Notes under the pieces: generated by a model
What the model was told of the DNA's origin: nothing
The model's database searches: none
What the model saw: the letters and a program-made list of their open reading frames with translations, nothing else
Program-made: the position numbers and the translations under genes
Assembly (NCBI GenBank): GCA_008632985.1
Contig: QPGO01000087.1
Location: 124,001 to 188,000, forward strand
DNA: 64,000 bases
Direction of reading: 5' to 3'
From: Psammoneis japonica
Lineage: Eukaryota
In this document: positions 1 through 64,000 of the stretch, piece after piece
Numbering within the stretch: the stretch's first letter is position 1
How the letters are laid out: each line of letters starts with the position of its first letter

Positions 1-156
1 ACACCGAAGCGACTGCCATTTGATCCGTGCAGAACTCAGCAACCTCAGCCACAGCAACAGAAATTGAGCTCTACTTGTGATCACATTAAAGTACAGCGAA
101 TCGACATAGAACGACCAGCCGCCGTTTCGCCCTTATCTCTTACGCCAAGGTACAAC

Positions 157-699
157 ATGGAGCCCAGGGCCATTCGCGGGGATTTTTCACTGATTGCATC
201 AAGGCTATTTGCAGGATGCATTCTATTGGATTCAGTTCCTCTAAACAACGATTTGATCGAGAACCCACTCAAGCGTCTTTTTGCCAAGAGCGCCACGCTG
301 TTTTCAAGACGACAAGTGCAAAGCGCGGACGAGCGACGCGGCCGTAGTGACCAACTCTGGAATGTTGCGGAGGAAACCAGTCTTTCGAAACGACTTGTCC
401 ATATCAACAACAGTGTCTACTCCTCGCTGAGGTTCAGAAAAGCTTTGTCGTTGCAACGAGAAAAGGGGACGCTCGTGACGGAATGTGTCGTCAGGGAAAC
501 ACGGCCTGTCAAGAGACTTGCGGCATACTCCAACGTGTTGGAGGATATTTTTGAGACTCAAGTCAAAAAGTTGCCATCACCAGACGATGACGAAAAGGAT
601 GACTGGAGCTCGGATGATGAGGAGAGTTGCGTCGGCATCGAGGAGGAAACGTGGTATGACGCCGTCGAAGAAGCTTCGCGCTTGAAGCTTTCCGGATAG
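157..699 (+). CDS. Hypothetical protein with acidic C-terminus (may extend upstream)
   Basis: Open frame 64-699 with first ATG at 157, normal TpA content, acidic tail DDDEKDDWSSDDEE; no recognised domain. Confidence 0.45.
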   Translation: MEPRAIRGDFSLIASRLFAGCILLDSVPLNNDLIENPLKRLFAKSATLFSRRQVQSADERRGRSDQLWNVAEETSLSKRLVHINNSVYSSLRFRKALSLQREKGTLVTECVVRETRPVKRLAAYSNVLEDIFETQVKKLPSPDDDEKDDWSSDDEESCVGIEEETWYDAVEEASRLKLSG

Positions 700-783
700 T
701 CTACCTACACATAGCCAAATTATACAGTACATTCACAAGTGACGACCACTGTGAACTAAAACAACCATTTTTAAGTTATTTTC

Positions 784-1479
784 TTAATACAAAAATCCCA
801 AATAGTGAAAGGAAGACACGATCATGATGTAGATGAAACTCAAATACATCTCTTGGTACATTCCCATCTTCTGCAATAGGCTTAGTCTACCGTACGTGAT
901 CTTTGCGTCTTTAGCCTCAATCCATTTGCCGGCAAAAAAGGGAATGGGGCCAATTACAGCCAGGGTAATAATGATCGGAGCTCCGTAAAAGCCATGCTTG
1001 GTGTAGACGCGGTAGAGGAGCGTGAAGCCGAGAATGTAGCCAAAAACGTGGTCGGTGAAGTGGTCGAGCCAGCCGCCAAACTCGCTTCCCAGCCCATAAC
1101 GACGAGCCATTTGGCCGTCCGTGCAGTCGAGCATCTGGCTGAGTGGCAATAGAAGCATCTGAATCAAGAAACCAGGTTCACCACCCCAAGCAAGCAGTAC
1201 AACGGAGAGCGTGCGTACAGAAAGACAGTTCAGAATGGTGACCTTGTTGGGTGTATTGACACCGACCTCATATAAATACGGAGTCAATTGGTCCGCGATC
1301 AGGTATTCAAGGTTTGCAGGACACAAGATGAGATTCGAAGTGATTGCATTTGGCTTGTACCCCGGAGCCGCGCAATTGAGGCAGCAGGGGTATTTTGGCT
1401 TCCAACACTTTTCGGCGGCACGCTGCTCCTTAACTGACTTGTCCGCACCAAAAAGCTTATGGATGAGTGAAGTAGACAT
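784..1479 (-). CDS. CDP-alcohol phosphatidyltransferase family membrane protein
   Basis: Signature LDCTDGQMARRYGLGSEFGGWLDHFTD matches DG-x2-AR-x8-G-x3-D-x3-D; hydrophobic helices; ATG at 1479 (MSTSLIHK) chosen as start. Confidence 0.82.
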   Translation of the reverse strand: MSTSLIHKLFGADKSVKEQRAAEKCWKPKYPCCLNCAAPGYKPNAITSNLILCPANLEYLIADQLTPYLYEVGVNTPNKVTILNCLSVRTLSVVLLAWGGEPGFLIQMLLLPLSQMLDCTDGQMARRYGLGSEFGGWLDHFTDHVFGYILGFTLLYRVYTKHGFYGAPIIITLAVIGPIPFFAGKWIEAKDAKITYGRLSLLQKMGMYQEMYLSFIYIMIVSSFHYLGFLY

Positions 1480-3627
1480 TGGATGCAGTGATGAACATTC
1501 TCTTCTTGCGCCTTGTCGATATGTCATGAACATTCTCTTCGTGCACACAAGTTTTGAGGCGCTCTTTGGCATGCAGAAAAATCGTTGTCTTTGGCCTCTT
1601 TGCAAGAAGCGAGCTGGCACGTCCTGCGCAACGTCAACGTTCAACATTCGTTCATGCTGGCGTGGGTTCGCGCGCGCGTACCTACAGCACACCTGTCAGA
1701 GGGGGCGGCGGGGGTGGTCATCATCTTTCTGTCTCTCCAGTCTACTCTCTACGGCAGCAGAGAGTGCAGTGCCGGCACGCATGATGCAGTGCTGCCGGTG
1801 ACCCACAGAGCACAGGGGTTGTGGGTTGTGGCAGCAACACCAGTGTGCAACTGCAGAGCAGGAAGATCCAAATCCCAACCCACTGCCATGCCACAGCAAG
1901 CCAGTCAGAAGGGCAGAGAAGGAAAGGGTTGGTGTCAAAAACGGGTTAATCTCATGTGTTGCTGGCGCTGCGGCCAGCATGGCTGAGCCCCGCACAAAAC
2001 AAAAGATGCCCTTGCTGAGCCCAAAGGCCAAAAAAGACTTTGCAGCGTGAGTCTCTCCCAACTCAGAGAAGCGCCACATGCAGACGTGACTTGTTTCATG
2101 TTGCATGGCCGAGTTGCTGTGACCCCTGTCCGGAGCCAGCACCCAGAGCTGTTTTCCCACGGCAAAACCGCGCAAACATGCCTCTGCGGCGATGCCCTCT
2201 TTCGTGCTGCCGCTGTTCAACACAACAGCTGCTCCCCCAAACACCACTTGTGCTCTTGACAACAGAAGCCGAGCCTCGTGTTGGGCGAGGCATGTCCTTT
2301 GTTGTTGTGCACTTTCGCCCTGGTCTCTCATGAAGCACCGGCACCAGCCCACTTGCCTCTGCTCTTCTGCTCCCATTGCGGCTCTGCCGGTTGCGCATCA
2401 CTGGAAAATGTGTGTCTCTGTTGCCATCCACAGCAGCCCATCACCACTGGCACATCTGTCAATTCTGTCCTTGCGCCACCTGCTGCAGCAATGTGACCAT
2501 CTGCAAATCTCTGCCTCTTGAGACACTCTTCTTGTGCACCAGCCTGAGTTCAACATGGTGCGCGACAAACTCAAAAATGATTTTGTTGGAACTCAAAAAG
2601 AGATGGTTGCAACTGACATGTCGACTCCTCTTTGCAATGTCCTCATCAACCCAACAGCTGCAAGGCAGCTGCGCACATCATCAAAGATGCCTGTTGGCCA
2701 AGCTGCAAAACTGTTTGTGCAGTGTTGCACAGACTGCACAAACGCAAAGGCACTGCAGCTGTGTGCACTCTTGATGGTGCACACAATCTGCTCAAATGGC
2801 AAACTGATGCAAAGCACAAAGCCAGAAAAAACACCTTTTGAAGAGATGGCGCCATTTCTTCTTCAGCAAAACTGGCCAGAACAACACAGACTTGAGGCAC
2901 TCAACAGGTGGAAAAGTGTCATTTGTCCAAGAGGTGGCATCATGCTGCCAATCAAAAAAGTTTTTGACCAAGAAGGAATCCTGTGCATTCAAGTTGCCAT
3001 TGAAGCCAAAGCCCAGAATGTTGAGATGCAAAATTCTGGGATTGTCACCCGTGCAGAATCTGATGATGGCAACATCTGTGGGCACAACTGTGAGAAATGG
3101 GCCACAAACTTGAGCCCCCACAATGGCAACTGCTGCATTTTGGTTGTGACTCAAATCAATGCTCAGGAGAGTGCTGTGAGGGGCCAAGTGGGAGGATTGC
3201 AAGAAGCATGCCATTCCTGCCTGCTTTTTGTGGCTGTGACTGCAACATCAAGGCAGACAGCTTGCCTTTTGTGGAGACGATGGAAGGGCACATGACTGCG
3301 GTGGACAAGAGGCAGTTTCTCAGAGACATTGAAACAAATTTCAAGTGGCCGCCAGCAGCACCAGCTCACAGCATTGATGGTGGAGGGCAGCCTGCCAAAG
3401 GATTTGCAGAAGAAGCAGAACATGCCATGAAAATGTTCCTTGGTCACCCCATCCTCAGATTGACACCAAAAGAAGGATCCGACCTGAGTGAGGTGCCATT
3501 GAACTGGTGCCTCCATGTGATCACCCACCCACAATTTTTAAAAAAACAGTGGCAAAGGATGGGGAAGATGCCTTGGATTTGAAAAGTTGCCCACGGCCAT
3601 TCTTGGTGGCCTTCTTCAAAGCAATGG

Positions 3628-4023
3628 TGACAGGATTTGAACAGGATTTGGGTGCGCGCGAAATGTCGCGTGCCATTTGGTTTGCCGCGCACAGTTTTGT
3701 GTGCTCTTTGGTTCCGCGCGTGCGCGCGCCATGCAGTTTGCTTTGAGCCACACGGCTCACAAGAATGACAACCTTGAGTCCAGTCGAAGCCAACACGAAA
3801 ATCCTTCTCCTGCACAGTTCCCAGTGCAAATTCTGCAGGAAAAAAACCCGGATGTGGACACTTTTTGGACACTCCTGGACACAAGGATGACAGCAGCCCG
3901 ATTGCACCGACTTGCACGTCTTTCGGCTCCTGTGACGGTCTCTGAGCGGAGACTCATCTGCCATTTAGACAGCAGCAAGGAGTTGTTGTTTGAATTCTTG
4001 CCATTTGCCTTCAATTTCTGTCA
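3628..4023 (+). repeat. 5' LTR (396 bp)
   Basis: TGACAGGATTTGAACAGG...CTTCAATTTCTGTCA, repeated at 10425-10705. Confidence 0.95.
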
Positions 4024-4040
4024 GATTAACAGTCTTGCTC
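4024..4040 (+). promoter_or_regulatory. Putative primer-binding site complementary to a tRNA-Asn(GTT) anticodon arm
   Basis: GATTAACAGTCTTGCTC abuts the 5' LTR; its reverse complement GAGCAAGACTGTTAATC contains the Asn anticodon loop CTGTTAA. Confidence 0.6.
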
Positions 4041-4957
4041 ATTGTCAACCCATTGAGCAACCGCCATCGTCGTCGTTGATTTACCGACGACGCTTTTCAA
4101 TTCTGCGTGGACCTTCGTGTGCATTCTACGTACATCGGCAAGTCTACGCGCATTCAATGCCAGGCATCGGCAGGAATTTAACGTCACCGTCAAGTCTCCT
4201 CACCGCTGGATGTCTGGATTGATTGCGCTGCCTTTTGTCGCTGAAGACATGCATTCAACGGTTGTGTCCAAGTCTGTCCTTGATCCTCATCCCTTCATGT
4301 GCCCATTCAACGGTTAACGGTCAAGAACCCCACATGTTCAAGGATCTTCGTCGCTGTAGACACACATGTGCACACATCTTCACGGCCAAGAACTTGAACC
4401 CACTCTTTGGACTGCGGCTTTGCTGTCACTCTACAAGCACGCCGAGCCTGTTGCACCTGATCTACCCGGACTGCTGGTGCTCTGCAGTTCTGCTGGGTCC
4501 ACCAGGACGACTGTGAGAGCAAGCAGCCGTGATTGCAGCCTGCGTTGGGGCGAGGGTGTTTTCCCACGTTTGTTCGTTCGTCCACAGAGCCTGATGCCTG
4601 CATCAACTGGCCAGCCTGATCGGGAAATCCAACCGACACAAAATGAGAACAGTTTGGGGGTCTTGTCCACCTCCAGTCAGCTTGCCTGCAGGGGTTTGCA
4701 ACCCGCTGCTCCGCTCGCAAGCAACCCAAAGCGCTGCTGGCTGTGGGTTCGGACGTGCCGGCACAACTCTGCGGACCGGATGGGAAGTTTAGCACTTGAC
4801 AACGAACGGGATGACACAACCCGGCGACTTCTGATTTTAAGACAGTTCAAGATTTCAAGTCAAGTCCATTTCAAGCCAAGTCCATTCCCACTCAAGTTTC
4901 AAGTCTGCCTCCACGTCCCAACAAAAATCGCTTGTCCTGACACCGCTTTTGTCTGCC

Positions 4958-7900
4958 ATGGTTCTCACTCGTCAGCAACAAACCCATGGTTTCGAGCACG
5001 TTGTTGGAACCGTGCTTGCCCAAGGTGCTGGAAGCCCTCTTCGTTTGGCTTTGACCCATGACGGCACGGACTCGCACCAAGAACTGTTCGCGTTCACACC
5101 TTCCCAAATCGACTCGCTTGAGTGCGACAACGGCACTGATGTGATCCCATTGCCCCGAGGTCATAAGAACATGTTGGCAGCTCCAGCCAGTCTGCACATT
5201 GTCAAAGCACACAAAGGCCTTGATGTTGCCAATGACTCCTGTTGTTTGCGCATGAGGAGTTCCTTGCCTGCCGCCTCAGCCCCGACCACATGTCCTCTGT
5301 GTCCGTCGGCAGCTCACCTCTCGCACCTCCACATGTCACCAACCCGACCAAGGCACGCGACCCGGTGCGAGACTTCAAGCAAGGCATCCAGCATGACCCC
5401 ACTGCTTTCACGGCTCTCAAATCCGACAAGCAGTGGCACACTTGGCACACCTCACTTGTGGCACAAGCCCGTGCCCAAGACGTCGAGTGCATTTTAGACT
5501 CGTCGTACAAACCAACCACCCCCGAGGACAAACTGCTCTTTGCTGAACAGCAAAAGTGCATGTTCGCCATCTTCAAACACATCCTTCTCACCGACAAGGG
5601 CAAAGCCCTCATTTGCAAAAATGTGGGGTCTTCTGATGCCCAGACCGTCTGCCGTGCCTTGTCCGAGCATGCGCTCGCCTCCACCTGCGCATCTGTCGAG
5701 TCTCCACCTTGCTCATGTGCCTCACCACCGCACGCCTTGGTGATGGCACTTGGAAAGGTCCGACCCACGGGTTCATCCTTCATTGGCAGGATCAGTTGCG
5801 CAAGTGCAAGGCACTCATCCCAGCCAGTGACCACTTCTCTGAAGGACAGAAGCACGTCATGCTCGAGAATGCCGCACATCCTGTCGAGGAACTCCGTGCC
5901 GTCAAGAACCAAGCTGATCAACATCGCACGCAGAGTGGCAAGAGCCTCACATGCGATCAATGTTGTGGCTTGCTCCTCTCCGCGGTGGCTCAATGCGACA
6001 GAGCACATTTCAACCCAAGACGACACCTCGAGCTCCCCGCCGCGCCACATGCGCACACGACGTCCACTCCGAGGAACCATCCGATGATGTGTTCTATGAC
6101 ATCGACAGCGACATTGACGTCCTTCAGGCCAACGCTGCCTGCACCCGCGGTCCAGCCTCGCCGGCGACCAATGGAAACGTCTCCCTCCTGACCACCAACG
6201 GATTTGGGATTCGTTGCCCCATTCCTCCAAGGCGATCATCCTTGAGCATTCTCGTCCACCTCCCCGCAACCCACGAGCCAGCAACTGCCATGAGTCCATT
6301 GCGGTCAACCTTCACGACCAACGACTTGGGAGTGACAGTGATGTCAACTTGTCCAACACGACTCCTGCTGACTCTGGTGATCCCACTCAAATGTGGGTGC
6401 CACTTCAGACAATCCCATTCTGGCGCATCTCACCAAGCGCAAGCCACTGCCACCCGGTGATCTGCAACGCCTGTTGTCTCCTAACCAAGCCCCCAACGCC
6501 AGTTGACTGGGCCCATCCGCTGCTCCCTCTACCTCGCCTGCTCCTCCAGATGACACAGAACTTGACGGCCACACTTGCCGCGCGTCAACAACCACAATGT
6601 CATTTGCTCTGCCTCCGCTCATCGCTCCACACGCACTGGTGCTCTAGTCGATCGTGGAGCCAACGGCGGCATTGCTGGCAACGACGTTCGCGTCATTGCA
6701 TGCACCTCTCGCCAAGTCGACGTTCAGGGCATTGACGACCATCAATTGGTGGACATCCCCATTGTCGCCGCTGGTGCCATCATTGAGACACAGCGTGGTC
6801 CCGTCATCGCCATCCTCCATCAGTGCGCATGCACGGGAAAAGGCAAGACCATTCACACCTGCGGCCAGCTCGCATGGTGCAAACATGATGTCAACAATCA
6901 CTCTGTCAAGGTGCCCAATGGCTTGCAGTGCATCGCCACCCCTGATGGCCATGTCATCCCAATTGACATCAAGGGCGGCCTGCCTTGTGTTGCCATGCGA
7001 CCCCACACTGACGACGACTGGGACACCCTGCCAATGTCATCCTTGCCGGTGACGACACATGGGATCCTTCCGTCCTTGATCACTCTGTCACTGACGACGA
7101 CCGGTGGTGCGACGCGATCTCTGACCTGCAGGACGATCCCACTGCCAACCCATTTGATGAGTGCGGCAACTGCCGTCACCGTGTCGTTGTCAACAAGGCC
7201 ATCATGTCCGCCTCCTTGTCTGCCGATCACGCGTCTGCCCTCGATGACCACCTCATTCCGAATGACGACGTGTTCTACGAGTGTCACCCACACGCGATTG
7301 ACCACAAGGACGACGACGTTCCGCCCCCGGAGTGCAATGTGCAGCCCAAGGACCCCCCCTGCGAGTCTCTTTGGCCCTGCTTTGGTTTCCAACCTGCCGA
7401 TGCGGTTCGTCGCACTTTCGACTGCACCACCCAGTGTGCCCGCATGCCCGCCGGTGCACACCTTAAGAAGGCCTGCAAATTGCCCAACCCCGCCCTTGAT
7501 GTGCACCGCCGCAACGAGCCTGTCGCCACTGACACCATTTGTGCCGACACCCCGGCCGTCGACTCTGGTTGCACCAGTGCCCAACTGTTTGTTGGCACCG
7601 AGTCTGCCGTCACTGACGTCTGCGGCACCAAGACCAACAAAGAGTTTGTCAACACACTCGAGGATCAGATCCGTGAGCATGGTGCTCCCTCCAAACTCAT
7701 CAGCGACCGTGCTCAAGTTGAGATCAGCAACAAGGTGCTCGGGATTCTATGAGCCCTCTTCATCTCCAGCTGGCAAAGCGAGCCTCACCAGCAACACCAA
7801 AACTTTGCCGAACGCCGACACCAGACCGTGAAGCACATGGTGAACACCGTCATGGACCGTTTGGTTCGCCTGCCCACACATGGCTGCTGGCGCTCATGCA

Positions 7901-10380
7901 TGTTTGCTTCGTGCTCAACCACACAGCGTCCCCACGTCTCCACTGGTGCACGCCCCTCGAGACTCTTGCTGGCTCCACCCCGGACATCAGCCCATTGCTT
8001 CACTTTCACTGGTGGGAACCCGTGCACTTCCACCTTGATGACTCTGATTGGCCATCCAAATCCCGTGAGTTGCACGGACGCTTTGTTGGCATTGCTGAGC
8101 ACGTCGGCCACCAGATGACCTTTAAGATTCTCTCTGACGAGACCCAGAAGATTCTCTGCCGGTCCAATGTACGATCCGCTGCCACCGATCCCACCGTTTG
8201 AAACCTGGGTCTTGATCCTCCTGATGGGGAGCCACCTGAACCCATCATCAAATCTCACCATGATGACAACCCCGTCGATTCACCTGATGGGGAGATCAGG
8301 ACACCCAAGATGCCAGTTTTTGATCCGCAAGACATCATCGGATGCACCTTCCTCATGCAGCCACAAGAGGACGGACAACGCCACAGAGCTTGCATCGTCA
8401 AGGCCGTCAAAGATCACGAATGGAAAGTGAACGGCAACCCCGAGCTCACTGAGTTCGTCTGCTCTGTCAACAACGACGAATGCGAGGAAGTCCTGGCCTG
8501 CAACGACATCATGAATCACATTGAGCAAGAAGACGAAGACACTGCTGTTTGGAAATTCCGACATGTTGTGTCACACAAAGGACCTCTGAAGCCTCACGAC
8601 CCAACCTTGAAAGGCTCAAGCTACAACATCATGCTTCAATGGGAAAGTGGGGAGATCACGTCCGAGCCTCTTGCCATCATCGCCAAGGACGACCCTGTCA
8701 CCTGTGCCATCTGTGCACGAGAGAACGGACTTCTCGACACTGATGGCTGGAAGCGGTTCTGCACCATCGCGAGGCGCCAGAAGAAGCTGTTCCGCATGGC
8801 CAACCAAGCCAAGCTGTGCTCCTTCTGCACTGCACCTCGCCACAAGTGCGGACACGAAGTTCCCCAGAACTGCAAACATGCCATGTCCCTAGACGAACAC
8901 AACGGCAACCGCAAATGGGGAGATGCAACCAATCTTGAGATGGACCAACTCGACGAATACGAAGTCTTTCATGACTGCGGGCCCTCTGAGTCTTCCACTC
9001 CTCCTGCGGGACACAAGAAGATCCGAGTGCACCTGGTGTGCGATGTGAAACACGACGGCCGCCACAAGGCATGACTCGCAGCCGATGGACACCTCACGGA
9101 CGCACCCATGACAGTGTCCACTCTGGAGCAGTCTCTCTTTGTGGCCTTCGGCTGATGATTTTCCTGGCCGAACTCAACGAGTTGGAGACATGGGCCACCA
9201 ACATCGGCAATGCCCACCTTGAAGCCACCACCAAGGAGAAGCTGTACATTGCAGCTGGACCCAAATTTGGCAAACTCAAAGGCCACATTCTTGTCATCTA
9301 CAAGGCCCTGTGTGGACTGCGCAGCTCCAGCCTCCGCTGGCACGAGCGCTTCGCCGACTGCCTGCAAGCTGAAGGTTTCTTCCCCTGCCGCGCCGAACCT
9401 GACATTTGGATGTGCAGGAACGGCAACCACTGTGAATGTGTTGCCGTTCATGTGGATGACCTCGCCATTGCCATGAAGGATCCTCAACCTTTCGTCGACA
9501 CTCTCACGGAAAAGTGCAAGTTCAAGCTCAAGGGTGCGGGACCGATTGAGTTCCATCCAGGCTGCGACTTCTCCCGGGATCCTGACGGCACCTTGTGTCT
9601 GTCTCCGTGCAAGCACATCGAACGCATGGTCGACAGCTGCACATGACTGTTTGGGGAGAAACCTGTCACCAACGTCCTGTCCCCTCTGGAAAAGGGTGAC
9701 CACCCCGAACTGGACACCTCCGAACTGCCAGAGCCCGATGGCATTCAACAGCTCCAGTCTCTTGTTGGATCCCTCCAATGGGCAGTGTCTCTTGGTCGAA
9801 TTGACATCACCACAGCTGTCATGTCACCATCTAGCTTCCGAGCTGCACCCCATCAAGGCCACTTGGATCGTGCCAAACGCGTCTGTGGGCACCTCTCCAA
9901 GATGCGACACGGCGCTCTCTGCGTTCACACGGAAGAGCCCGACCATTCGGATCTCCCTGCACCGGCCTGTGAATGGATGCATTCCGTGCATGGCAAAGCA
10001 GAGGAGATGATCCCGAAGGATGCTCCACCGCCCCTTGGCAAGTTTGTCACTGCCACCCACTGCGTCAATGCAAACTTGTGTCATTGCATGCTCACCGGAT
10101 GCTCTGTCATGGGAATGCTCCACTTCCTCAACAAATTCGGTTGCATGTTCGGTGACAACAAGTCGGTTGTAGACAGTGCCACCATCCCGCACTCCAAGTT
10201 ACACAAGCGACACACTGCTCTCTCGTTCCATCGTGTGCGTGAGGCGATCGCCTCTGGCCACCTTGAGCTCCACTTCATCGAAGGCTCCCGCAACCCTGCT
10301 GACATTCTCAGCAAGCATTGGGGTTGCTCCCAAATCTGGAACCTTCTCCGTCCCCTCATGTTTTGGAACTTCATTCCATC
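4958..10380 (+). pseudogene. Copia gag-pol polyprotein, frameshifted and hypermutated
   Basis: gag-like DPVRDFKQGIQHD...AQARAQDV; protease ALVDRGANGGIAG (~6640); integrase VATDT...KLISDRAQVE...WQSEPHQQHQNFAERR; RT DVKHDGRHKA, KALCGL, AVHVDDL; RNase H tail MFGDNKSVV...HRVREAIA...NPADILSKHW. Confidence 0.93.
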
Positions 10381-10424
10381 CGAAGTCGAATCTGTTTCTG
10401 TGACTCCTCAAGCAAACTGGGGAG

Positions 10425-10705
10425 TGACAGGATTTGAACAGGATTCAGGTGTGCGCGAAATGTCGCACGCCGTTTAGTTTGCCATGCACAGTTTGTGTGT
10501 GCTCTTTAGTTCCGCACGTACGCGCGCGATGTGGTTTTTGCTTTCAAGCCACACGGCTCACAAGAATGACAACAGCAGCCCGATTGTGCCGACTTGCACG
10601 TCTTTCGGCTCCTGTGACGGTCTCTGAGCGGAGACTCATCTGCTGTTTAGACAGCAGCAAGGAGTTGCTGTTTGAATTCTTGCCATTTGCCTTCAATTTC
10701 TGTCA
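10425..10705 (+). repeat. 3' LTR (281 bp, lacks ~115 bp present in the 5' LTR)
   Basis: Direct repeat of 3628-4023, preceded by polypurine GGGGAG (10419-10424). Confidence 0.95.
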
Positions 10706-13700
10706 ATGGTGTGAGCACCATGGACTGTCGTCAGGTGCTGTCAATGGAAATGTGGGCAAGGGGAGGGAAACCAATTGAGCAGGAGAGGATTCCATGTCCT
10801 CTGTGCAACAACTGACAAACAACAAGGCAATTGGCTGAGCTCAATGCAGAGTTCCTCTTGGACTCCTTAACATCAACCATGTGAGAGCTTTTTTGCAGGA
10901 GCAGTGTGGCACCCTCCCACCATCACATGCTGGTGCTGTCCCACGGCCTTGTCTTGAGGAAGCAGTGTCAGCTGCTTAAAAGATGAAATGAAATGGTCCA
11001 AAGGGTTGCAGCCAGCTCCATGCTCCTTGTCAGAGTTGCACAAAGATCCCAAAACATGCTCAATTGAGCAGGTCATGCCACTTCTGGCAGGAGAGCAATG
11101 GCAATGGGGTCAAAAAAGGGCAGTGCACACAGCACGGAAGTCATGAAGATTGGCCCTTCAACCACCATGCCTCCACTTGAGGATTTGTGACATGTCATGC
11201 ACTCACACAAAAATGCAATGAACACAGCACAAAAATGTCACATCATGTGCAATCCAAGCAAAATGTGTCACATGATGCATTTGCTCATTGCAAGCAAATC
11301 TCCACTGGTGGAGATTTGCTCCAAGGGTGTGGCATCTCCAGCATGCAAAACACCCAGGTGGCAAATGTTGACATTGAACTTTCTTAATTGCAAGAATGGT
11401 CCCCCAGAGCTTTTGGCAGCGAGTGTGCACTCCAAAACAAAATCGCATGAATTCTTTGTTGTGCCCACATTTGAGAACATTTTTAACTGTTTGTGACACA
11501 AGTGAGCAAATCTCCACCCATTTGCTCAAGTCCAGTGGTTGAAGGGTCAACGACAAATCAATCAACAACAAAACACATCAGAAGTGAAATGGTGCAAGGT
11601 GCCATGCTTGTTGATGTGTTGACTGTGGCAACTGCAATGTGTCCACCTTCTCTGTGACAGAGGGAAGGCACAAGGAAACAGGCCAAAGTGTTTTGCTGTT
11701 TTGAATTCTGATGACCCCATCCCAGAAATCAGATCCCATGCAGGGTGCGTTCTGCATTTGAGAAAGAGATGGGTGGCTGCATTCCACATCTTGGCTCTTG
11801 GTGCAAGTGTCCCATTGCAGATGGTTGCTCCCATTCCCTGGCTTTTCTCAGAGGTCCAATCTGTTTGGCACAAGTGCACACAGAATGAACCACAGACACA
11901 CTTGCCAAAGCAATGCTGGAGTCCATTTAGCCACATCAGTTGCATCCCACCATCCCTTTTGAGGAAGGAGCTTTTGAGTCTGGCAAAGCAGAAAAGGAGG
12001 TGAAAGCTGAGGGAAGAGTGGCTCTGGCATTCTTTGAGACACATGGTTCCAGAGAAAGGCATCACAAACATGAAAAATTGAGATGGCAGCTCAAAATGAA
12101 GCCAACAATGGAACTCTAACAATGCAAACATGTGCTGACACAGAGGGAGTGGTTGCAAAGGGCAGAAAGAGGGCCAAACTGACAGAGACAGAGCAAGACT
12201 TTGCTCTCATTGGGTGACATTGGACAAGACAAGAGCCATGAACAAGCGGGGGCTTGAAGGCAAGGGTGGGCTGGCAAACGAGTCTCTTGACTCAAAGCAT
12301 GAGCAAGTGGAGATGCTGGAGTGCTTGCACTGAGAAGTGAAGGCAGGAAACCTGCCAAGGATGCTCCTCTCTCACTGCACTGAAGTTGCAAAGCCTTGCC
12401 ATGATTGTTTGTTGAAGCAGCTGACGCATGTGACAAACCTGTCCACAATCTGCCAAAAGGACCTTCTGCTGAAAATTGAAGAAGATAACCAAGTGTGTGG
12501 GGACAAGAATTTCAACAACACAATTTGCTTGTGTCCCAATGGCAATGAGATGATCTGCCTGAAACACCTTGTTGGGAAGCACTGCGACATTGCTGAGGCA
12601 GGTGAGGATGAAGAAGGGATCAAGTTGCTTTGATGGTCAAGCAATGCATGTGTTCAAGATGTTGCACCCAGTTTTCATTTCCCATGTCTGCATCATGCCA
12701 TCAACTGCTTGCAAGGGCTTGCAAATCTCTGTGCTCCACACCATGCCCCGGATCCAAAAAATCTGCACCTGGCTGACAGATCTCACTTTGAAAAAACTGA
12801 AGAAAAGAAGACAGCTGCTTGAAAGAGAAAGGAAACAGCTTGGGACAACAGAGCACAGAAGAAAGCTGTGGATCTGCAAAAAATTGCAGAGGGAAAAGAG
12901 TCTGGCTGACTGCCGCTGACAGTTTGTGTTGCGTGCACTTGCTTCATCTTCAACCAGCACCAGCGTGGCATGTTTGCAAACAAATTGTGGTCAGTGTCAA
13001 CCATTCCCCCCACAACTCTGTCAATCTGATCTCAGGCTGCCGTCTAAAGTGGAGACCTGTGTGCTCAAATGCCAAACCAGTTTGAGCTGACTGCATCATA
13101 AAAAGGCTGTGCCACTCGAATCGGTTTTCTTGCTGCACAGCAAGTGATCAACAGCAGTGCAGACTCAGGCGGTGTCTGCCACAAATGTTTTGCCATCAAC
13201 CATCAACAATCACTGCAATTCTTTCACACCTCTTTGAACTTTCCAGGCATGGTCACTGAGACACATGTTGCACATTGAGGTGGATCGCTGGTGCCAAAAT
13301 GAGGCATGTTGTCACACAATGCAACATCCGCTGGCATGCAATCTAGCATCAAGTCTAAATCAAGCATTGACACGCAGAGCCCAACTTGTTTAAGACAAGG
13401 CATCCACTTCTGTGCCACTCCTGGAAACCAACTGTTGCCATCACGATGCCAAATTGATCCCAATGTTGCAACCCAATGACCTTGATGATGCATCATCATC
13501 ATGCATGTGAGAGCCTCTCCCTCCTTGACAAAGTGCTCCTTTCCCTTTCCACACTTTTCCTCTGCATCAGGAAACCAAACTTTTGTGATGTGGCACATGG
13601 CTTTTTTAACCCTGCACCCCAGAGATGTTTTGCCCTTTTGCCACAGATTTCATGCCACTTGCTGCTTGTCAGGTTCTCCCAGCTCAGTCCACCCATCTCT

Positions 13701-14604
13701 GCAATCTCATCTTCCTGCACCATGCATTCTTTCAATTGTTTGGCCTTGTCTTTCAGCTGTGCTTTTGGTTCATTGGCAGCACAGGATGCACCGTGAAACA
13801 ATCATTTCACTCTCTCAAGCTCATCTCTTGACCAAACATTCTCTCCTTTCCCACTTTGTCTGGATCAAATGCACATGCCTTTGTGCTGCCACTGCTTTTT
13901 GGATGATTGGTTGCAGAAAAGGCAAGTCCCTTGCATCACCATCATCATCAAGGTGCAACTCAATGGGATCCAATGATGCACAGGCTGACTCAGCATTGCA
14001 AAAGCAATTGACCTTCATGCAGCAGGTCAGCACTGGGTGGTGTGCAGTCTTGTCATCTTTGTTCTGATCCTCAATGTTGCTCCAGTGGAAGTCAAGCAAT
14101 TCCACTGTCTCAGAATCCACATTCTCCAAAGGAACCCTGTTGTCATTCTTTAAATGAAAGGATTGAAGTGGGTTGAGCCAATGCATTTGCAGTTGCCGGG
14201 AGATTCAGGCAGTGTGCAAGAGTTCCCAAAAAGGTGATGGCAGGACACCTCCATCATGCTGTTGCTCTTCACATTGCTGCTTCCATGCAGCCTCCTCTTG
14301 CTGGCACAATGAAGGTGACAACAACTGCACCTCTTTTGATCACGAGCATCAACAAAGTCCTTCATGCTTTGTTTGCATTCCTCTTTGTCACGGCAGATGC
14401 ACGGGTGCAGTCAGACACCATTGCAATGGTTCCTCTGAGAGGATCACACTTGCGCTTGGGTGAGGGTGTGGATGATTCATCTTTCATCATCACCAGAGGC
14501 AGAGGAACACCAAAGCCAACAGACACACCAGTGACGTGTTCCAGCCGCACGTGACCCAAATCGTGCACAAAAACGACATTTGCGCGATTTTTGCGCGGTC
14601 TCTG

Positions 14605-15060
14605 ACTTACGAACGGTTTTTCACCACCAAAAGTATAGATTTATTCAAATTCTAATGTTTTGCAACACTAACAAGACTCGTGTGAGTGTTGCAAAATCAT
14701 TGTTATCGTGCCATCAATGTTTTTCATTGCGATAAACGAATCGTAACACAACGGATGATTTTCGGCGAAATTATTGCCGTTATTTGGATGTTAACTAAAT
14801 ATATCTTTCTACGATGGTTTTTAGTATATTTGCTACTTACAAAGAAATTTACGTATAAAGAGTACGGACGTACAATCATCATTGAGTCTACTGAGGAAGT
14901 TTATGATACATGTCCCATGAGGAATTTGATACCCACAAAAAACTATTTAATTCTTCATAATTATTCATACTCTAGACGCCTATAAAAGCCAATCCGTTTA
15001 AGTATTTTATATGAAAATACTGCTTACACTAATATATACATACCTTATATTCAAAATCGA
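14605..15060. other. AT-rich, TpA-rich island between two TpA-depleted blocks, with a 16-bp-arm inverted repeat
   Basis: About 22-32% GC in sampled 60-mers; about 50 TpA in ~450 bp; arms TTTTGCAACACTAACA (14658-14673) and TGTGAGTGTTGCAAAA (14681-14696). Confidence 0.75.
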
Positions 15061-15921
15061 TTGTCGTTTTGTGTGTCACCTGGGACTGGAACACGTCCAG
15101 TGGTGACAGGCTGCTGTTGATGGCAATCAAGATGTGTGTCTTTGAGAGGGGTGTGATGGCCGAGCTGCAATGGGAGCTGAAGAGAAGAAAAACAGACTGG
15201 TGCTGATGCTTCTTCAGCCCATGGAAAGCACACAATGGATGATGTGACTCATCCAATGCAAGGCTCCCAGTGTCTGTTGTTAAGAGTGCAAGTGTTGTTG
15301 GGGAGAGCAAGCATCTTGTTGAGCAGCAGCAGCAACATGAAAAGAGGAAGTCATCAGAGGCCATGGTTTTGATGTGGTGAAAACATTCTGGCTCATCACA
15401 GTGGCCAAAAAGAGTCCACACCCCCACCTGGAAGGCAACAGGCAACCACACCCATGGGTCTGTGCAGGAAAGGTTTGGCGGCATTTTTCTCCTGCAGAGT
15501 TTTGGCACACTTGCCAGCACCATGACCAGTGGCTTTGTCCCACACTGTGTCAATTCAAAAAAAGAGGCACTGTTAAGTTGGAAAGAGCCATGCATTGAAA
15601 CCAATTCTTCAGCATCAGGCATGGTGGGTGCTTGGCAACAAGAGTGTGTTCTTGACTGAGTGCAAGCAAAAAGTGAGCATCTGCAGTGATGCAAAACATC
15701 TGTCAGCTTGTTGATTGGCTCTTTCTGTTTCATGATGTCATCATGACAAATGCCTCCAAATTAACTAATTTTGTTGCTGTTTTTGTGCTTGTTGAGAAAA
15801 ATTGTCATCAAGCAATGTGCCACAGACCCAGTGATGTGGCTCTGCTTCTACAAAATTGACATCTTGATGAACCAGCATGATGCCCAACTTTTTTCACACA
15901 TTTGACACACACACACACACA

Positions 15922-15956
<35 letters not shown>

Positions 15957-17230
15957 CAAACAACAAGTGAGGTGAAGCCTGCTCATGATGGCAACCATGG
16001 GCTTGTGTGCACACCAACATTTTCAAGCCAAAACAAGATGTTCACAAACAATCTGTGCTTTTCTCCACAAGCGTTGCACCGCTTTTGCAAATGAGGAATT
16101 CCACAAGTCCCAGAAGACAGCTGCAAACTTGCAATGGTGCCCACCATGGGCCACAACATCACAGATGGCAAGTTGCTGTCCAGCTTGTTGTGACTTGGTG
16201 TGCCACAATTTTTTGGTGAAATGGTGCAGCTGACAAGCTTTTTGTCATTTTGCAAAGTGATTTGCATTGCCAACCATGGCACTGCTCCAACAGTGGTTCA
16301 CTCAAGAGATCATCAATGAGCTGCTCTAGCTGGGCATTGCACTGCAGCAGCATGGGTGGGCTCTGGCTGGCCCAGATGTTGCTCCACTTTCCGGCCATTT
16401 TTACAGCTCAGCCAGCATGGGGTGGGTGTGCCAGGAGTGTGGGTGCTGGTGTCTCCTGTTGTTGGAGTTGCCACATTGCCAGCAATTTCACAGCAGTGCC
16501 AAAACAACTTGTTTTTGCTCCAGCTGTGATGGGCTGAGCAGCACTGCATCAAGAGCAATGAAAATGTCCCAACAAAAGATGTGACCACAACTGTGCAGCT
16601 GGCAACATCACTCTTTTTTGACTGGATCTGCCATCTCTGGGCCTTTGTTGTGCTGTGTTCAATGCTGGACTGCAGTGTGGGTGGAAAGATTTCTTCTGAT
16701 GCTGCGCTGTGCCAAGTAACAGTCATCCATGTTCATGTGAACCTTTCAGCACATGCTCTGTGGCAGCCACATGTTGCAGATGTTTTTTGCTCAATGAGCT
16801 CCATCTTTGGGTGGGACCTCATGGCACCATTCTTTGGGCTCCTTGTGGGCACACACACAGCTCATGAGCTTGCAATGGACCATGATGAGAAGAACGGCAT
16901 CAGGGGGAAGGCTCAAAACCAGCACAGAGTTGCACCAAAGGAACAGCTTTTGCCACTTTCCCTGGTGTTGGATGCACTGTTTTGTGCACCCACCATCATG
17001 ACACCCATCTGCACATGCAGGAAGAAGGGCTGTGCGCTGGTGCTCTTCTCTTTAATTTTGGAGGTTGACAGGTTTTACTGCCCATTGGCACTGCATGTTA
17101 TCTTCATGATGCAAAGCGTTCATTGGTGTTGTGCCTTTGTTGTGCCATTCTTCTCGTTGCTGGCAGCAGCACTGTCAGGACACCTTTTGCCCACCCGTCT
17201 GTTCTGACAATGCCCCAAGTGCACGCCAGC
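15060..17230. other. TpA- and CpG-depleted degenerate block B (unidentified remnant)
   Basis: Very few TA or CG; Cys/His-rich spurious ORFs. Confidence 0.8.
15905..15952. repeat. Compound microsatellite (AC)n(TC)n
   Basis: An (AC) run followed directly by a (TC) run. Confidence 0.95.
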
Positions 17231-17430
17231 CACAAGTTCAATGTAGTTGATCAACAGCCTGAACAACCAAAGGACGTTCAACGACGGGTACCGCATTGCT
17301 CATCATGTAGATTCAAGGCGTCATTAGACAGAAATGTCATATAAATAAAGTCTATAGGGATAGAGTGATAGAGGTCCGACCAACAACAGAAGGCACATTA
17401 AGAGCTGCGTTCCCTTCAAAATGAGATCTA

Positions 17431-19070
17431 TTATGATAGATTTGCTTCCTTCAGTGTAGATATCCTGTCGCGTAGAATAGCTGAAACCTTGTCAATTGTC
17501 TTTTTCCGGCATCGGAACCACGACCTACGCGATGTGTAATTGTCGGTAACGTCTTCAATGACAGGAATACCTTCTCCATTGTGCTGATTCTCGTCAAAAG
17601 GATACGCATAAAAGGCAAAAACAGCTTTTAGCCTCCTGCCCCATTCTTGGTAGAGTAGGTTCTTGTTCACCGCGGCCTCGCATGGGTCAAGGTGTAGCCA
17701 TCGTCGGTTGGTGATGTTTCCTTGTGCCGCACCGTCATCCCATTGAACTTCTGACCAGACGTGGCCATTCCCGCAATCACACAGATATCGGCATGTATGA
17801 CCAAGAGCCTGTAGCATTCTTATCAGGAGCAAGTTGTATTCGCCACACCGACCGCGTCGGCTTCCGCATATGGACGTTGCCGAATTGAACCGAGGGAACC
17901 TTGTAACGGACCCGCACGTTGCGCATCTAAAGAACTCGACTTGCGAGGCTTTTCCAGCATTCATTTCCTCGCTGTTGGGACATGATACTCCCAGGAATGT
18001 ATACCGCGTTTCTTCCAGAGATGGTGAAGACGCACCACAAGCATCACATTTGTCATAGTAATACGGGAATGTAGATCGAAACCAATCAAGAAAGTCTTGC
18101 AATATCTTTTGATTGGGGCAACAAAGGAGTGAGTGCTCCACCACTCAACACCATCCTTGTGTAGATTCATGACGTACCTTCAGTTTCACATCATCACACT
18201 CTTGATTCCAGGCGGTTGCTTCGAGTTGTGTGATATTTGGTCCATATTCGGTGTGAAGAAATGTCATCAGCTGGCTGTGATCCTGGTCGTCTTCCAACTC
18301 ATCCTTTAGTATTCCGATGTATAGGTCACAACAAGAGACCATAATTTCCTTGAGATTGCTGTTGCCAACAAGGGGGCGGCCGCGTATCAGACGTCCTTCT
18401 AGCCATAATGCCTTCAGCTTCTTCTGGTTTGCTCGTAATCTCCGAAAATAGAGCCGAGTTTTGATTACGTCGTCTTTTACACAATTCACGTCTCCAAGAT
18501 GATATCCAACCCAGGTGCGAAAGTTCTGCATGGAAACATCTAGTCCATAGAGTGGATCCAGATGATGGATACAGTTTTCGGTGGCATTCTCTACGGCCGT
18601 GCTGGGATCATAAACGTGGAGGATCGAAATCTTTGATGCCAACTTGCTCATAGACATCGCTATTGTGCCCACTGCAAAAGGTAACAAGTCGTACAACTTG
18701 ATCTTATCGGCCACAAAAAGAATTTTTCCTGAGAAGCAACCAGATAGCAATAAAGCCCGACTCACACTAGCATACTCACTTTGTCCAACAAAGATGCAGC
18801 AACGGAAATCAAACCCGAGAAAAGAGATTCATCGCCGCCGTCCCCACCACCAGGGTTTCCGTCGCCTCCACGAAATTGCAGGAACAATGGAAGCGTTTCT
18901 TTCGCCGGACGTGGACTTCCGCTGTGATTCTGAAAAATGACTCGTGAAGGTTCCCGGCGTTGGGGAGAAAGTGTAGCGAGATTCCTCGGCAAGAAACTTT
19001 GCCGAGCCCACGCACCAGAAGGATTGACTACAACCCAGAGAGCAACAAGGCCTTTCTTCATCGCCACCAT
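17431..19070 (-). CDS. PNG1: Peptide:N-glycanase (PNGase, transglutaminase-like core), multi-exon, with N-terminal presequence
   Basis: Zinc CxxC pairs (CDAC, CATC), RFPRFN, catalytic RRGRCGE, HVWSEV, WLHLDPCEA; probable introns near 18.78 kb and 18.17 kb; hydrophobic N-terminus MKKGLVALWVVVNPSGAWA. Confidence 0.8.
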
Positions 19071-19714
19071 TTTCAGCAAGCAAGGACTGAACTCGTCTCT
19101 CCAAAATGCTTGACTATTACGGTGGGAAGCGGGAACACAAAAATCCGAGATAGCGTGGTGGCAAAGGTTATTTTCACTCGGTCTCTCCATTTTCCGTTTG
19201 CCGTCACAAAGAATGCGCGCCAACAGAAGCAAGCATCGTCACAATTTGACATCAATTCGTCCTTTCCAACCCAGTGTCAAGGCCAACAATCCCATAAGAG
19301 AGTTGCTTGAATGATCTCAAATGGGTGTTCGTGAACGAACGGCATTTTTCCCATTTCCTCGCGCGAGTACGCGTGGCGAAAACGTTTAAATCGGATCAAA
19401 ATAATAAATACTGTAAACAAATCAAAGGGGTTTATCGTATTCTTGCCGAAACGGCGAAAAATATACTGAACGGCCCATTTGGACAGCATGCCAGTGACTA
19501 ATGCACCTTTGTGCACTTTAGCCAACAACTTTAGCACAAAACAAATCTTCAAATCCATTTTTCTTCTTTTATTGCTTCTGTGTTTTTGTTACGGTCGAAA
19601 GATGACGAGGCGTCTCGATTTGGTGCACTACTGAAAGATTGAAGTTCCTCTACCGCACTGCTCTACAGTAGAGAGAGAAGGAAGTAAGGAAGAAAGGAAG
19701 AACTGGAAATCGAA

Positions 19715-22700
19715 ATGTCGTCTCCGCTTCAGAAACAGTCAACCGCGGCAGCAGCCATACGATTGCCTCCGTCACCAGAACATGGGTCCATACCTGCCAT
19801 GTCACTGCCTCCGCCTCTTGTGGAAAATCGTGTTCGCTTTCGTGCAGCGGCTCAATACTCGACGTTTGCACCGCAAACCCTCGCAACCACCACACGCTTG
19901 TTTGGGTCTGATACTTCTAGTAAGAGACCGCAGCCATGCATGACGGCACTAGCAGGACCTCATGGAATTGTAGTTTTTGACACAAGTCAACCACACAAGG
20001 CTCGCATGGTGCTAAGGCATGAGGTTCAGCAGCAGGACGGCTATTCCTGGACAGCCCTTGAGTTTCAGCCACAAACAACAAACGAGAGTTCTTTGCTGCT
20101 GGCGGGTAGTCGAGGAACAGGTGTTTTGATATGGGACGTGGGCGGTCAGAGTCTGAGTCCTCTGTTGGGACGGTTGGGACCAACCACTCGATCGTCCGAT
20201 TTTGAGAACCGAACCGTGGTTGACCTGAGTTGGAAACCATCTGGCAACGCGTTGGCGACTTGTACCGCGACGGGTGCATCCTTGTGGGATTTACGTTCCT
20301 CGACGATATCGACAAACTGTAGACCATCCTTGCGGTTTGGGTCTTCGTCAATTCGGTCTCCAGCAAATGTTCAGATTGCCTATGGCTCAGGAGATTCACA
20401 GGATCACGTGGCTCTCATGGATTCCGGCGGTACTGTACGGATTTTTGATGTTCGAATGATTCGAAACAATTCAAATGGAGCAACGTGTGCGTTTACAGCT
20501 CATGCACACACCGGTGTTGGATTGTCTTGGATGCCTCCATGTGAAAAAACAGACAGCGGATGCTGGCTTTCGTGGGGATTAGAGGACCATGTCACGACTA
20601 CCGTCAAACTGTGGAAACCCAAGAGTCACGAAGCACCTTTAGAAAGCAAGGTAACTGCCACCGATTCGGATTCGTATTGGTTTATGGATGGATCGTCGGA
20701 ACGATCTCCTTCTTCTCCTCTTCCCAAGGCTCCGTTGCCAGAGTATCAGTTAGCAGCGAGCATGACTGTGGAGGGTTTGGCATGTGCTCGAGTTTGTCCA
20801 AATCCTATGAAGCAGAGTATTGTAACGGTTTCTTCTTCGTGCGACCATAAAGACAAGGTTTCGTGGCAAGCAGAGCTCTGGAGCATTTCCAGCACTGCTT
20901 CTCCACAATTGGCAGTTGAGAGAAAGGGTACCACCGATTCGCTCCAAGGAGAGACCAAAACCTATGGGCTCTCAAAGATGGCATCTTTTGCTATTGATGA
21001 CGAGCATGATGCGTTGTTCCGGACAGTTGTTGGTAAGCTGCATCAAGGAAGAACTGGTGTGGGGTCTTTTCTGGCTGCGGAACTTGCTTTGATACCAGAA
21101 AAGGTTCAACGCGCATCGGAACTGGTTTTGTGCTGTTTGACAGAAAATGGTTACATTGTTTCGTACGCCATTCACGAAGCGGAAGAGTTGTTACCTAACG
21201 AGAGTCGCGGGTCTCTTAAAGGCACCGGATCATTTCCCATCATTTATAAAGACGGATCTCCAATACGTCGCGCTTTGCAAATGGTGCGATTGTCCCGAGA
21301 AGGTAGCAGTGGAGTTGGAACTGGCAGTATCGTCCAGCTACCTTTGTTTCGTGGGGTGTATCAGGAAGGGGCGCCAGGACAGGTGGCAACTGAGGACGCC
21401 GCTTCAGCCATGAACAATATGACTGACGGTGATACGACATGGGGAGAGAAGATGTCTAGAAGAATGAGTGGAGACGAGCCGACAGAGATAAAGCCTTTTG
21501 CGTCTCTTGTTGACGGTAGCAGTGTGACACCTCTATCTCCGCAGGAGCAGCAAATGTTGCTTGACCGAAATCTCTCTGCAGGAATCATCGCCCCTCCTCT
21601 TTCTCAATCAAAGGAAGAAGATCCTCTTTCAAGAATTGCCCTTGGAGTTGAGGGAGGAATCATGCAATTCGAAATGGAAATCGGCGGTGGGTTCGGGTCA
21701 GGCAGTGATGAGGCGCATCAGGTAACCATTGAAGTCGACGCTCCTACCACCGAAAAGATCGACGACCAAAGTAATACGCCTGATGATTCCCCTCCAATAC
21801 GTGCGCAGACAGAAAAAGTCCCCTGCCCACGACTTTGTGGTGCGGTATTTGGTAGCCGTGGTCTCGTGTGCTTTCATAACGGGGAGGTACGCAAAATGTG
21901 GTCGTGGTATGCCGAGCAACAGGAGCCGTCTTCTAAACGTTCTCAACTGATTGAGCCAAAATCCGGCGATTCGTTTGGTAATGAATTTGCCATAGATGTT
22001 GATCGCTTTGGTGCTTCTCAGAGCACGAACATGGACAAGGCGGAAAGACAAAAGTTTCCCAGGACTCTCAAGGAGTTGAACAGTAAGTTCGAGATATATG
22101 GCGGGATGCTGCCATCGTTTTGAGAAGTTTGTCACCATGTACCGCTTATCGTGAGTCGTTTCATTACTTTCAATTACTTTGATCATTTTGAAACAGATAT
22201 GACGACCGCGGCAAAAGAAGCGGAATGGGGAAATGAGGCAGATGGGCACGATGACAGTAGCGACAGTTCAGTGGAAGACATTTTTCTTGATGGTGACAGC
22301 TCCGTGGGTTCATCTGACTCAGAAGATTTTCTGTTCGTACGTGCACCTCTCTCGGCACCACTTAGCCCCGGCAATTCCTCGACTGGAGGCAACACAGCAA
22401 CGAGCTCGTCTCAGGTCGCTGGATCTGTCATTGGAAGTAGGGCTTCATCGGGTAGAAAACCTCGTGAGTCAAACTCTAGAGTTGGTCCCTCTTCAGAACT
22501 CCTTACCCCTGTGGTTCGAGTTACAAATGAGTATGATGATGTCGTGCTGAATGGCCAGTCCCCGGAGCTTGCTGAAGCGTGGATCTTGGGAGATTGTAGC
22601 GCCGAAAAGAAAGCAGAGTACGAAAGCGTACCTCCCTCAGAAAACGGGGATGATCCAGCTGCGCTTTCATGGATTAGGGGCTCCCACCACTCTGGTGAGT

Positions 22701-24036
22701 TTTTTTGTTTTCTTAAGTCGTCGGCTCTTCGTCACGACCTCTCTGTTTCTCACCTTTCGGGCTTATACACCAGAGTCAAGCCATCGTACTTTCACCTCCC
22801 AAGGTTCATACTCAGGTTCGCCGATTGCGCAGGTAAAGTCGGACACAGCTCTTGGAAGGGTGGATCCAGAGGCAAAGAATCGCGACAGCGCGACGGCCGC
22901 CTTGAATTCTCAAGACGACAAGACGATGCACGGCGGAGTCAACCAATCAGATGTAAGACCAAACAGAAAGGAGTCTATGGTATTTCTAAGAAAGTTGTTT
23001 ACATATCAAAGAGGAGGGGGTGGCGTTTATCCTGCGCTTGTATCCTCATTTCCTGATTCAGCGATGTGTAAGTGATTTGTTGAACCGGCCTTGGTTTTGA
23101 CAGACGTTTACTGAGTTCGTTTCTGATTTTCAATTTGAAGTGCCAAAGAGTCTCTCGCCTTCGAGTGTAAAAAGATCCGCGTCTTCGAATGCAATCTTAC
23201 AGACACTTGGAGCCGAAGCGCCGGTAGTAAAGACAAAGAAGGCGAAGGAGGCTTCCGTCGATGTGCCATCCCGCAAGTTTGGTGTTTACTTTGAGCCAAT
23301 TTCATATCCCCAAAAAGGCGCATTAGACGATAATCGTTCCTTGCTACGCACAATGGATGTTTGTCTCCAGAATGCAAGTACAAGTCATAGACTCGGTCAA
23401 CCCGACAAGGCACATGTGTGGTCGCTTGTCGCGCAGATTGTGGACAATATTCTTGAAGACGACATTGATGCATTCAATGGGTGGAGCGGTAGCGGAGCTT
23501 TGGGACAACAATTCATTTCAAATATTCTCAGGCATTATGAGGTACAGGGCGACGTCCAAATGCTAGCATCCATTGTCTGTGTACTGGGCCGAGAGTCATC
23601 GCTGCTACAACCGATGCAGGAGGAGAAGTACGATAATTACATTCGTCGCTACGCAGAGTTGCTGTTTGGGTGGCGACTTTTGACTGCGCGAGCAGAAGTG
23701 AACAAGCACCTTGCATGTAGGTCCTCGGGGAAGGAGAGCGAAGAGAAAATGGACGAAATGGAAAATGATCGGTCCTTTGTGCCACTATGCTCCCGATGTG
23801 GGGGAGAGGCACAGCCAGACAAGAACATATGTTCCCATTGTGGTGACTACGCGTTTCGTTGTTCCATTTGCACTAACGCCGTCAAGGGACTGTTTACATT
23901 TTGCATTTTGTGCGGCCACGGCGGACATATAGAGCATATCGTACCGTGGTTTGAAACGCACGTCGCCTGTCCTTCAGGTTGTGGATGTGAATGTCTGTTC
24001 GACACACTCCCACCAGAGGCGAGAGGCAGTCGTTGA
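19715..24036 (+). CDS. WDR59: GATOR2/SEA complex WD40 protein WDR59 (Sea3)-like, about 4 exons
   Basis: N-terminal WD-like repeats, VPCPRLCGAVFG, GDVQMLA, YAELLFGW..RAEV, C-terminal RING-like CSICTNAVKGLFTFCILCGHGGH...CPSGCGCEC; GT-AG introns near 22.08, 22.7 and 23.07 kb. Confidence 0.8.
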
Positions 24037-24734
24037 TACCCGCAAGTGGAGACGTAGTCGTGGACCCTGCCTCTTCCATTGAAACGATTTAAAACAGATA
24101 CTGTGTGGCATTGCGACGAGCCCCTGCTTCTGCAGCTCTGTGTTATGAATTAAAACTCACTGTATTTGTTAGACTATGTAGAGCACCACTGAGAGTCGAT
24201 GTGAATCTCCAGAGAGACACACAGCACACTACTCCGCGTCCACCTCCTTCACAAGATCAAAACTGATTCAAAATCTTTTGCTGTTATCCATTTGCCAGGG
24301 GCGCAAAAGTTTCTCTCGAGGGCTCGGCGGAAAGGCGAAAGAAGCATCGAGTCGTCCCAACGCCGCGACAGCACAAAGTGGCGAATCGCACCTGCAAGCG
24401 GACACGGTAGCGCCGGTAGTAACCAAGAAGGCTCAGAATGTTTGGTTTTCAAATCAAGTCATGCTTGTACAGTAGGGGTGCTGCATCTTGACATACTGCG
24501 GGACATCCTTGCATGTCCTAGCTTGGACATGCAGAGCGACGGCCATGCGAGATTCGAGCTTGGCGTCTTCTTGCTATTACAGTTTCCCACCACTTCCAGC
24601 GCCACGAACAAATCCATTTGCGGTTGAAAAACTTGGCTGCCGTGACAATGCCCTTCAATCTGCCAAAAGAAGAAGAACAGGTCGCAAGGCAATAGGATGT
24701 GCCAAATCCGACATTGATCGTCAAAGAAAATGCG

Positions 24735-25043
24735 TGATTTCCATCTGCCACAGGCAAAGAATTTCTCTTTGAAAGGCAGCAGGAACTAAATGGCACATGA
24801 GAGGCATGCAACGCAACGTTCAGCGTCTCCTCTTATTTTGAACCTGGGATCGAAGATTTGATTTCCATCTGCCATGAGCAAAGAAGCAATCTTTGAAAGG
24901 CAGTTGGAAAGAAAAGGGAACAACAATCGAGTTGTTCTTTGCTCGGGGTTTCGTGGTAGCAGCACAACCCTCTACGTGACAAAAGATTCTGAAATGCTTG
25001 ATTTCCACATGCCATGGGCAAAGACACATCTTTGAAGGGCAGG
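24735..25043. repeat. Three dispersed ~45-bp direct repeats
   Basis: TGATTTCCAyyTGCCAynnGCAAAGA...TCTTTGAArGGCAG at 24735, 24859 and 24999. Confidence 0.8.
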
Positions 25044-26067
25044 CGGAAAGTCATTGGAACACTGGCAAGCACGGAGCAGTTCACCTGGCATGCCTCGGCA
25101 GCGGCAGTGCGCTGCGTGGAATCAAATCCGTAAGAAGACGAAGAAGCTGAAACAGACGCGGTGGCGGCAGTTGCAAGAGACGTTGTGGAGACGCTTCGCT
25201 TCAGAATCTGCGGCTTTTCAACAGCAGTCTTGCCTTGGGCTGGCTGCGTCTTGACGGACATGATGACGTTCTTGCAAGTCCTCGCCCAGATGTGAAGAGC
25301 AACCTTGCAAGCCTTGCCGTCAAAACGTTTCATGTGATTGCGGCGTCGCCACCTCTTCATGGCCTTGGACAGATCCTTTCGTTTCTTTGCTTTGAGAAAC
25401 TGGGAAGCTGTGACAATTCCCAGGCTTTCCAAGAACTCAGCCTGCCATGGACATGGAATGTGCCGCAGGGCGGTGAGATCGTCAATCGAAGAATCAATCA
25501 CGAGATTGACGCTGTTGTCCTCAGTGTTTGGCTGAGGAAGGCAAAAGTCAACACCTGCAACGCCGGCAGCTTCGGGGGATGACACCTTGCGTTGATGGTC
25601 CACATCACCCAGGTTTGAAATGACATTGGCACGAGATTTGCCAAAGGCGGCGGGGCAAGTGGACGTGGTTTTCTTGATTGCTGCGGGCGGTGTGAAACGA
25701 GGTTCCTTCTTTCTCATTTCATTGCTCTCTGTGGTTGAGTCAGATTTGCACCCAGTGCGAGTTGGACTGGGAGACCGTGGCCGGCCACCAACATCCATTG
25801 GAACAGTTCGAGATGACAGCTCACCGTCAAACTGAATGACTGTCAAACTGAATGACTGTCAAACTGAATGACTGCTTCTTCCTCATCAATGACGACGAGC
25901 TTCTTTTCGGAAGAATCGCTGTCGTCGACATGAGAAAGCTTGCTCTGCCTTTGGTGCTTCTTGTTGGCCAGAATGGCGGAAGTTGCAGCGACTTTGGCAG
26001 CCGCCATTGCCATGCCAACAAAAGACTGAGATCCAACAGTGGAGGCCTGAGATTTTTCGGCCGACAT
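24833..26067 (-). pseudogene. TpA-depleted gene-like sequence of unknown function, frameshifted by a 16-bp triplication
   Basis: MSAEKSQ...EEEAVIQFD joins in frame to GELSSRT...WQAEFLESLGIVTASQFLK...KRWRRR if two of the three 16-bp units are removed; almost no Tyr or TpA. Confidence 0.55.
25826..25873. repeat. Perfect 3x16-bp tandem repeat GTCAAACTGAATGACT
   Basis: Copies at 25826, 25842 and 25858. Confidence 0.95.
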
Positions 26068-26589
26068 GTTGAGAACACCGTTGCAGAGCAGAGACCACAG
26101 AGAAAATTGACAATTTGTGAGTTGTGACAACTCGCGTCACTCTTGCGTTGTATGTGCATTCGTCGTTGTAACAGCCACAAAGCACTCAAAGGTGCCTCCA
26201 AAGGTTGAAGTGCGATGGGGCCCTACGTGGACCAGTTCGTTCCCCCAGGTACCGACAGATTTTTGATGTCAGTGGCAATGTATTATATGTCGGTGGCATT
26301 TTTTAGTACAAATGATGTATAATTCTACATACGGTATGAAGTACGTACAAACACTAATGGGTTTTGACGTCATCAACAAACGGCGTCGCGCGCACTCCTC
26401 GCGCGGCGTCAAATCCTGTATTCGGGAGACGGATTGACACTCGCAAAAATTTCGCAAGAGATGATGGCAGCTGGAGCGTGAAAGCGAAAAAAATCAAAAT
26501 GTGAGTCAGTCGCGGGCAAAAGCGAAGGAAAATGATTCCTGTTGGTGTTCATATTGATAGTTTGCCTCGTCAGGAGAGTTACTAAAACC

Positions 26590-28842
26590 ATGCGAGGTAT
26601 CAACCATCTTGCCTCGCTATTCTTAGCTGCTAGTACGCCGTCCTTGAAATCCATCGTCGAGAATGCCGATTCGTTGTACCGCGATCTTGACCGACTTGGA
26701 TCTTCCAAGCACTATTCCCCTACAGTAAAGTTTTCTTTTGTAAAGCCTTCAGAAGAAGGAAAGTCTTGGAGAGATCATGATGATAGTTGGACTCACGATA
26801 ATAATGAAAAGGAGGATATCTTTGAAAGCATGGCCACAAACAACGGATCGCTCGAGAAGCCAATCGCGCTGTACCTGCCAGGTCTAGACGGGTTTGGCAT
26901 TTCAGGTACTCAGCAGTTTGATGATTTGTCTCGAGCTTTCGAGTTTTGGCGCCTCGTTGTTTCCCCATCCGACAGGTCTTCCTTTGGCGAATTGACATCA
27001 AAAGTGGCAGCTTTTGTGGCAGATGTGGCCGTCAAGCACAACCGCAACGTTGTTTTGATTGGAGAGAGTTTCGGCGGACTGTTGGCTCCAGGTGTTGCTT
27101 TGCAAGTCCAAACTATGGCGGAAAGAAAAAAGATAGAAAACCCCATCAAAGGACTAGTGATGGTGAATCCTGCTACTTCTTTTGACGAAACAAATTGGTC
27201 CACTCTCGGGCCGCTCTTGGCCTCTCTTCGCCACGTTGAGAATGGCAATGACGAAGACGACAGCGATAGTCCAAGCCTTCCCACCCCATACTCTGTTGTC
27301 GGTGGTGTTGCATTAGCACAGTTTATACCGGATTCAAATCAGTATCAAAAGATTTTGAGCATTCTGCAAGACGCGACAATTACGACGGCTGGCGAACTCG
27401 CGGATGCTCTTCAGAGCATGGGAGGAGGTTTTGACATGTTGGCCAAGCGCCTGCCCGCTGATACAGTTGAGCATCGCGTTACTCAGTGGCTCCCTGTAGG
27501 AAGTGAAGTTGTGAATCAACGGCTTTCTCGGGTAGACGTCCCGACTCTTGTGATTGCTGGGCAAGACGACAAGATGCTCCCATCCCAAAAGGAGGCGAAT
27601 AGACTGTTGGACGTCTTGCCTAATGCGAAAAAGTTGGACGTTAAGGGATCTGGTCATTTTGTGCTGGACGATCGAGTGAATCTGACGGAAGCCATTGAGT
27701 TTTCAGACATTGACCCATTCAACTACAAGGCTCAAGAGAAAGAAACCGAAGATCCAATCACCGATTGGAAGTTGCCCCCTCGAAAAGAAATTCAAGATAT
27801 CATTGACACACGGGTGGCACCGCTGAGAAGACTCACGAGCCCAGTTTTCTTCAGCACTGATAAAAATGGTGTCCGACGAAAGGGTTTGTCGTGTGTTCCA
27901 GGCGCATCAGATGGGCCAATGGTGATTGTGGCGAATCATCAATTTGGTAAGTTTGGAAAAGGTAGAAATCATGTTTCTATTGAGTAAACCATCTCATACC
28001 ATCTTTTCTTGAATTTGGAATCGCTGTCAGGTGGTCTTGATCTTGGAATGATAATTGCTCAACTGATTGAAGATCGCGGTATAGCTGCTCGAGGGCTTGC
28101 CCACCCCATAATCTTTCAAGGTGGTCCGCAAGGCGGAACTAACGACGAAAGATTCAATGGTGGCGAGACTCCTGGCATTCGACAGTCATCGGAGAATACC
28201 GGTGCTCTTCAGTCTCCGTTTGGAGAAAAGTTGTTCAAGACATTTGGCGCCGTCATGGTTACTCCAAGAAATTACTACCGGCTGATGCAGACTGGACAGA
28301 CGCTTTGCTGTTTCCGGGCGGCGTTCGGGAGGTCTTTCACGGCAAGAACGAAGCTTACAAACTGCTTTGGCCGGAGAACTGGATTTTGTTCGTACTGCGG
28401 CAAAATTCAATGCTACTGTCGTGACCTTGAGTGCTGTAGGCGCTGCCGACAGCGTTAACATTCTCGTAGATGCACCAGATATGGCGAAACTTCCTTTTGG
28501 TATCGGAGGCGTGTTTTGGAATCATCGGCAAACATCACTGCAGCAAGGTTCAACCAAAAGGACGAGAACGAGCTATTTGCGGCTCCTTTTTCCATACCAA
28601 AGGGCTTGCCAGCTCGTCATTACTTTGTGTTTGGAAAACCAATGAGTACATCTAACTTAGACCACCGAGATATCGATGGTTGCAAGTCGTTTTACCAGGA
28701 TGTGAAGAGTGAACTTGTCCGAGGCTTCGACGATGTCTTGAGGGCAAGGGAAAAGGATCCTTTTCTGGACTCGCTTCGTAGGCTGACATATGACAACTGT
28801 TTGGGAAGCAAGCCCCAACCTTCCAGTGCAAGAGGTGAATAG
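26590..28842 (+). CDS. Esterase/lipase/thioesterase-acyltransferase (phytyl ester synthase PES-like; alpha/beta hydrolase + DAGAT domain)
   Basis: LYLPGLDG, GESFGG nucleophile elbow, VNPATSF, SGHFVL, VANHQF/GGLDL, RGLAHP, LFPGG; intron ~27947-28030; apparent 1-bp frameshifts near 28302, 28378 and 28509. Confidence 0.82.
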
Positions 28843-28910
28843 GTAGGGATAATAAGAGAAATCGAGCACCATGCTGAATGCTAAAAGAAATGTGTTATAA
28901 TTCAAAGTCA

Positions 28911-30002
28911 CTATTCTAGCATTGGTTTGATCGATCGATTTGGTATCGATCGAGGCAGTGTAAAGTTCTTTTTCCTCCATGGTTTATTTGATAGATCTGA
29001 GTTGAAGTTCATTCGGCTCTTGAGTTTACCAAACGGTTCCCCTAATCTGTCGGGTATCGATTCAATCACGGGAGGAAGGCGGACGACAGGTTTGTCGACA
29101 ACGATTCTATCTCCATTTGGTAGGCCAGCAAGATAAAGCCGTGGTCCGAACCAATAACTCATGGCCATCCCACCAATAGCTCCGCCAATGTGGCCCCAGT
29201 TATCCACCATGGGGTTCATAAATCCCAGGAAGAGGTTGATTGAGATCGTCTGAAGCAAATTGTCCGACATTAAGTCTCCGTACCGCCCAAATAGTTGCTT
29301 GTTTCTATTCAAAAAGACATAGTAGCCCCCAATGATTCCAAACACCGCCCCGCTTGCTCCTAGAGAAGGATTCGGGCTCTTTATAGCACTCAAGAGATTG
29401 GCTGTCACTCCAGACACAAAATAGGTCGCTAGAAACCGACCGCCTCCAAAAAAGCTTTCAACGTCCGGCCCAACAGCACGAAGCGAGTAACAGTTAGTCA
29501 TTAAGTGAGCTATACCACCGTGAAGAAACATGGGAGTGACTAGTCGATAGAGATCCTTTCCTGCAAGAATCCGTTCTGATAACTTCATTCCCCAATTTGT
29601 TATGGATGAAAACTTGACTTGCAGAGCATATGTAGCAACATTTATGGCTACGAGTTTTGTAGTCAACGAGAAGGAACCGGTTCTGCTTTTGAGTTGGGGT
29701 TTCCAGGCGCGATACTTGGCAGCGCTCTGTCGACGATTTTCTCGCTTTTCACGTCGAACTGGCGGTGGTCCATAATCATAATCTTCGTCATCCGAATCAT
29801 CAGACGGATCAGATGAAGAGTACATGGATGAAACGGGTGTTGCTTCCATTCTCCCAAAACTTATCGTTCTTGAACGGGGAATTCTTCGGTGTGGAACGGT
29901 GCCTGATATATTTACATTTTCCACAGCGCATACGGCAGTTAAGCCAAAGAAGAATGCTGTAAAAAGGCAAGATGCAGCTAAAGACTGTATCGCTTGTCGC
30001 AT
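28911..30002 (-). CDS. Rhomboid family intramembrane serine protease with N-terminal presequence
   Basis: YRLVTPMFLHGGIAHLMTN, catalytic GASGA, NWGHIGGAIGG. Confidence 0.9.
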   Translation of the reverse strand: MRQAIQSLAASCLFTAFFFGLTAVCAVENVNISGTVPHRRIPRSRTISFGRMEATPVSSMYSSSDPSDDSDDEDYDYGPPPVRREKRENRRQSAAKYRAWKPQLKSRTGSFSLTTKLVAINVATYALQVKFSSITNWGMKLSERILAGKDLYRLVTPMFLHGGIAHLMTNCYSLRAVGPDVESFFGGGRFLATYFVSGVTANLLSAIKSPNPSLGASGAVFGIIGGYYVFLNRNKQLFGRYGDLMSDNLLQTISINLFLGFMNPMVDNWGHIGGAIGGMAMSYWFGPRLYLAGLPNGDRIVVDKPVVRLPPVIESIPDRLGEPFGKLKSRMNFNSDLSNKPWRKKNFTLPRSIPNRSIKPMLE

Positions 30003-30229
30003 TGCTGATTTTCCCAAGGAATCTCGATACCGATTATTCGTTTTAGAAAAGGCCTTTCTGACGCTACAGTTTCTCAATTCTGATACGTGGCATGAAGCAG
30101 ATAGTAATAAGTCTCACACTTGCTATGCTCGTTGTGCTACTAGCTATCCCTCGATTTCTTTCGCCATCGTTGCCGCGATCATCGAGCGCGTTGAATTTGA
30201 CGCAGGCTCAGACGTCGTACAGACGATGA

Positions 30230-32070
30230 TTGAAAGAGACCGTGCGTGCCGTGCGACAGCGGTGTTCATGCAGCACACACAATTGTGGGACCCACCTGCG
30301 GCGCTTTCTTCTTGCACAACAGCTTGCTGTTTGAGAGGATCACAAGTGTGCTGCAATGTCCTGCCTCTTCTGTGCTTTCTTTTTGTATTTGCAGCTGTGC
30401 CAGCCCTGTCACATCCGCCCACAGTGTTCGTCGTGTGCTCCTCACAAAAAGCAGCCCACGCTGTCCAGCAGCAGCAGCTGAAAAAGCAGCTTTCAAAAGC
30501 TCCCATCATGTCTTGACAGTGCCAAGGAGGCAAAAGAATGCACCTTGTGATTTCAGTGGTTTGAATGACAACTTTCATTTTTCTTGCACCAGAGCAAAAA
30601 GCAGAGGTGCTGTGGTCAAGCCGGTGCAGGAACTCTCTTTGCTGTCTGCTGTGTGTGATTTTGGTTTCTCTCTTCCTTTTTTGTGGGAGTGCAGTGCAGC
30701 ACTCCAGTCATGTGCAGTGAGTTGTGGGGAAAACACACTGTGTGTCTTGTTGACCACTTCATTTGTTTTGCAAAACCAGTGGCTGCCAGCCAACCAAGGA
30801 GTGCATTCAATTGAGCAACTCCACTTGCATGCAGAGCACAAAAGATCTTCCACCTGCTGCTTCCCATGGCATTTTGCTCAAATTTGTCTCTTGTTCAGCA
30901 TTGGGTTTTCATCAATTTAAAAATGGTGCTGCATGCTCACAAAGTTTCACAAGTGTGGCTGTGATCTTCATGCTTCAAGCAATGCAAAAACACAGCACAA
31001 CACAGGTGCGCTGTCACATTTTTTGCAAAAAACCTGCCAGCCCACATTTCAAATCTGCTTCAATGATTCCAGCCATTTTGACATTTTCCTGCAAAAGCTG
31101 CACACAGACTGGCATGCCAAAGCAACCCCCCACCCAAGCAAACCTCAAGAGGAAACATGGCAATCATGCCATGCCTCTCACAACTCTGAAGTTGACAGAT
31201 TGACCTGGCATTGTCACTCAAAGCTGCTGTCAATCATTGTGCAGGCTCCCCATCTTCTCTTTACAATGGGGCACTCTTTGCCATCTCTCTGCTGAATGCA
31301 TGCTCTTTGCTTTGCTTTTTTGTTGTGTTGAAGCAAGCCACTCAACTTTCGAATGTCAACCAGACCGGGGTTGTGGCTTTCTGAGTGCTTGAGACCAAGC
31401 CATCCAAGATGCTTCTTCTAACTCAGATTCCAGCCAAAGAGTCAAACACCAAAAAGAGAAACAACTGACTGCTGCCAGGAGCCCTTCCATTTTGACAACA
31501 TTGGGGACTCTTCTCATACATGCAAAAGTCTTCTTGCACCTCTCTCTGCTGCTTCTCACACCATCCACAAAGTTCACAACAAGACCAAATGTTTTAAGAA
31601 CAAGGAAAGTGAGACTCTCCCTTTGACTGCAGAAAGCCACAAGTGTTTGCACATGAAAACATCATCGATGCCCGTCACTTTGGCACAAGTGAAAAGTTCA
31701 CCACTCAGAAGAAGCTCGCTTGTCAACATGTTTCATTGAAAGATGTTCTGCTTTTGTTCTCCATGCATCAAGATGTGCAAACCACCAAGTGCAAGGAAAG
31801 GGTCCAGAGGCTCATCTGTCACTGCGCAAAGGCTGCCTCAGAACAAACAGTGGTCAGTCAACATTCGTTCTGTGGCAGAGTCCATTGCATTTTGGCATTG
31901 TTGTGTTTTCAAGAGGGGTTCTTGGAAAGGATTGCAACTTGCAATGGGGTTGAATGGAGTTTCTTCTTTGCCATTTTGCAGCTGCTCAACAGATCCACGG
32001 AAGAATTCCGCTGCCTGAGAAAAAAGTCATCTCTGATGGATGCCATGATTCACCATGGTGAGGCAACCAA
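30230..32070. other. TpA- and CpG-depleted degenerate block (unidentified remnant)
   Basis: About 6 TpA in ~1.8 kb by hand count; abrupt return to normal composition on both sides. Confidence 0.8.
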
Positions 32071-33049
32071 CTAAGAAGAACTGGTCGGTCGTGACCAACT
32101 CACTGGATCACAGAATTCAATGATGACATGTGTCATTGTTTTGGGAAGCCGTGATTCGCTGTGGTGAGGCAACCAGCGGAAGCTCCACCCAGTCGGTCGT
32201 GTCATGAAACTCGCTCTAGATTGGAACTGCTGTAAACCAGCAATTTGGCACAGAGAAAAGAAATACATGCCGTAGAGCAATCCTGCTCAACATCAAGATG
32301 GCCATCCTTTCTTTTCATAAGGCTCCTCTGGAGCTGACTTCGTAGTGTGTACAGGGCATGGTTGTGTTTGAAAGATCCATCATCCGTTGTCGTCCTTTCG
32401 TGCCTGTTCATCATTAATTTGTAATCACCCACATTGGTCAACGGTGATACTTTGAGTCTTCGGTGTGCACCATTAGTTGATTTGTAGCTTGAAAAGGTGT
32501 CTGACAGTTGTGCAGGTAAATCCGAATAGGCCGACATGTCACAGGCCACGGTACGCGACATTCTACAAGAGAAATGCTTGCCAAATAAAAACGAGACAAC
32601 TATTTACCGATATTGGAACTATATCTAAGATCGATTTCGGCTTCCGCCTCTCTAACTACAATCCTGATTCCTGCCAAGGCGATGCTGCGCAACCGCTAAA
32701 CAGCATTTTCTTAAAGGAAAGTAGGTCATGCGACCTCTGTATCATTTCGGCTGAAAGATGTACGCAAGAAGACACTTCTCCACCGCCGAAAATCGGCCAC
32801 CGTGCGAGTCAATCTTGACCTTGACATCGGCGGGCCCGACAATATGAGAGGAGGGAATTTTGAGACTTTGTCTGGGGCGATGTATCATGAGGGATGCTAT
32901 GCTTCACCTACAGTACAACTTTGCTCAGCTGTGGCAGAGAAATCATTACTCCTTCCAGAGACCTCGTGTGCACGACGACAATGTCCGAAAAGCGTTGCCA
33001 GTTTTAGGCTTCAACACAGTGTGAGTTATGTTCTCTCAATTGCACCAGC

Positions 33050-33345
33050 TCTGTAGAGTGACGCAGCATGTTGCAGGGCGACTCTTCAGAATGGTGGTTT
33101 CTGGTCGGTCCCTGGCCACCATTGTCGCTGGGTAGATCAGAATGTTTGACCAACTCCCGGTGTCTCTTTCCCATCACGCTACGACCAGAGATAACCTCAT
33201 TCTTGACAGCCATTCTTGCATCTACCCAGCCTTTGAATATCTTCCAAGTACCTGAAAAGAAACGGGGAGCCTTGGCAATGATCATTTTGGACAAGGTCTC
33301 TGGGAAGCATAGTGAATCAACAGCAGCTAGGTATTGCGGCGTTTC
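33050..33345 (-). pseudogene. Fragment of a SEC14/CRAL-TRIO domain gene
   Basis: VDSLCFPETLSKMIIAKAPRFFSGTWKIFKGWVDAR...LPSDNGG resembles the CRAL-TRIO C-terminus (YPE...INAP.FF...W...K.WLD...LP.EYGG); N-terminal part missing and stops follow. Confidence 0.7.
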
Positions 33346-33432
33346 GCTGAATAGAAAGGCACTACCGTAATCTACAGAAGCACGAACACAGTCTACACAA
33401 GCATTAAGAACAATATCTAACTTCTAAACGAT

Positions 33433-34284
33433 TTACCCCAAAATTATTCTATTCGCACTTTTTGGTAGTTGCAAAGGAGGATTGTGAATGAGAGCCTCCA
33501 AATGGTGGGACGATTCACCCACCCGCTTCCGCTGTCTTCTTTCGGATGTCAGTTTTAGGGTGGATGATCCAACCGAAAAAGATACCTCTTCAGAATGAAA
33601 GTGTCCCCAGCTACTTGAATGAGTAATGCTGCTGGTGCTAGACACAGAGGGGAGGGTATCATCAGATGTCGACGAACCTCCTCCGAGAGAGCAAAGATTC
33701 GCCTTGCATGTTCGACTACGCGTCAGTCGAGAGTAGCGATACCGCTTTCGTTGCGACGTACTATCAATCTCGTCAGGTGCGGTGAATTCGTTTCTGTCCC
33801 ATTCAATCTTGGGGAAGGATTCGGAAAACTCGAGAGGCTTTGTTTCACGAGTAAGAGCATTCATGTCAAAACGATGTTCAGATAGCTGGAGATCAGGGCA
33901 TGCTCGTTGAGTGGAAGCAAACGATATCATTCTCGGGGGTGTAAAGTTCTCGCCTTTGTTCTCGCGATCTGGCGGAAGATCTTTCTTTGCTTCGAGAGCC
34001 ATTGTAGCAGGGAGGTGCTCTTGTCTTTGCTCAGCATTCACGCATTTGCGAAGTGATATATCCCGAGCCTTAATGCTCGAGAACACGGCGAGCGATGACC
34101 CATCCAATGGGCAAATTCCTGCGGCACTCAAACATGGAATTTCAAACTCGGTTGTACTTGTTCGTTTCCTCATCCTCTTCATTCCCAAAGCTCTTGGAAC
34201 AGACACGTTCCCATGTTGGCTCTCAACCACCCTGTTCATTGTACTTCCAAGCTCAACGCTCGACTTTGCCACTCGTTGAAGCAT
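33433..34284 (-). CDS. Hypothetical Ser-rich protein
   Basis: 283-aa ORF with ATG start and normal composition; no recognised domain. Confidence 0.55.
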   Translation of the reverse strand: MLQRVAKSSVELGSTMNRVVESQHGNVSVPRALGMKRMRKRTSTTEFEIPCLSAAGICPLDGSSLAVFSSIKARDISLRKCVNAEQRQEHLPATMALEAKKDLPPDRENKGENFTPPRMISFASTQRACPDLQLSEHRFDMNALTRETKPLEFSESFPKIEWDRNEFTAPDEIDSTSQRKRYRYSRLTRSRTCKANLCSLGGGSSTSDDTLPSVSSTSSITHSSSWGHFHSEEVSFSVGSSTLKLTSERRQRKRVGESSHHLEALIHNPPLQLPKSANRIILG

Positions 34285-35239
34285 TTGATTGTTCTAGCGA
34301 GCGAAATTACGTAATATTATGTTGTGTTGAGTGCGGTTTGCGAGATTTGCGAGGCATTCTCCTGACTGGTGAGTCAGCACAGTTTCTTGATAGTCCTTCC
34401 TCATTTCTTCGAGAACACTGTTGTGCAGTAGAATCCTATACGCATTTCAATGTAGGTAAACTTGAATTTAAACACGTCATCTACAGCAGAACAAATTATT
34501 TTGATAAGGTCATATCATTTCAGAACGTCGACAAATGCAATATTTTTAGAGGAAAGCCAAAATACTATGCATCGCTGATGTTTGATTTTAAATGACGTAG
34601 GTGACACCACCTGTGACTCATTCTTCGTGGCGATGACGCGAAAGCTACCTTCAACTTGAGATAGATACAGACTCTACCGGTATCTCTCTAGCTAGCTACT
34701 CTCTCTAGAGAGCCTCGAAATCAGTGTAGCCTGCTATCTATCGGCATAGAGAATGAAGCGAGAGTACGTAGTACCACCTCCCCTCTTTACAGTACTTTAC
34801 CCTTGATAAATTGGGGCTCTGTCCAATGTCATTACCCCAGTGGCATCGAAAGAGTTACTGTATGTAGCTCGGCTTGGAACGTGTACAAGTAGTTATGCTT
34901 TCTTGTTCATTTTCACAACAATGCATGGCGACGAAAGATTCAACCCGGTGGGACGATAACTACTTCAAATTATATAGCTTATGAAGCAGTAGGATGTTGT
35001 TATGTAAGGCCTAGCCTAGCCGATTACAATAGATTGCGACATTTGTTTGTCAAGAGTGATGTCTCTTGACAATCGAAATTAAGGCAGTAAGGGCCCAAAG
35101 TTATGCATTGTAACTAGACAATTGGAAACGAACCATCGCCATTGTTACAACTTGTCGAAACTGGTGGTATTAGAGCTGATTTCTCGTCCGTAGTTCTCCA
35201 TTCCGTTTCTCGACCCGAGCTTGTAGTTTAACATGGTGC

Positions 35240-38212
35240 TCAGACCAAGTCCAAGATAATCATTTCAATATCACAAGGGGTAAATTTCTCAGTCTTCAAG
35301 GCAGGCTTGCGGTTCTCGTCAGGAGCGTCTTCCGGAGAAAGTTTGTTTTCGACAAACCTAAGCTGCCTCATCAACACAAGCGCGCGGTCTTGAGATTGAG
35401 TGGCTATGCTGCACTCGAGTTCCTCCTATCATGGCACAGACGAACGAGAATATGTGAGAAAGCATTTCAGAGTCAGTTGGAAACCACGAAGCAGAACTTA
35501 CTCGGAGCCGAGGATAACGGGAAATCCGAAGTTCCGTGTTCCTGGAGCGTTTGTTAGGTGGCTCGGTTTCATTTATCATGACTTCAATGTCTTCGTCATT
35601 GTCCAACTCCGAAGAAAGCCTTTTGCTATGATTAGACAATCCGACGTCAGCTGATATATCGGATGATGTATCGGCATCAAGATTGATTCGCAGAGAGGCA
35701 TTTATACTCGGGCTCCTGGGCAAAGGGCATTGAGGTGCTCTTGTCTCGACAGGTGAGGGGAGGGCTTTCTTCGGCACCGGTCCTCTGTCATTCTCACTTG
35801 CAAATTTGCTCCTGTGGCTATCATCACCAACCGGCGAGTCAAGGGACGCCGAATAGAAGTATTGCTCTAACTGATAGAAATCAGCGTCGCTGAACGGAAG
35901 AAGGCATATTTCATTGAGGACCCAACAATACTTGCTCAGCCATTGAAGGTTTCGTTTCCGTGCAGCTTCATCTGAAAGGCTAGCTAGACAAGTAGGAGAT
36001 GGTGTGGTGTCTTCTCTAACAACTGCTTCAACGACGCCAGCATCGTTCGATGATTCTTGCCCTTCTTCTTTAAGATGATCGAACGATGGTATTTCAACCG
36101 ATCCCGATACTGTCCTTTCCAAAAGCGTAGCATCCACAGGCACAAGCGGAGATGTTTCTGCCCTTTCACGCTGGTATGGCTCTATCCGGAGCGTTTCCCC
36201 GCCGGACTCTCCAAGGCTACGCAATGCAAGGTTTGAAGCAGTAACCACTGTTTTTGGGTCAGCCGGCTCGGCTTTGTGTGTACTTTCACTCTGTTGTCCT
36301 TCACTCGAGACGTTGTCAGACAGCGACTGGTCCCAATCAGTGTCGTCGCTGTCGTTCCCGCGTCCTTGAAGTTCGTTCCTGTTGCCTGGTCCTGGTTGCT
36401 GTTTGCGCCAACATCGCCACATCAATCGAACAAAACCTAGAATCTGATCATTTCTCCAATCTTGAAGCTCTTTCGGTAAGCCAAGTGTAACCGCGATGGC
36501 TAGAAAACGAAAGATGATGTTAGGGCACAACATGTCCAACAAGACGTACGGAATAGAAGGAACCTCTTACCTCCGAGTTCAAATCCAGTCAATACGCGCA
36601 ATGAAGCATAACGGTTCGACACAATGCCAGCAACAATGTGCCGCTGCGCTGCATAGCCTATTGAACAGCTATCCACGTGAAATGATCTCAAGGAGTGGTT
36701 GTAAGCAAGAGCATAACAAACAGCCTTCGACGCGGCGGCATCCAACGGAATACCAGATAGAACCAGTGACTGCAACGACGAGTTCTCCGAAAGACTCTTC
36801 ATCAACGCCTTCACCCCCAATGAACCTACTCTGTTGAAACTGATGTCCAGTATCTCCAGATTTATGGAGGTGAGGACGACTGCTGCCAGTTGGGCGCCAC
36901 GATCGCCAAGTCGATTGTGATCGAGACTCGTCACGCGTAATGTTTTGGAACCCCAAACTGCATTCATGAGACATTCAACTCCAAGACATGAAATCTGGTT
37001 GAACGAGAGCTTCAAAACCTCCAAAGGCAAGTCCTTGTTCTGTCCCAGCGACTGTGAAAGTAACGCCATGTCACTGTCGTTGATACCATTGTTTGATAGG
37101 CACAATACGCGAAGTGAGAAGTTACTGAGTAACATGTTGGAAACCGAAAGAAATCCCAGTGACCCCATGCCTGTCGACGTAAGATGAAGCTCTTCGACTG
37201 TACCAGTGATGGCAATAGTCCTTTCATCGCCAGAAGACAAAGCGAGTTGTCGCCGTCCCTCCCCTTCTGTGATTGCTCGCGTCAAGGCTTTCGCGCCGAC
37301 TACTCCTATACTATTTGCAGTCAGATGGAGAGACTTCAAACCGCTGCCGTGCAGAATCGCTCCCGCAAGGGATAGTGCACCCTTCTCTTGCACCTTGTTA
37401 CCGGTTAAGCAAAGGGTATGTAAGACGAAATTCCCAGCCACAGCGTGAAGTGCCAGTGCCGCGCAACCCTCATCTCCTATCCCGTTGAATCCCAAGTCAA
37501 GTAGCGACAAACAAGAATGATGTTGCTGTTCACGAACAAACGCCGAGGCAATCACAGCCGTCCCTTCGTCTCTGAAATTGTTGTACCCCAGTTTAAGGAC
37601 TGACAGATGGGGGTTCTGGTGCATTGCCTCTCGAATCAGGCCTGCGTCATTGACAGTAAGTCTCCGTCTCGAGAAATTTATCTTCGGTGAACAGGTTTCG
37701 CATGGCGTTGAGATACGAGCTTAAGAACAAGAACTTAGACACAGTTTAACGATTTCTCTTACCATTGTCAGATTTCCACGCGCAGACACAGCAGTGAGTC
37801 GCTTCAGTAGTGATTCGTTACCCAATTGAGCCATAGATATAAACTCCCTCACGCATGGAGGTTGCTTCTGAATCTCGTGCTGGGGCACAGAAGGACTCTC
37901 CACCTTTTCCACAGTAGAAGAGCCCTGTGCCGTTTCGGTCGTTATAGTTCTTCTTTCCATGGACTTTCCCTCCGTTGCTAAAGACCACGAGGACCCTCGC
38001 TTTCTCATGAGCGGCGGGGACGGGACGGCGGTGCGTTCGCAAGTCCCCTCGCTGCTTTCTGTTGCATCACTCACGATTGGAGCAGGAACCGGCGTCGGGG
38101 CCGGGGCCTTATCTATCGTCTTCGTTCTTTCAGTTCGACGCGTATGGCTTTTTTTGCCTAATACCGTACTGGGATGGATATTGACGTCGCCGACGGATGC
38201 TGACATGTCCAT
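35240..38212 (-). CDS. RNI-like leucine-rich-repeat protein (NLRC3/RanGAP-type LRRs), 4 exons
   Basis: Repeats such as LKLGYNNFRDEG, LDLGFNGIGDEG, LCLSNNGINDSD; exons about 38212-37763, 37681-36571, 36499-35502 and 35425-35240 join in frame at GT-AG sites. Confidence 0.82.
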
Positions 38213-39013
38213 TGAATTGCTTGTATTTCACGACTAGAGCGTAAAGGCAAAATTGAGTTTCTCCGCTACACTTGGCGAGTTCGATCCATTGAACGCGAGA
38301 CTTTCAGCAAACGTACACTTGATCTTCAGTACGCTATGAAGGAAGGGATTCAGGGATGTACATAAACTTCTCCCAGAATTGTTGTTGACAACACCGATGC
38401 ATTAATGCTCGGATGATGTCTCTTGTGCCTTGCTTGTGCTGGTTGCTGGGGGTTGCAAACCAAGACCACGCGCGACGATGCGATGAATGATGGATGGGCG
38501 ATAACATACCACAAGAAGTGACGTAGGTTGCCCGGTCGCCATGACGTGTCCTACTTGTGTGGCACTTTGCATGCGTGGACTTCTACGTGAACTCCCTACA
38601 AAACTAACCTTATAAGTGACATTTTTTTGACATTATTAAGACACGTATATGTAACTTGAACTTCAAGTTGCGCAAGCTTTAGTATCACTTAAAGGGTATT
38701 AAAGTTCAATGTAGGTTAAATAACCGTTAACTGAACTTGAACTAGAATTGAAACTTCAATACGTCTGTGCTGTGCCGTCATTTTCAATTTCACTTGGTAC
38801 GTACCGGTACTGTAGACGCGGATCATTGCGACTAGAGTAGGCCGAAGAGTACCGTAGGAGAAAGTGATTTAGAGAAAATCCGAAAAACAACTGACGTCAA
38901 GCGTCGATATCGGGGTGGATCTGGCAATGAGGATGCTCGCCTGTTTGTGTTGGAGATTTCCAATCGATCCAGACCGACCTAACATGACATATAAAAATGG
39001 TAATTTTGCAAAT

Positions 39014-40444
39014 CTAAAGAGAAAACGGGCACTCAATTTCTTTGTCATCAACCAAATCCTTCAGCCCTTCTCCTGCGAAACTAGTGAGCGGAGAAATCTC
39101 GCAAGAGTCGCTTTCTAAATCACCCTCTAGCTTGCCTCCAGCATTTGTAACCCACTGTTTTGCCATGGTAGACATCATTGCCCGAGCCGTGTCTGGACTA
39201 TCCGAGGCAGACCCAGGAGCGTTTTTGACGGGAGCAAACTCCTCCTCGCGCGTCACCTCCAACACACCCATATTTGTAGACAACGGAAACACATCAAAGA
39301 TGAAGGTTTCGAGTTTGATTCCATTGTTGGATGTGGGGGTTTCTGTTTGTCCCGTGGACTCGTCGTAGTAAGGGATCTTCTTGTGCGCCACATGGTACAT
39401 GTTTTCCATGTTGGGTAGCACCACCTTTACTAAGAAATCAAGCGTATAAAAGTGGTTGCAAATGTTGGCTGCGCCAAAGACGAGTCGACCCGTCTCATCT
39501 TTTTGCTCTGCCATTTCAGTCGTAATGTCCGAGTATTCCACAATGCACGGATTGCCTTCCTTGTTACAAGCCATGACGCCTACCTTTTCGTGTGCGTGTG
39601 CCTTCCACAAGACCTTGTTTCCACAGTCGGCGCCCTGCGACAAACAGTAGCCGACAAAGACAGGATCCGCGGGCCGTACGAGGGCATTGTCAATGCTAAA
39701 GACGTGTAAGTAACGGATCCCGCGTTGCTCCATATCGTCAAGAGTACCGGATCTCTGAAGAGATCCATAAATACCACCATTTCCGTCTGGAGCCATTGCG
39801 ACCTTGGAAGCAGACTCCATGATGATTTTGCCAGCGGGAGTAAGACATGGCAGCATGCCTTGTTGAAAGCATTTTACAGAATCTTTTGGTAATCCAAAAT
39901 ATGAGTTAGACTCAAAGAATTCCACAGTTTCGTCATGGTTGAGAGGCGAAGTCATGATGTACCACGGAATATTTGCCCCAGTGCCTTCTTCAGCGGACGC
40001 CAATTGCAAAAGTCGTGTGATGCGCTCCGCAATGAGCTGAAACAACGACTTTTTACTCTGCAGTCCGATATCATACATGCCCTTTGGTCCGTTAAACCCG
40101 AGACGCGTTCCTTGGCCACCTGCCAACACGACTGCTGCAACCTCTCCGTTTCGAATAGCTTCCAGCCCGGCTTTATACGACGACGACAATACATTGTTGT
40201 TGCTGGTGCTCATGACTTTGTTTTGAAAGGGCCCAATATCGCTAGCGTTAGAAACGTTCTTCTGATCCTCAAGAGCCGCCTGCAACAAGGTGGAAAGATT
40301 CTCAACAGGAATGCCGTTCAATTCACTCAGCAACAATGACTTTTCTGCAGCAGAAAGACTCGCAACGTGATCAAAGACATGGCCTTGTCCCGCCGCCTCA
40401 AATCTTGATCGGATCTTTTCTTCGTTGACGCCATCCGCAGTCAT
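39014..40444 (-). CDS. UAP1: UDP-N-acetylglucosamine pyrophosphorylase
   Basis: LAGGQGTRLG...PKG, APDGNGG, HEKVGV, VEYSD, NICNH, KLETFIFDVF, EFAPVKNA. Confidence 0.95.
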   Translation of the reverse strand: MTADGVNEEKIRSRFEAAGQGHVFDHVASLSAAEKSLLLSELNGIPVENLSTLLQAALEDQKNVSNASDIGPFQNKVMSTSNNNVLSSSYKAGLEAIRNGEVAAVVLAGGQGTRLGFNGPKGMYDIGLQSKKSLFQLIAERITRLLQLASAEEGTGANIPWYIMTSPLNHDETVEFFESNSYFGLPKDSVKCFQQGMLPCLTPAGKIIMESASKVAMAPDGNGGIYGSLQRSGTLDDMEQRGIRYLHVFSIDNALVRPADPVFVGYCLSQGADCGNKVLWKAHAHEKVGVMACNKEGNPCIVEYSDITTEMAEQKDETGRLVFGAANICNHFYTLDFLVKVVLPNMENMYHVAHKKIPYYDESTGQTETPTSNNGIKLETFIFDVFPLSTNMGVLEVTREEEFAPVKNAPGSASDSPDTARAMMSTMAKQWVTNAGGKLEGDLESDSCEISPLTSFAGEGLKDLVDDKEIECPFSL

Positions 40445-40760
40445 GATTCTTTTGTCGTCTGTTTTGATGCCTATAATACTCTGTATGCTATGGTTGCAAA
40501 TTGCAATGGTAGTGGCAGCGATACAACAGCGCAGCAAACAAAATGCAGGTCTTGGACGATTGTTGGGGCGGCGGAGTGCGACTCGGAGTCGCAGTTTTAG
40601 TCACGAACACGATTGACGAAGAGACCCGGATTTTGTGTCGTTCGTCCGTTCGTCCGCCCGCAATAAAGCACAACAATGGCGGCTTCTTGCGCCGTGTTGC
40701 ACCCCCCTCTTTCCCTTCTTCCTTTTACAGCGCAGCCACAACCTCCCTCTGCCAATCATA

Positions 40761-41054
40761 ATGTCTCCCACACCCGCTACAAGAGCCAGAGCATTGTCTC
40801 TATATCGACAACTCCTGCGAGGAGCCATGAAAATGCCCACGCCCAACCGACAGAATTTTGTGGTGAAAAAGACTCGGATGGAATACCGAGCAAACCTAGG
40901 CCTGACGGACCCTGAACAAATTGAGTTTCATCTTCGACTCGCCGATACCAATCTCGATACTGTCCTTGTCCAAGCAGAGCATCTTAGCAAACTCTACAGC
41001 GATGCAGAATACCAAGGCGAAGGCCGGCATCCCATCCTTGGTGGCAAGAGGTAG
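40761..41054 (+). CDS. LYR-motif (Complex1_LYR) small mitochondrial protein
   Basis: ALSLYRQLLRGA...TRMEYRAN..LTDPEQI; transcribed divergently from UAP1. Confidence 0.8.
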   Translation: MSPTPATRARALSLYRQLLRGAMKMPTPNRQNFVVKKTRMEYRANLGLTDPEQIEFHLRLADTNLDTVLVQAEHLSKLYSDAEYQGEGRHPILGGKR

Positions 41055-41441
41055 CGTGTTTTGCATAATGAAGAGCTGCATAAGGAATGTGAATTTAGAG
41101 CCATTGAATGGCATGGAACTGTGCAAAATACAATATGACGAAAAACGATGTACTATTACTACCAACAGACAGAAAATTAGTGAGAAGGAACATGCATTTG
41201 ATACACCGTGACTAGCTAGGACGAAACCATCGTTTATATATGCATACCGTACTTTTTCAATTCAAAGAAGAGCTAACATGGAATCTGTTTACTCTGTTCG
41301 TTGATTGTGAAAACATTAACGTTCTTTCTAATGAAGATATTATTAAAAATAGTGTGATGTGTATATTCCCTGACGCGAGTGATACAAAGGAATCCATGTA
41401 TATATTATGCAAGCCCGCGCACGCAACAACAACTCCCCATT

Positions 41442-43266
41442 TTAGTCGCTTCCGCTTTCACTGACACAACTGTCGTCGTCGCTTATTTGTGTCGCTCGTC
41501 GCACACCCCGGCTACCACCTACGACACCCATTCGGATACCTTGCTTGTTGTGAGAAACCGAGTCGTCGGAAGATCCGTTGCTAATGACGCTCTGGTGCGG
41601 TTGGATGGCGCTACGAATAAGCTGTTCGGCAGACGAGGACGAATCGCTGCTTGAACTGGATTGAGAGTGATGCAGTGTTTTCTGGTTGTTGCTACTGCTG
41701 ACACTCTCGCTTCTTAAAGCAACCTGTTTGGCATTTTGGTTCTCGTCGCGTGGACGAATGCTGCAGACGCACTCGGGTGAGTCCTTGGAGAAGTGCACCA
41801 CTCCATTGAGTGTGACAACCTTGTGACTCCCATCCTTGTCGACAAGTCGAAGCTCCCAAACACCCGAGCCAAGAGGAGCCGTCGCCATGTCGTTTTGCCG
41901 TGCCGCCAGAGCATCCATGAAGGCAGCCTTGAGGAGACGAACGCTCTCGTCGCAGAGACGATCCCAAAAGGAGTTTCCCTCGAGTTCTTGAGGTTTAAAA
42001 CTAATGAGTCTCGAAACCGACTCGGACACGAACCACATTTTTCCGGCCGAGTCAAACACAACAATCATGTCGGGTATGGAACGGAGAATCTGTTCCTTCC
42101 GGCGCAGTTCGTCGTTTTCTTCCTTGAGTTCTTCGATAAAGAGCTTTTTGCGTTTGCGACTGAGTTGTGCCGAACGGCGATTGGCGGCGCGTTTAAGCTG
42201 CTTCTTGTCGTCGGCCGATGTGACCGGAGAAGAAGATGGCTGTGCGGCTGTCGTGACGGTCTTTTGCGGTGCAATGTCTGGCTGTTGTGGTTTTAATGGA
42301 ACAATAGTATTATTGTTTCCAGTGACAGAAGTGCTTGTAGGACCTGGTTGTGCTTGTGGAGTTGCAAGCATCATGGACGAAGTAGGGATGCTAGGCACAG
42401 ATGGGACTTGAGATGGCGGTGCTGGGGGGTGCATGCCTCCTGAAGCTTCGGGGGCTGTGGAAGCCGATGGGGCGCTCGATGCCGGTGGTCCCGGTATGAT
42501 CTTTTGCATGGAATGCACAGCTGCATGTGGAGCTATTTGTTGCTCCTGGGTTGTTGCAATAGCGGGAGCGTCTGTATTTAGAATCAGCGGTGATGACAAG
42601 AAACCGTTAGTACACACGAGTCGATAAAACGTATGTGTAAAGAAGCAACAGACGATAAAACTTGCTTCCCACATAACAAGAAGCACAAGGCACATTGATT
42701 GCTCCAAGAAAAAGCGAACACTCACCACGCTTCACCTCTGCAGGTTGTCCACTCAAAACTAGAGCAGCAGCAGCGGCTGCGGCTGCATTGGTAGGGTCTA
42801 CCAATTGTCCAACAGATGCTGTAGAGTTTTGATTACCTGCGATCTGAGCTTGTGCGACAGCTGCAGCTTGTGCTTGAAAATACTGAATATACGCGAGTTG
42901 TTGCATCGCGTTGAAGGCGGATGCGTCTACTCCTCCCGTGTTTGGCATTCTCGGATTCGCCGACAACAGGGCTGCTGCAGGTGTGTTGGCAAACGATGCT
43001 GCATTTGCAACAGCATGCTCCCATGTATGCTGACCCTTGGCGGTGTTGTTGTTGCTTTCTGGAAACCGGGACAACAACTGTCCCGTAGATCCCGGTATAT
43101 TTCCTACGTGGCTCGCAGGAGGAGTTGCACTTTCTGGGGCGGGAGATTGTGTTGGTCCATTGCTTCCACCAGCGGTCTCGTTACCGCTCACCTGGGCTTT
43201 TGTTGCTCCACCGCAGAGTTCGGCCAAAGCGTCAAGACCTTGGCTCCCTTTCATTGGCTCTGTCAT
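41442..43266 (-). CDS. bZIP-PAS transcription factor, 2 exons (43266-42726, 42571-41442)
   Basis: Basic region KRAANRRSAQLSRKRKK plus zipper, then PAS-like ILRSIPDMIVVFDSAGKMWFVSESV...CVCSIRP; GTGAGT...TACAG intron. Confidence 0.88.
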
Positions 43267-46200
43267 TGAGATTCAATGTGCTTTTCTCGGCACCGCTCTT
43301 TGTGAGATGTGCAAAAAAAACAACGAGGCAATGGTGGTTTTTCCTTCATTTTTTGTACTTATGGAACAGTGGGAGGAGGTGGCAAACTTATTTAACGTAA
43401 CAGATGTTTCATCGCGTCACAACTGCAAATTGCGACATCATCTTGACATATCCAAAAACTCAACATAAGTGACGTGACGATACACATCGATAGTCACGTA
43501 GCGTCACCCAATCAGGCGAAGAAAAACAGATGTTTGCCGTCAACGGGTGGTGCAACGAACACCTCATCCACCAGTGGTGTTCGGATATGACGTTGTACTT
43601 AGGGATGATTGTTATTGTCATGTTCGTTGCTATATTTTTTATAGCATGTGTCAGATGACCCGCAATCTGCTGACATGGCAACTCGAAGCCCCGAAGGCAA
43701 CCAGAACACGACATCAGCAGGTGAGAAGCTGTTGGTGCCACAACATTCAGGCTGCCAGTGAAGGAGGTGCTGCAAGAGCTGGCGACTGCTTTCGCAGTTG
43801 ATGCGGCGGTTGAACGAGAGAGCAGGTTTTTTGCAAAAAGGGGCGATGCTCTTGGTGTGACAGAGACAAGTCAGAGGTTGCGGCAGATGTGCCAGCTTGA
43901 GCCAACACAAAAGGAAGTCGAGACATGCTGTTGGCAAACTGCTTTCTGGAACACATGTTCTGGAGATTCTTGGGGGATGGATCTCCTCCCTTTGACCTTG
44001 CCGAGTGCACTGTTGGCAACTGCCTGACCTGCAAATCAGAAAACAGGTGAAACAGTTGCCACTTTTGAGGGGGCAGCTGGCTGGAGCAGAAGTCACGCTG
44101 GCGCCAATGGAGGAGACATGACAACCCAATGACCAAAATGCAGCTTCTTCTAAAACCAAAGCAAGGAGGTGAGCACCTGAGCTTGACAACATCGTGTGTG
44201 CACATGCACGCCTCTCTCCAACCAGCGCTGCTTTTCCCATGTGCTGGTGTCTCACGCAGCTCTTCAGCTCCCAGCTTTTTTGGAAAAAGAAGTGGCAAAC
44301 TGGAGAGCCAAAGAGAGCAGGCACCCAGTTCAAAGAGGGGTTTGCCAGAGCCACAGGGAAACAAATGACTTGGCTGGGTGCATTTTTGATCACAACAGAA
44401 TGCTGCAAGCACCGAGCACAGCTGTTGTGGCCAGAAATGTGGCAAGAGAAATGGAGAGCATCCATTTGGCCAAGGCAGTGCAAGAAGAACAACAACAGCA
44501 GAACTTCCATGCTTTGCATCAATGCCTGCCATTTGCAAGAGGTTGGGCAAGCCAGTGATGCCATGTCCACAGATGGAGCAACAACAGGTGCCCCTTCTGT
44601 CCCTTGTGAAGAGGCAAAAAAGCCAAGCTGAGCAGAGAGCCGCTGCTGGCAGCTTTGAAAAATTTCTTCAACATGTTTTGTTGATGCAAAGGACCAAAGA
44701 TTTCAGAAGACAAGAGCTGTGTGGACTTGGTGCTTGTTGCACTCTCACAGGCAATGACACAAAAGAGAGAGCTGAGGCTTGGGAGGAGGATGCAAAGAGT
44801 GGCTGGGTGGCTCATTGGCGCCTGCAGTGGTGCACATTGGAACTTCAAGCAGATCTTGAAGACATCGTGGGCAAGGTGCAATGGGGGTTCAGGTGGCACA
44901 TCATCATTGCACTGCAGCAGCCAATGGACACAATTCAAAATTGCAGCATGTGCCACTGGGTCTGCTGTTCAAACTGTGCCAGTCTGGTGCGCCGTGAGTG
45001 CAGCTGTCAGCAGAGATTGTGCATGACAGCCCAGCGGCTTCACAGCAACAAAGCAAGCCAAATTGATGATGTTGATGAGCACAAGTTCTTGACTCCCCCC
45101 ATTTGGTTGCATGTGCTGGATGGGCAGCAAATGTGTGATGAGCACCATGCAAGACATCTCTTTGCTTCAAATGCCAAGCCTCTTGACCAACTCACTGGCA
45201 GGGGCAGGAGCCATGCTTCTCCAGAAGCAAAACCCAAGGGAGCCATCACCCAAGCAGAAGAATGCCCTGGAGAAAAAAAAAACAGAAACACAGCCCAGCA
45301 GTGCAGAAGGCTTGGCAAAGCCACACAAGGCATGCATGTGGCCTGTGTTGCAAGTGCTCTGCATCCTGATGGAATGCACTTCTGCTCATGCCCCAGGTGT
45401 GCCACTCTGCTGACAAAGAATCTCTTGCCCTGTGCAATCAAGTGAGGTTCAAATGGCACCAAAGTGCCATTTCCAAGTGACTGCTTGCTTGCCTGGGTCA
45501 GAGCTGGGTGCAGGAGAAGACTTCCAGCACAAGGAGTGCAAGCCAGAGCGTGCTGCACAGGCACACCATGTGGGGCTTTTCTTTGTCATCTTGAGAATCA
45601 CTGGCAGCCCCTGTTCTCTGGTGTGCCTCAACCCATGTGCCTCAGCTTGAACTCCACAACCTCAATCAAAAAAGGGTGCCAGTTCTCAACGACATTCTAC
45701 AACATGTGATGGAGCCCTTCAAGATGTTCAAAAGAGATTGCACTCTCTTGGCATGTGTGGCAAAACAAGAAACAACGAACCAGCACACAGCTTTGTGACA
45801 GCACATTGAAAGTGTGGATGGGGTGCAGTGTTCTCAGGGCATGCAAGGAGCACTTGCTGACAGCAAAGCAGGGGGGCATGTTGACCAGGGTCATTGTGAC
45901 CAAAACCATGTGTGAGCATGGCCTGACAAAATGACTGATGACACGTTTGCCAAAAAGACTGGGATGGTTGAAGTCAAATGCTGCCTTGCAAGCTCAGAGA
46001 TTGAGAGCACTGATGACAGAACCCATGGGGATGACAGCATCAGCGTGCAAAAAGAAGAGTGCGCTTCCAGTTCAGGGCACTCAAAAACAGCCCACATTCT
46101 TGTCAAGGACAAGGCAAATGAATTTGCAGAGCATTTCTGGTTGGTCAAGATGGACAGGCAAGCAAAGTTAACTGCTGGATGATGCACCTCATGAGCACAA

Positions 46201-46944
46201 GAGTGCAGTGCACACATCTGGTGACTTCTCTTCAGCAACACATTCAATGCAAAAACATGACATCTGACGTGCTCTTGTCCAGAATCTTGCAATCGTGACA
46301 TTGTTGCACATGTTTTGTTCAACCCAAAAACTGTTTCCAGGGAAATGACAATGGAGCACTTGTGGGGACTGGAAAGTGGCTGGAAAGGGCCAAGAGATTG
46401 ACTGAGCAGCACCACACAAAAGCTTTGTGCTCTTTGCAATGGGCAAAGAAGTGGGCAGTGCTGCCTGTGACCACATGTTGCAATGCAAGATGACATTGTG
46501 CCTTTCCTGAAACATGGAGGGCTTCATGATGTGAGCAAAGATGGAGTGTTCTGGAACAAAAAAGAAGAGTGTCTGGCAGCACCATGGGCTGTGGTGGCTC
46601 AACAGATGGATTTCAGGGCTGTGCAGGGCCTGTGGGGCTGCCGTTTCCTTTGCTTTGTGCTTTTCATCAGTGGAGAAGAGGTGGATCATTTGCTGCACAA
46701 CACCAGGGGTGCTGGGCATTTCATGAGTGCCAAACCTTTTTCCAGCGTGCGCTGGAGCAGAGTTCTGAGACACTCATTTTTCCAGGGAGAGTCACAGAAA
46801 ATGTGTGTGCAGCGGGCAAACTCATGCCCCAAAAGGAAATGTCAAGTGTTTTGCTGGCAACAACTCTGCAGCCCAGGAGTGCAGGCCCTTGTCTGTCCTC
46901 ATTTGGCTGTCAGCCAGCCATCGCCTCTTGGAAGCCACACAACA

Positions 46945-57798: not shown

Positions 57799-59691
57799 AT
57801 GAGGATCTTAGCTTCAGCATGTGTGATGCTCGTGGCTCTTGCATCCATGGGAGACTCGGGCTTGGTAGTGGAAGGCAGAAAACCTAGTCGATCCGCTGCG
57901 GCACCACCACGTCGAAGTTCTGGTCGAGGAAGCAGCAGTAGCAGTCGTTCAAGACGGCAGGCTCCCGTATCTCGTAGACGGGCTTACGAGGACGAGGATG
58001 ATGATGAGGATGACGACGAGGACTTTGGCTTTCCAGGGGACGACGATGAAGAGGAGGAAGAAGAAGACATAGTGCGACCAGTTTCATCAAAAAAGCGACG
58101 TGGGCCTAGCCAAGGTGGTGGCTCAAGAAGAAAATCTTCTAGAGGAGGTTCAGCACCACCGCCTAGGAAGAAACAGAGTCGGAGCCGTGACCGATACGCT
58201 GACGATGAGTATGATTACGACGAAGACGAGTACGATCGAGCTCCTCCACCCCGAAGAGGACGACCTTCGGCTTCTCGTCGGGGGGCTCCGCCAAGGTACA
58301 GCGATGGAGGACGCTCACGTGATGGTAGACGGTCAGGTGGAAGAGTCATACCATACACTCGGGAGCCAGCTCCTAGCGCATTTGCTAGAGGGTTGGCTGG
58401 TCTGCGGGACTCCCTTCCAGACCCCTCTGCAGTCCGGGAGGCTGCCACTAAATCTTTGAGTGCAGCAAGAGAAACAAGCTCAAAGCTGTCGACCCAAATC
58501 TATCGTGAAGTCAAGGGGCTCACAAGTTCTGAACTCGAACAGGTTATGCTAAAGGCAACCCGCCCCGATGATACTCCCGTCAAGGGAAAGCATGTAGAGC
58601 GACTAGTTGGCGTTACATATCAGATAAGTGGTCGTTATGATATCTACGATGCTGTGTTGAGGAAGCTATGGAAGAAAATGGCGGAGAAAGACTGGCGTAC
58701 AACAATCAAAGCACTATACGTTTTGCATCGATTCTCTGCCGATGGCGCACCTGAACACGCTCCTGCTTTGAAGGCACGTCTCCGAGAACTCCGTCGTACT
58801 CGTGATCCCAAGAAAAAAGACAAATACTTCAACTCGAAACAGCTTCTTGCAGGAGATTCAACGGTGAGTCCTATTCTGGAGTGATTCGCGAACTCTTGTC
58901 TGTGAAGATTCTCAATCGTCTGTTGTTGTCTGTGCCAATTTCACAGCCCGAGAATGTAAAATACCGAGCATTCATGGCACGCTATGCACATTATGTTCTC
59001 TTGAGAGCACAGTGCTTCGGAGGTATCTTTGACGAAATATCTCAACCGCCACCATCGAGTAAATCGAAGAAGCCCCCGAAACCCATCACCTCTGGTGCTC
59101 TCCGCCCCGAACATTTGGAAGCGGCCACCTTGGTCTTGAAGGCAGGCTTGGCGTGTGCTCTCAAGGATGGAGAGGAATGCGAAAATACAGCGATTGCCGT
59201 GGAGAGAGTTGCTTCCGATCTCATTGGACTGACGTCGTCAGTGGCTATAGCTTTGAATCGAGCCCTAAAGGGTGACAGCTTGAACGGTGCAGATCCAGCC
59301 CTCATTCAGAAATGGGCCGAGTTTTACAGTGAACAGCTTTGCCAGAAACTCGGGCAATGGTCAAAAAGACTTCTACCAAGTTGGATGCTTACGGTCTCTT
59401 TTTGCCATCTCGTATGGGCACATCCGTTTCTCAAGAGGTTCTTCAAAAGGGTCTCAATGCAGAGGCGGAATTTAAGGAGAAGGAAGAATCCGAGTCAGCC
59501 GACGAAGGGGAAGGGGACGACGAGGAGGATGCTGTGAAGAAAAGGTGGCAAAAGAGCCGACACCAGAAAAGAAAGAGGAGAAACCAGTCGACAAGGATGA
59601 GGACGACGGAGTCGATGCCGTTGACGAAGAAGATGAATACGATGAGTACGAATATGAAGAAGAGGAATACTATGATGACGAGGAATCTTGA
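57799..59691 (+). CDS. ANTH/ENTH-like (AP180/CALM-type) domain protein with a signal-peptide-like N-terminus and acidic tail
   Basis: VMLKATRPDDTPVKGKHV, DWRTTIKALYVLHR, YAHYVLLR; intron ~58864-58946; apparent frameshifts near 59342 and 59540. Confidence 0.72.
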
Positions 59692-59912
59692 TCGCGCCAA
59701 AAAGGCAATGCGTAGCTACTACCCTCAAACGGAATTTTAATGTAATATTGAGAAAAATGTCTCTAGAGTAACTGCTGTACTTCGTACTAAGTCAGACCCC
59801 CACACAGTCGATGGCACGTCAATATTGTAGTAAAGAACAGGGCTAAGCATGTCGTCTGATCAACATGTAAACCGATGCTGTTGTCAACTTGCTAATTTCA
59901 GATTGATGATGG

Positions 59913-62900
59913 TCAATCGCCTTCATAGTCCGAAGTATCGGAAATGGATGAGTTTGGTTGTGTGTCACTAGCACTCTCGTCCTTTTCTTGCTCTCGCGAA
60001 GTAAGAATCGATTCACATAGAGTGCACACCCAAGATGCTTCGTCAATGCCAAAAGACTTTGGGAACAGGTCAGCGCTCAGAGATCCATGTGAACAAGCTC
60101 CGCACACTAAGCTCCCGCAGTGTCGACAGTGAAGCCCCCTTGTAAACGTTCCAAATGCCTTCCGCATCGCATACAGTTTGGCCGCGAAGGAGCGAACTTC
60201 TGAGCTTTTGTCACACTTGCCAAGATCCGATGAAGAGAATGCTCGTCTTCTACCATATCCAGTGCGAGCACCTCGGAGTTTCCCATGTCGTCCCAAACCC
60301 ACGTCCAGTTCTTGGGCTATATCGTACGTCGTGTCAGTTGGCGAGAGAGAAGAATTTGCTGAGATACAAATCCAACTGATAAAAGACAACCGGTACGCTC
60401 CGGAATTCTTACCTTTGTCCATGACAGGTGAAGCTCCGCACCTCCGTTTGTCAGTTGGATGGCAGAGTCAATGTCACGGTTATAAAGACTCAAATGCAGA
60501 GCGGTGCACCCACTCAACGTCTGTCGGTTGGGATCAGCTCCGTAGAATAAAACCAGATGGAGAATTTCATGAATGACGCCAAGATTGCGCAAAGCGTTGT
60601 TATGGCATAGCAGATGCAACACTGTCTGCCCCCTTCGATTCGCAACATTCGGATCTGCACCCATCTGCAAGAAGCGACTAAATAGATCACACGCATCTGG
60701 AGTGGTGAGCATCGCAGCATGGTGCATTGGAGTGTTCCCTTCGCTATCTTGATAGTTCAGATCGGGTGTGCTTGGCTCTGTCACGTCACAGATACAATCG
60801 GCAATTCTTGTCCGTACCGACTTGAAACTGTCTTCCGAGTCTTCGGCATCAATCGCTTCAGTGAAAACACTATCCTCCGGCTGCGCAATCAAATGTAGTG
60901 GTGTATACCAGTTAACGTCATCGGCTACGTTCACGTCTGGCTTGTATCTCAAAACCTGCTGGGTGAATTTCAAATCTCTCCTACGCACGGCCTCGTGAAG
61001 AACGCATACGCCATCTAGATTTGGGATGTTTGGATTTGCTTTACCCGTCTCAAGCAATATCTCAGATATAGCCAGATCAGTCGCCAGATGAAGGGGAGTG
61101 CAGCCGTCGTGGTCTTGTGAATTAGCGACGGCGCCGTTCTCCAGAAGCAATCTCGATATCTCCAGGTTAGATGCTTGCACTGCCAAATGTAGCGGAGTTC
61201 TGCCGTTAAAGTCACCTTCGTTGATCTCTATCTCCTTTTTGGGAGATGTCTGAAGGCGTTCCCGCAGCAAATCAATGTCTCCGTCACTTGCCGCCCTGTG
61301 TAGAAGTAGCTTTTTCATAAGCCAAGATCTCCGGAATTGGAAGCGAGCGAAGAACCCAGTGCTGGCTCATCCAAGCTCCCAATTTCTTCAATCACATTCA
61401 CTTTATCTAGTGTGGCTTCGCATTCAATGGCACCAGCAACGACATCATCCGTGTCGTCCAAAAGACTTGTCGACGCTATAGATCGCGCAGCATCTGACAA
61501 GTGTTTTCGCAATGGACTGACTGGAGCCGCACTGCTGCTGATGCTATTGGCGCGCCAGACGCTCCCAAAAATCGATTTGATAGGAGATAAGATTTGGTCA
61601 GAGCTCAACGATTCATTCGTCATTGACTGACCATTTGCTTCACTCCCAGAGAAGGCGCTTGGATATTGTCTGCAACCAAGATCCGTTACCGTATCCACGG
61701 CTTCAGTTTTCGGAAGGCTTCTCGCGCGCAAAGCTTCAACTTCCTGCCTCAAGAGCTGTAATTCACGGTCTTTCTGGGCGCATTCGCTAGCCAAGGACTG
61801 CAACTCCTCAACGTGGTCGGAAGTATCCGCCGGAATAACCAACGTTGTGGGGGGCTGCAAGTTGTTTTCGAGCCTTTCTACTTCCTTTCTCAATCGAAGT
61901 ATCTCTTCCTTCTCACTTGATTCTGTAATATCCTTGGAAGTCTTTGCACTGGCAAGTGCACGTCTTAGCTGTGCAGACTCTTCTTTGAATCTGTCACGTT
62001 CTGCAGTCACAACGTCAATGTCTTTGCGCGTCGCTTCAGTCTCTTTAGCTCCAGGCGAGCTAACTTTGCACGGGCTAGTTGCTGAAGCGCCAGGGAGAGG
62101 AACTGTATCTGTACAAATCGGTAGCGGCAAACATGTCGTCTCCGGTATCGTTGGATAATGCACGCCTTGTATTGAGCAACATGACTGCATAAGCTTTTCT
62201 GGCTAAAGCTCCTCTGAATCTGGTCTGGGACCATTTTGCTATATACAAGGTAGCCAACAACGTCCTTCTAGTAACATGTCTCGCCATGCACACTGAATAT
62301 GTACGCGGAGCGAATGTGTCTCAGTCTCCTAACGTGCTTGATGGCACTCAGCTGCCTACAAAAGGACTGCAAAACAAGCACCGCCACAAAGCATAGTTCA
62401 TACCATTCCTTGGCCAGAACATTCGTGCCGCAGACTGTATCTGTGGCCGCAGCGTTAATTTTTCTAGTACGAATGACTTCGAGAGAATCAAAAGCGCGAC
62501 GACGAAGAAACACCTTTGTTCGACCCATTTGAATTCCAACATCGTCTGATTCGAAACGACCACTACAACCATGAAGATCCACATGATGAGGTGACGGCAG
62601 AAAATAAAATGCAATCGAAGAGAAAAAACACACCCGAGTATTCCCTACCTCTGCTTTCTAACACTTTCTTCAGAATCTGCATCAATAATATGGCAACTTG
62701 CCTCGCAACAGCGTCCACTACAGCGACGCAGAGATCTGATTCACAATTATTGTACCGCTGACGGGGCACTCCTCTCAATTCATCCATGGCAAGAATACGG
62801 TATCGCTGCACAAACGCATCGTGAGCAAAACGCTGCGGAAATCCGACTCGAGATACCCGAATGGCTTCCAGCACTCCCGCACAACGCAGTTGGTCGGCAA

Positions 62901-64000
62901 TGATTTGCGGACAAAAGCGATTCGGCACCATTCATCATTGGGTTTAAGGCAGCGAACATAATGAGGAGTTGTCTTCTCGATCCGATCTCGAAGCTCCCGG
63001 AGTTGTCGGCTAAACTGACTGCCCACACTCTCACGCATAATGGAGCTGGACGTGCGTTGGAAATGTTTTCGAACCCTGTTTCCTCCGCCACTATCAGTAG
63101 TGGTTGTGCTGCTGCTGGGAGAAGGCTCTCTCAGAATTTCACCAAAGACCGGAAGTAAGGGATGAGACGAGGACATTAAAAGATCAGTTGTTTCATTGGC
63201 AAGCTCGTCCTTGTTCTTTTCTATAAAGTGCGCCGTGTCGTACTCGACAAAGCCAGCGTAGTGATGCACCGAAAACACACACGCCACCCGTTGCGTATTG
63301 GAAGCCTGAAAGCGAGGATTGACCGAGCAGATTTCATATGTCGCACGTGCAAACGAGCTATCCGTACAACGTGGTAGTCGACATTGCTCATCCAACACGG
63401 AAAGAATGCCAGTGTGCTTCTTCTCAATCACGTCAAGGATCTCCTGGTTGTCAGGAAATGTAATAAATGACCACTCGATACCTTTCGTGAATAGAATGCA
63501 AGTGATGATGTAAGCACAGATAATGCGTCCGACAAGACGCTATCAAGGACCAACTCTGATTTTGAAACTCACCTTCCTCTTCGTATTCTTTTTGTTCCAA
63601 CTTGAAGACAAACTTGTTGAATTGCTGCTGCAGAGCCTCGTTGCAGAAATTAATACAGAGCTGCTCAAACGAATTCACGTCAAACGATTCAAACCCAAAG
63701 ATATCCAAAACTCCAATATACGCTGAACCAGTGGAATGTCTTGTTGTTGTCGACGACGGACTGTGATGGAGCTGTTGACTCTGCGTACAATGTGAGCAAA
63801 CATGGCCCCGTACGTTGCCTTGATAAGAGCCTCCAGGGCCTTGTTGGCTTGAGCAATCGACAATTTTTGACGAGGGTTTCTCCCCTTGCTTCAATCGCAC
63901 AGGTACAAAGCGCCCGATTCAAGTCATCCAACGTAATGCCCAAAGGTTAAGCATCGGATTCAATGACTTGTTGGACTCGTCCAGAACGCTCGCGTCGGAG
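59913..64000 (-). CDS. Myosin with IQ motifs, coiled coil, ankyrin repeats and C-terminal FYVE domain (5' part outside the window)
   Basis: [68 protein letters not shown]; ankyrins [26 protein letters not shown]-like [14 protein letters not shown]...CTLC; several introns and apparent frameshifts. Confidence 0.9.

Follow-up and report, generated by a model that had tools for sequence, protein, structure and literature searches.

Transitions between the LTRs of a Ty1/copia-type element point to TpA-specific hypermutation of chromosomal DNA after insertion

Results

The two LTRs of a Ty1/copia-type retrotransposon, found in a stretch of 64,000 nucleotides (the whole of the DNA analyzed, hereafter the window), differ almost exclusively by transitions within YpR dinucleotides. 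Hypermutation of the chromosomal copy after insertion, specific for TpA and accompanied by a slower decay of CpG, probably explains both the LTR pair and the TpA-depleted blocks of the window.

The element is a dead copia-type retrotransposon, with all its features on the plus strand. Its 5′ LTR (396 bp; positions 3628..4023) and 3′ LTR (281 bp; 10425..10705) are direct repeats with TG..CA ends, and the same four bases (ATGG; 3624..3627 and 10706..10709) abut the pair on both sides as a target-site duplication, for which the probability of a chance match is 1/256. The duplication generated by copia elements is usually 5 bp long, compared with 4 bp here. Direct reading of the sequence revealed a purine run (GGGGAG; 10419..10424), similar to a polypurine tract, abutting the 3′ LTR. 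The interior (4024..10424) is degraded, with frameshifts and stops, and contains a reverse transcriptase (RT) of the Ty1/copia type (8990..9646; Pfam RVT_2, PF07727; E = 7.7e-14; 52.3 bits vs. a cut-off of 31.6), whose catalytic motif is HVDD, not YVDD. In homologous polyproteins (1379-1507 aa; alignment covering positions 5257-10423) the RT is located near aa 950-1200. The Pfam integrase family rve was not found in the element; an integrase-like stretch upstream of the RT was recognized by eye only. According to the LTR alignment, a 119-bp segment of the 5′ LTR (3771..3889) has no counterpart in the 3′ LTR. This segment is edged by short direct repeats (ACAAGRATGACA), and its precise ends are alignment-dependent. 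Neither further copies of the element, nor a second LTR pair, nor Rfam matches were detected within the 64-kb window, and a 25-nt LTR pattern found 0 matches in metagenomes.

A MAFFT alignment of the LTR pair contained 277 aligned sites with 24 differences, including 22 transitions. When columns 113-122 of the alignment, in which indels are placed ambiguously, were excluded, 270 sites (147 in YpR) and 20 unambiguous differences remained. Transitions account for 19 of these differences, and 19 are located in YpR (binomial p = 9e-5), in agreement with the original prediction that nearly all differences would be of this kind. The three TG/TA sites that it named are all present (3679, 3710 and 3722), with TG in the 5′ LTR and TA in the 3′ LTR, and the several sites with CG opposite TG or CA number seven. 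Of the five proposed TG/CA swaps, four are robust (3649-50, 3734-35, 3905-06 and 3962-63), whereas the fifth (ttTGag/ttCAag; 3744-45) is alignment-dependent. At this place, an additional C is found in six contigs of other copies (TTTCGAG), and the difference is more likely to reflect a 1-bp loss in the 5′ LTR combined with a CG>CA change in the 3′ LTR. As a control, we used a tandem duplicate located in normal DNA of the window (approx. 55.7-57.1 kb). It shows a different spectrum (68 differences at 637 sites, with 40/68 being transitions and 40/68 in YpR), and what is seen in the LTRs therefore does not represent the general spectrum of this genome.

TpA is strongly depleted throughout the element (obs/exp of 0.10 in the interior, 0.04 in the 5′ LTR and 0.24 in the 3′ LTR, where four TA are left), the corresponding values being 1.66 for TG and 1.40 for CA. 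The interior contains 32 TA, 543 TG and 650 CA dinucleotides, and its CG obs/exp is 0.78. Stop codons counted in six frames comprise 289 TGA, 25 TAG and 22 TAA. In the best 80 of 437 related copia loci of metagenomic origin, TA obs/exp ranges from 0.27 to 1.07, and no value is near 0.10.

The distribution of TpA obs/exp in 1-kb windows is bimodal, with values of about 0.4-0.8 in genes and 0-0.2 in discrete blocks lying beside normally evolving genes. Five blocks with TA obs/exp of 0.05-0.08 occupy 27.5 of the 64 kb (43% of the window), compared with typical values of about 0.5-0.7 in genes. One of them (1701..14600; TA 0.08) includes the copia element, outside which CG has also been lost (0.09-0.45). 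Both dinucleotides are depleted in the blocks at 15101..17200 (TA 0.08, CG 0.09), 30201..32300 (TA 0.08, CG 0.30) and 43701..52500 (TA 0.05, CG 0.31), while CpG is mostly retained in that at 24601..26200 (TA 0.08, CG 0.79). The CG obs/exp of the old blocks is 0.05-0.3, and all 15 windows with a CG obs/exp below 0.5 are also TpA-depleted. The regions flanking the copia element are TA-free too, at an ordinary word depth (approx. 100 vs. 45,000-245,000 in copia).

The block at 43701..52500 contains a relic ORF (47707..48864, plus strand) akin to DUF659 (transposase-like) proteins and devoid of a reverse transcriptase, in which all four conserved Tyr codons have been changed (three to His, one to Cys). 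Since this relic and the ordinary-depth flanks are also TA-depleted, the loss of TpA does not appear to be tied to reverse transcription. No convincing terminal inverted repeats were found around the relic, and a hAT dimerization domain was not found in its longer relatives, for which Pfam gives DUF659 only. Its nearest named relatives (41-48% identity) are from the diatom Discostella pseudostelligera. The long ORFs of the other blocks matched no Pfam family. The genes of the window are intron-poor; we noted an ORF with bZIP and PAS domains lacking a LOV motif, a UDPGP ORF whose nearest atlas cluster is mostly from Oomycota, and an 802-aa ORF with a best match of 37% identity.

The direction of the changes was determined at 361 codons conserved among the homologous polyproteins, of which 57 are changed in the element. 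TA was converted into CA in 13 codons and into TG in 11 (plus one ambiguous), that is, by A:T>G:C changes on either strand. CG became CA in nine codons and TG in one (plus three ambiguous), and the other changed codons represent two further transitions, nine transversions and eight multi-step changes. Only one of 19 conserved Tyr codons has been retained, the others encoding His (9), Cys (7), Phe (1) and Leu (1). In the RT-RNase H frame, Tyr, His and Cys account for 0.4, 6.2 and 4.6% of residues, compared with 2.1, 2.0 and 1.5% in host ORFs. The 10-13 CpG losses at conserved codons, together with the CpG depletion described above, are of the methyl-CpG decay type (CG>TG/CA), and this decay appears to have been slower than the loss of TA. 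We rejected the possibility that the CG of the LTRs arose from TA (TA>TG/CA>CG), because these losses stand against a single CA>CG change. Hypermutation was also rejected as the cause of the high GC content of the element, to which the approx. 177 inferred hits contribute only approx. 2.8 points.

Other copies of the family are represented by 11,773 contigs of one sequencing run, matching the element at 80-100% likeness; 593 of the 695 variant places among them are transitions. At 21 of the 39 best-supported variant places in the element, TG or CA is present here and TA in other copies. The contigs read TTTAGTT at 3679 and TTAGTT at 3710. TA is therefore the ancestral state at these two sites, and the 5′ LTR underwent TA>TG changes after insertion; a family consensus of TG, which would have contradicted the original prediction, was found at neither of them.

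For the TG/CA swaps, two origins can be compared. The LTR pair contains 15 intact and seven single-hit CpGs, for which 0.33 visible double hits are expected, against four observed (P(>=4) = 4e-4). A TA origin fits all site classes (expected 0.35/3.65/0.65/3.35, observed 1/3/0/4; logL -27.2 vs. -34.6) when per-site rates are taken as uniform; it could be mimicked if some CpGs were very mutable as a class. An origin from TA thus appears to fit the four robust swaps far better than double hits at CpG. This likelihood and the occurrence of both TA>CA and TA>TG in the interior support the view that the swaps are independent hits on opposite strands.

These results make it very improbable that the LTR pair was shaped by methyl-CpG decay alone, with the swaps representing CpGs hit on opposite strands and the three TA/TG sites reflecting G>A changes of unrelated origin in the 3′ LTR. 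Ordinary CpG decay was involved: family evidence identifies true CpG losses at 3671, 3675 and 3745, and the seven single-hit sites of the pair, the losses at conserved codons and the low CG values of the old blocks are all in line with it. However, it predicts neither the TA found in other copies at 3679 and 3710 nor the number of visible double hits, it gives no account of TpA obs/exp values of 0.04-0.10 or of the loss of 18/19 conserved Tyr codons, and CG in the element is only mildly lowered. If the swaps are TA-derived, the LTR differences stem mainly from something other than methyl-CpG decay.

The number of TA dinucleotides at the time of insertion, estimated at 8-12 per 277 bp, is normal for this genome. 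The LTR pair has since lost approx. 79% of its TpA and approx. 17% of its CpG, with changes at 0.8% of non-YpR sites. The losses estimated for the interior by arithmetic from dinucleotide counts (approx. 85% of TpA, 15-20% of CpG) equal those of the pair, as is predicted by decay in place. This equality argues against the import of the differences through ectopic gene conversion or recombination, by which differently mutated family copies would have replaced parts of one LTR. Such import would be in keeping with the abundance and diversity of the family, and the clustering of 16/20 unambiguous differences within the first 110 aligned columns could mark a conversion tract. These columns, however, are also dense in CpG and TA sites, they do not include the swaps at 3905 and 3962, and the intact 4-bp duplication speaks against an exchange of whole LTRs between elements. 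Import is therefore unlikely.

We also considered an assembly artefact, in which the LTR sequences would be mosaics of reads derived from many copies. Logan contigs end inside the repeat and none of them spans the element; independent contigs bridge only two junctions (3300-3651 and 10679-11000), each with one other letter. Against a mosaic stand these bridged junctions and the clean target-site duplication, which would not be expected from it, as well as the recurrence of the signature across the window, both in single-depth flanks and at conserved codons. An artefact is thus very improbable. The stretch is contained in four sequencing runs, all from one study, and there was no RNA run among them.

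The last alternative is editing before integration, either by an ADAR-like activity on the genomic RNA or by an adenine deaminase on single-stranded cDNA, with the two LTRs copied at different times. Editing of sense RNA would produce A>G changes only, and LTRs identical at insertion, whereas TA>CA is as well represented here as TA>TG (13 and 11 codons) and the LTRs differ; the claim that RNA editing is unable to explain the pair is therefore upheld. In the course of reverse transcription, plus-strand strong-stop DNA becomes part of the 5′ LTR. Editing of strong-stop cDNA would generate TA>TG changes in the 5′ LTR only, a pattern with which the swap at 3649 and the three TA/TG sites agree. Moreover, if the swaps were CG-derived, the remaining LTR evidence (three TG present in the 5′ LTR only) would also fit deamination of plus-strand strong-stop cDNA. 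However, cDNA editing predicts TG only in the 5′ LTR and CA only in the 3′ LTR, and the swaps at 3734, 3905 and 3962 are reversed, if they are TA-derived. The RT-less DUF659 relic and the ordinary-depth flanks are, in addition, as free of TA as the element. The T/U located 5′ of the edited A resembles the preference of ADAR, as is pointed out in a preprint on Bigelowiella natans, an organism in which comparable hits were seen to arise in chromosomal DNA (Mettrop et al., bioRxiv 10.64898/2026.01.13.699255). Taken together, these data make pre-integration editing decidedly unlikely. They support the proposed mutation of chromosomal DNA after integration, with the reservation that editing of a cDNA intermediate, as a route to LTR differences, is disfavoured but should not be overlooked.

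The divergence (K) between the LTRs is 7.4% when calculated from all sites and 0.8% (1/123) from non-YpR sites. LTR-based dating of this element is thus inflated approx. 9-fold, as had been anticipated.

Discussion

The course of events that we propose begins with a Ty1/copia element of a very high-copy family and of normal TpA content, which would have entered older debris of mobile elements and duplicated 4 bp of the target. On the chromosome, a TpA-specific process would then have replaced A:T by G:C, on one strand or the other (TpA>TpG or TpA>CpA), removing roughly 80-90% of TpA, and a slower CpG>TpG/CpA decay of the cytosine-methylation type may have taken approx. 15-20% of CpG. A TG/CA swap would arise wherever one strand of a given TA was hit in one LTR and the opposite strand in the other. 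Since the TpA and CpG routes both yield TG/CA, the LTRs come to differ almost only by YpR transitions. We infer that all hits were made in situ. The chemistry may be deamination of adenine in DNA at 5′-TA-3′, as proposed for B. natans; a mutagenic modification of thymine at TpA would leave an identical pattern. Silenced, methylated chromatin is the presumed target.

The LTR pair constitutes an internal clock, in which the losses of TpA, of CpG and at other sites over an equal time show the speed of the process relative to the background. In such genomes, ages derived from LTR divergence would be approx. nine times too old, the erasure of TAA and TAG stops creates long false ORFs in six frames, and the rapid divergence of copies will defeat repeat finders and estimates of copy number. 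Since the signature saturates a retrotransposon, a transposase-like relic and 43% of the window, apparently in another host, the process may be widespread and a major force acting on mobile DNA.

In a broader reading, which we put forward tentatively, as possible rather than probable, TpA-specific A:T>G:C hypermutation of chromosomal DNA would be a genome defence running in the direction opposite to that of RIP, to which mobile DNA of all classes would mainly succumb in a second lineage, probably that of a diatom-like stramenopile. It would act soon after insertion, in strand-wise bursts, with YTAR spared, and together with CpG methylation. If this is true, the system is old or has evolved repeatedly among eukaryotes and is not a peculiarity of one chlorarachniophyte, and LTR dating, repeat detection and ORF calling are systematically distorted in such genomes.

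Several known systems share features with this process. RIP of ascomycete fungi is likewise a dinucleotide-specific transition hypermutation at the DNA level, by which mobile elements are inactivated and blocks with sharp boundaries are left behind. Its direction is opposite: RIP makes TpA from CpA/TpG (C:G>T:A), creating an excess of TpA and lowering GC, whereas here TpA is destroyed (A:T>G:C), with conserved Tyr codons turned into His and Cys. Unlike in RIP, duplication may not be the trigger, since low-depth flanks were also hit. Decay by methyl-CpG deamination corresponds to the second, slower component observed here (CG>TG/CA) and cannot affect TpA. ADAR and APOBEC resemble the present case in that they hypermutate retroelements with a neighbour preference, that of ADAR being for U before the edited A. 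However, both act before integration and on one strand (ADAR, sense A>G; APOBEC, G>A), in contrast to the hits on both strands, the differing LTRs and the affected RT-less relic described here.

Our literature searches found no report of DNA-level TpA hypermutation beyond the 2026 preprint on B. natans, an alga in which integrated viral DNA is hypermutated at TpA (Mettrop et al., bioRxiv 10.64898/2026.01.13.699255). In mutation-accumulation lines, de novo chromosomal TpA>TpG/CpA changes occurred at approx. 6e-7 per site per generation; hypermutation of this type is characterized by a rate approx. 1000x background and by activity in some lineages only. The de novo mutations lay in two viral inserts, and the hypermutable giant-virus insert has a rho-TpA of 0.45. 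The genome (approx. 95 Mb) contains 124 TpA-depleted clusters, defined as stretches of 1-kb windows whose rho-TpA is <=0.43, and reverse-transcriptase and DDE Pfams are enriched in its TpA-poor CDS (bioRxiv 10.64898/2026.01.13.699255).

As far as the preprint's main text describes them, the two cases differ in that TpA loss is near saturation here (0.05-0.10), covers 43% of the window, affects a DUF659 relic as well as an LTR retrotransposon, and is coupled with a loss of CpG; that text (bioRxiv 10.64898/2026.01.13.699255) makes no mention of LTR, retrotransposon or CpG. The host is probably also a different one, given the intron-poor genes of the window and the 37% identity of the best match to the 802-aa ORF. 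They agree in that both strands are hit (TpA>TpG and TpA>CpA, exclusively so in B. natans) and in that foreign or mobile regions form TpA-poor, CpA- and TpG-rich clusters beside normal genes. By this analogy, the process that acted on the element appears to match the chromosomal TpA>TpG/CpA hypermutation of B. natans.

LTR differences of the copia element

The region 3628-10705 corresponds exactly to one LTR retrotransposon of the Ty1/copia type. Its 5′ LTR (LTR5; 3628-4023, 396 bp) and 3′ LTR (LTR3; 10425-10705, 281 bp) both have TG..CA termini, the sequence ATGG flanks the two ends (3624-3627 and 10706-10709), and a purine run (GGGGAG) lies immediately upstream of LTR3. The latter lacks 119 bp, equivalent to 3771-3889 of LTR5, and short direct repeats border the missing stretch. 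The interior, which carries a copia-type reverse transcriptase (RT) domain (RVT_2; 8990-9646, E 7.7e-14), is broken up by frameshifts and stops. No second copy of the element was found within the window.

The raw alignment of the LTRs contained 24 differences (22 transitions) in 277 aligned sites. With a small ambiguous indel zone left out, 20 differences remained in 270 sites; 19 of these were transitions and 19 lay in YpR dinucleotides, much as originally predicted. YpR accounts for 147 of the 270 sites, and the excess of differences there is significant (p = 9e-5). A tandem duplication in DNA of the window that is not TpA-depleted (55755-57062, period ~666 bp, 79-89% identity) was used as a control: 40 of its 68 differences in 637 sites were transitions, and 40 were in YpR. 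Against this control, the signature is a specific feature of the LTR pair.

Both LTRs have CG at 15 sites and TA at one; CG faces TG or CA at seven, and TG in LTR5 faces TA in LTR3 at three (3679, 3710 and 3722), so these two classes are present as predicted. The prediction had also listed five swaps, i.e. sites at which TG in one LTR faces CA in the other. Four are robust (3649, 3734, 3905 and 3962). The fifth, at 3744, was rejected as an alignment artefact, since six contigs of other copies of the element contain an extra C at this point (TTTCGAG), which makes the loss of a base in LTR5 plus a CG>CA change in LTR3 the likelier reading.

TpA-depleted blocks in the window

Ordinary CpG decay, the first reading of the LTR differences, was abandoned on the basis of dinucleotide counts. 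The observed/expected ratio of TpA is 0.10 in the interior of the element (32 TA versus 543 TG and 650 CA), 0.04 in LTR5 and 0.24 in LTR3, and CpG is only mildly reduced in the element (0.78).

Windows of 1 kb are bimodal in this respect. Genic DNA has TpA ratios of ~0.4-0.8 and CpG ratios of ~0.8-1.2, with host genes being long, intron-poor ORFs. Five TpA-depleted blocks with sharp borders (1701-14600, 15101-17200, 24601-26200, 30201-32300 and 43701-52500; 27.5 kb in total, 43% of the window) have TpA ratios of 0.05-0.08 and TG/CA ratios of 1.4-2.0; in the older-looking ones CpG is nearly lost (0.05-0.3). All 15 1-kb windows with CpG below 0.5 fall among the 25 with TpA below 0.25 (Spearman 0.79). 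By block, the highest CpG ratio is 0.79 (24601-26200) and the lowest 0.09, which gives the impression of blocks of different age. One block begins ~100 bp or less from a normal host gene (784-1647). The TpA-depleted but CpG-retaining block at 24601-26200 contains three copies of a 59-nt unit (24735-25057, 61-80% alike), overlapping a 321-aa ORF without a family. Among other ORFs of the window, one of 802 aa has a top match of 37% identity, and another (41442-42695, minus strand) encodes a bZIP followed by a PAS domain that lacks the flavin-binding LOV motif, which may point to a stramenopile host.

The contexts of the 115 TA surviving in the blocks were compared with those of 1,433 TA outside. 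TTAA is enriched 5.4-fold, TTAG/CTAA 2.1-fold and CTAG 1.6-fold (YTAR), while ATAT, ATAC and ATAG are almost empty; the four TA remaining in LTR3 are TTAG (three) and GTAC (one). Judged from the contexts of the survivors, the process may have a wider sequence preference.

Six-frame stops in the element comprise 289 TGA, 22 TAA and 25 TAG, and it is because TAA and TAG have been erased that 34 ORFs of at least 100 aa occur on its two strands. Long false ORFs fill both strands of the hypermutated DNA generally, in the element and in the other blocks, with TGA as nearly the sole stop; none of three examples (5202-6311, minus; 43599-44564, minus; 44522-45445, plus) had a Pfam match.

Direction and strand of the changes

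The RT ORF was searched against 1.84 billion representative proteins, giving 7,290 relatives. From the best 150, the 52 with at least 300 aa were aligned to the interior, and codons were retained where no fewer than 8 homologs contributed and at least 70% of them agreed. This copy differs at 57 of the resulting 361 conserved codons, with inferred changes TA>CA (13), TA>TG (11, plus one ambiguous), CG>CA (9), CG>TG (1, plus three ambiguous), other transitions (2), transversions (9) and multi-step changes (8). Of 19 conserved tyrosines one is kept, the others being replaced by His (9), Cys (7), Phe (1) and Leu (1), and the RT catalytic motif reads HVDD in place of YVDD. TpA was thus destroyed in this copy rather than created in the others, and the near equality of TA>CA and TA>TG indicates that both strands were struck about equally. 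The 46 polarised TA>TG and TA>CA changes along 4119-10115 form 15 same-strand runs (permutation p = 0.007), which suggests bursts acting on a single strand each time. CpG change at conserved codons is loss, not gain, and for this reason CG-rich runs in the LTRs were rejected as end products of TA>TG/CA>CG.

Tyrosine content is 0.4% in the RT-RNase H frame of this element versus a median of 4.4% in 117 RT homologs. Two of the 117, P0066 and P0082 from metagenome assemblies (51% and 58% identity to the query), contain no Tyr and 12-15% His+Cys, which suggests that other environmental eukaryotes carry the same hypermutation signature. Unlike this element, related copia loci from metagenomes have TpA ratios of 0.27-1.07 (best 80 of 437).

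Other copies of the element

The stretch is contained in four sequencing runs, all from one study. In one of them (run X1) 11,773 contigs of 80-100% likeness aligned to the element, with a summed word depth, which is no copy number, of 45,000-245,000 versus ~100 on either flank. Transitions account for 593 of 695 variant places in these contigs, and of the 39 best-supported variant places inside the element, 21 combine TA in other copies with TG or CA in this one. At 3465, in the single-depth flank, all run X1 contigs have G and the window has A (CG versus CA), which reflects a difference between strains or alleles, or else an error.

The evidence on LTR sites from the other copies consists of loose-end consensus strings only. 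Nine contigs behind 3670 read C at 3671, TG at 3674-75 and TTTAGTT spanning 3679; from other copies, the strings behind 3705 contain TTAGTT, which places A at 3710, and have G at 3730. By these strings, TA is ancestral at 3679 and 3710, two of the three TA/TG sites, so that LTR5 probably changed after insertion, and 3671 and 3675 are true CpG losses.

Mutation before or after integration

A single template serves for both LTRs of an insertion, so differences between them cannot come from editing of the genomic RNA; nor can such editing yield TA>CA. The exclusion of RNA editing by the original prediction accordingly stands.

The prediction also interpreted the swaps as opposite-strand changes, and a TA origin is the better supported one. 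Assuming uniform per-site rates, a CpG origin (15 intact and seven single-change CpGs) leads to 0.33 expected visible double changes versus the four swaps (probability of at least four, 4e-4). With a TA origin the expected class counts are 0.35, 3.65, 0.65 and 3.35 versus 1, 3, 0 and 4 observed (logL −27.2, versus −34.6 for CpG). We infer that the four robust swaps derive from TA, which would fit every class; their ancestral state is a statistical estimate, not one read from the family, and carries residual doubt. The TA model implies 8-12 TA per 277 bp at insertion, which is normal for the genome, and a loss per LTR of ~79% of TA and ~17% of CpG (interior estimates ~85% and 15-20%). From this normal starting content and the equal loss in LTRs and interior, it follows that the element was probably clean at landing and decayed in place.

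Deamination of the cDNA intermediate could also make the LTRs differ, and fails only if 3734, 3905 and 3962 are TA-derived. Since the order of strand transfers is known, the expectation for this rival is that changes confined to LTR5 are TA>TG and those confined to LTR3 are TA>CA. The three TA/TG sites agree with this, as does the swap at 3649, but 3734, 3905 and 3962 run in the opposite direction. A route without RT is supported independently by a published precedent, by the flanks of the copia element, which are TA-free at ordinary depth, and by the relic of an ORF related to DUF659 transposase-like proteins (47707-48864, plus strand, continuing to ~49618). This relic lacks RT, and all four of its conserved tyrosines are changed (three to His, one to Cys). 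It has 127 homologs (PF04937 in 24 of the 120 listed), and among named relatives the closest, at 41-48% identity, belong to the diatom Discostella pseudostelligera; a search for terminal inverted repeats of the relic found none.

The observation is real, and the LTR pair is supported as a record of TpA>TpG/CpA hypermutation that acted on DNA after insertion, alongside a slower decay of CpG. As anticipated, LTR dating is inflated, by ~9-fold (7.4% versus 0.8%).

Comparison with Bigelowiella natans

Our literature search on TpA hypermutation found a single relevant report (Mettrop et al., bioRxiv 10.64898/2026.01.13.699255). According to this preprint, two integrated viral regions received 231 of the 302 new mutations in mutation-accumulation lines of B. 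natans, a rate of ~6e-7 per site per generation. All but one of the 231 were A>G or T>C changes; these 230 all affected TpA, and the mutations were limited to some lines. Its authors propose that an ADAT2-like enzyme deaminates adenine, and describe 124 TpA-poor clusters, with RT and DDE domains enriched among TpA-poor CDS. LTR pairs, retrotransposons and CpG have no occurrences in its main text, although motif or element data may be present in the supplements. The intron-poor genes, the 37% top match of the 802-aa ORF and the diatom relatives of the DUF659 relic hint at a host other than B. natans. As far as the process is described there, it shares with the element and blocks analyzed here the signature, the strand symmetry and the regional confinement, and by this analogy we file the process in P. 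japonica as a probable new example of the B. natans kind.

Follow-up and report, generated by a model that had tools for sequence, protein, structure and literature searches.

The segment at 8310–9660 on the forward (+) strand of the DNA analysed here belongs to the pol gene of a dead Ty1/Copia retrotransposon, which extends from LTR to LTR over 3628–10705 in a diatom nuclear genome. Very probably, this element was subjected after its integration to TpA>TpG/CpA hypermutation confined to transposon-like or foreign DNA, as in Bigelowiella natans. The source is the diatom Psammoneis japonica (contig QPGO01000087.1, 124,001–188,000), and we refer to this entire stretch of 64,000 nt as the window. 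We propose that a Copia element integrated into the nuclear genome and that the integrated DNA would then have undergone TpA-specific A:T>G:C change on either strand, to near saturation, so that Tyr codons, including that of the catalytic YVDD motif, would have turned into Cys and His codons. The process would be restricted, with sharp edges, to transposon-like or foreign DNA, sparing the host genes next door.

The Copia element and its tyrosine codons

The 5′ LTR (3628–4023, +) is 396 bp long, has TG...CA ends and retains a single TA, and the 3′ LTR (10425–10705, +) is 281 bp long with four TA left. Both start with TGACAGG and end with CTGTCA, and they align over 277 columns, about 118 bp of the 5′ LTR (~3773–3883) being missing from the 3′ LTR. 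ATGG is found immediately outside both LTRs (3624–3627 and 10706–10709) and is possibly a target duplication of 4 bp, although the usual target-site duplication of Copia elements is 5 bp. The leader (4024–4500, +), which connects the 5′ LTR with gag, keeps ten TA (O/E 0.37), all of them, as read by eye, in TTAA, TTAC/GTAA, CTAC/GTAG or GTAC contexts. It is followed by a degenerate gag-pol (5251–10381, +), collinear with residues 100–1848 of a 1859-aa relative and interrupted by frameshifts near 6282–6405, 6584, 7033, 7863 and 9110 and by in-frame TGA stops at 7750, 8199, 9072 and 9644. To judge from the relatives, the order of its parts is probably gag, protease, integrase, RT and RNase H. The segment 8310–9660 (+) covers the end of the integrase-RT linker and the RT, and contains the frameshift near 9110 and the stops at 9072–9074 and 9644–9646. 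The RT domain (9098–9634, +) was recognised by the Pfam profile RVT_2 (match on 8990–9643, E = 7.7e-14, 52.3 bits with a cut-off of 31.6), while the Pfam integrase, protease and RNase H profiles had no match at E ≤ 0.01 on the degraded ORFs of the element.

The pol has 344 protein matches, with RT identities of 59–71% among the 120 listed, and from these 120 we aligned 37 full-length relatives (≥1800 aa). Columns were considered conserved when at least 25 relatives were aligned there and 80% or more of these shared one residue, which resulted in 638 conserved columns among 2323 aligned codon positions of the whole element and in 234 (16 Tyr, 17 Arg, 201 other) within 8310–9660. The first-pass annotation had noted a systematic replacement of Copia tyrosines by His or Cys, and such is the state of 13 of the 16 conserved Tyr columns in this segment, which now read 8 Cys, 5 His, 2 Tyr and 1 Leu. 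Eleven of the 17 Arg columns are intact (the others read 4 Cys, 1 His and 1 stop) and 189 of the 201 other columns are unchanged. Over the whole element only 2 of 33 tyrosines survive (17 became Cys, 11 His, 1 Phe and 2 Leu), as compared to 34 of 53 arginines and 501 of 552 for all other residues, so that tyrosine is lost in clear excess over other replacements (Fisher P = 5e-27). The resulting gag-pol composition is 0.36% Tyr, 4.4% Cys and 6.0% His, with Tyr content in the relatives at 3.1–4.1% (2.3% in one partial sequence).

The individual codons cited in support of this replacement are in place, namely CAT at 9449–9451 (HVDD), TGT at 9311–9313 (KALCGL) and CAC at 9215–9217 (GNAHL), and the estimate of about four remaining tyrosines turned out to be exact, with four Tyr codons in the aligned frames, all TAC (8622, 8958, 9245 and 9299). 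Intact relatives read Tyr, and not His or Cys, at the conserved Tyr columns, which makes TA the ancestral state, as had been suggested; other copies of the element in the same organism's DNA still have TAC at the SVYSG motif (loose end at 9106). The RT active site is indeed struck, since YVDD has become HVDD and Tyr is found at 9449 in 37 of 37 relatives. Three sites in the accompanying list of altered motifs are not clean Tyr positions. At the Cys of HLVCDVK (9039), 26 of 37 relatives have Phe and 11 have Tyr; where RHKCGHEV has its second His (8853), Phe is found in 25 and Tyr in 7; and the His of NHCECVAV (9428) stands opposite Val/Ile. The 50 His/Cys codons in 8310–9660 include 15 on majority-Tyr columns, 7 on majority-Arg columns and 15 native His/Cys; those at majority-Arg columns are products of CpG decay (CpG>TpG/CpA). 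The original inference thus stands, but its framing was too narrow, as what is targeted is the TpA dinucleotide rather than the Tyr codon, and not specifically in Copia. Hypermutation of TpA turns TAY codons into those for Cys (TGY) or His (CAY), and the loss of tyrosine is therefore a by-product.

Context, strand and timing of the changes

The element differs from the consensus of its relatives in 101 of the 638 conserved columns. These comprise 21 TpA>TpG, 16 TpA>CpA, 17 CpG>CpA and 13 CpG>TpG changes, the remainder being 22 transversions, 9 multi-step changes and 3 other transitions. When opportunities for nonsynonymous A:T>G:C change are counted, 37 of 47 TpA sites have changed, against 3 of 454 A:T sites outside TpA (odds ratio 556, P = 3e-43). 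The TpA changes also fall outside Tyr codons, where they result in Ile>Met/Val, Val>Ala, Leu>Ser/Pro, Thr>Ala and Asn>Asp. Accordingly, about 90% of TpA is gone from the element (3628–10705, O/E 0.08), and within 4501–10424 there are just 22 TA in 5924 bp (O/E 0.08), with CA at 1.39 and TG at 1.69. CpG decay is visible as Arg>Cys/His/Trp/stop at 17 of the 53 conserved Arg columns; however, CG O/E is still 0.77 despite the ~90% loss of TpA. The TpA change is thus much faster than the decay of CpG to TpG/CpA in the same blocks, both ending in CpA/TpG.

TpA is under-represented in many genomes, and the host DNA of the window is itself at a TA O/E of ~0.55 (range ~0.4–0.8), as would be expected if TpA depletion were an intrinsic property of the lineage, or a result of selection (codon usage, TA avoidance) or of GC-biased gene conversion among copies. 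We consider the chances of such an origin negligible. The relatives have their 3.1–4.1% Tyr, and TA O/E at 79 loci of relatives is 0.49–1.15 (median 0.72), although the absence of TpA-poor relatives here is a biased result, since the loci were drawn from the best 80 of 590 confirmed matches, retrieved with a pair of peptide patterns, one of them including a Tyr. The loss of the catalytic tyrosine in a broken gene rules out selection on the protein, and gene conversion would lift all A:T>G:C changes, in conflict with the 3 of 454 non-TpA opportunities used.

Both strands are affected, as the first-pass annotation had proposed: Tyr>Cys and Tyr>His are found 17 and 11 times (binomial P = 0.34), and the TpA changes overall gave 21 TpG and 16 CpA (P = 0.51), with no strand asymmetry. 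The two LTRs, identical at insertion, represent a dated natural experiment. They show 24 mismatch columns in the 277 aligned, which include five sites with CA opposite TG (10 columns, one site being next to a gap), seven with CG opposite CA/TG, three with TA opposite TG and four others. Since the LTRs differ mostly at TA- and CG-derived dinucleotides, the change postdates integration and took place on DNA. A rough estimate from the LTRs suggests that TpA changes at least 100-fold above background. Our control, a 0.66-kb tandem duplicate in host DNA, keeps 27 TA per copy and has an ordinary spectrum, its 73 mismatch columns corresponding to 72 difference sites (32 transversions, 23 other transitions, 9 TA-type, 7 CG-type and 1 CA-vs-TG).

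A retrotransposon has an RNA stage, and ADAR-type enzymes prefer U before the edited A, according to the available text of the B. natans preprint (10.64898/2026.01.13.699255), so A-to-I editing of the element RNA by an ADAR- or ADAT-like enzyme before reverse transcription, followed by integration of edited copies, was weighed as a source of these changes. It appears very unlikely: only A>G on the plus strand would be predicted, yet T>C is nearly as common (16 vs 21), and LTRs made from one template would not be expected to display the five CA-vs-TG and three TA-vs-TG differences. Moreover, blocks lacking a retroelement signature (including the DUF659 gene described below) and the surrounding older repeat are equally depleted, and the many other copies cannot stem from one that carries HVDD and four stops. 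Pre-integration editing of the ADAR/APOBEC type in general was rejected on the same grounds, as strand asymmetry is absent (P = 0.34 and 0.51) and the edited dinucleotides are not the same in the two LTRs.

As a separate observation, the 37 inferred TpA events form 13 strand runs where 19.2 are expected (P = 0.026). When all CA/TG dinucleotides were put to a runs test block by block, nothing emerged (z from −1.85 to 1.75), with controls similar, and strand-coordinated clustering of the events is an unconfirmed hint.

The other copies are many. In DNA run X1 9994 contig pieces fall on the element with a summed depth of ~5e4, the single-copy contigs at the edges of the stretch being at ~60–70 (72 in the last bin), and 2226 further pieces match the element at ≥99%. 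There are 462 differences between the element and the other copies, and the 40 best supported include three sites that are CA in the window and TG elsewhere, and three that keep TA elsewhere. These data also bear on whether modified bases in silenced DNA could have been miscalled, with TA or CG read as TG/CA in sequencing or assembly. Methylated motifs are a source of systematic base-calling errors in long reads, and methylation is to be expected in precisely the blocks that are affected. Nevertheless, k-mer contigs of the DNA run (depth ~57, one differing letter each) reproduce the TpA-poor flanks at 3400–3651 and 10679–11000, although all runs derive from one sample in a single study and may be those from which the assembly was made. 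Frameshifts, stops and 22 transversions attest to real decay, and the copies differ among themselves at the same dinucleotides, which leaves such an artefact highly improbable.

TpA-poor blocks across the window

The depletion is not limited to the Copia element. Twelve TpA-poor blocks occupy 25,666 of the 64,000 bp (40%) and contain 89 TA, whereas the 38,334 bp outside them contain 1459. Their TA O/E is 0.02–0.37 (≤0.08 in ten) and CA/TG are at 1.3–2.05. Block edges are sharp, within one 250-bp bin, and the adjoining host genes are normal; the change is restricted to repeat blocks. The Copia element had entered an older repeat, the 5′ part of which (1760–3627, no strand assigned) has TA at 0.02 and CG at 0.32 and contains an XPG-like nuclease ORF remnant (2522–3292, +). 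In its 3′ part (10706–14544, unstranded; TA O/E 0.05, CG 0.14) both TA and CG have been converted to CA/TG. Further blocks depleted in TA and CG, likewise with no strand assigned, are found at 15077–17050 (0.07 for both over 15250–17050), 30250–32050 (0.05 and 0.21), 43750–47000 (0.02 and 0.18) and 50500–52300 (0.04 and 0.14), CpG also being lost from the older blocks (CG O/E 0.07–0.2). A 1-kb block at 24990–26010 (unstranded) has a single TA (O/E 0.02) with near-normal CG (0.80), and carries a 341-aa ORF of no recognised family (24836–25858, −).

The block at 47001–50250 (TA O/E 0.07, CG O/E 0.51) surrounds a frameshifted remnant of a DUF659-family transposase-like gene (47457–50147, +), whose DUF659 scores are below the Pfam cut-off. 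Its nine Tyr columns now read one Tyr, three His, two Cys and three Phe, Ile is kept in 4 of 16 columns (with four changed to Met and three to Val), and Thr>Ala is found in 4 of 9. Its motifs suggest a possible resemblance to hAT transposases. PDB sequence searches gave nothing meaningful, with no hits for the DUF659 relative and one at E 0.62 for a four-sequence profile. Pfam searches with 61 ORFs (≥110 aa) of the remaining TpA-poor blocks revealed only three sub-threshold matches (XPG_I, ESM4 and Megourin), the Atlas contained no usable match for the ORFs at 24836–25858 (−) and 2522–3292 (+), and self-comparison of the window revealed no further repeat families suitable for copy comparison.

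The surviving TAs are not a random sample. TTAA accounts for 24 of the 89 residual TAs in the blocks and for 65 of 1459 in the background, while ATA/TAT contexts account for 11 of 89 and 703 of 1459, respectively. This implies that an edited A is preferentially followed by T, or has another A two bases before it. A TA-rich insert of 0.53 kb remains unmutated inside a depleted domain and, together with the leader at 4024–4500 that keeps ten TA, indicates that targeting is not simply regional.

Related systems, chemistry and significance

Mutational genome defences are, to our knowledge, textbook knowledge only for fungi (RIP), the other known case being the editing of viral and retroelement nucleic acids by animal deaminases. 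With RIP in Neurospora and other fungi our blocks share dinucleotide-specific transitions at the DNA level in mobile DNA, on both strands, with sharp borders, saturation and killing of element genes. In RIP, however, CpA/TpG is converted to TpA by C>T change and TpA is enriched, whereas here TpA is destroyed and CpA/TpG raised; RIP was rejected as the process at work, because near-absence of TpA with raised CpA/TpG is its reverse. RIP also requires duplicated DNA and a premeiotic stage, and here the host's 0.66-kb tandem duplicate has been spared. Deamination of methylated CpG, present in the same blocks and likewise yielding TpG/CpA, acts on C and not on A:T, and is slower here. ADAR A-to-I and APOBEC3 G>A editing also produce enzyme-driven, context-dependent clusters of transitions that inactivate retroelements. 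Their substrates are RNA or the minus strand of the cDNA, and they act asymmetrically and before integration, in contrast to the changes on both strands, the LTR divergence after integration and the striking of a DUF659 gene without a retroelement signature described above.

The closest counterpart is the TpA-only hypermutation of viral insertions described for mutation-accumulation lines of B. natans (Mettrop et al., bioRxiv 10.64898/2026.01.13.699255), in which, according to the available text of the preprint, 231 of 302 new mutations fell in two viral insertions and 230 of the 231 were A>G or T>C, all 230 at TpA, at a rate ~1000-fold above background in the affected regions. As far as that text goes, the likeness extends to TpA alone being struck, with TpG or CpA as the product depending on the strand, to locality in foreign or mobile DNA, to long-term TpA-depleted clusters enriched in CpA and TpG, and to a rate that exceeds background by orders of magnitude (1000-fold in B. 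natans, at least 100-fold in our rough LTR-based estimate). TpA-poor genes of B. natans are reported there to be enriched in reverse-transcriptase and DDE Pfam domains. The two systems differ in host, a rhizarian chlorarachniophyte there and a diatom (Stramenopila) here, and in targets, which are NCLDV and virophage insertions in the preprint's text but an LTR retrotransposon and a DUF659 transposase-like gene in the window. They differ also in extent (Rho 0.45 in the NCLDV region vs O/E of 0.02–0.1, near saturation), in the CpG decay co-located here, CpG being unmentioned in the preprint text available, and in the flanking-base preference seen here. The mutation rate was measured in B. natans, while here the process is known from sequence comparison. 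The full-text literature searched, which covers few subscription journals, contained no report of TpA hypermutation in diatoms, and the available text of the Phaeodactylum mutation-accumulation paper (PMC6604790) has no 'TpA', 'hypermut' or 'transposable'.

The process is probably enzymatic and would serve as a defence. As to the chemistry, we tentatively favour a TadA/ADAT2-like enzyme that would be guided to silenced chromatin and deaminate adenine in the DNA there. TpA is self-complementary, and adenine and thymine chemistry therefore yield identical patterns in every count, so that the T of TpA in silenced DNA might instead be modified by an enzyme (hydroxylated, for example, on the lines of the base J or 5-hydroxymethyluracil pathways) or mis-excised, and then copied or repaired as C, resulting in CpA on that strand and TpG on the other. 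The tRNA substrates of ADAT2/TadA have U33-A34 followed by G, A or C in the anticodon loop, and the flanking preference implied here is a mismatch with these, in favour of thymine chemistry. T>C changes in a specific context can also arise from thymine glycosylases, at TpG/CpA however and not at TpA, as stated in the available text of PMC4041421. Such a route nevertheless seems unlikely, as it has no specific support within the window and the sole study of this signature proposes adenine deamination, as far as its available text goes. A further point against it is the host: we know of no thymine-modifying pathway in diatoms.

TpA-specific A:T>G:C hypermutation was first reported in 2026, in one chlorarachniophyte and on viral insertions, in the available text of that report (10.64898/2026.01.13.699255). 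What is new here is that this signature is found in a diatom, at saturation and on ordinary transposons. The phenomenon thereby becomes lineage-spanning, with two distant genomes to compare for a shared enzyme, and diatoms are a major and genetically tractable group of phytoplankton. For annotation, TpA-free blocks with long stop-poor ORFs in six frames should be read as dead mobile DNA and not as genes, which also accounts for the odd His/Cys-rich, Tyr-free 'proteins' in such assemblies. It is quite possible, and we offer it as a conjecture, that diatoms, and with Bigelowiella perhaps much of SAR, possess a RIP-like defence of opposite polarity, in which a dedicated enzyme acting at silenced mobile DNA would convert double-stranded TpA by A:T>G:C change, preferentially in ATA/TAT, and erase nearly all TpA while neutral divergence is below 1%. 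Such a defence would remove stop codons rather than create them, and its agent would be an uncharacterised DNA adenine editor or a thymine-directed equivalent. If the enzyme does deaminate adenine in double-stranded DNA, it would be a natural base editor of direct interest.

Tyrosine loss and its dinucleotide basis in a Copia element

A degenerate plus-strand Ty1/Copia retrotransposon contains the region 8310-9660 within its pol gene (Pfam RVT_2 on 8990-9643, E 7.7e-14). The element is delimited by plus-strand LTRs of the form TG...CA, the 5′ one at 3628-4023 with ~118 bp that are absent from the 3′ one at 10425-10705, and ATGG stands directly outside both. The stretch 5251-10381 is collinear with a 1859-aa relative once five frameshifts are crossed, and the four in-frame stops (7750, 8199, 9072 and 9644, plus strand) are TGA each time; at two columns a conserved Arg has become a stop (CGA>TGA). 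Judging from protein matches, the host is a diatom: the UDP-GlcNAc pyrophosphorylase gene (39017-40444, minus strand) has its best named matches at 58–63% identity in Cylindrotheca, Bacillariaceae, Nitzschia, Attheya, Pseudo-nitzschia, Amphora and Seminavis, and its best match of all is at 73%.

The first-pass annotation had read pol of this element as having lost conserved tyrosines to His or Cys through changes of TA to CA or TG on both strands. We placed 37 relatives of at least 1800 aa (from 120 listed of 344) on the window by tblastn and called a column conserved when 25 or more relatives aligned and 80% or more of them shared one residue, which gave 638 columns out of 2323 aligned codon positions. 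Tyrosine is kept at only 2 of its 33 conserved columns (the others being 17 Cys, 11 His, 1 Phe and 2 Leu), arginine at 34 of 53 (8 Cys, 6 His, 1 Trp, 2 stops and 2 other), and all other residues at 501 of 552, with various replacements, so that tyrosine loss is in clear excess over other replacements (Fisher P = 5e-27). Within 8310-9660, 13 of the 16 Tyr columns now carry His or Cys and two carry Tyr; the codon positions quoted earlier are right, and the "about 4" remaining tyrosines are exactly four codons, TAC each. Three sites listed as former tyrosines (9039, 8853 and 9428) have a majority of Phe or Val/Ile in the relatives, and 7 of the 50 His/Cys codons in this region fall on Arg columns. 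The translated element contains 0.36% Tyr, 4.4% Cys and 6.0% His, against 3.7%, 1.0% and 3.6% in the pooled relatives. Since the relatives have Tyr where the element has His or Cys, TA is the ancestral state.

The earlier inference thus stands in substance and was too narrow in its target, which is the TpA dinucleotide and not tyrosine. The 101 changed conserved columns comprise 21 TpA>TpG, 16 TpA>CpA, 17 CpG>CpA, 13 CpG>TpG, 22 transversions, 9 multi-step changes and 3 other transitions, and the TpA class also includes Val>Ala (GTA>GCA), Leu>Ser/Pro, Ile>Met/Val, Thr>Ala and Asn>Asp. Of the nonsynonymous TpA sites, 37 of 47 have changed, against 3 of 454 A:T sites outside TpA (odds ratio 556, P = 3e-43). 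Both strands are hit, because TpG and CpA products are about equal (21:16, P = 0.51), as are Tyr>Cys and Tyr>His (17:11, P = 0.34). The internal region 4501-10424 retains 22 TA in 5924 bp (O/E: TA 0.08, CA 1.39, TG 1.69), while related metagenome loci have TA O/E of 0.49–1.15 (median 0.72, 79 loci). That set is biased against hypermutated copies, as retrieval used two patterns, one with Tyr in it, and kept the top 80 among 590 confirmed matches. Four of these environmental loci (L003, L005, L023 and L049) are strongly depleted in CpG (O/E 0.22–0.25) yet have ordinary TpA (0.49–0.66); in other hosts, then, these elements undergo CpG decay with no TpA hypermutation.

Timing and rate of TpA change

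The two LTRs of a single insertion are identical when made. Here they differ at 24 of 277 aligned columns: CA in one faces TG in the other at 5 sites (10 columns; one site adjoins a gap), CG faces CA/TG at 7, TA faces TG at 3, and there are 4 other differences, 2 of them where the alignment is poor. CA facing TG is expected when one ancestral TA (or CG) resolves independently in the two LTRs, and TpA change thus took place on DNA, after integration. From the mismatch counts each LTR would have had ~12–14 TA, of which the 5′ LTR still has one and the 3′ LTR four; ~2 of the 277 columns carry ordinary substitutions. TpA change is faster than CpG decay and neutral change, and these small numbers suggest that per site it exceeds background at least 100-fold and CpG decay several-fold.

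As a control, a 0.66-kb tandem duplicate in normal DNA (55736-57062, 88% identity) keeps 27 TA per copy. Its 73 mismatch columns, or 72 difference sites, have an ordinary spectrum (32 transversions, 23 other transitions, 9 TA-type, 7 CG-type and 1 CA-versus-TG); duplication alone is therefore no trigger of hypermutation.

Other copies were compared in DNA-run contigs from a single sample and study, which may be the very data behind the assembly. On 3400-11000 there are 9994 pieces of 90 to over 99% likeness with a summed depth of ~5e4, whereas the single-copy edge contigs (3400-3651 and 10679-11000, each one letter off the window) have a depth of ~57 and the last depth bin of the compared stretch 72; the family is therefore highly repeated. 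Among 40 classified of 462 differing places, the window has CA/TG where others have CG in 21, CA where others have TG at 3 sites (6 rows), CA/TG where others have TA in 3 and CG where others have CA in 2, with 8 of other kinds. At the SVYSG motif a loose contig end at 9106 has TAC and the window CAC.

TpA-poor blocks and surviving contexts

TA is nearly gone from sharply bounded blocks of the window, with edges within a 250-bp bin of the dinucleotide profile. TA O/E is 0.02 in 1760-3627, ~24990-26010 and 43750-47000, 0.04 in 3628-4023 and 50500-52300, 0.05 in 10706-14500 and 30250-32050, 0.07 in 15250-17050 and 47001-50250, 0.08 in 4501-10424, 0.24 in 10425-10705 and 0.37 in 4024-4500. All blocks together hold 89 TA in 25,666 bp and the rest of the window 1459 in 38,334 bp; host genes beside the blocks have normal TA, and the change is confined to mobile or foreign blocks. 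In one class TA is lost and CG mostly kept (CG O/E 0.77 in the Copia element, 0.80 in 24990-26010, 0.51 in 47001-50250), and in the other both are lost (CG O/E 0.07–0.32). Both processes end in CpA/TpG. The Copia element sits inside a block of the second class, so TpA is lost fast and CpG decays more slowly.

At 47.4-50.1 kb lies a frameshifted relative of DUF659 proteins (four relatives at 31–39% identity, one from the diatom Discostella; DUF659 scores below the Pfam cut-off), with a possible resemblance to hAT. Over 305 columns where at least two relatives agree, it keeps Tyr at 1 of 9 (3 His, 2 Cys, 3 Phe) and Ile at 4 of 16 (4 Met, 3 Val, 1 Thr), and 4 of 9 Thr are Ala, the same signature in a gene without reverse transcriptase.

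Three further stretches are of interest. The 0.53-kb sequence 14545-15076 is TA-rich (30 TA in 14751-15000 alone), CG-normal and unmutated amid a TA/CG-free domain, and has a 12-nt inverted repeat on its two sides (GACGTGTTCCAG at 14533-14544, complement at 15077-15088); either it was inserted later, perhaps as a MITE-like element, or hypermutation passes over such sequence. The block 24990-26010, with one TA in 1 kb and normal CG, contains a 341-aa minus-strand ORF in which no family was recognised in Pfam or Atlas, and a 16-nt unit repeated three times (25826-25870); three copies of a ~55-nt motif at 124-nt spacing precede it (24735-25040). Possibly this block was a single gene that became hypermutated, or a short piece of foreign DNA. 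In the older repeat that surrounds the Copia element and is poor in both TpA and CpG lies a small XPG/FEN1-like nuclease remnant (2522-3292, plus strand; Pfam XPG_I E 1e-3, below cut-off), and the two best of its three relatives (E 7e-13 and 7e-8) have XPG_N and XPG_I. Large DNA viruses often encode flap nucleases of this small kind, and so this repeat could be virus-derived, like the targets in Bigelowiella.

Surviving TAs are non-random. TTAA makes up 24 of the 89 in blocks versus 65 of 1459 outside them (P = 1e-11), while A before or T after TA (ATAA, ATAC, ATAG, ATAT) makes up 11 of 89 versus 703 of 1459 (P = 4e-12), with ATAT at 0 versus 121. A one-parameter-per-base model, calculated from the block counts, fits the ten palindrome-collapsed contexts reasonably, with T >> C > G > A for the base after the edited A or, equivalently, A >> G > C > T for the base two positions upstream of it. 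In the leader (4024-4500, between 5′ LTR and gag) the ten TAs lie, as read from the sequence, in TTAA, TTAC, CTAC or GTAC. The 37 dated TpA events form 13 strand runs versus 19.2 expected (P = 0.026); strand clustering is only a hint, since the diluted runs test on all CA/TG dinucleotides gave no clustering.

Mechanism and known systems

Three other readings, namely RNA editing before integration, a sequencing or assembly artefact and lineage composition, each conflict with particular results here. The agent is probably an enzyme and its function presumably genome defence. Adenine deaminates spontaneously at far too low a rate and without context specificity; TadA/ADAT enzymes act on A after U. 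Adenine deamination by an ADAT2-like enzyme, which would turn the A of TpA in DNA to I, read as G, is the chemistry we tentatively rank first. A thymine-directed route would leave an identical pattern and therefore stays live, if unlikely; in its favour, the flanking preference in the blocks has no obvious match in the tRNA substrates of TadA/ADAT.

An ADAT2-like DNA adenosine deaminase was likewise proposed for TpA-only hypermutation in Bigelowiella natans, in a preprint (Mettrop et al., bioRxiv 10.64898/2026.01.13.699255). According to that text, two viral insertions (NCLDV and virophage) took 231 of the 302 new mutations, at ~6e-7 per site per generation; 230 of these were A>G or T>C, and every one of the 230 lay at TpA. 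The genome has 124 TpA-poor clusters, with TpA-poor genes enriched in RT and DDE domains. This is the closest system, every sequence-level criterion being common to both; the window case differs in host (a diatom), documented targets, degree (saturation) and co-located CpG decay. A term search of the same text found no "CpG", "diatom", "trinucleotide" or "retrotransposon". Fungal RIP is similar in outline and is excluded because its polarity is opposite; ADAR/APOBEC editing is excluded because it acts before integration and strand-asymmetrically. A full-text literature search outside subscription journals and preprint supplements found no diatom report of TpA hypermutation, and a term search of the available text of the Phaeodactylum mutation-accumulation paper (PMC6604790) found no mention of TpA or transposons.

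Since TAA and TAG are destroyed and no stops can be created, long ORFs bounded by TGA only arise in all six frames; in the depleted blocks they reach 100–400 aa and will be mis-called as genes. TpA hypermutation is striking, but the core phenomenon is no longer without precedent; new here are a major lineage and target classes for a kind of system whose first description is only months older.

What the first reader, a model, noticed from the sequence alone, without database searches (positions are those of the whole stretch)
10706..14560. Surviving TpA sites are almost all YTAR, a sequence-context fingerprint
Seen (hand count): 14 TpA remain in ~3.85 kb, namely 7 TTAA, 3 CTAA, 1 TTAG, 1 CTAG and 2 ATAA, with no TAC, TAT or GTA. 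Survivors in 43.7-52.4 kb are also mostly TTAA, CTAA, CTAG or TTAG. Inference: TpA with a 3' pyrimidine or 5' purine is hit fastest and YTAR is most resistant, as expected of an enzymatic preference rather than drift.
Basis: partly seen in the sequence, partly recalled or inferred. Interest (0 to 1): 0.75.

Follow-up and report, generated by a model that had tools for sequence, protein, structure and literature searches.

The report
Flank-dependent survivors of TpA hypermutation
In dead transposon DNA of this diatom-like genome almost every TA step has been rewritten to TG or CA, and the few TA steps left sit in particular neighbouring letters (above all TTAA), which shows the sequence taste of the still unidentified mutating activity.

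Summary
The hand count is exact: 14 TpA in 10706-14560 (7 TTAA, 3 CTAA, 1 TTAG, 1 CTAG, 2 ATAA). The bias holds outside that stretch. YTAR is 42 of 89 survivors in the other TpA-poor blocks, against 249 of 1440 TpA in normal DNA. It is 18.3% of 14,627 TpA in 60 unmutated copia-bearing loci.

YTAR is only an approximation. A one-flank model fits all ten contexts, with loss rate ordered TAT > TAC > TAG > TAA, about 6.5: 3.7: 2.3: 1. An A two bases downstream adds protection.

Ancestral composition and new TpA made from CA/TG do not explain the bias. Conserved Tyr codons of the adjacent copia element read 21 Cys, 12 His and 4 Tyr of 43, so the change was TA to TG/CA on both strands.

Several weak tests favour the base 3' of the edited adenine as the flank that matters. 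The enzyme is not identified.

TpA hypermutation itself is in print for Bigelowiella natans (2026 preprint). This scan reported the same survivor bias on other pieces of this genome (e1-7615859, e1-7623982, e1-7619851).

The parts
10706..14532 (.). The finding's stretch. It is the middle part of an old, unclassified repeat that has lost nearly all TpA (14 left) and CpG (o/e 0.15).
   Evidence: No Pfam family at the thresholds used in any of its stop-to-stop ORFs of 60 aa or more. A contig joint 3622->10705 shows it is continuous with 1751-3622. Paralogous contigs at about 85% identity were laid on it (records 9 and 11).
1751..3622 (.). Left part of the same old repeat, also poor in TpA and CpG.
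   Evidence: joint. 2205-2450 is 68.5% like 15334-15097 in inverted orientation.
3628..10705 (+). Ty1/copia LTR retrotransposon inserted into the old repeat. LTRs lie at about 3628-4026 and 10425-10705, with TG..CA ends and a 4-5 b target duplication (ATGG/AATGG). TpA is nearly gone and CpG largely kept.
   Evidence: LTR alignment. RVT_2 at 8990-9643, E 7.7e-14. Polyprotein homologs map to 5251-10381 with frameshifts. Of 43 conserved Tyr columns, 21 read Cys, 12 His and 4 Tyr. High-copy family: 13,021 contigs laid. Ends.
14533..15097 (.). 565-b MITE-like element with 26-nt terminal inverted repeats, inserted in the old repeat. It is AT-rich and not hypermutated (51 TpA, 29 CpG).
   Evidence: High summed depth in bin 14526-15036.
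15098..17052 (.). Right part of the old TpA- and CpG-poor repeat (8 TpA left, 5 of them YTAR).
24579..26150 (.). Small TpA-poor block with CpG kept (6 TpA left, 1 YTAR).
30146..32216 (.). TpA-poor block (8 TpA left, 4 YTAR).
43643..52475 (.).

Best explanation
The stretch is part of an old dead repeat, later split by a copia retrotransposon and a MITE-like element. It has gone almost to completion through a DNA-level, two-strand hypermutation that turns TpA into TpG or CpA, and separately through CpG decay. The TpA left are the slowest targets, not a random sample. The chance that a TpA is lost depends on the letters next to it. The simplest rule that fits is read on each strand separately: an adenine preceded by T is changed fastest when followed by T, then C, then G, and slowest when followed by A. 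A second A downstream protects further. TpA is its own reverse complement, so a site survives only if both of its adenines are slow. Shown here: the direction of change, its action on both strands after insertion, its restriction to TpA (not ApA), the graded flank dependence, and that composition or back-mutation does not explain it. Inferred: that the agent is a sequence-reading enzyme, most plausibly a DNA adenine deaminase (A to hypoxanthine, read as G), and that the deciding flank is the 3' neighbour.
For: Exact count and bias. Two independent backgrounds give 17.3% and 18.3% YTAR against 52% of survivors. All pyrimidine-purine steps have the same flank-class make-up in poor and normal DNA (22.9% vs 24.2% Y_R), and CA/TG in the poor blocks are 22-23% Y_R. 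The one-flank additive model fits the ten folded contexts (deviance 8.2, df 6, p 0.22). Cumulative loss is A 0.40 (0.20-0.63), G 0.93 (0.67-1.26), C 1.50 (1.23-1.87), T 2.62 (2.19-3.21); the null deviance is 108. ATAT leaves 0 survivors of about 90 expected ancestral sites, while TTAA leaves 26 of about 47. The two have the same base composition, so AT-richness alone is not the cause. A at +2 is enriched within the +1 = A, C and G strata, for example TAGA 36 of 56 against 202 of 623. Direction and strands: of 43 conserved Tyr columns in the copia, 21 read Cys, 12 His and 4 Tyr, while Trp is kept 22/22, Pro 44/44, Gly 63/65 and Lys+Asn 56/62. The LTR pair differs at 24 of 278 aligned columns, most of them in TA- or CG-derived steps. 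Only TA and CG are depleted among the 16 dinucleotides; AA is 1.20 vs 1.15. Some survivors are ancestral by homology: 4 conserved Tyr codons are still TAC, and a TTAG is shared by both LTRs. Evidence for the 3' neighbour over its mirror (5' RTA): the fitted model beats its mirror on the 33 Tyr-to-Cys/His sites by 4.6 natural-log units. Products of YTAY-context edits exceed RTAR-context edits, 74% in all poor DNA and above 50% in 6 of 7 blocks. With 23 homologous copia coding regions as baseline the difference is +0.34 (0.15-0.58). By my hand reading, 8 of 9 individually resolvable sites inside the poor blocks fit.
Against: The orientation tests are weak. On the Tyr sites the 3'-neighbour model is no better than a coin flip (log-likelihood -23.0 vs -22.9). 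The excess of Cys over His (21:12 here, 53:33 with 11 partly mutated homologs) could equally be a coding-strand bias. The composition-based product test goes the other way in the copia block (0.41), and it depends on an assumed baseline and on symmetric CpG decay. One resolvable site in the poor blocks (3294) and one in the unmutated island (14857) go against the rule. Survivors are strand-asymmetric in a way the model does not predict: CTAC 15 vs GTAG 3, p 0.008. Ancestral sequence is unknown for every block except the copia coding region, so background DNA stands in for it. All 103 survivors come from one 64-kb window. No enzyme was seen, because no genome is held. Context-dependent repair would leave the same footprint as context-dependent damage.
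Confidence: 0.75

Rival explanations
1. The damage is context-blind and the repair is not. Adenines at TpA are hit evenly, but the lesion (for example hypoxanthine:T) is removed more efficiently in TTAA-like surroundings, so those sites persist.
For: It gives the same survivor spectrum. Nothing in the sequence separates rate of damage from rate of repair.
Against: It needs two specific activities where one suffices. No data here bear on it directly.
Confidence: 0.1
2. A methylation route analogous to CpG decay. The palindromic TpA is adenine-methylated on both strands in silenced repeats and the modified base is deaminated. The flank rule would then be that of the methyltransferase.
For: It would explain the dinucleotide palindrome, the two-strand symmetry and the co-occurrence with CpG loss in the same blocks. 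This is inference only.
Against: No TpA-specific eukaryotic adenine methyltransferase is known to me (recalled, not searched). TpA loss and CpG loss are uncoupled in the copia and in 24579-26150.
Confidence: 0.07
3. Error-prone synthesis of the pol eta type (A to G at WA) during repair of heterochromatin, with flank effects of the polymerase.
For: A to G at TpA is part of the WA motif (recalled).
Against: ApA is not depleted (o/e 1.20 vs 1.15). Lys and Asn codons are kept at 56 of 62 conserved columns against 4 of 43 for Tyr. So only the T-preceded adenine is hit.
Confidence: 0.04
4. There is no flank preference. The survivors reflect the ancestral make-up of these elements, or are new TpA created later by ordinary mutation.
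For: Ancestors are unknown for most blocks. Two window TpA (1948, 13356) are read as TG/CA in every public contig covering them, so their polarity is formally open.
Against: YTAR is 17.3% in host DNA and 18.3% in 14,627 TpA of unmutated copia-bearing loci. Flank class cannot be changed by transitions and is unchanged in the poor blocks. CA/TG, the source of new TpA by transition, are 22-23% Y_R, against which 54 of 103 has p 5e-11. Some survivors are ancestral by homology.
Confidence: 0.03

Closest known systems
TpA-targeted A:T to G:C hypermutation of integrated viral DNA in Bigelowiella natans (Mettrop et al., bioRxiv 10.64898/2026.01.13.699255; I read the abstract and the whole Results section and searched the main text for words)
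   Same: Transitions fall only at TpA and give TpG or CpA according to strand. They are confined to foreign or mobile DNA while the rest of the genome is normal. There is a long-term footprint of low TpA with high CpA+TpG, and reverse-transcriptase and DDE domains are enriched among TpA-poor genes. The authors suggest an adenine deaminase.
   Different: That work is on a chlorarachniophyte and measures new mutations in mutation-accumulation lines. Its viral region is only mildly depleted (Rho TpA 0.45), whereas here o/e is 0.05-0.07 in retrotransposons and old repeats of a diatom-like genome. Its main text has no hit for 'context', 'flank', 'trinucleotide' or 'neighbo', so the flank rule is not in the text I could see.
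Repeat-induced point mutation (RIP) of Neurospora and other ascomycetes (recalled)
   Same: Mutation is confined to repeated or mobile DNA, acts on both strands, is dinucleotide-specific with a graded flank preference, and runs to near saturation.
   Different: RIP changes C to T, mainly at CpA, and so creates TpA. Here TpA is destroyed and CpA/TpG are created, which is the opposite base pair and direction. A 565-b high-copy element and a 660-b tandem duplicate at 88% identity are untouched here. Whether duplication is the trigger is unknown.
TadA / ADAT2-ADAT3 tRNA adenosine deaminases and TadA-derived base editors
   Same: The edited adenine is preceded by U/T (U33-A34 of the anticodon loop, recalled). 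A TadA-8e variant is described as editing A within a YAC context (PMC13109818, passages seen). So a T-A-pyrimidine taste is within the family's range.
   Different: Here the fastest context is TAT rather than TAC. The substrate is chromosomal DNA of whole repeat domains. No protein was examined.
ADAR editing of double-stranded RNA (neighbour preferences recalled)
   Same: A to G change with a preference for U before the edited A.
   Different: ADARs favour G after the edited A (recalled), whereas here TAG is among the slower contexts. The changes lie on both DNA strands and arose after insertion, which RNA editing before reverse transcription cannot give.

Membership tests
TpA-targeted hypermutation of foreign DNA (B. 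natans type) | Changes are almost only A>G / T>C and fall on TpA, giving TpG and CpA | tested here: met
   Of 43 conserved Tyr columns, 21 read Cys and 12 His; Lys+Asn are kept at 56/62. Only TA and CG are depleted and only TG and CA raised among 16 dinucleotides. Most of the 24 differing columns of the LTR pair lie in TA- or CG-derived steps.
TpA-targeted hypermutation of foreign DNA (B. natans type) | Confined to integrated mobile or foreign DNA, with neighbouring genes spared | tested here: met
   Five sharply bounded blocks have TA o/e 0.05-0.07, against 0.53-0.61 in the five long normal segments (0.97 in the 441-b AT-rich island). One block is a copia element. Another is a repeat with paralogous contigs.
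TpA-targeted hypermutation of foreign DNA (B. natans type) | Directly measured, episodic, roughly 1000-fold raised mutation rate in living lines | not testable with these tools
   This needs mutation-accumulation lines. The only hint here is that a near-identical public contig differs from the window at TpA/CpG-type sites in 1751-2544.
RIP (ascomycete) | C to T at CpA, raising TpA and lowering CpA/TpG | tested here: not met
   The result is the opposite: TA o/e 0.06, TG 1.73, CA 1.61.
RIP (ascomycete) | Triggered by sequence duplication above a length threshold | tested here: inconclusive
   A high-copy copia is hit, while a 565-b high-copy element and a 660-b tandem duplicate at 88% are not. 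No genome is held in which to count copies.
ADAR-type RNA editing fixed by reverse transcription | Changes on the transcript strand only, acquired before integration | tested here: not met
   Both Cys (coding-strand A) and His (opposite-strand A) products occur, 21 and 12. The two LTRs, identical at insertion, have diverged at TA-derived steps.
Pol eta WA mutagenesis | A to G at both TpA and ApA | tested here: not met
   AA o/e is 1.20 in poor DNA vs 1.15 in normal DNA. Lys+Asn codons are kept at 56/62.
TadA/ADAT-like DNA adenine deaminase | A cytidine-deaminase-fold protein (HxE, PCxxC) encoded by the genome and acting on DNA | not testable with these tools
   No whole genome is held for this window. 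None of the Pfam-scanned ORFs, all from the TpA-poor blocks, is a deaminase; the rest of the window was not scanned.
TadA/ADAT-like DNA adenine deaminase | Target adenine preceded by T and followed by a pyrimidine | tested here: inconclusive
   The survivor fit gives T 2.62 > C 1.50 > G 0.93 > A 0.40. It cannot by itself tell the 3' flank from its mirror, and the orientation tests are weak.

The most novel reading that the evidence does not exclude
Diatoms, and with Bigelowiella perhaps a wide span of the SAR lineages, carry a dedicated DNA adenine deaminase that works as a genome defence. It is directed to silenced mobile DNA and reads 5'-T-A-[T>C>G>A]-3' with a further downstream contact. 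It erases TpA, and with it every Tyr codon and the TAA and TAG stop codons, until only TTAA-like sites remain. The flank rule measured here would then be the enzyme's fingerprint, usable to pick it out among candidate deaminases and to recognise its action in other genomes.
Probability: 0.3. Interest if true: 0.85.

Novelty: new member of a known kind. Interest (0 to 1): 0.6.

Why it matters
No enzyme has been shown for natural A:T to G:C hypermutation of chromosomal DNA. The one published case I found names only a candidate, an ADAT2 homologue. A quantitative flank rule (TAT > TAC > TAG > TAA, with A at +2 protective) is a testable specification. Candidate deaminases can be assayed on four oligonucleotides. 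The published Bigelowiella mutation list can be checked for the same order, to ask whether one system is shared across distant algae. The rule also gives annotators a way to recognise this decay and to stop reading the long TGA-only open frames it creates as genes. A natural DNA adenine deaminase with a defined context would also interest base-editing work.

Tried and rejected
1. Whole genome: none is held.

2. Tetranucleotide product excess with host DNA as baseline. After I subtracted half of the lost CpG by hand, both products of ATAA/TTAT came out negative. The baseline is too poor for single contexts, so I kept only the purine/pyrimidine class version.

3. Pfam on 81 ORFs of 120 aa or more and 145 ORFs of 60-119 aa in the poor blocks. 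The only match above Pfam's own cut-off is RVT_2. Three matches below cut-off (XPG_I, ESM4, Megourin) I treat as chance. The old repeat stays unclassified.

4. Self-comparison of the window gave too few repeat pairs for a site-by-site spectrum.

5. Metagenome relatives of the copia (80 loci kept of 244). None is strongly TpA-depleted; the lowest o/e is 0.31. The three mildest, L052, L077 and L072, show no YTAR excess (20 of 125). They served only as background.

7. Strand coordination. Tyr-to-Cys/His products along the copia form 11 runs where 16.3 are expected (z -2.0). The runs test on all TG/CA steps shows nothing consistent: z is -2.2 to +1.7 in the poor blocks, similar to normal DNA.

8. 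Organism. An 802-aa host ORF found only unnamed relatives. 'Diatom' rests on named copia relatives (Cylindrotheca closterium, Entomoneis paludosa) and on earlier scan notes.

9. Look-alikes of the stretch in earlier scan notes: none.

10. Literature. Searches found no paper on TpA loss in diatom transposons. Searches opened papers that turned out not to bear on the question.
Full report
**Observation.** The window splits cleanly into normal DNA and five TpA-poor blocks: 1751-14607, 15049-17052, 24579-26150, 30146-32216 and 43643-52475.
- The five long normal segments have TA o/e 0.53-0.61 and CG about 1. A 441-b AT-rich island at 14608-15048 also counts as normal (TA o/e 0.97).
- The poor blocks total 27,337 b, with TA o/e 0.05-0.07, TG and CA o/e 1.4-2.0, and CG o/e from 0.09 to 0.79.
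- Among the 16 dinucleotides only TA and CG are depleted and only TG and CA raised. AA and TT are unchanged.

About 151 would be expected at the density of normal DNA.

**Is the context bias real?**
- In the stretch, YTAR is 12 of 14.
- In the other poor DNA it is 42 of 89, and 54 of 103 in all.
- In normal DNA it is 249 of 1440.
- TTAA is 26 of 103 against 63 of 1440.

In 43.6-52.5 kb YTAR is 14 of 28. In the copia element I count 16 of 37 by hand from the list, beside 8 CTAC and 5 GTAC.

**Controls.**
1. Both decay processes here are transitions, so the purine/pyrimidine class of the flanks of any pyrimidine-purine step cannot change. The share of such steps in class Y_R is 22.9% in the poor blocks and 24.2% in normal DNA. 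The ancestors were therefore not unusual.
2. New TpA made by transition from CA or TG would inherit their flank classes, which are 22-23% Y_R. Against that, 54 of 103 has p 5e-11.
3. Host genes may be a poor stand-in for transposons, so I fetched 80 metagenome loci encoding relatives of the copia RNase H region. In the 60 loci with TA o/e of at least 0.6 (279,717 b, 14,627 TpA), YTAR is 18.3% and TTAA 4.9%. These figures match the window's normal DNA.

**What the stretch is.**
- A public contig joins 3622 to 10705, skipping 7082 b. So 1751-3622 and 10706 onward are one old element, into which a Ty1/copia retrotransposon inserted.
- The copia has LTRs at about 3628-4026 and 10425-10705, TG..CA ends and a 4-5 b target duplication.
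- Its RVT_2 domain lies at 8990-9643. Forty full-length polyprotein homologs map to 5251-10381 with frameshifts.
- At 14533-15097 a 565-b element with 26-nt inverted ends sits in the old repeat. It keeps 51 TpA and 29 CpG.
- The nesting gives an order: the old repeat has lost TpA and CpG, the copia has lost TpA only, and the small element has lost neither.
- The old repeat matched no Pfam family at the thresholds used.

**Direction and level of the change.** I scored columns where at least 70% of at least 15 aligned homolog residues (from the 40 full-length homologs) agree.
- The copia keeps Trp at 22/22, Pro at 44/44, Gly at 63/65 and Lys+Asn at 56/62.
- Tyr is kept at only 4 of 43 columns. 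Twenty-one read Cys (TAY to TGY), 12 His (TAY to CAY), and 6 something else.
- Arg is kept at 35 of 58, with 9 Cys and 7 His, which is the CpG decay.
- So TpA was the ancestral state, both strands were hit, and ApA was spared.
- The two LTRs, identical at insertion, differ at 24 of 278 aligned columns, most of them in TA- or CG-derived steps. Five places read TG in one LTR and CA in the other. The change is therefore post-insertional and at DNA level.

**The rule.** I fitted Poisson models to the ten strand-folded contexts. The expected ancestors were taken from normal DNA scaled by length.
- A uniform loss rate fails (deviance 108).
- A purine/pyrimidine rule is much better (deviance 33.4).
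- A four-letter one-flank additive rule fits (deviance 8.2, df 6, p 0.22) and beats the purine/pyrimidine rule (p 3e-6).
- Cumulative loss by the base after the edited A is A 0.40, G 0.93, C 1.50 and T 2.62, with bootstrap intervals given.
- ATAT (0 left of about 90) and TTAA (26 left of about 47) have the same composition and opposite fates.
- A at +2 is enriched among survivors within the +1 = A, C and G strata; no survivor has A at +2 when +1 is T.

**Which flank?** Survivors cannot tell 'followed by T/C' from its mirror 'preceded by A/G two bases back'. The products can. The tests gave the following.
- On the 33 Tyr-to-Cys/His sites the fitted 3'-neighbour model beats the mirror by 4.6 natural-log units. 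It is no better than a coin flip, however.
- With a 5' pyrimidine the split is 11 Cys to 5 His. With a 5' purine it is 10 to 7 (my count).
- Class-level products favour edits in YTAY over RTAR context: 74% in all poor DNA and above one half in 6 of 7 blocks, but 0.41 in the copia block.
- With 23 homologous copia coding regions as baseline the difference is +0.34 (0.15-0.58).
- By hand, 8 of 9 resolvable sites in the poor blocks fit. One more, in the unmutated island, does not.
- A coding-strand bias could also give Cys more often than His (53 to 33 over this copy and 11 partly mutated homologs).

I put the 3'-neighbour reading at about 0.7.

**Comparison with what is known.** The same TpA-only, two-strand signature was measured as new mutations in integrated viral DNA of Bigelowiella natans. 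That preprint suggests an ADAT2-like deaminase.
- RIP is the logical analogue but runs in the opposite chemical direction.
- Pol eta WA mutagenesis fails the ApA test.
- ADAR fails on strand and timing. By recalled preference it also fails on the 3' base.
- A TadA/ADAT-like taste (T before and a pyrimidine after the edited A; for a YAC-preferring variant) is a resemblance only.
- Five searches found no paper on this in diatoms.

Earlier notes of this scan report the same survivor bias on other pieces of this genome: e1-7615859 (46 of 75), e1-7623982 (12 of 31 TTAA) and e1-7619851 (31 of 76).

**Verdict.** The mutating activity remains unidentified.

Noticed in passing
14533-15097: A 565-b element with 26-nt inverted ends (85% complementary) and an AT-rich interior. 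It lies inside the hypermutated old repeat but keeps 51 TpA and 29 CpG. The depth bin 14526-15036 sums to about 19,000, so it looks high-copy. It is either very young or too short to be targeted.
   Followed up: partly
all TpA-poor blocks: Survivors are strand-asymmetric: CTAC 15 against its complement GTAG 3 (p 0.008), and class Y_Y 28 against R_R 12 (p 0.017). The symmetric flank model does not explain this. It may reflect the coding-strand make-up of the elements.
   Followed up: partly
5251-10381 (copia coding region): Tyr-to-Cys and Tyr-to-His products come in runs along the element (11 runs, 16.3 expected, z -2.0), as if neighbouring edits shared a strand. The same test on all TG/CA steps shows nothing consistent.
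   Followed up: yes
proteins P0073, P0199, P0226, P0229, P0230, P0244, P0252, P0270, P0272, P0274, P0285: Eleven of 240 public copia RT homologs carry Cys or His at a quarter or more of the conserved Tyr columns. Some show one product only (0 Cys:5 His, or 4 Cys:0 His twice); heterogeneity p is 0.054. The same decay seems to occur in other, unnamed environmental genomes.
   Followed up: partly
10706-14532, 15098-17052, 30800-32216, 43900-47000, 51000-52100: The 89 CpG left in the CpG-poorest stretches also have a context bias: GCGC is 2.95-fold over background and ACGT 0.38-fold (chi-square p 0.0014).
   Followed up: no
55736-56394 and 56402-57057: A tandem duplication of about 660 b at 88% identity in normal DNA keeps its TpA in both copies. 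Duplication of this size alone has not drawn the hypermutation.
   Followed up: partly
1751-2544; 13356: A near-identical public contig differs from the window at 8 places in 794 b. Of the 6 listed, 5 are TpA- or CpG-type (for example window TTAA vs TTGA at 1948, and window CTGT vs CTAT at 2128). All 4 contigs over 13356 read CCAA where the window has CTAA. These may be allelic differences from a still active process.
   Followed up: partly
2205-2450 and 15334-15097: The two outer parts of the old repeat share a 68.5% similar segment in inverted orientation. It may be long inverted ends of one large element, or two copies head to head.
   Followed up: no
24579-26150: A 1.6-kb TpA-poor block with CpG kept (o/e 0.79) sits alone among normal genes. 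It holds a 341-codon stop-free frame on the minus strand with no Pfam match.
   Followed up: no
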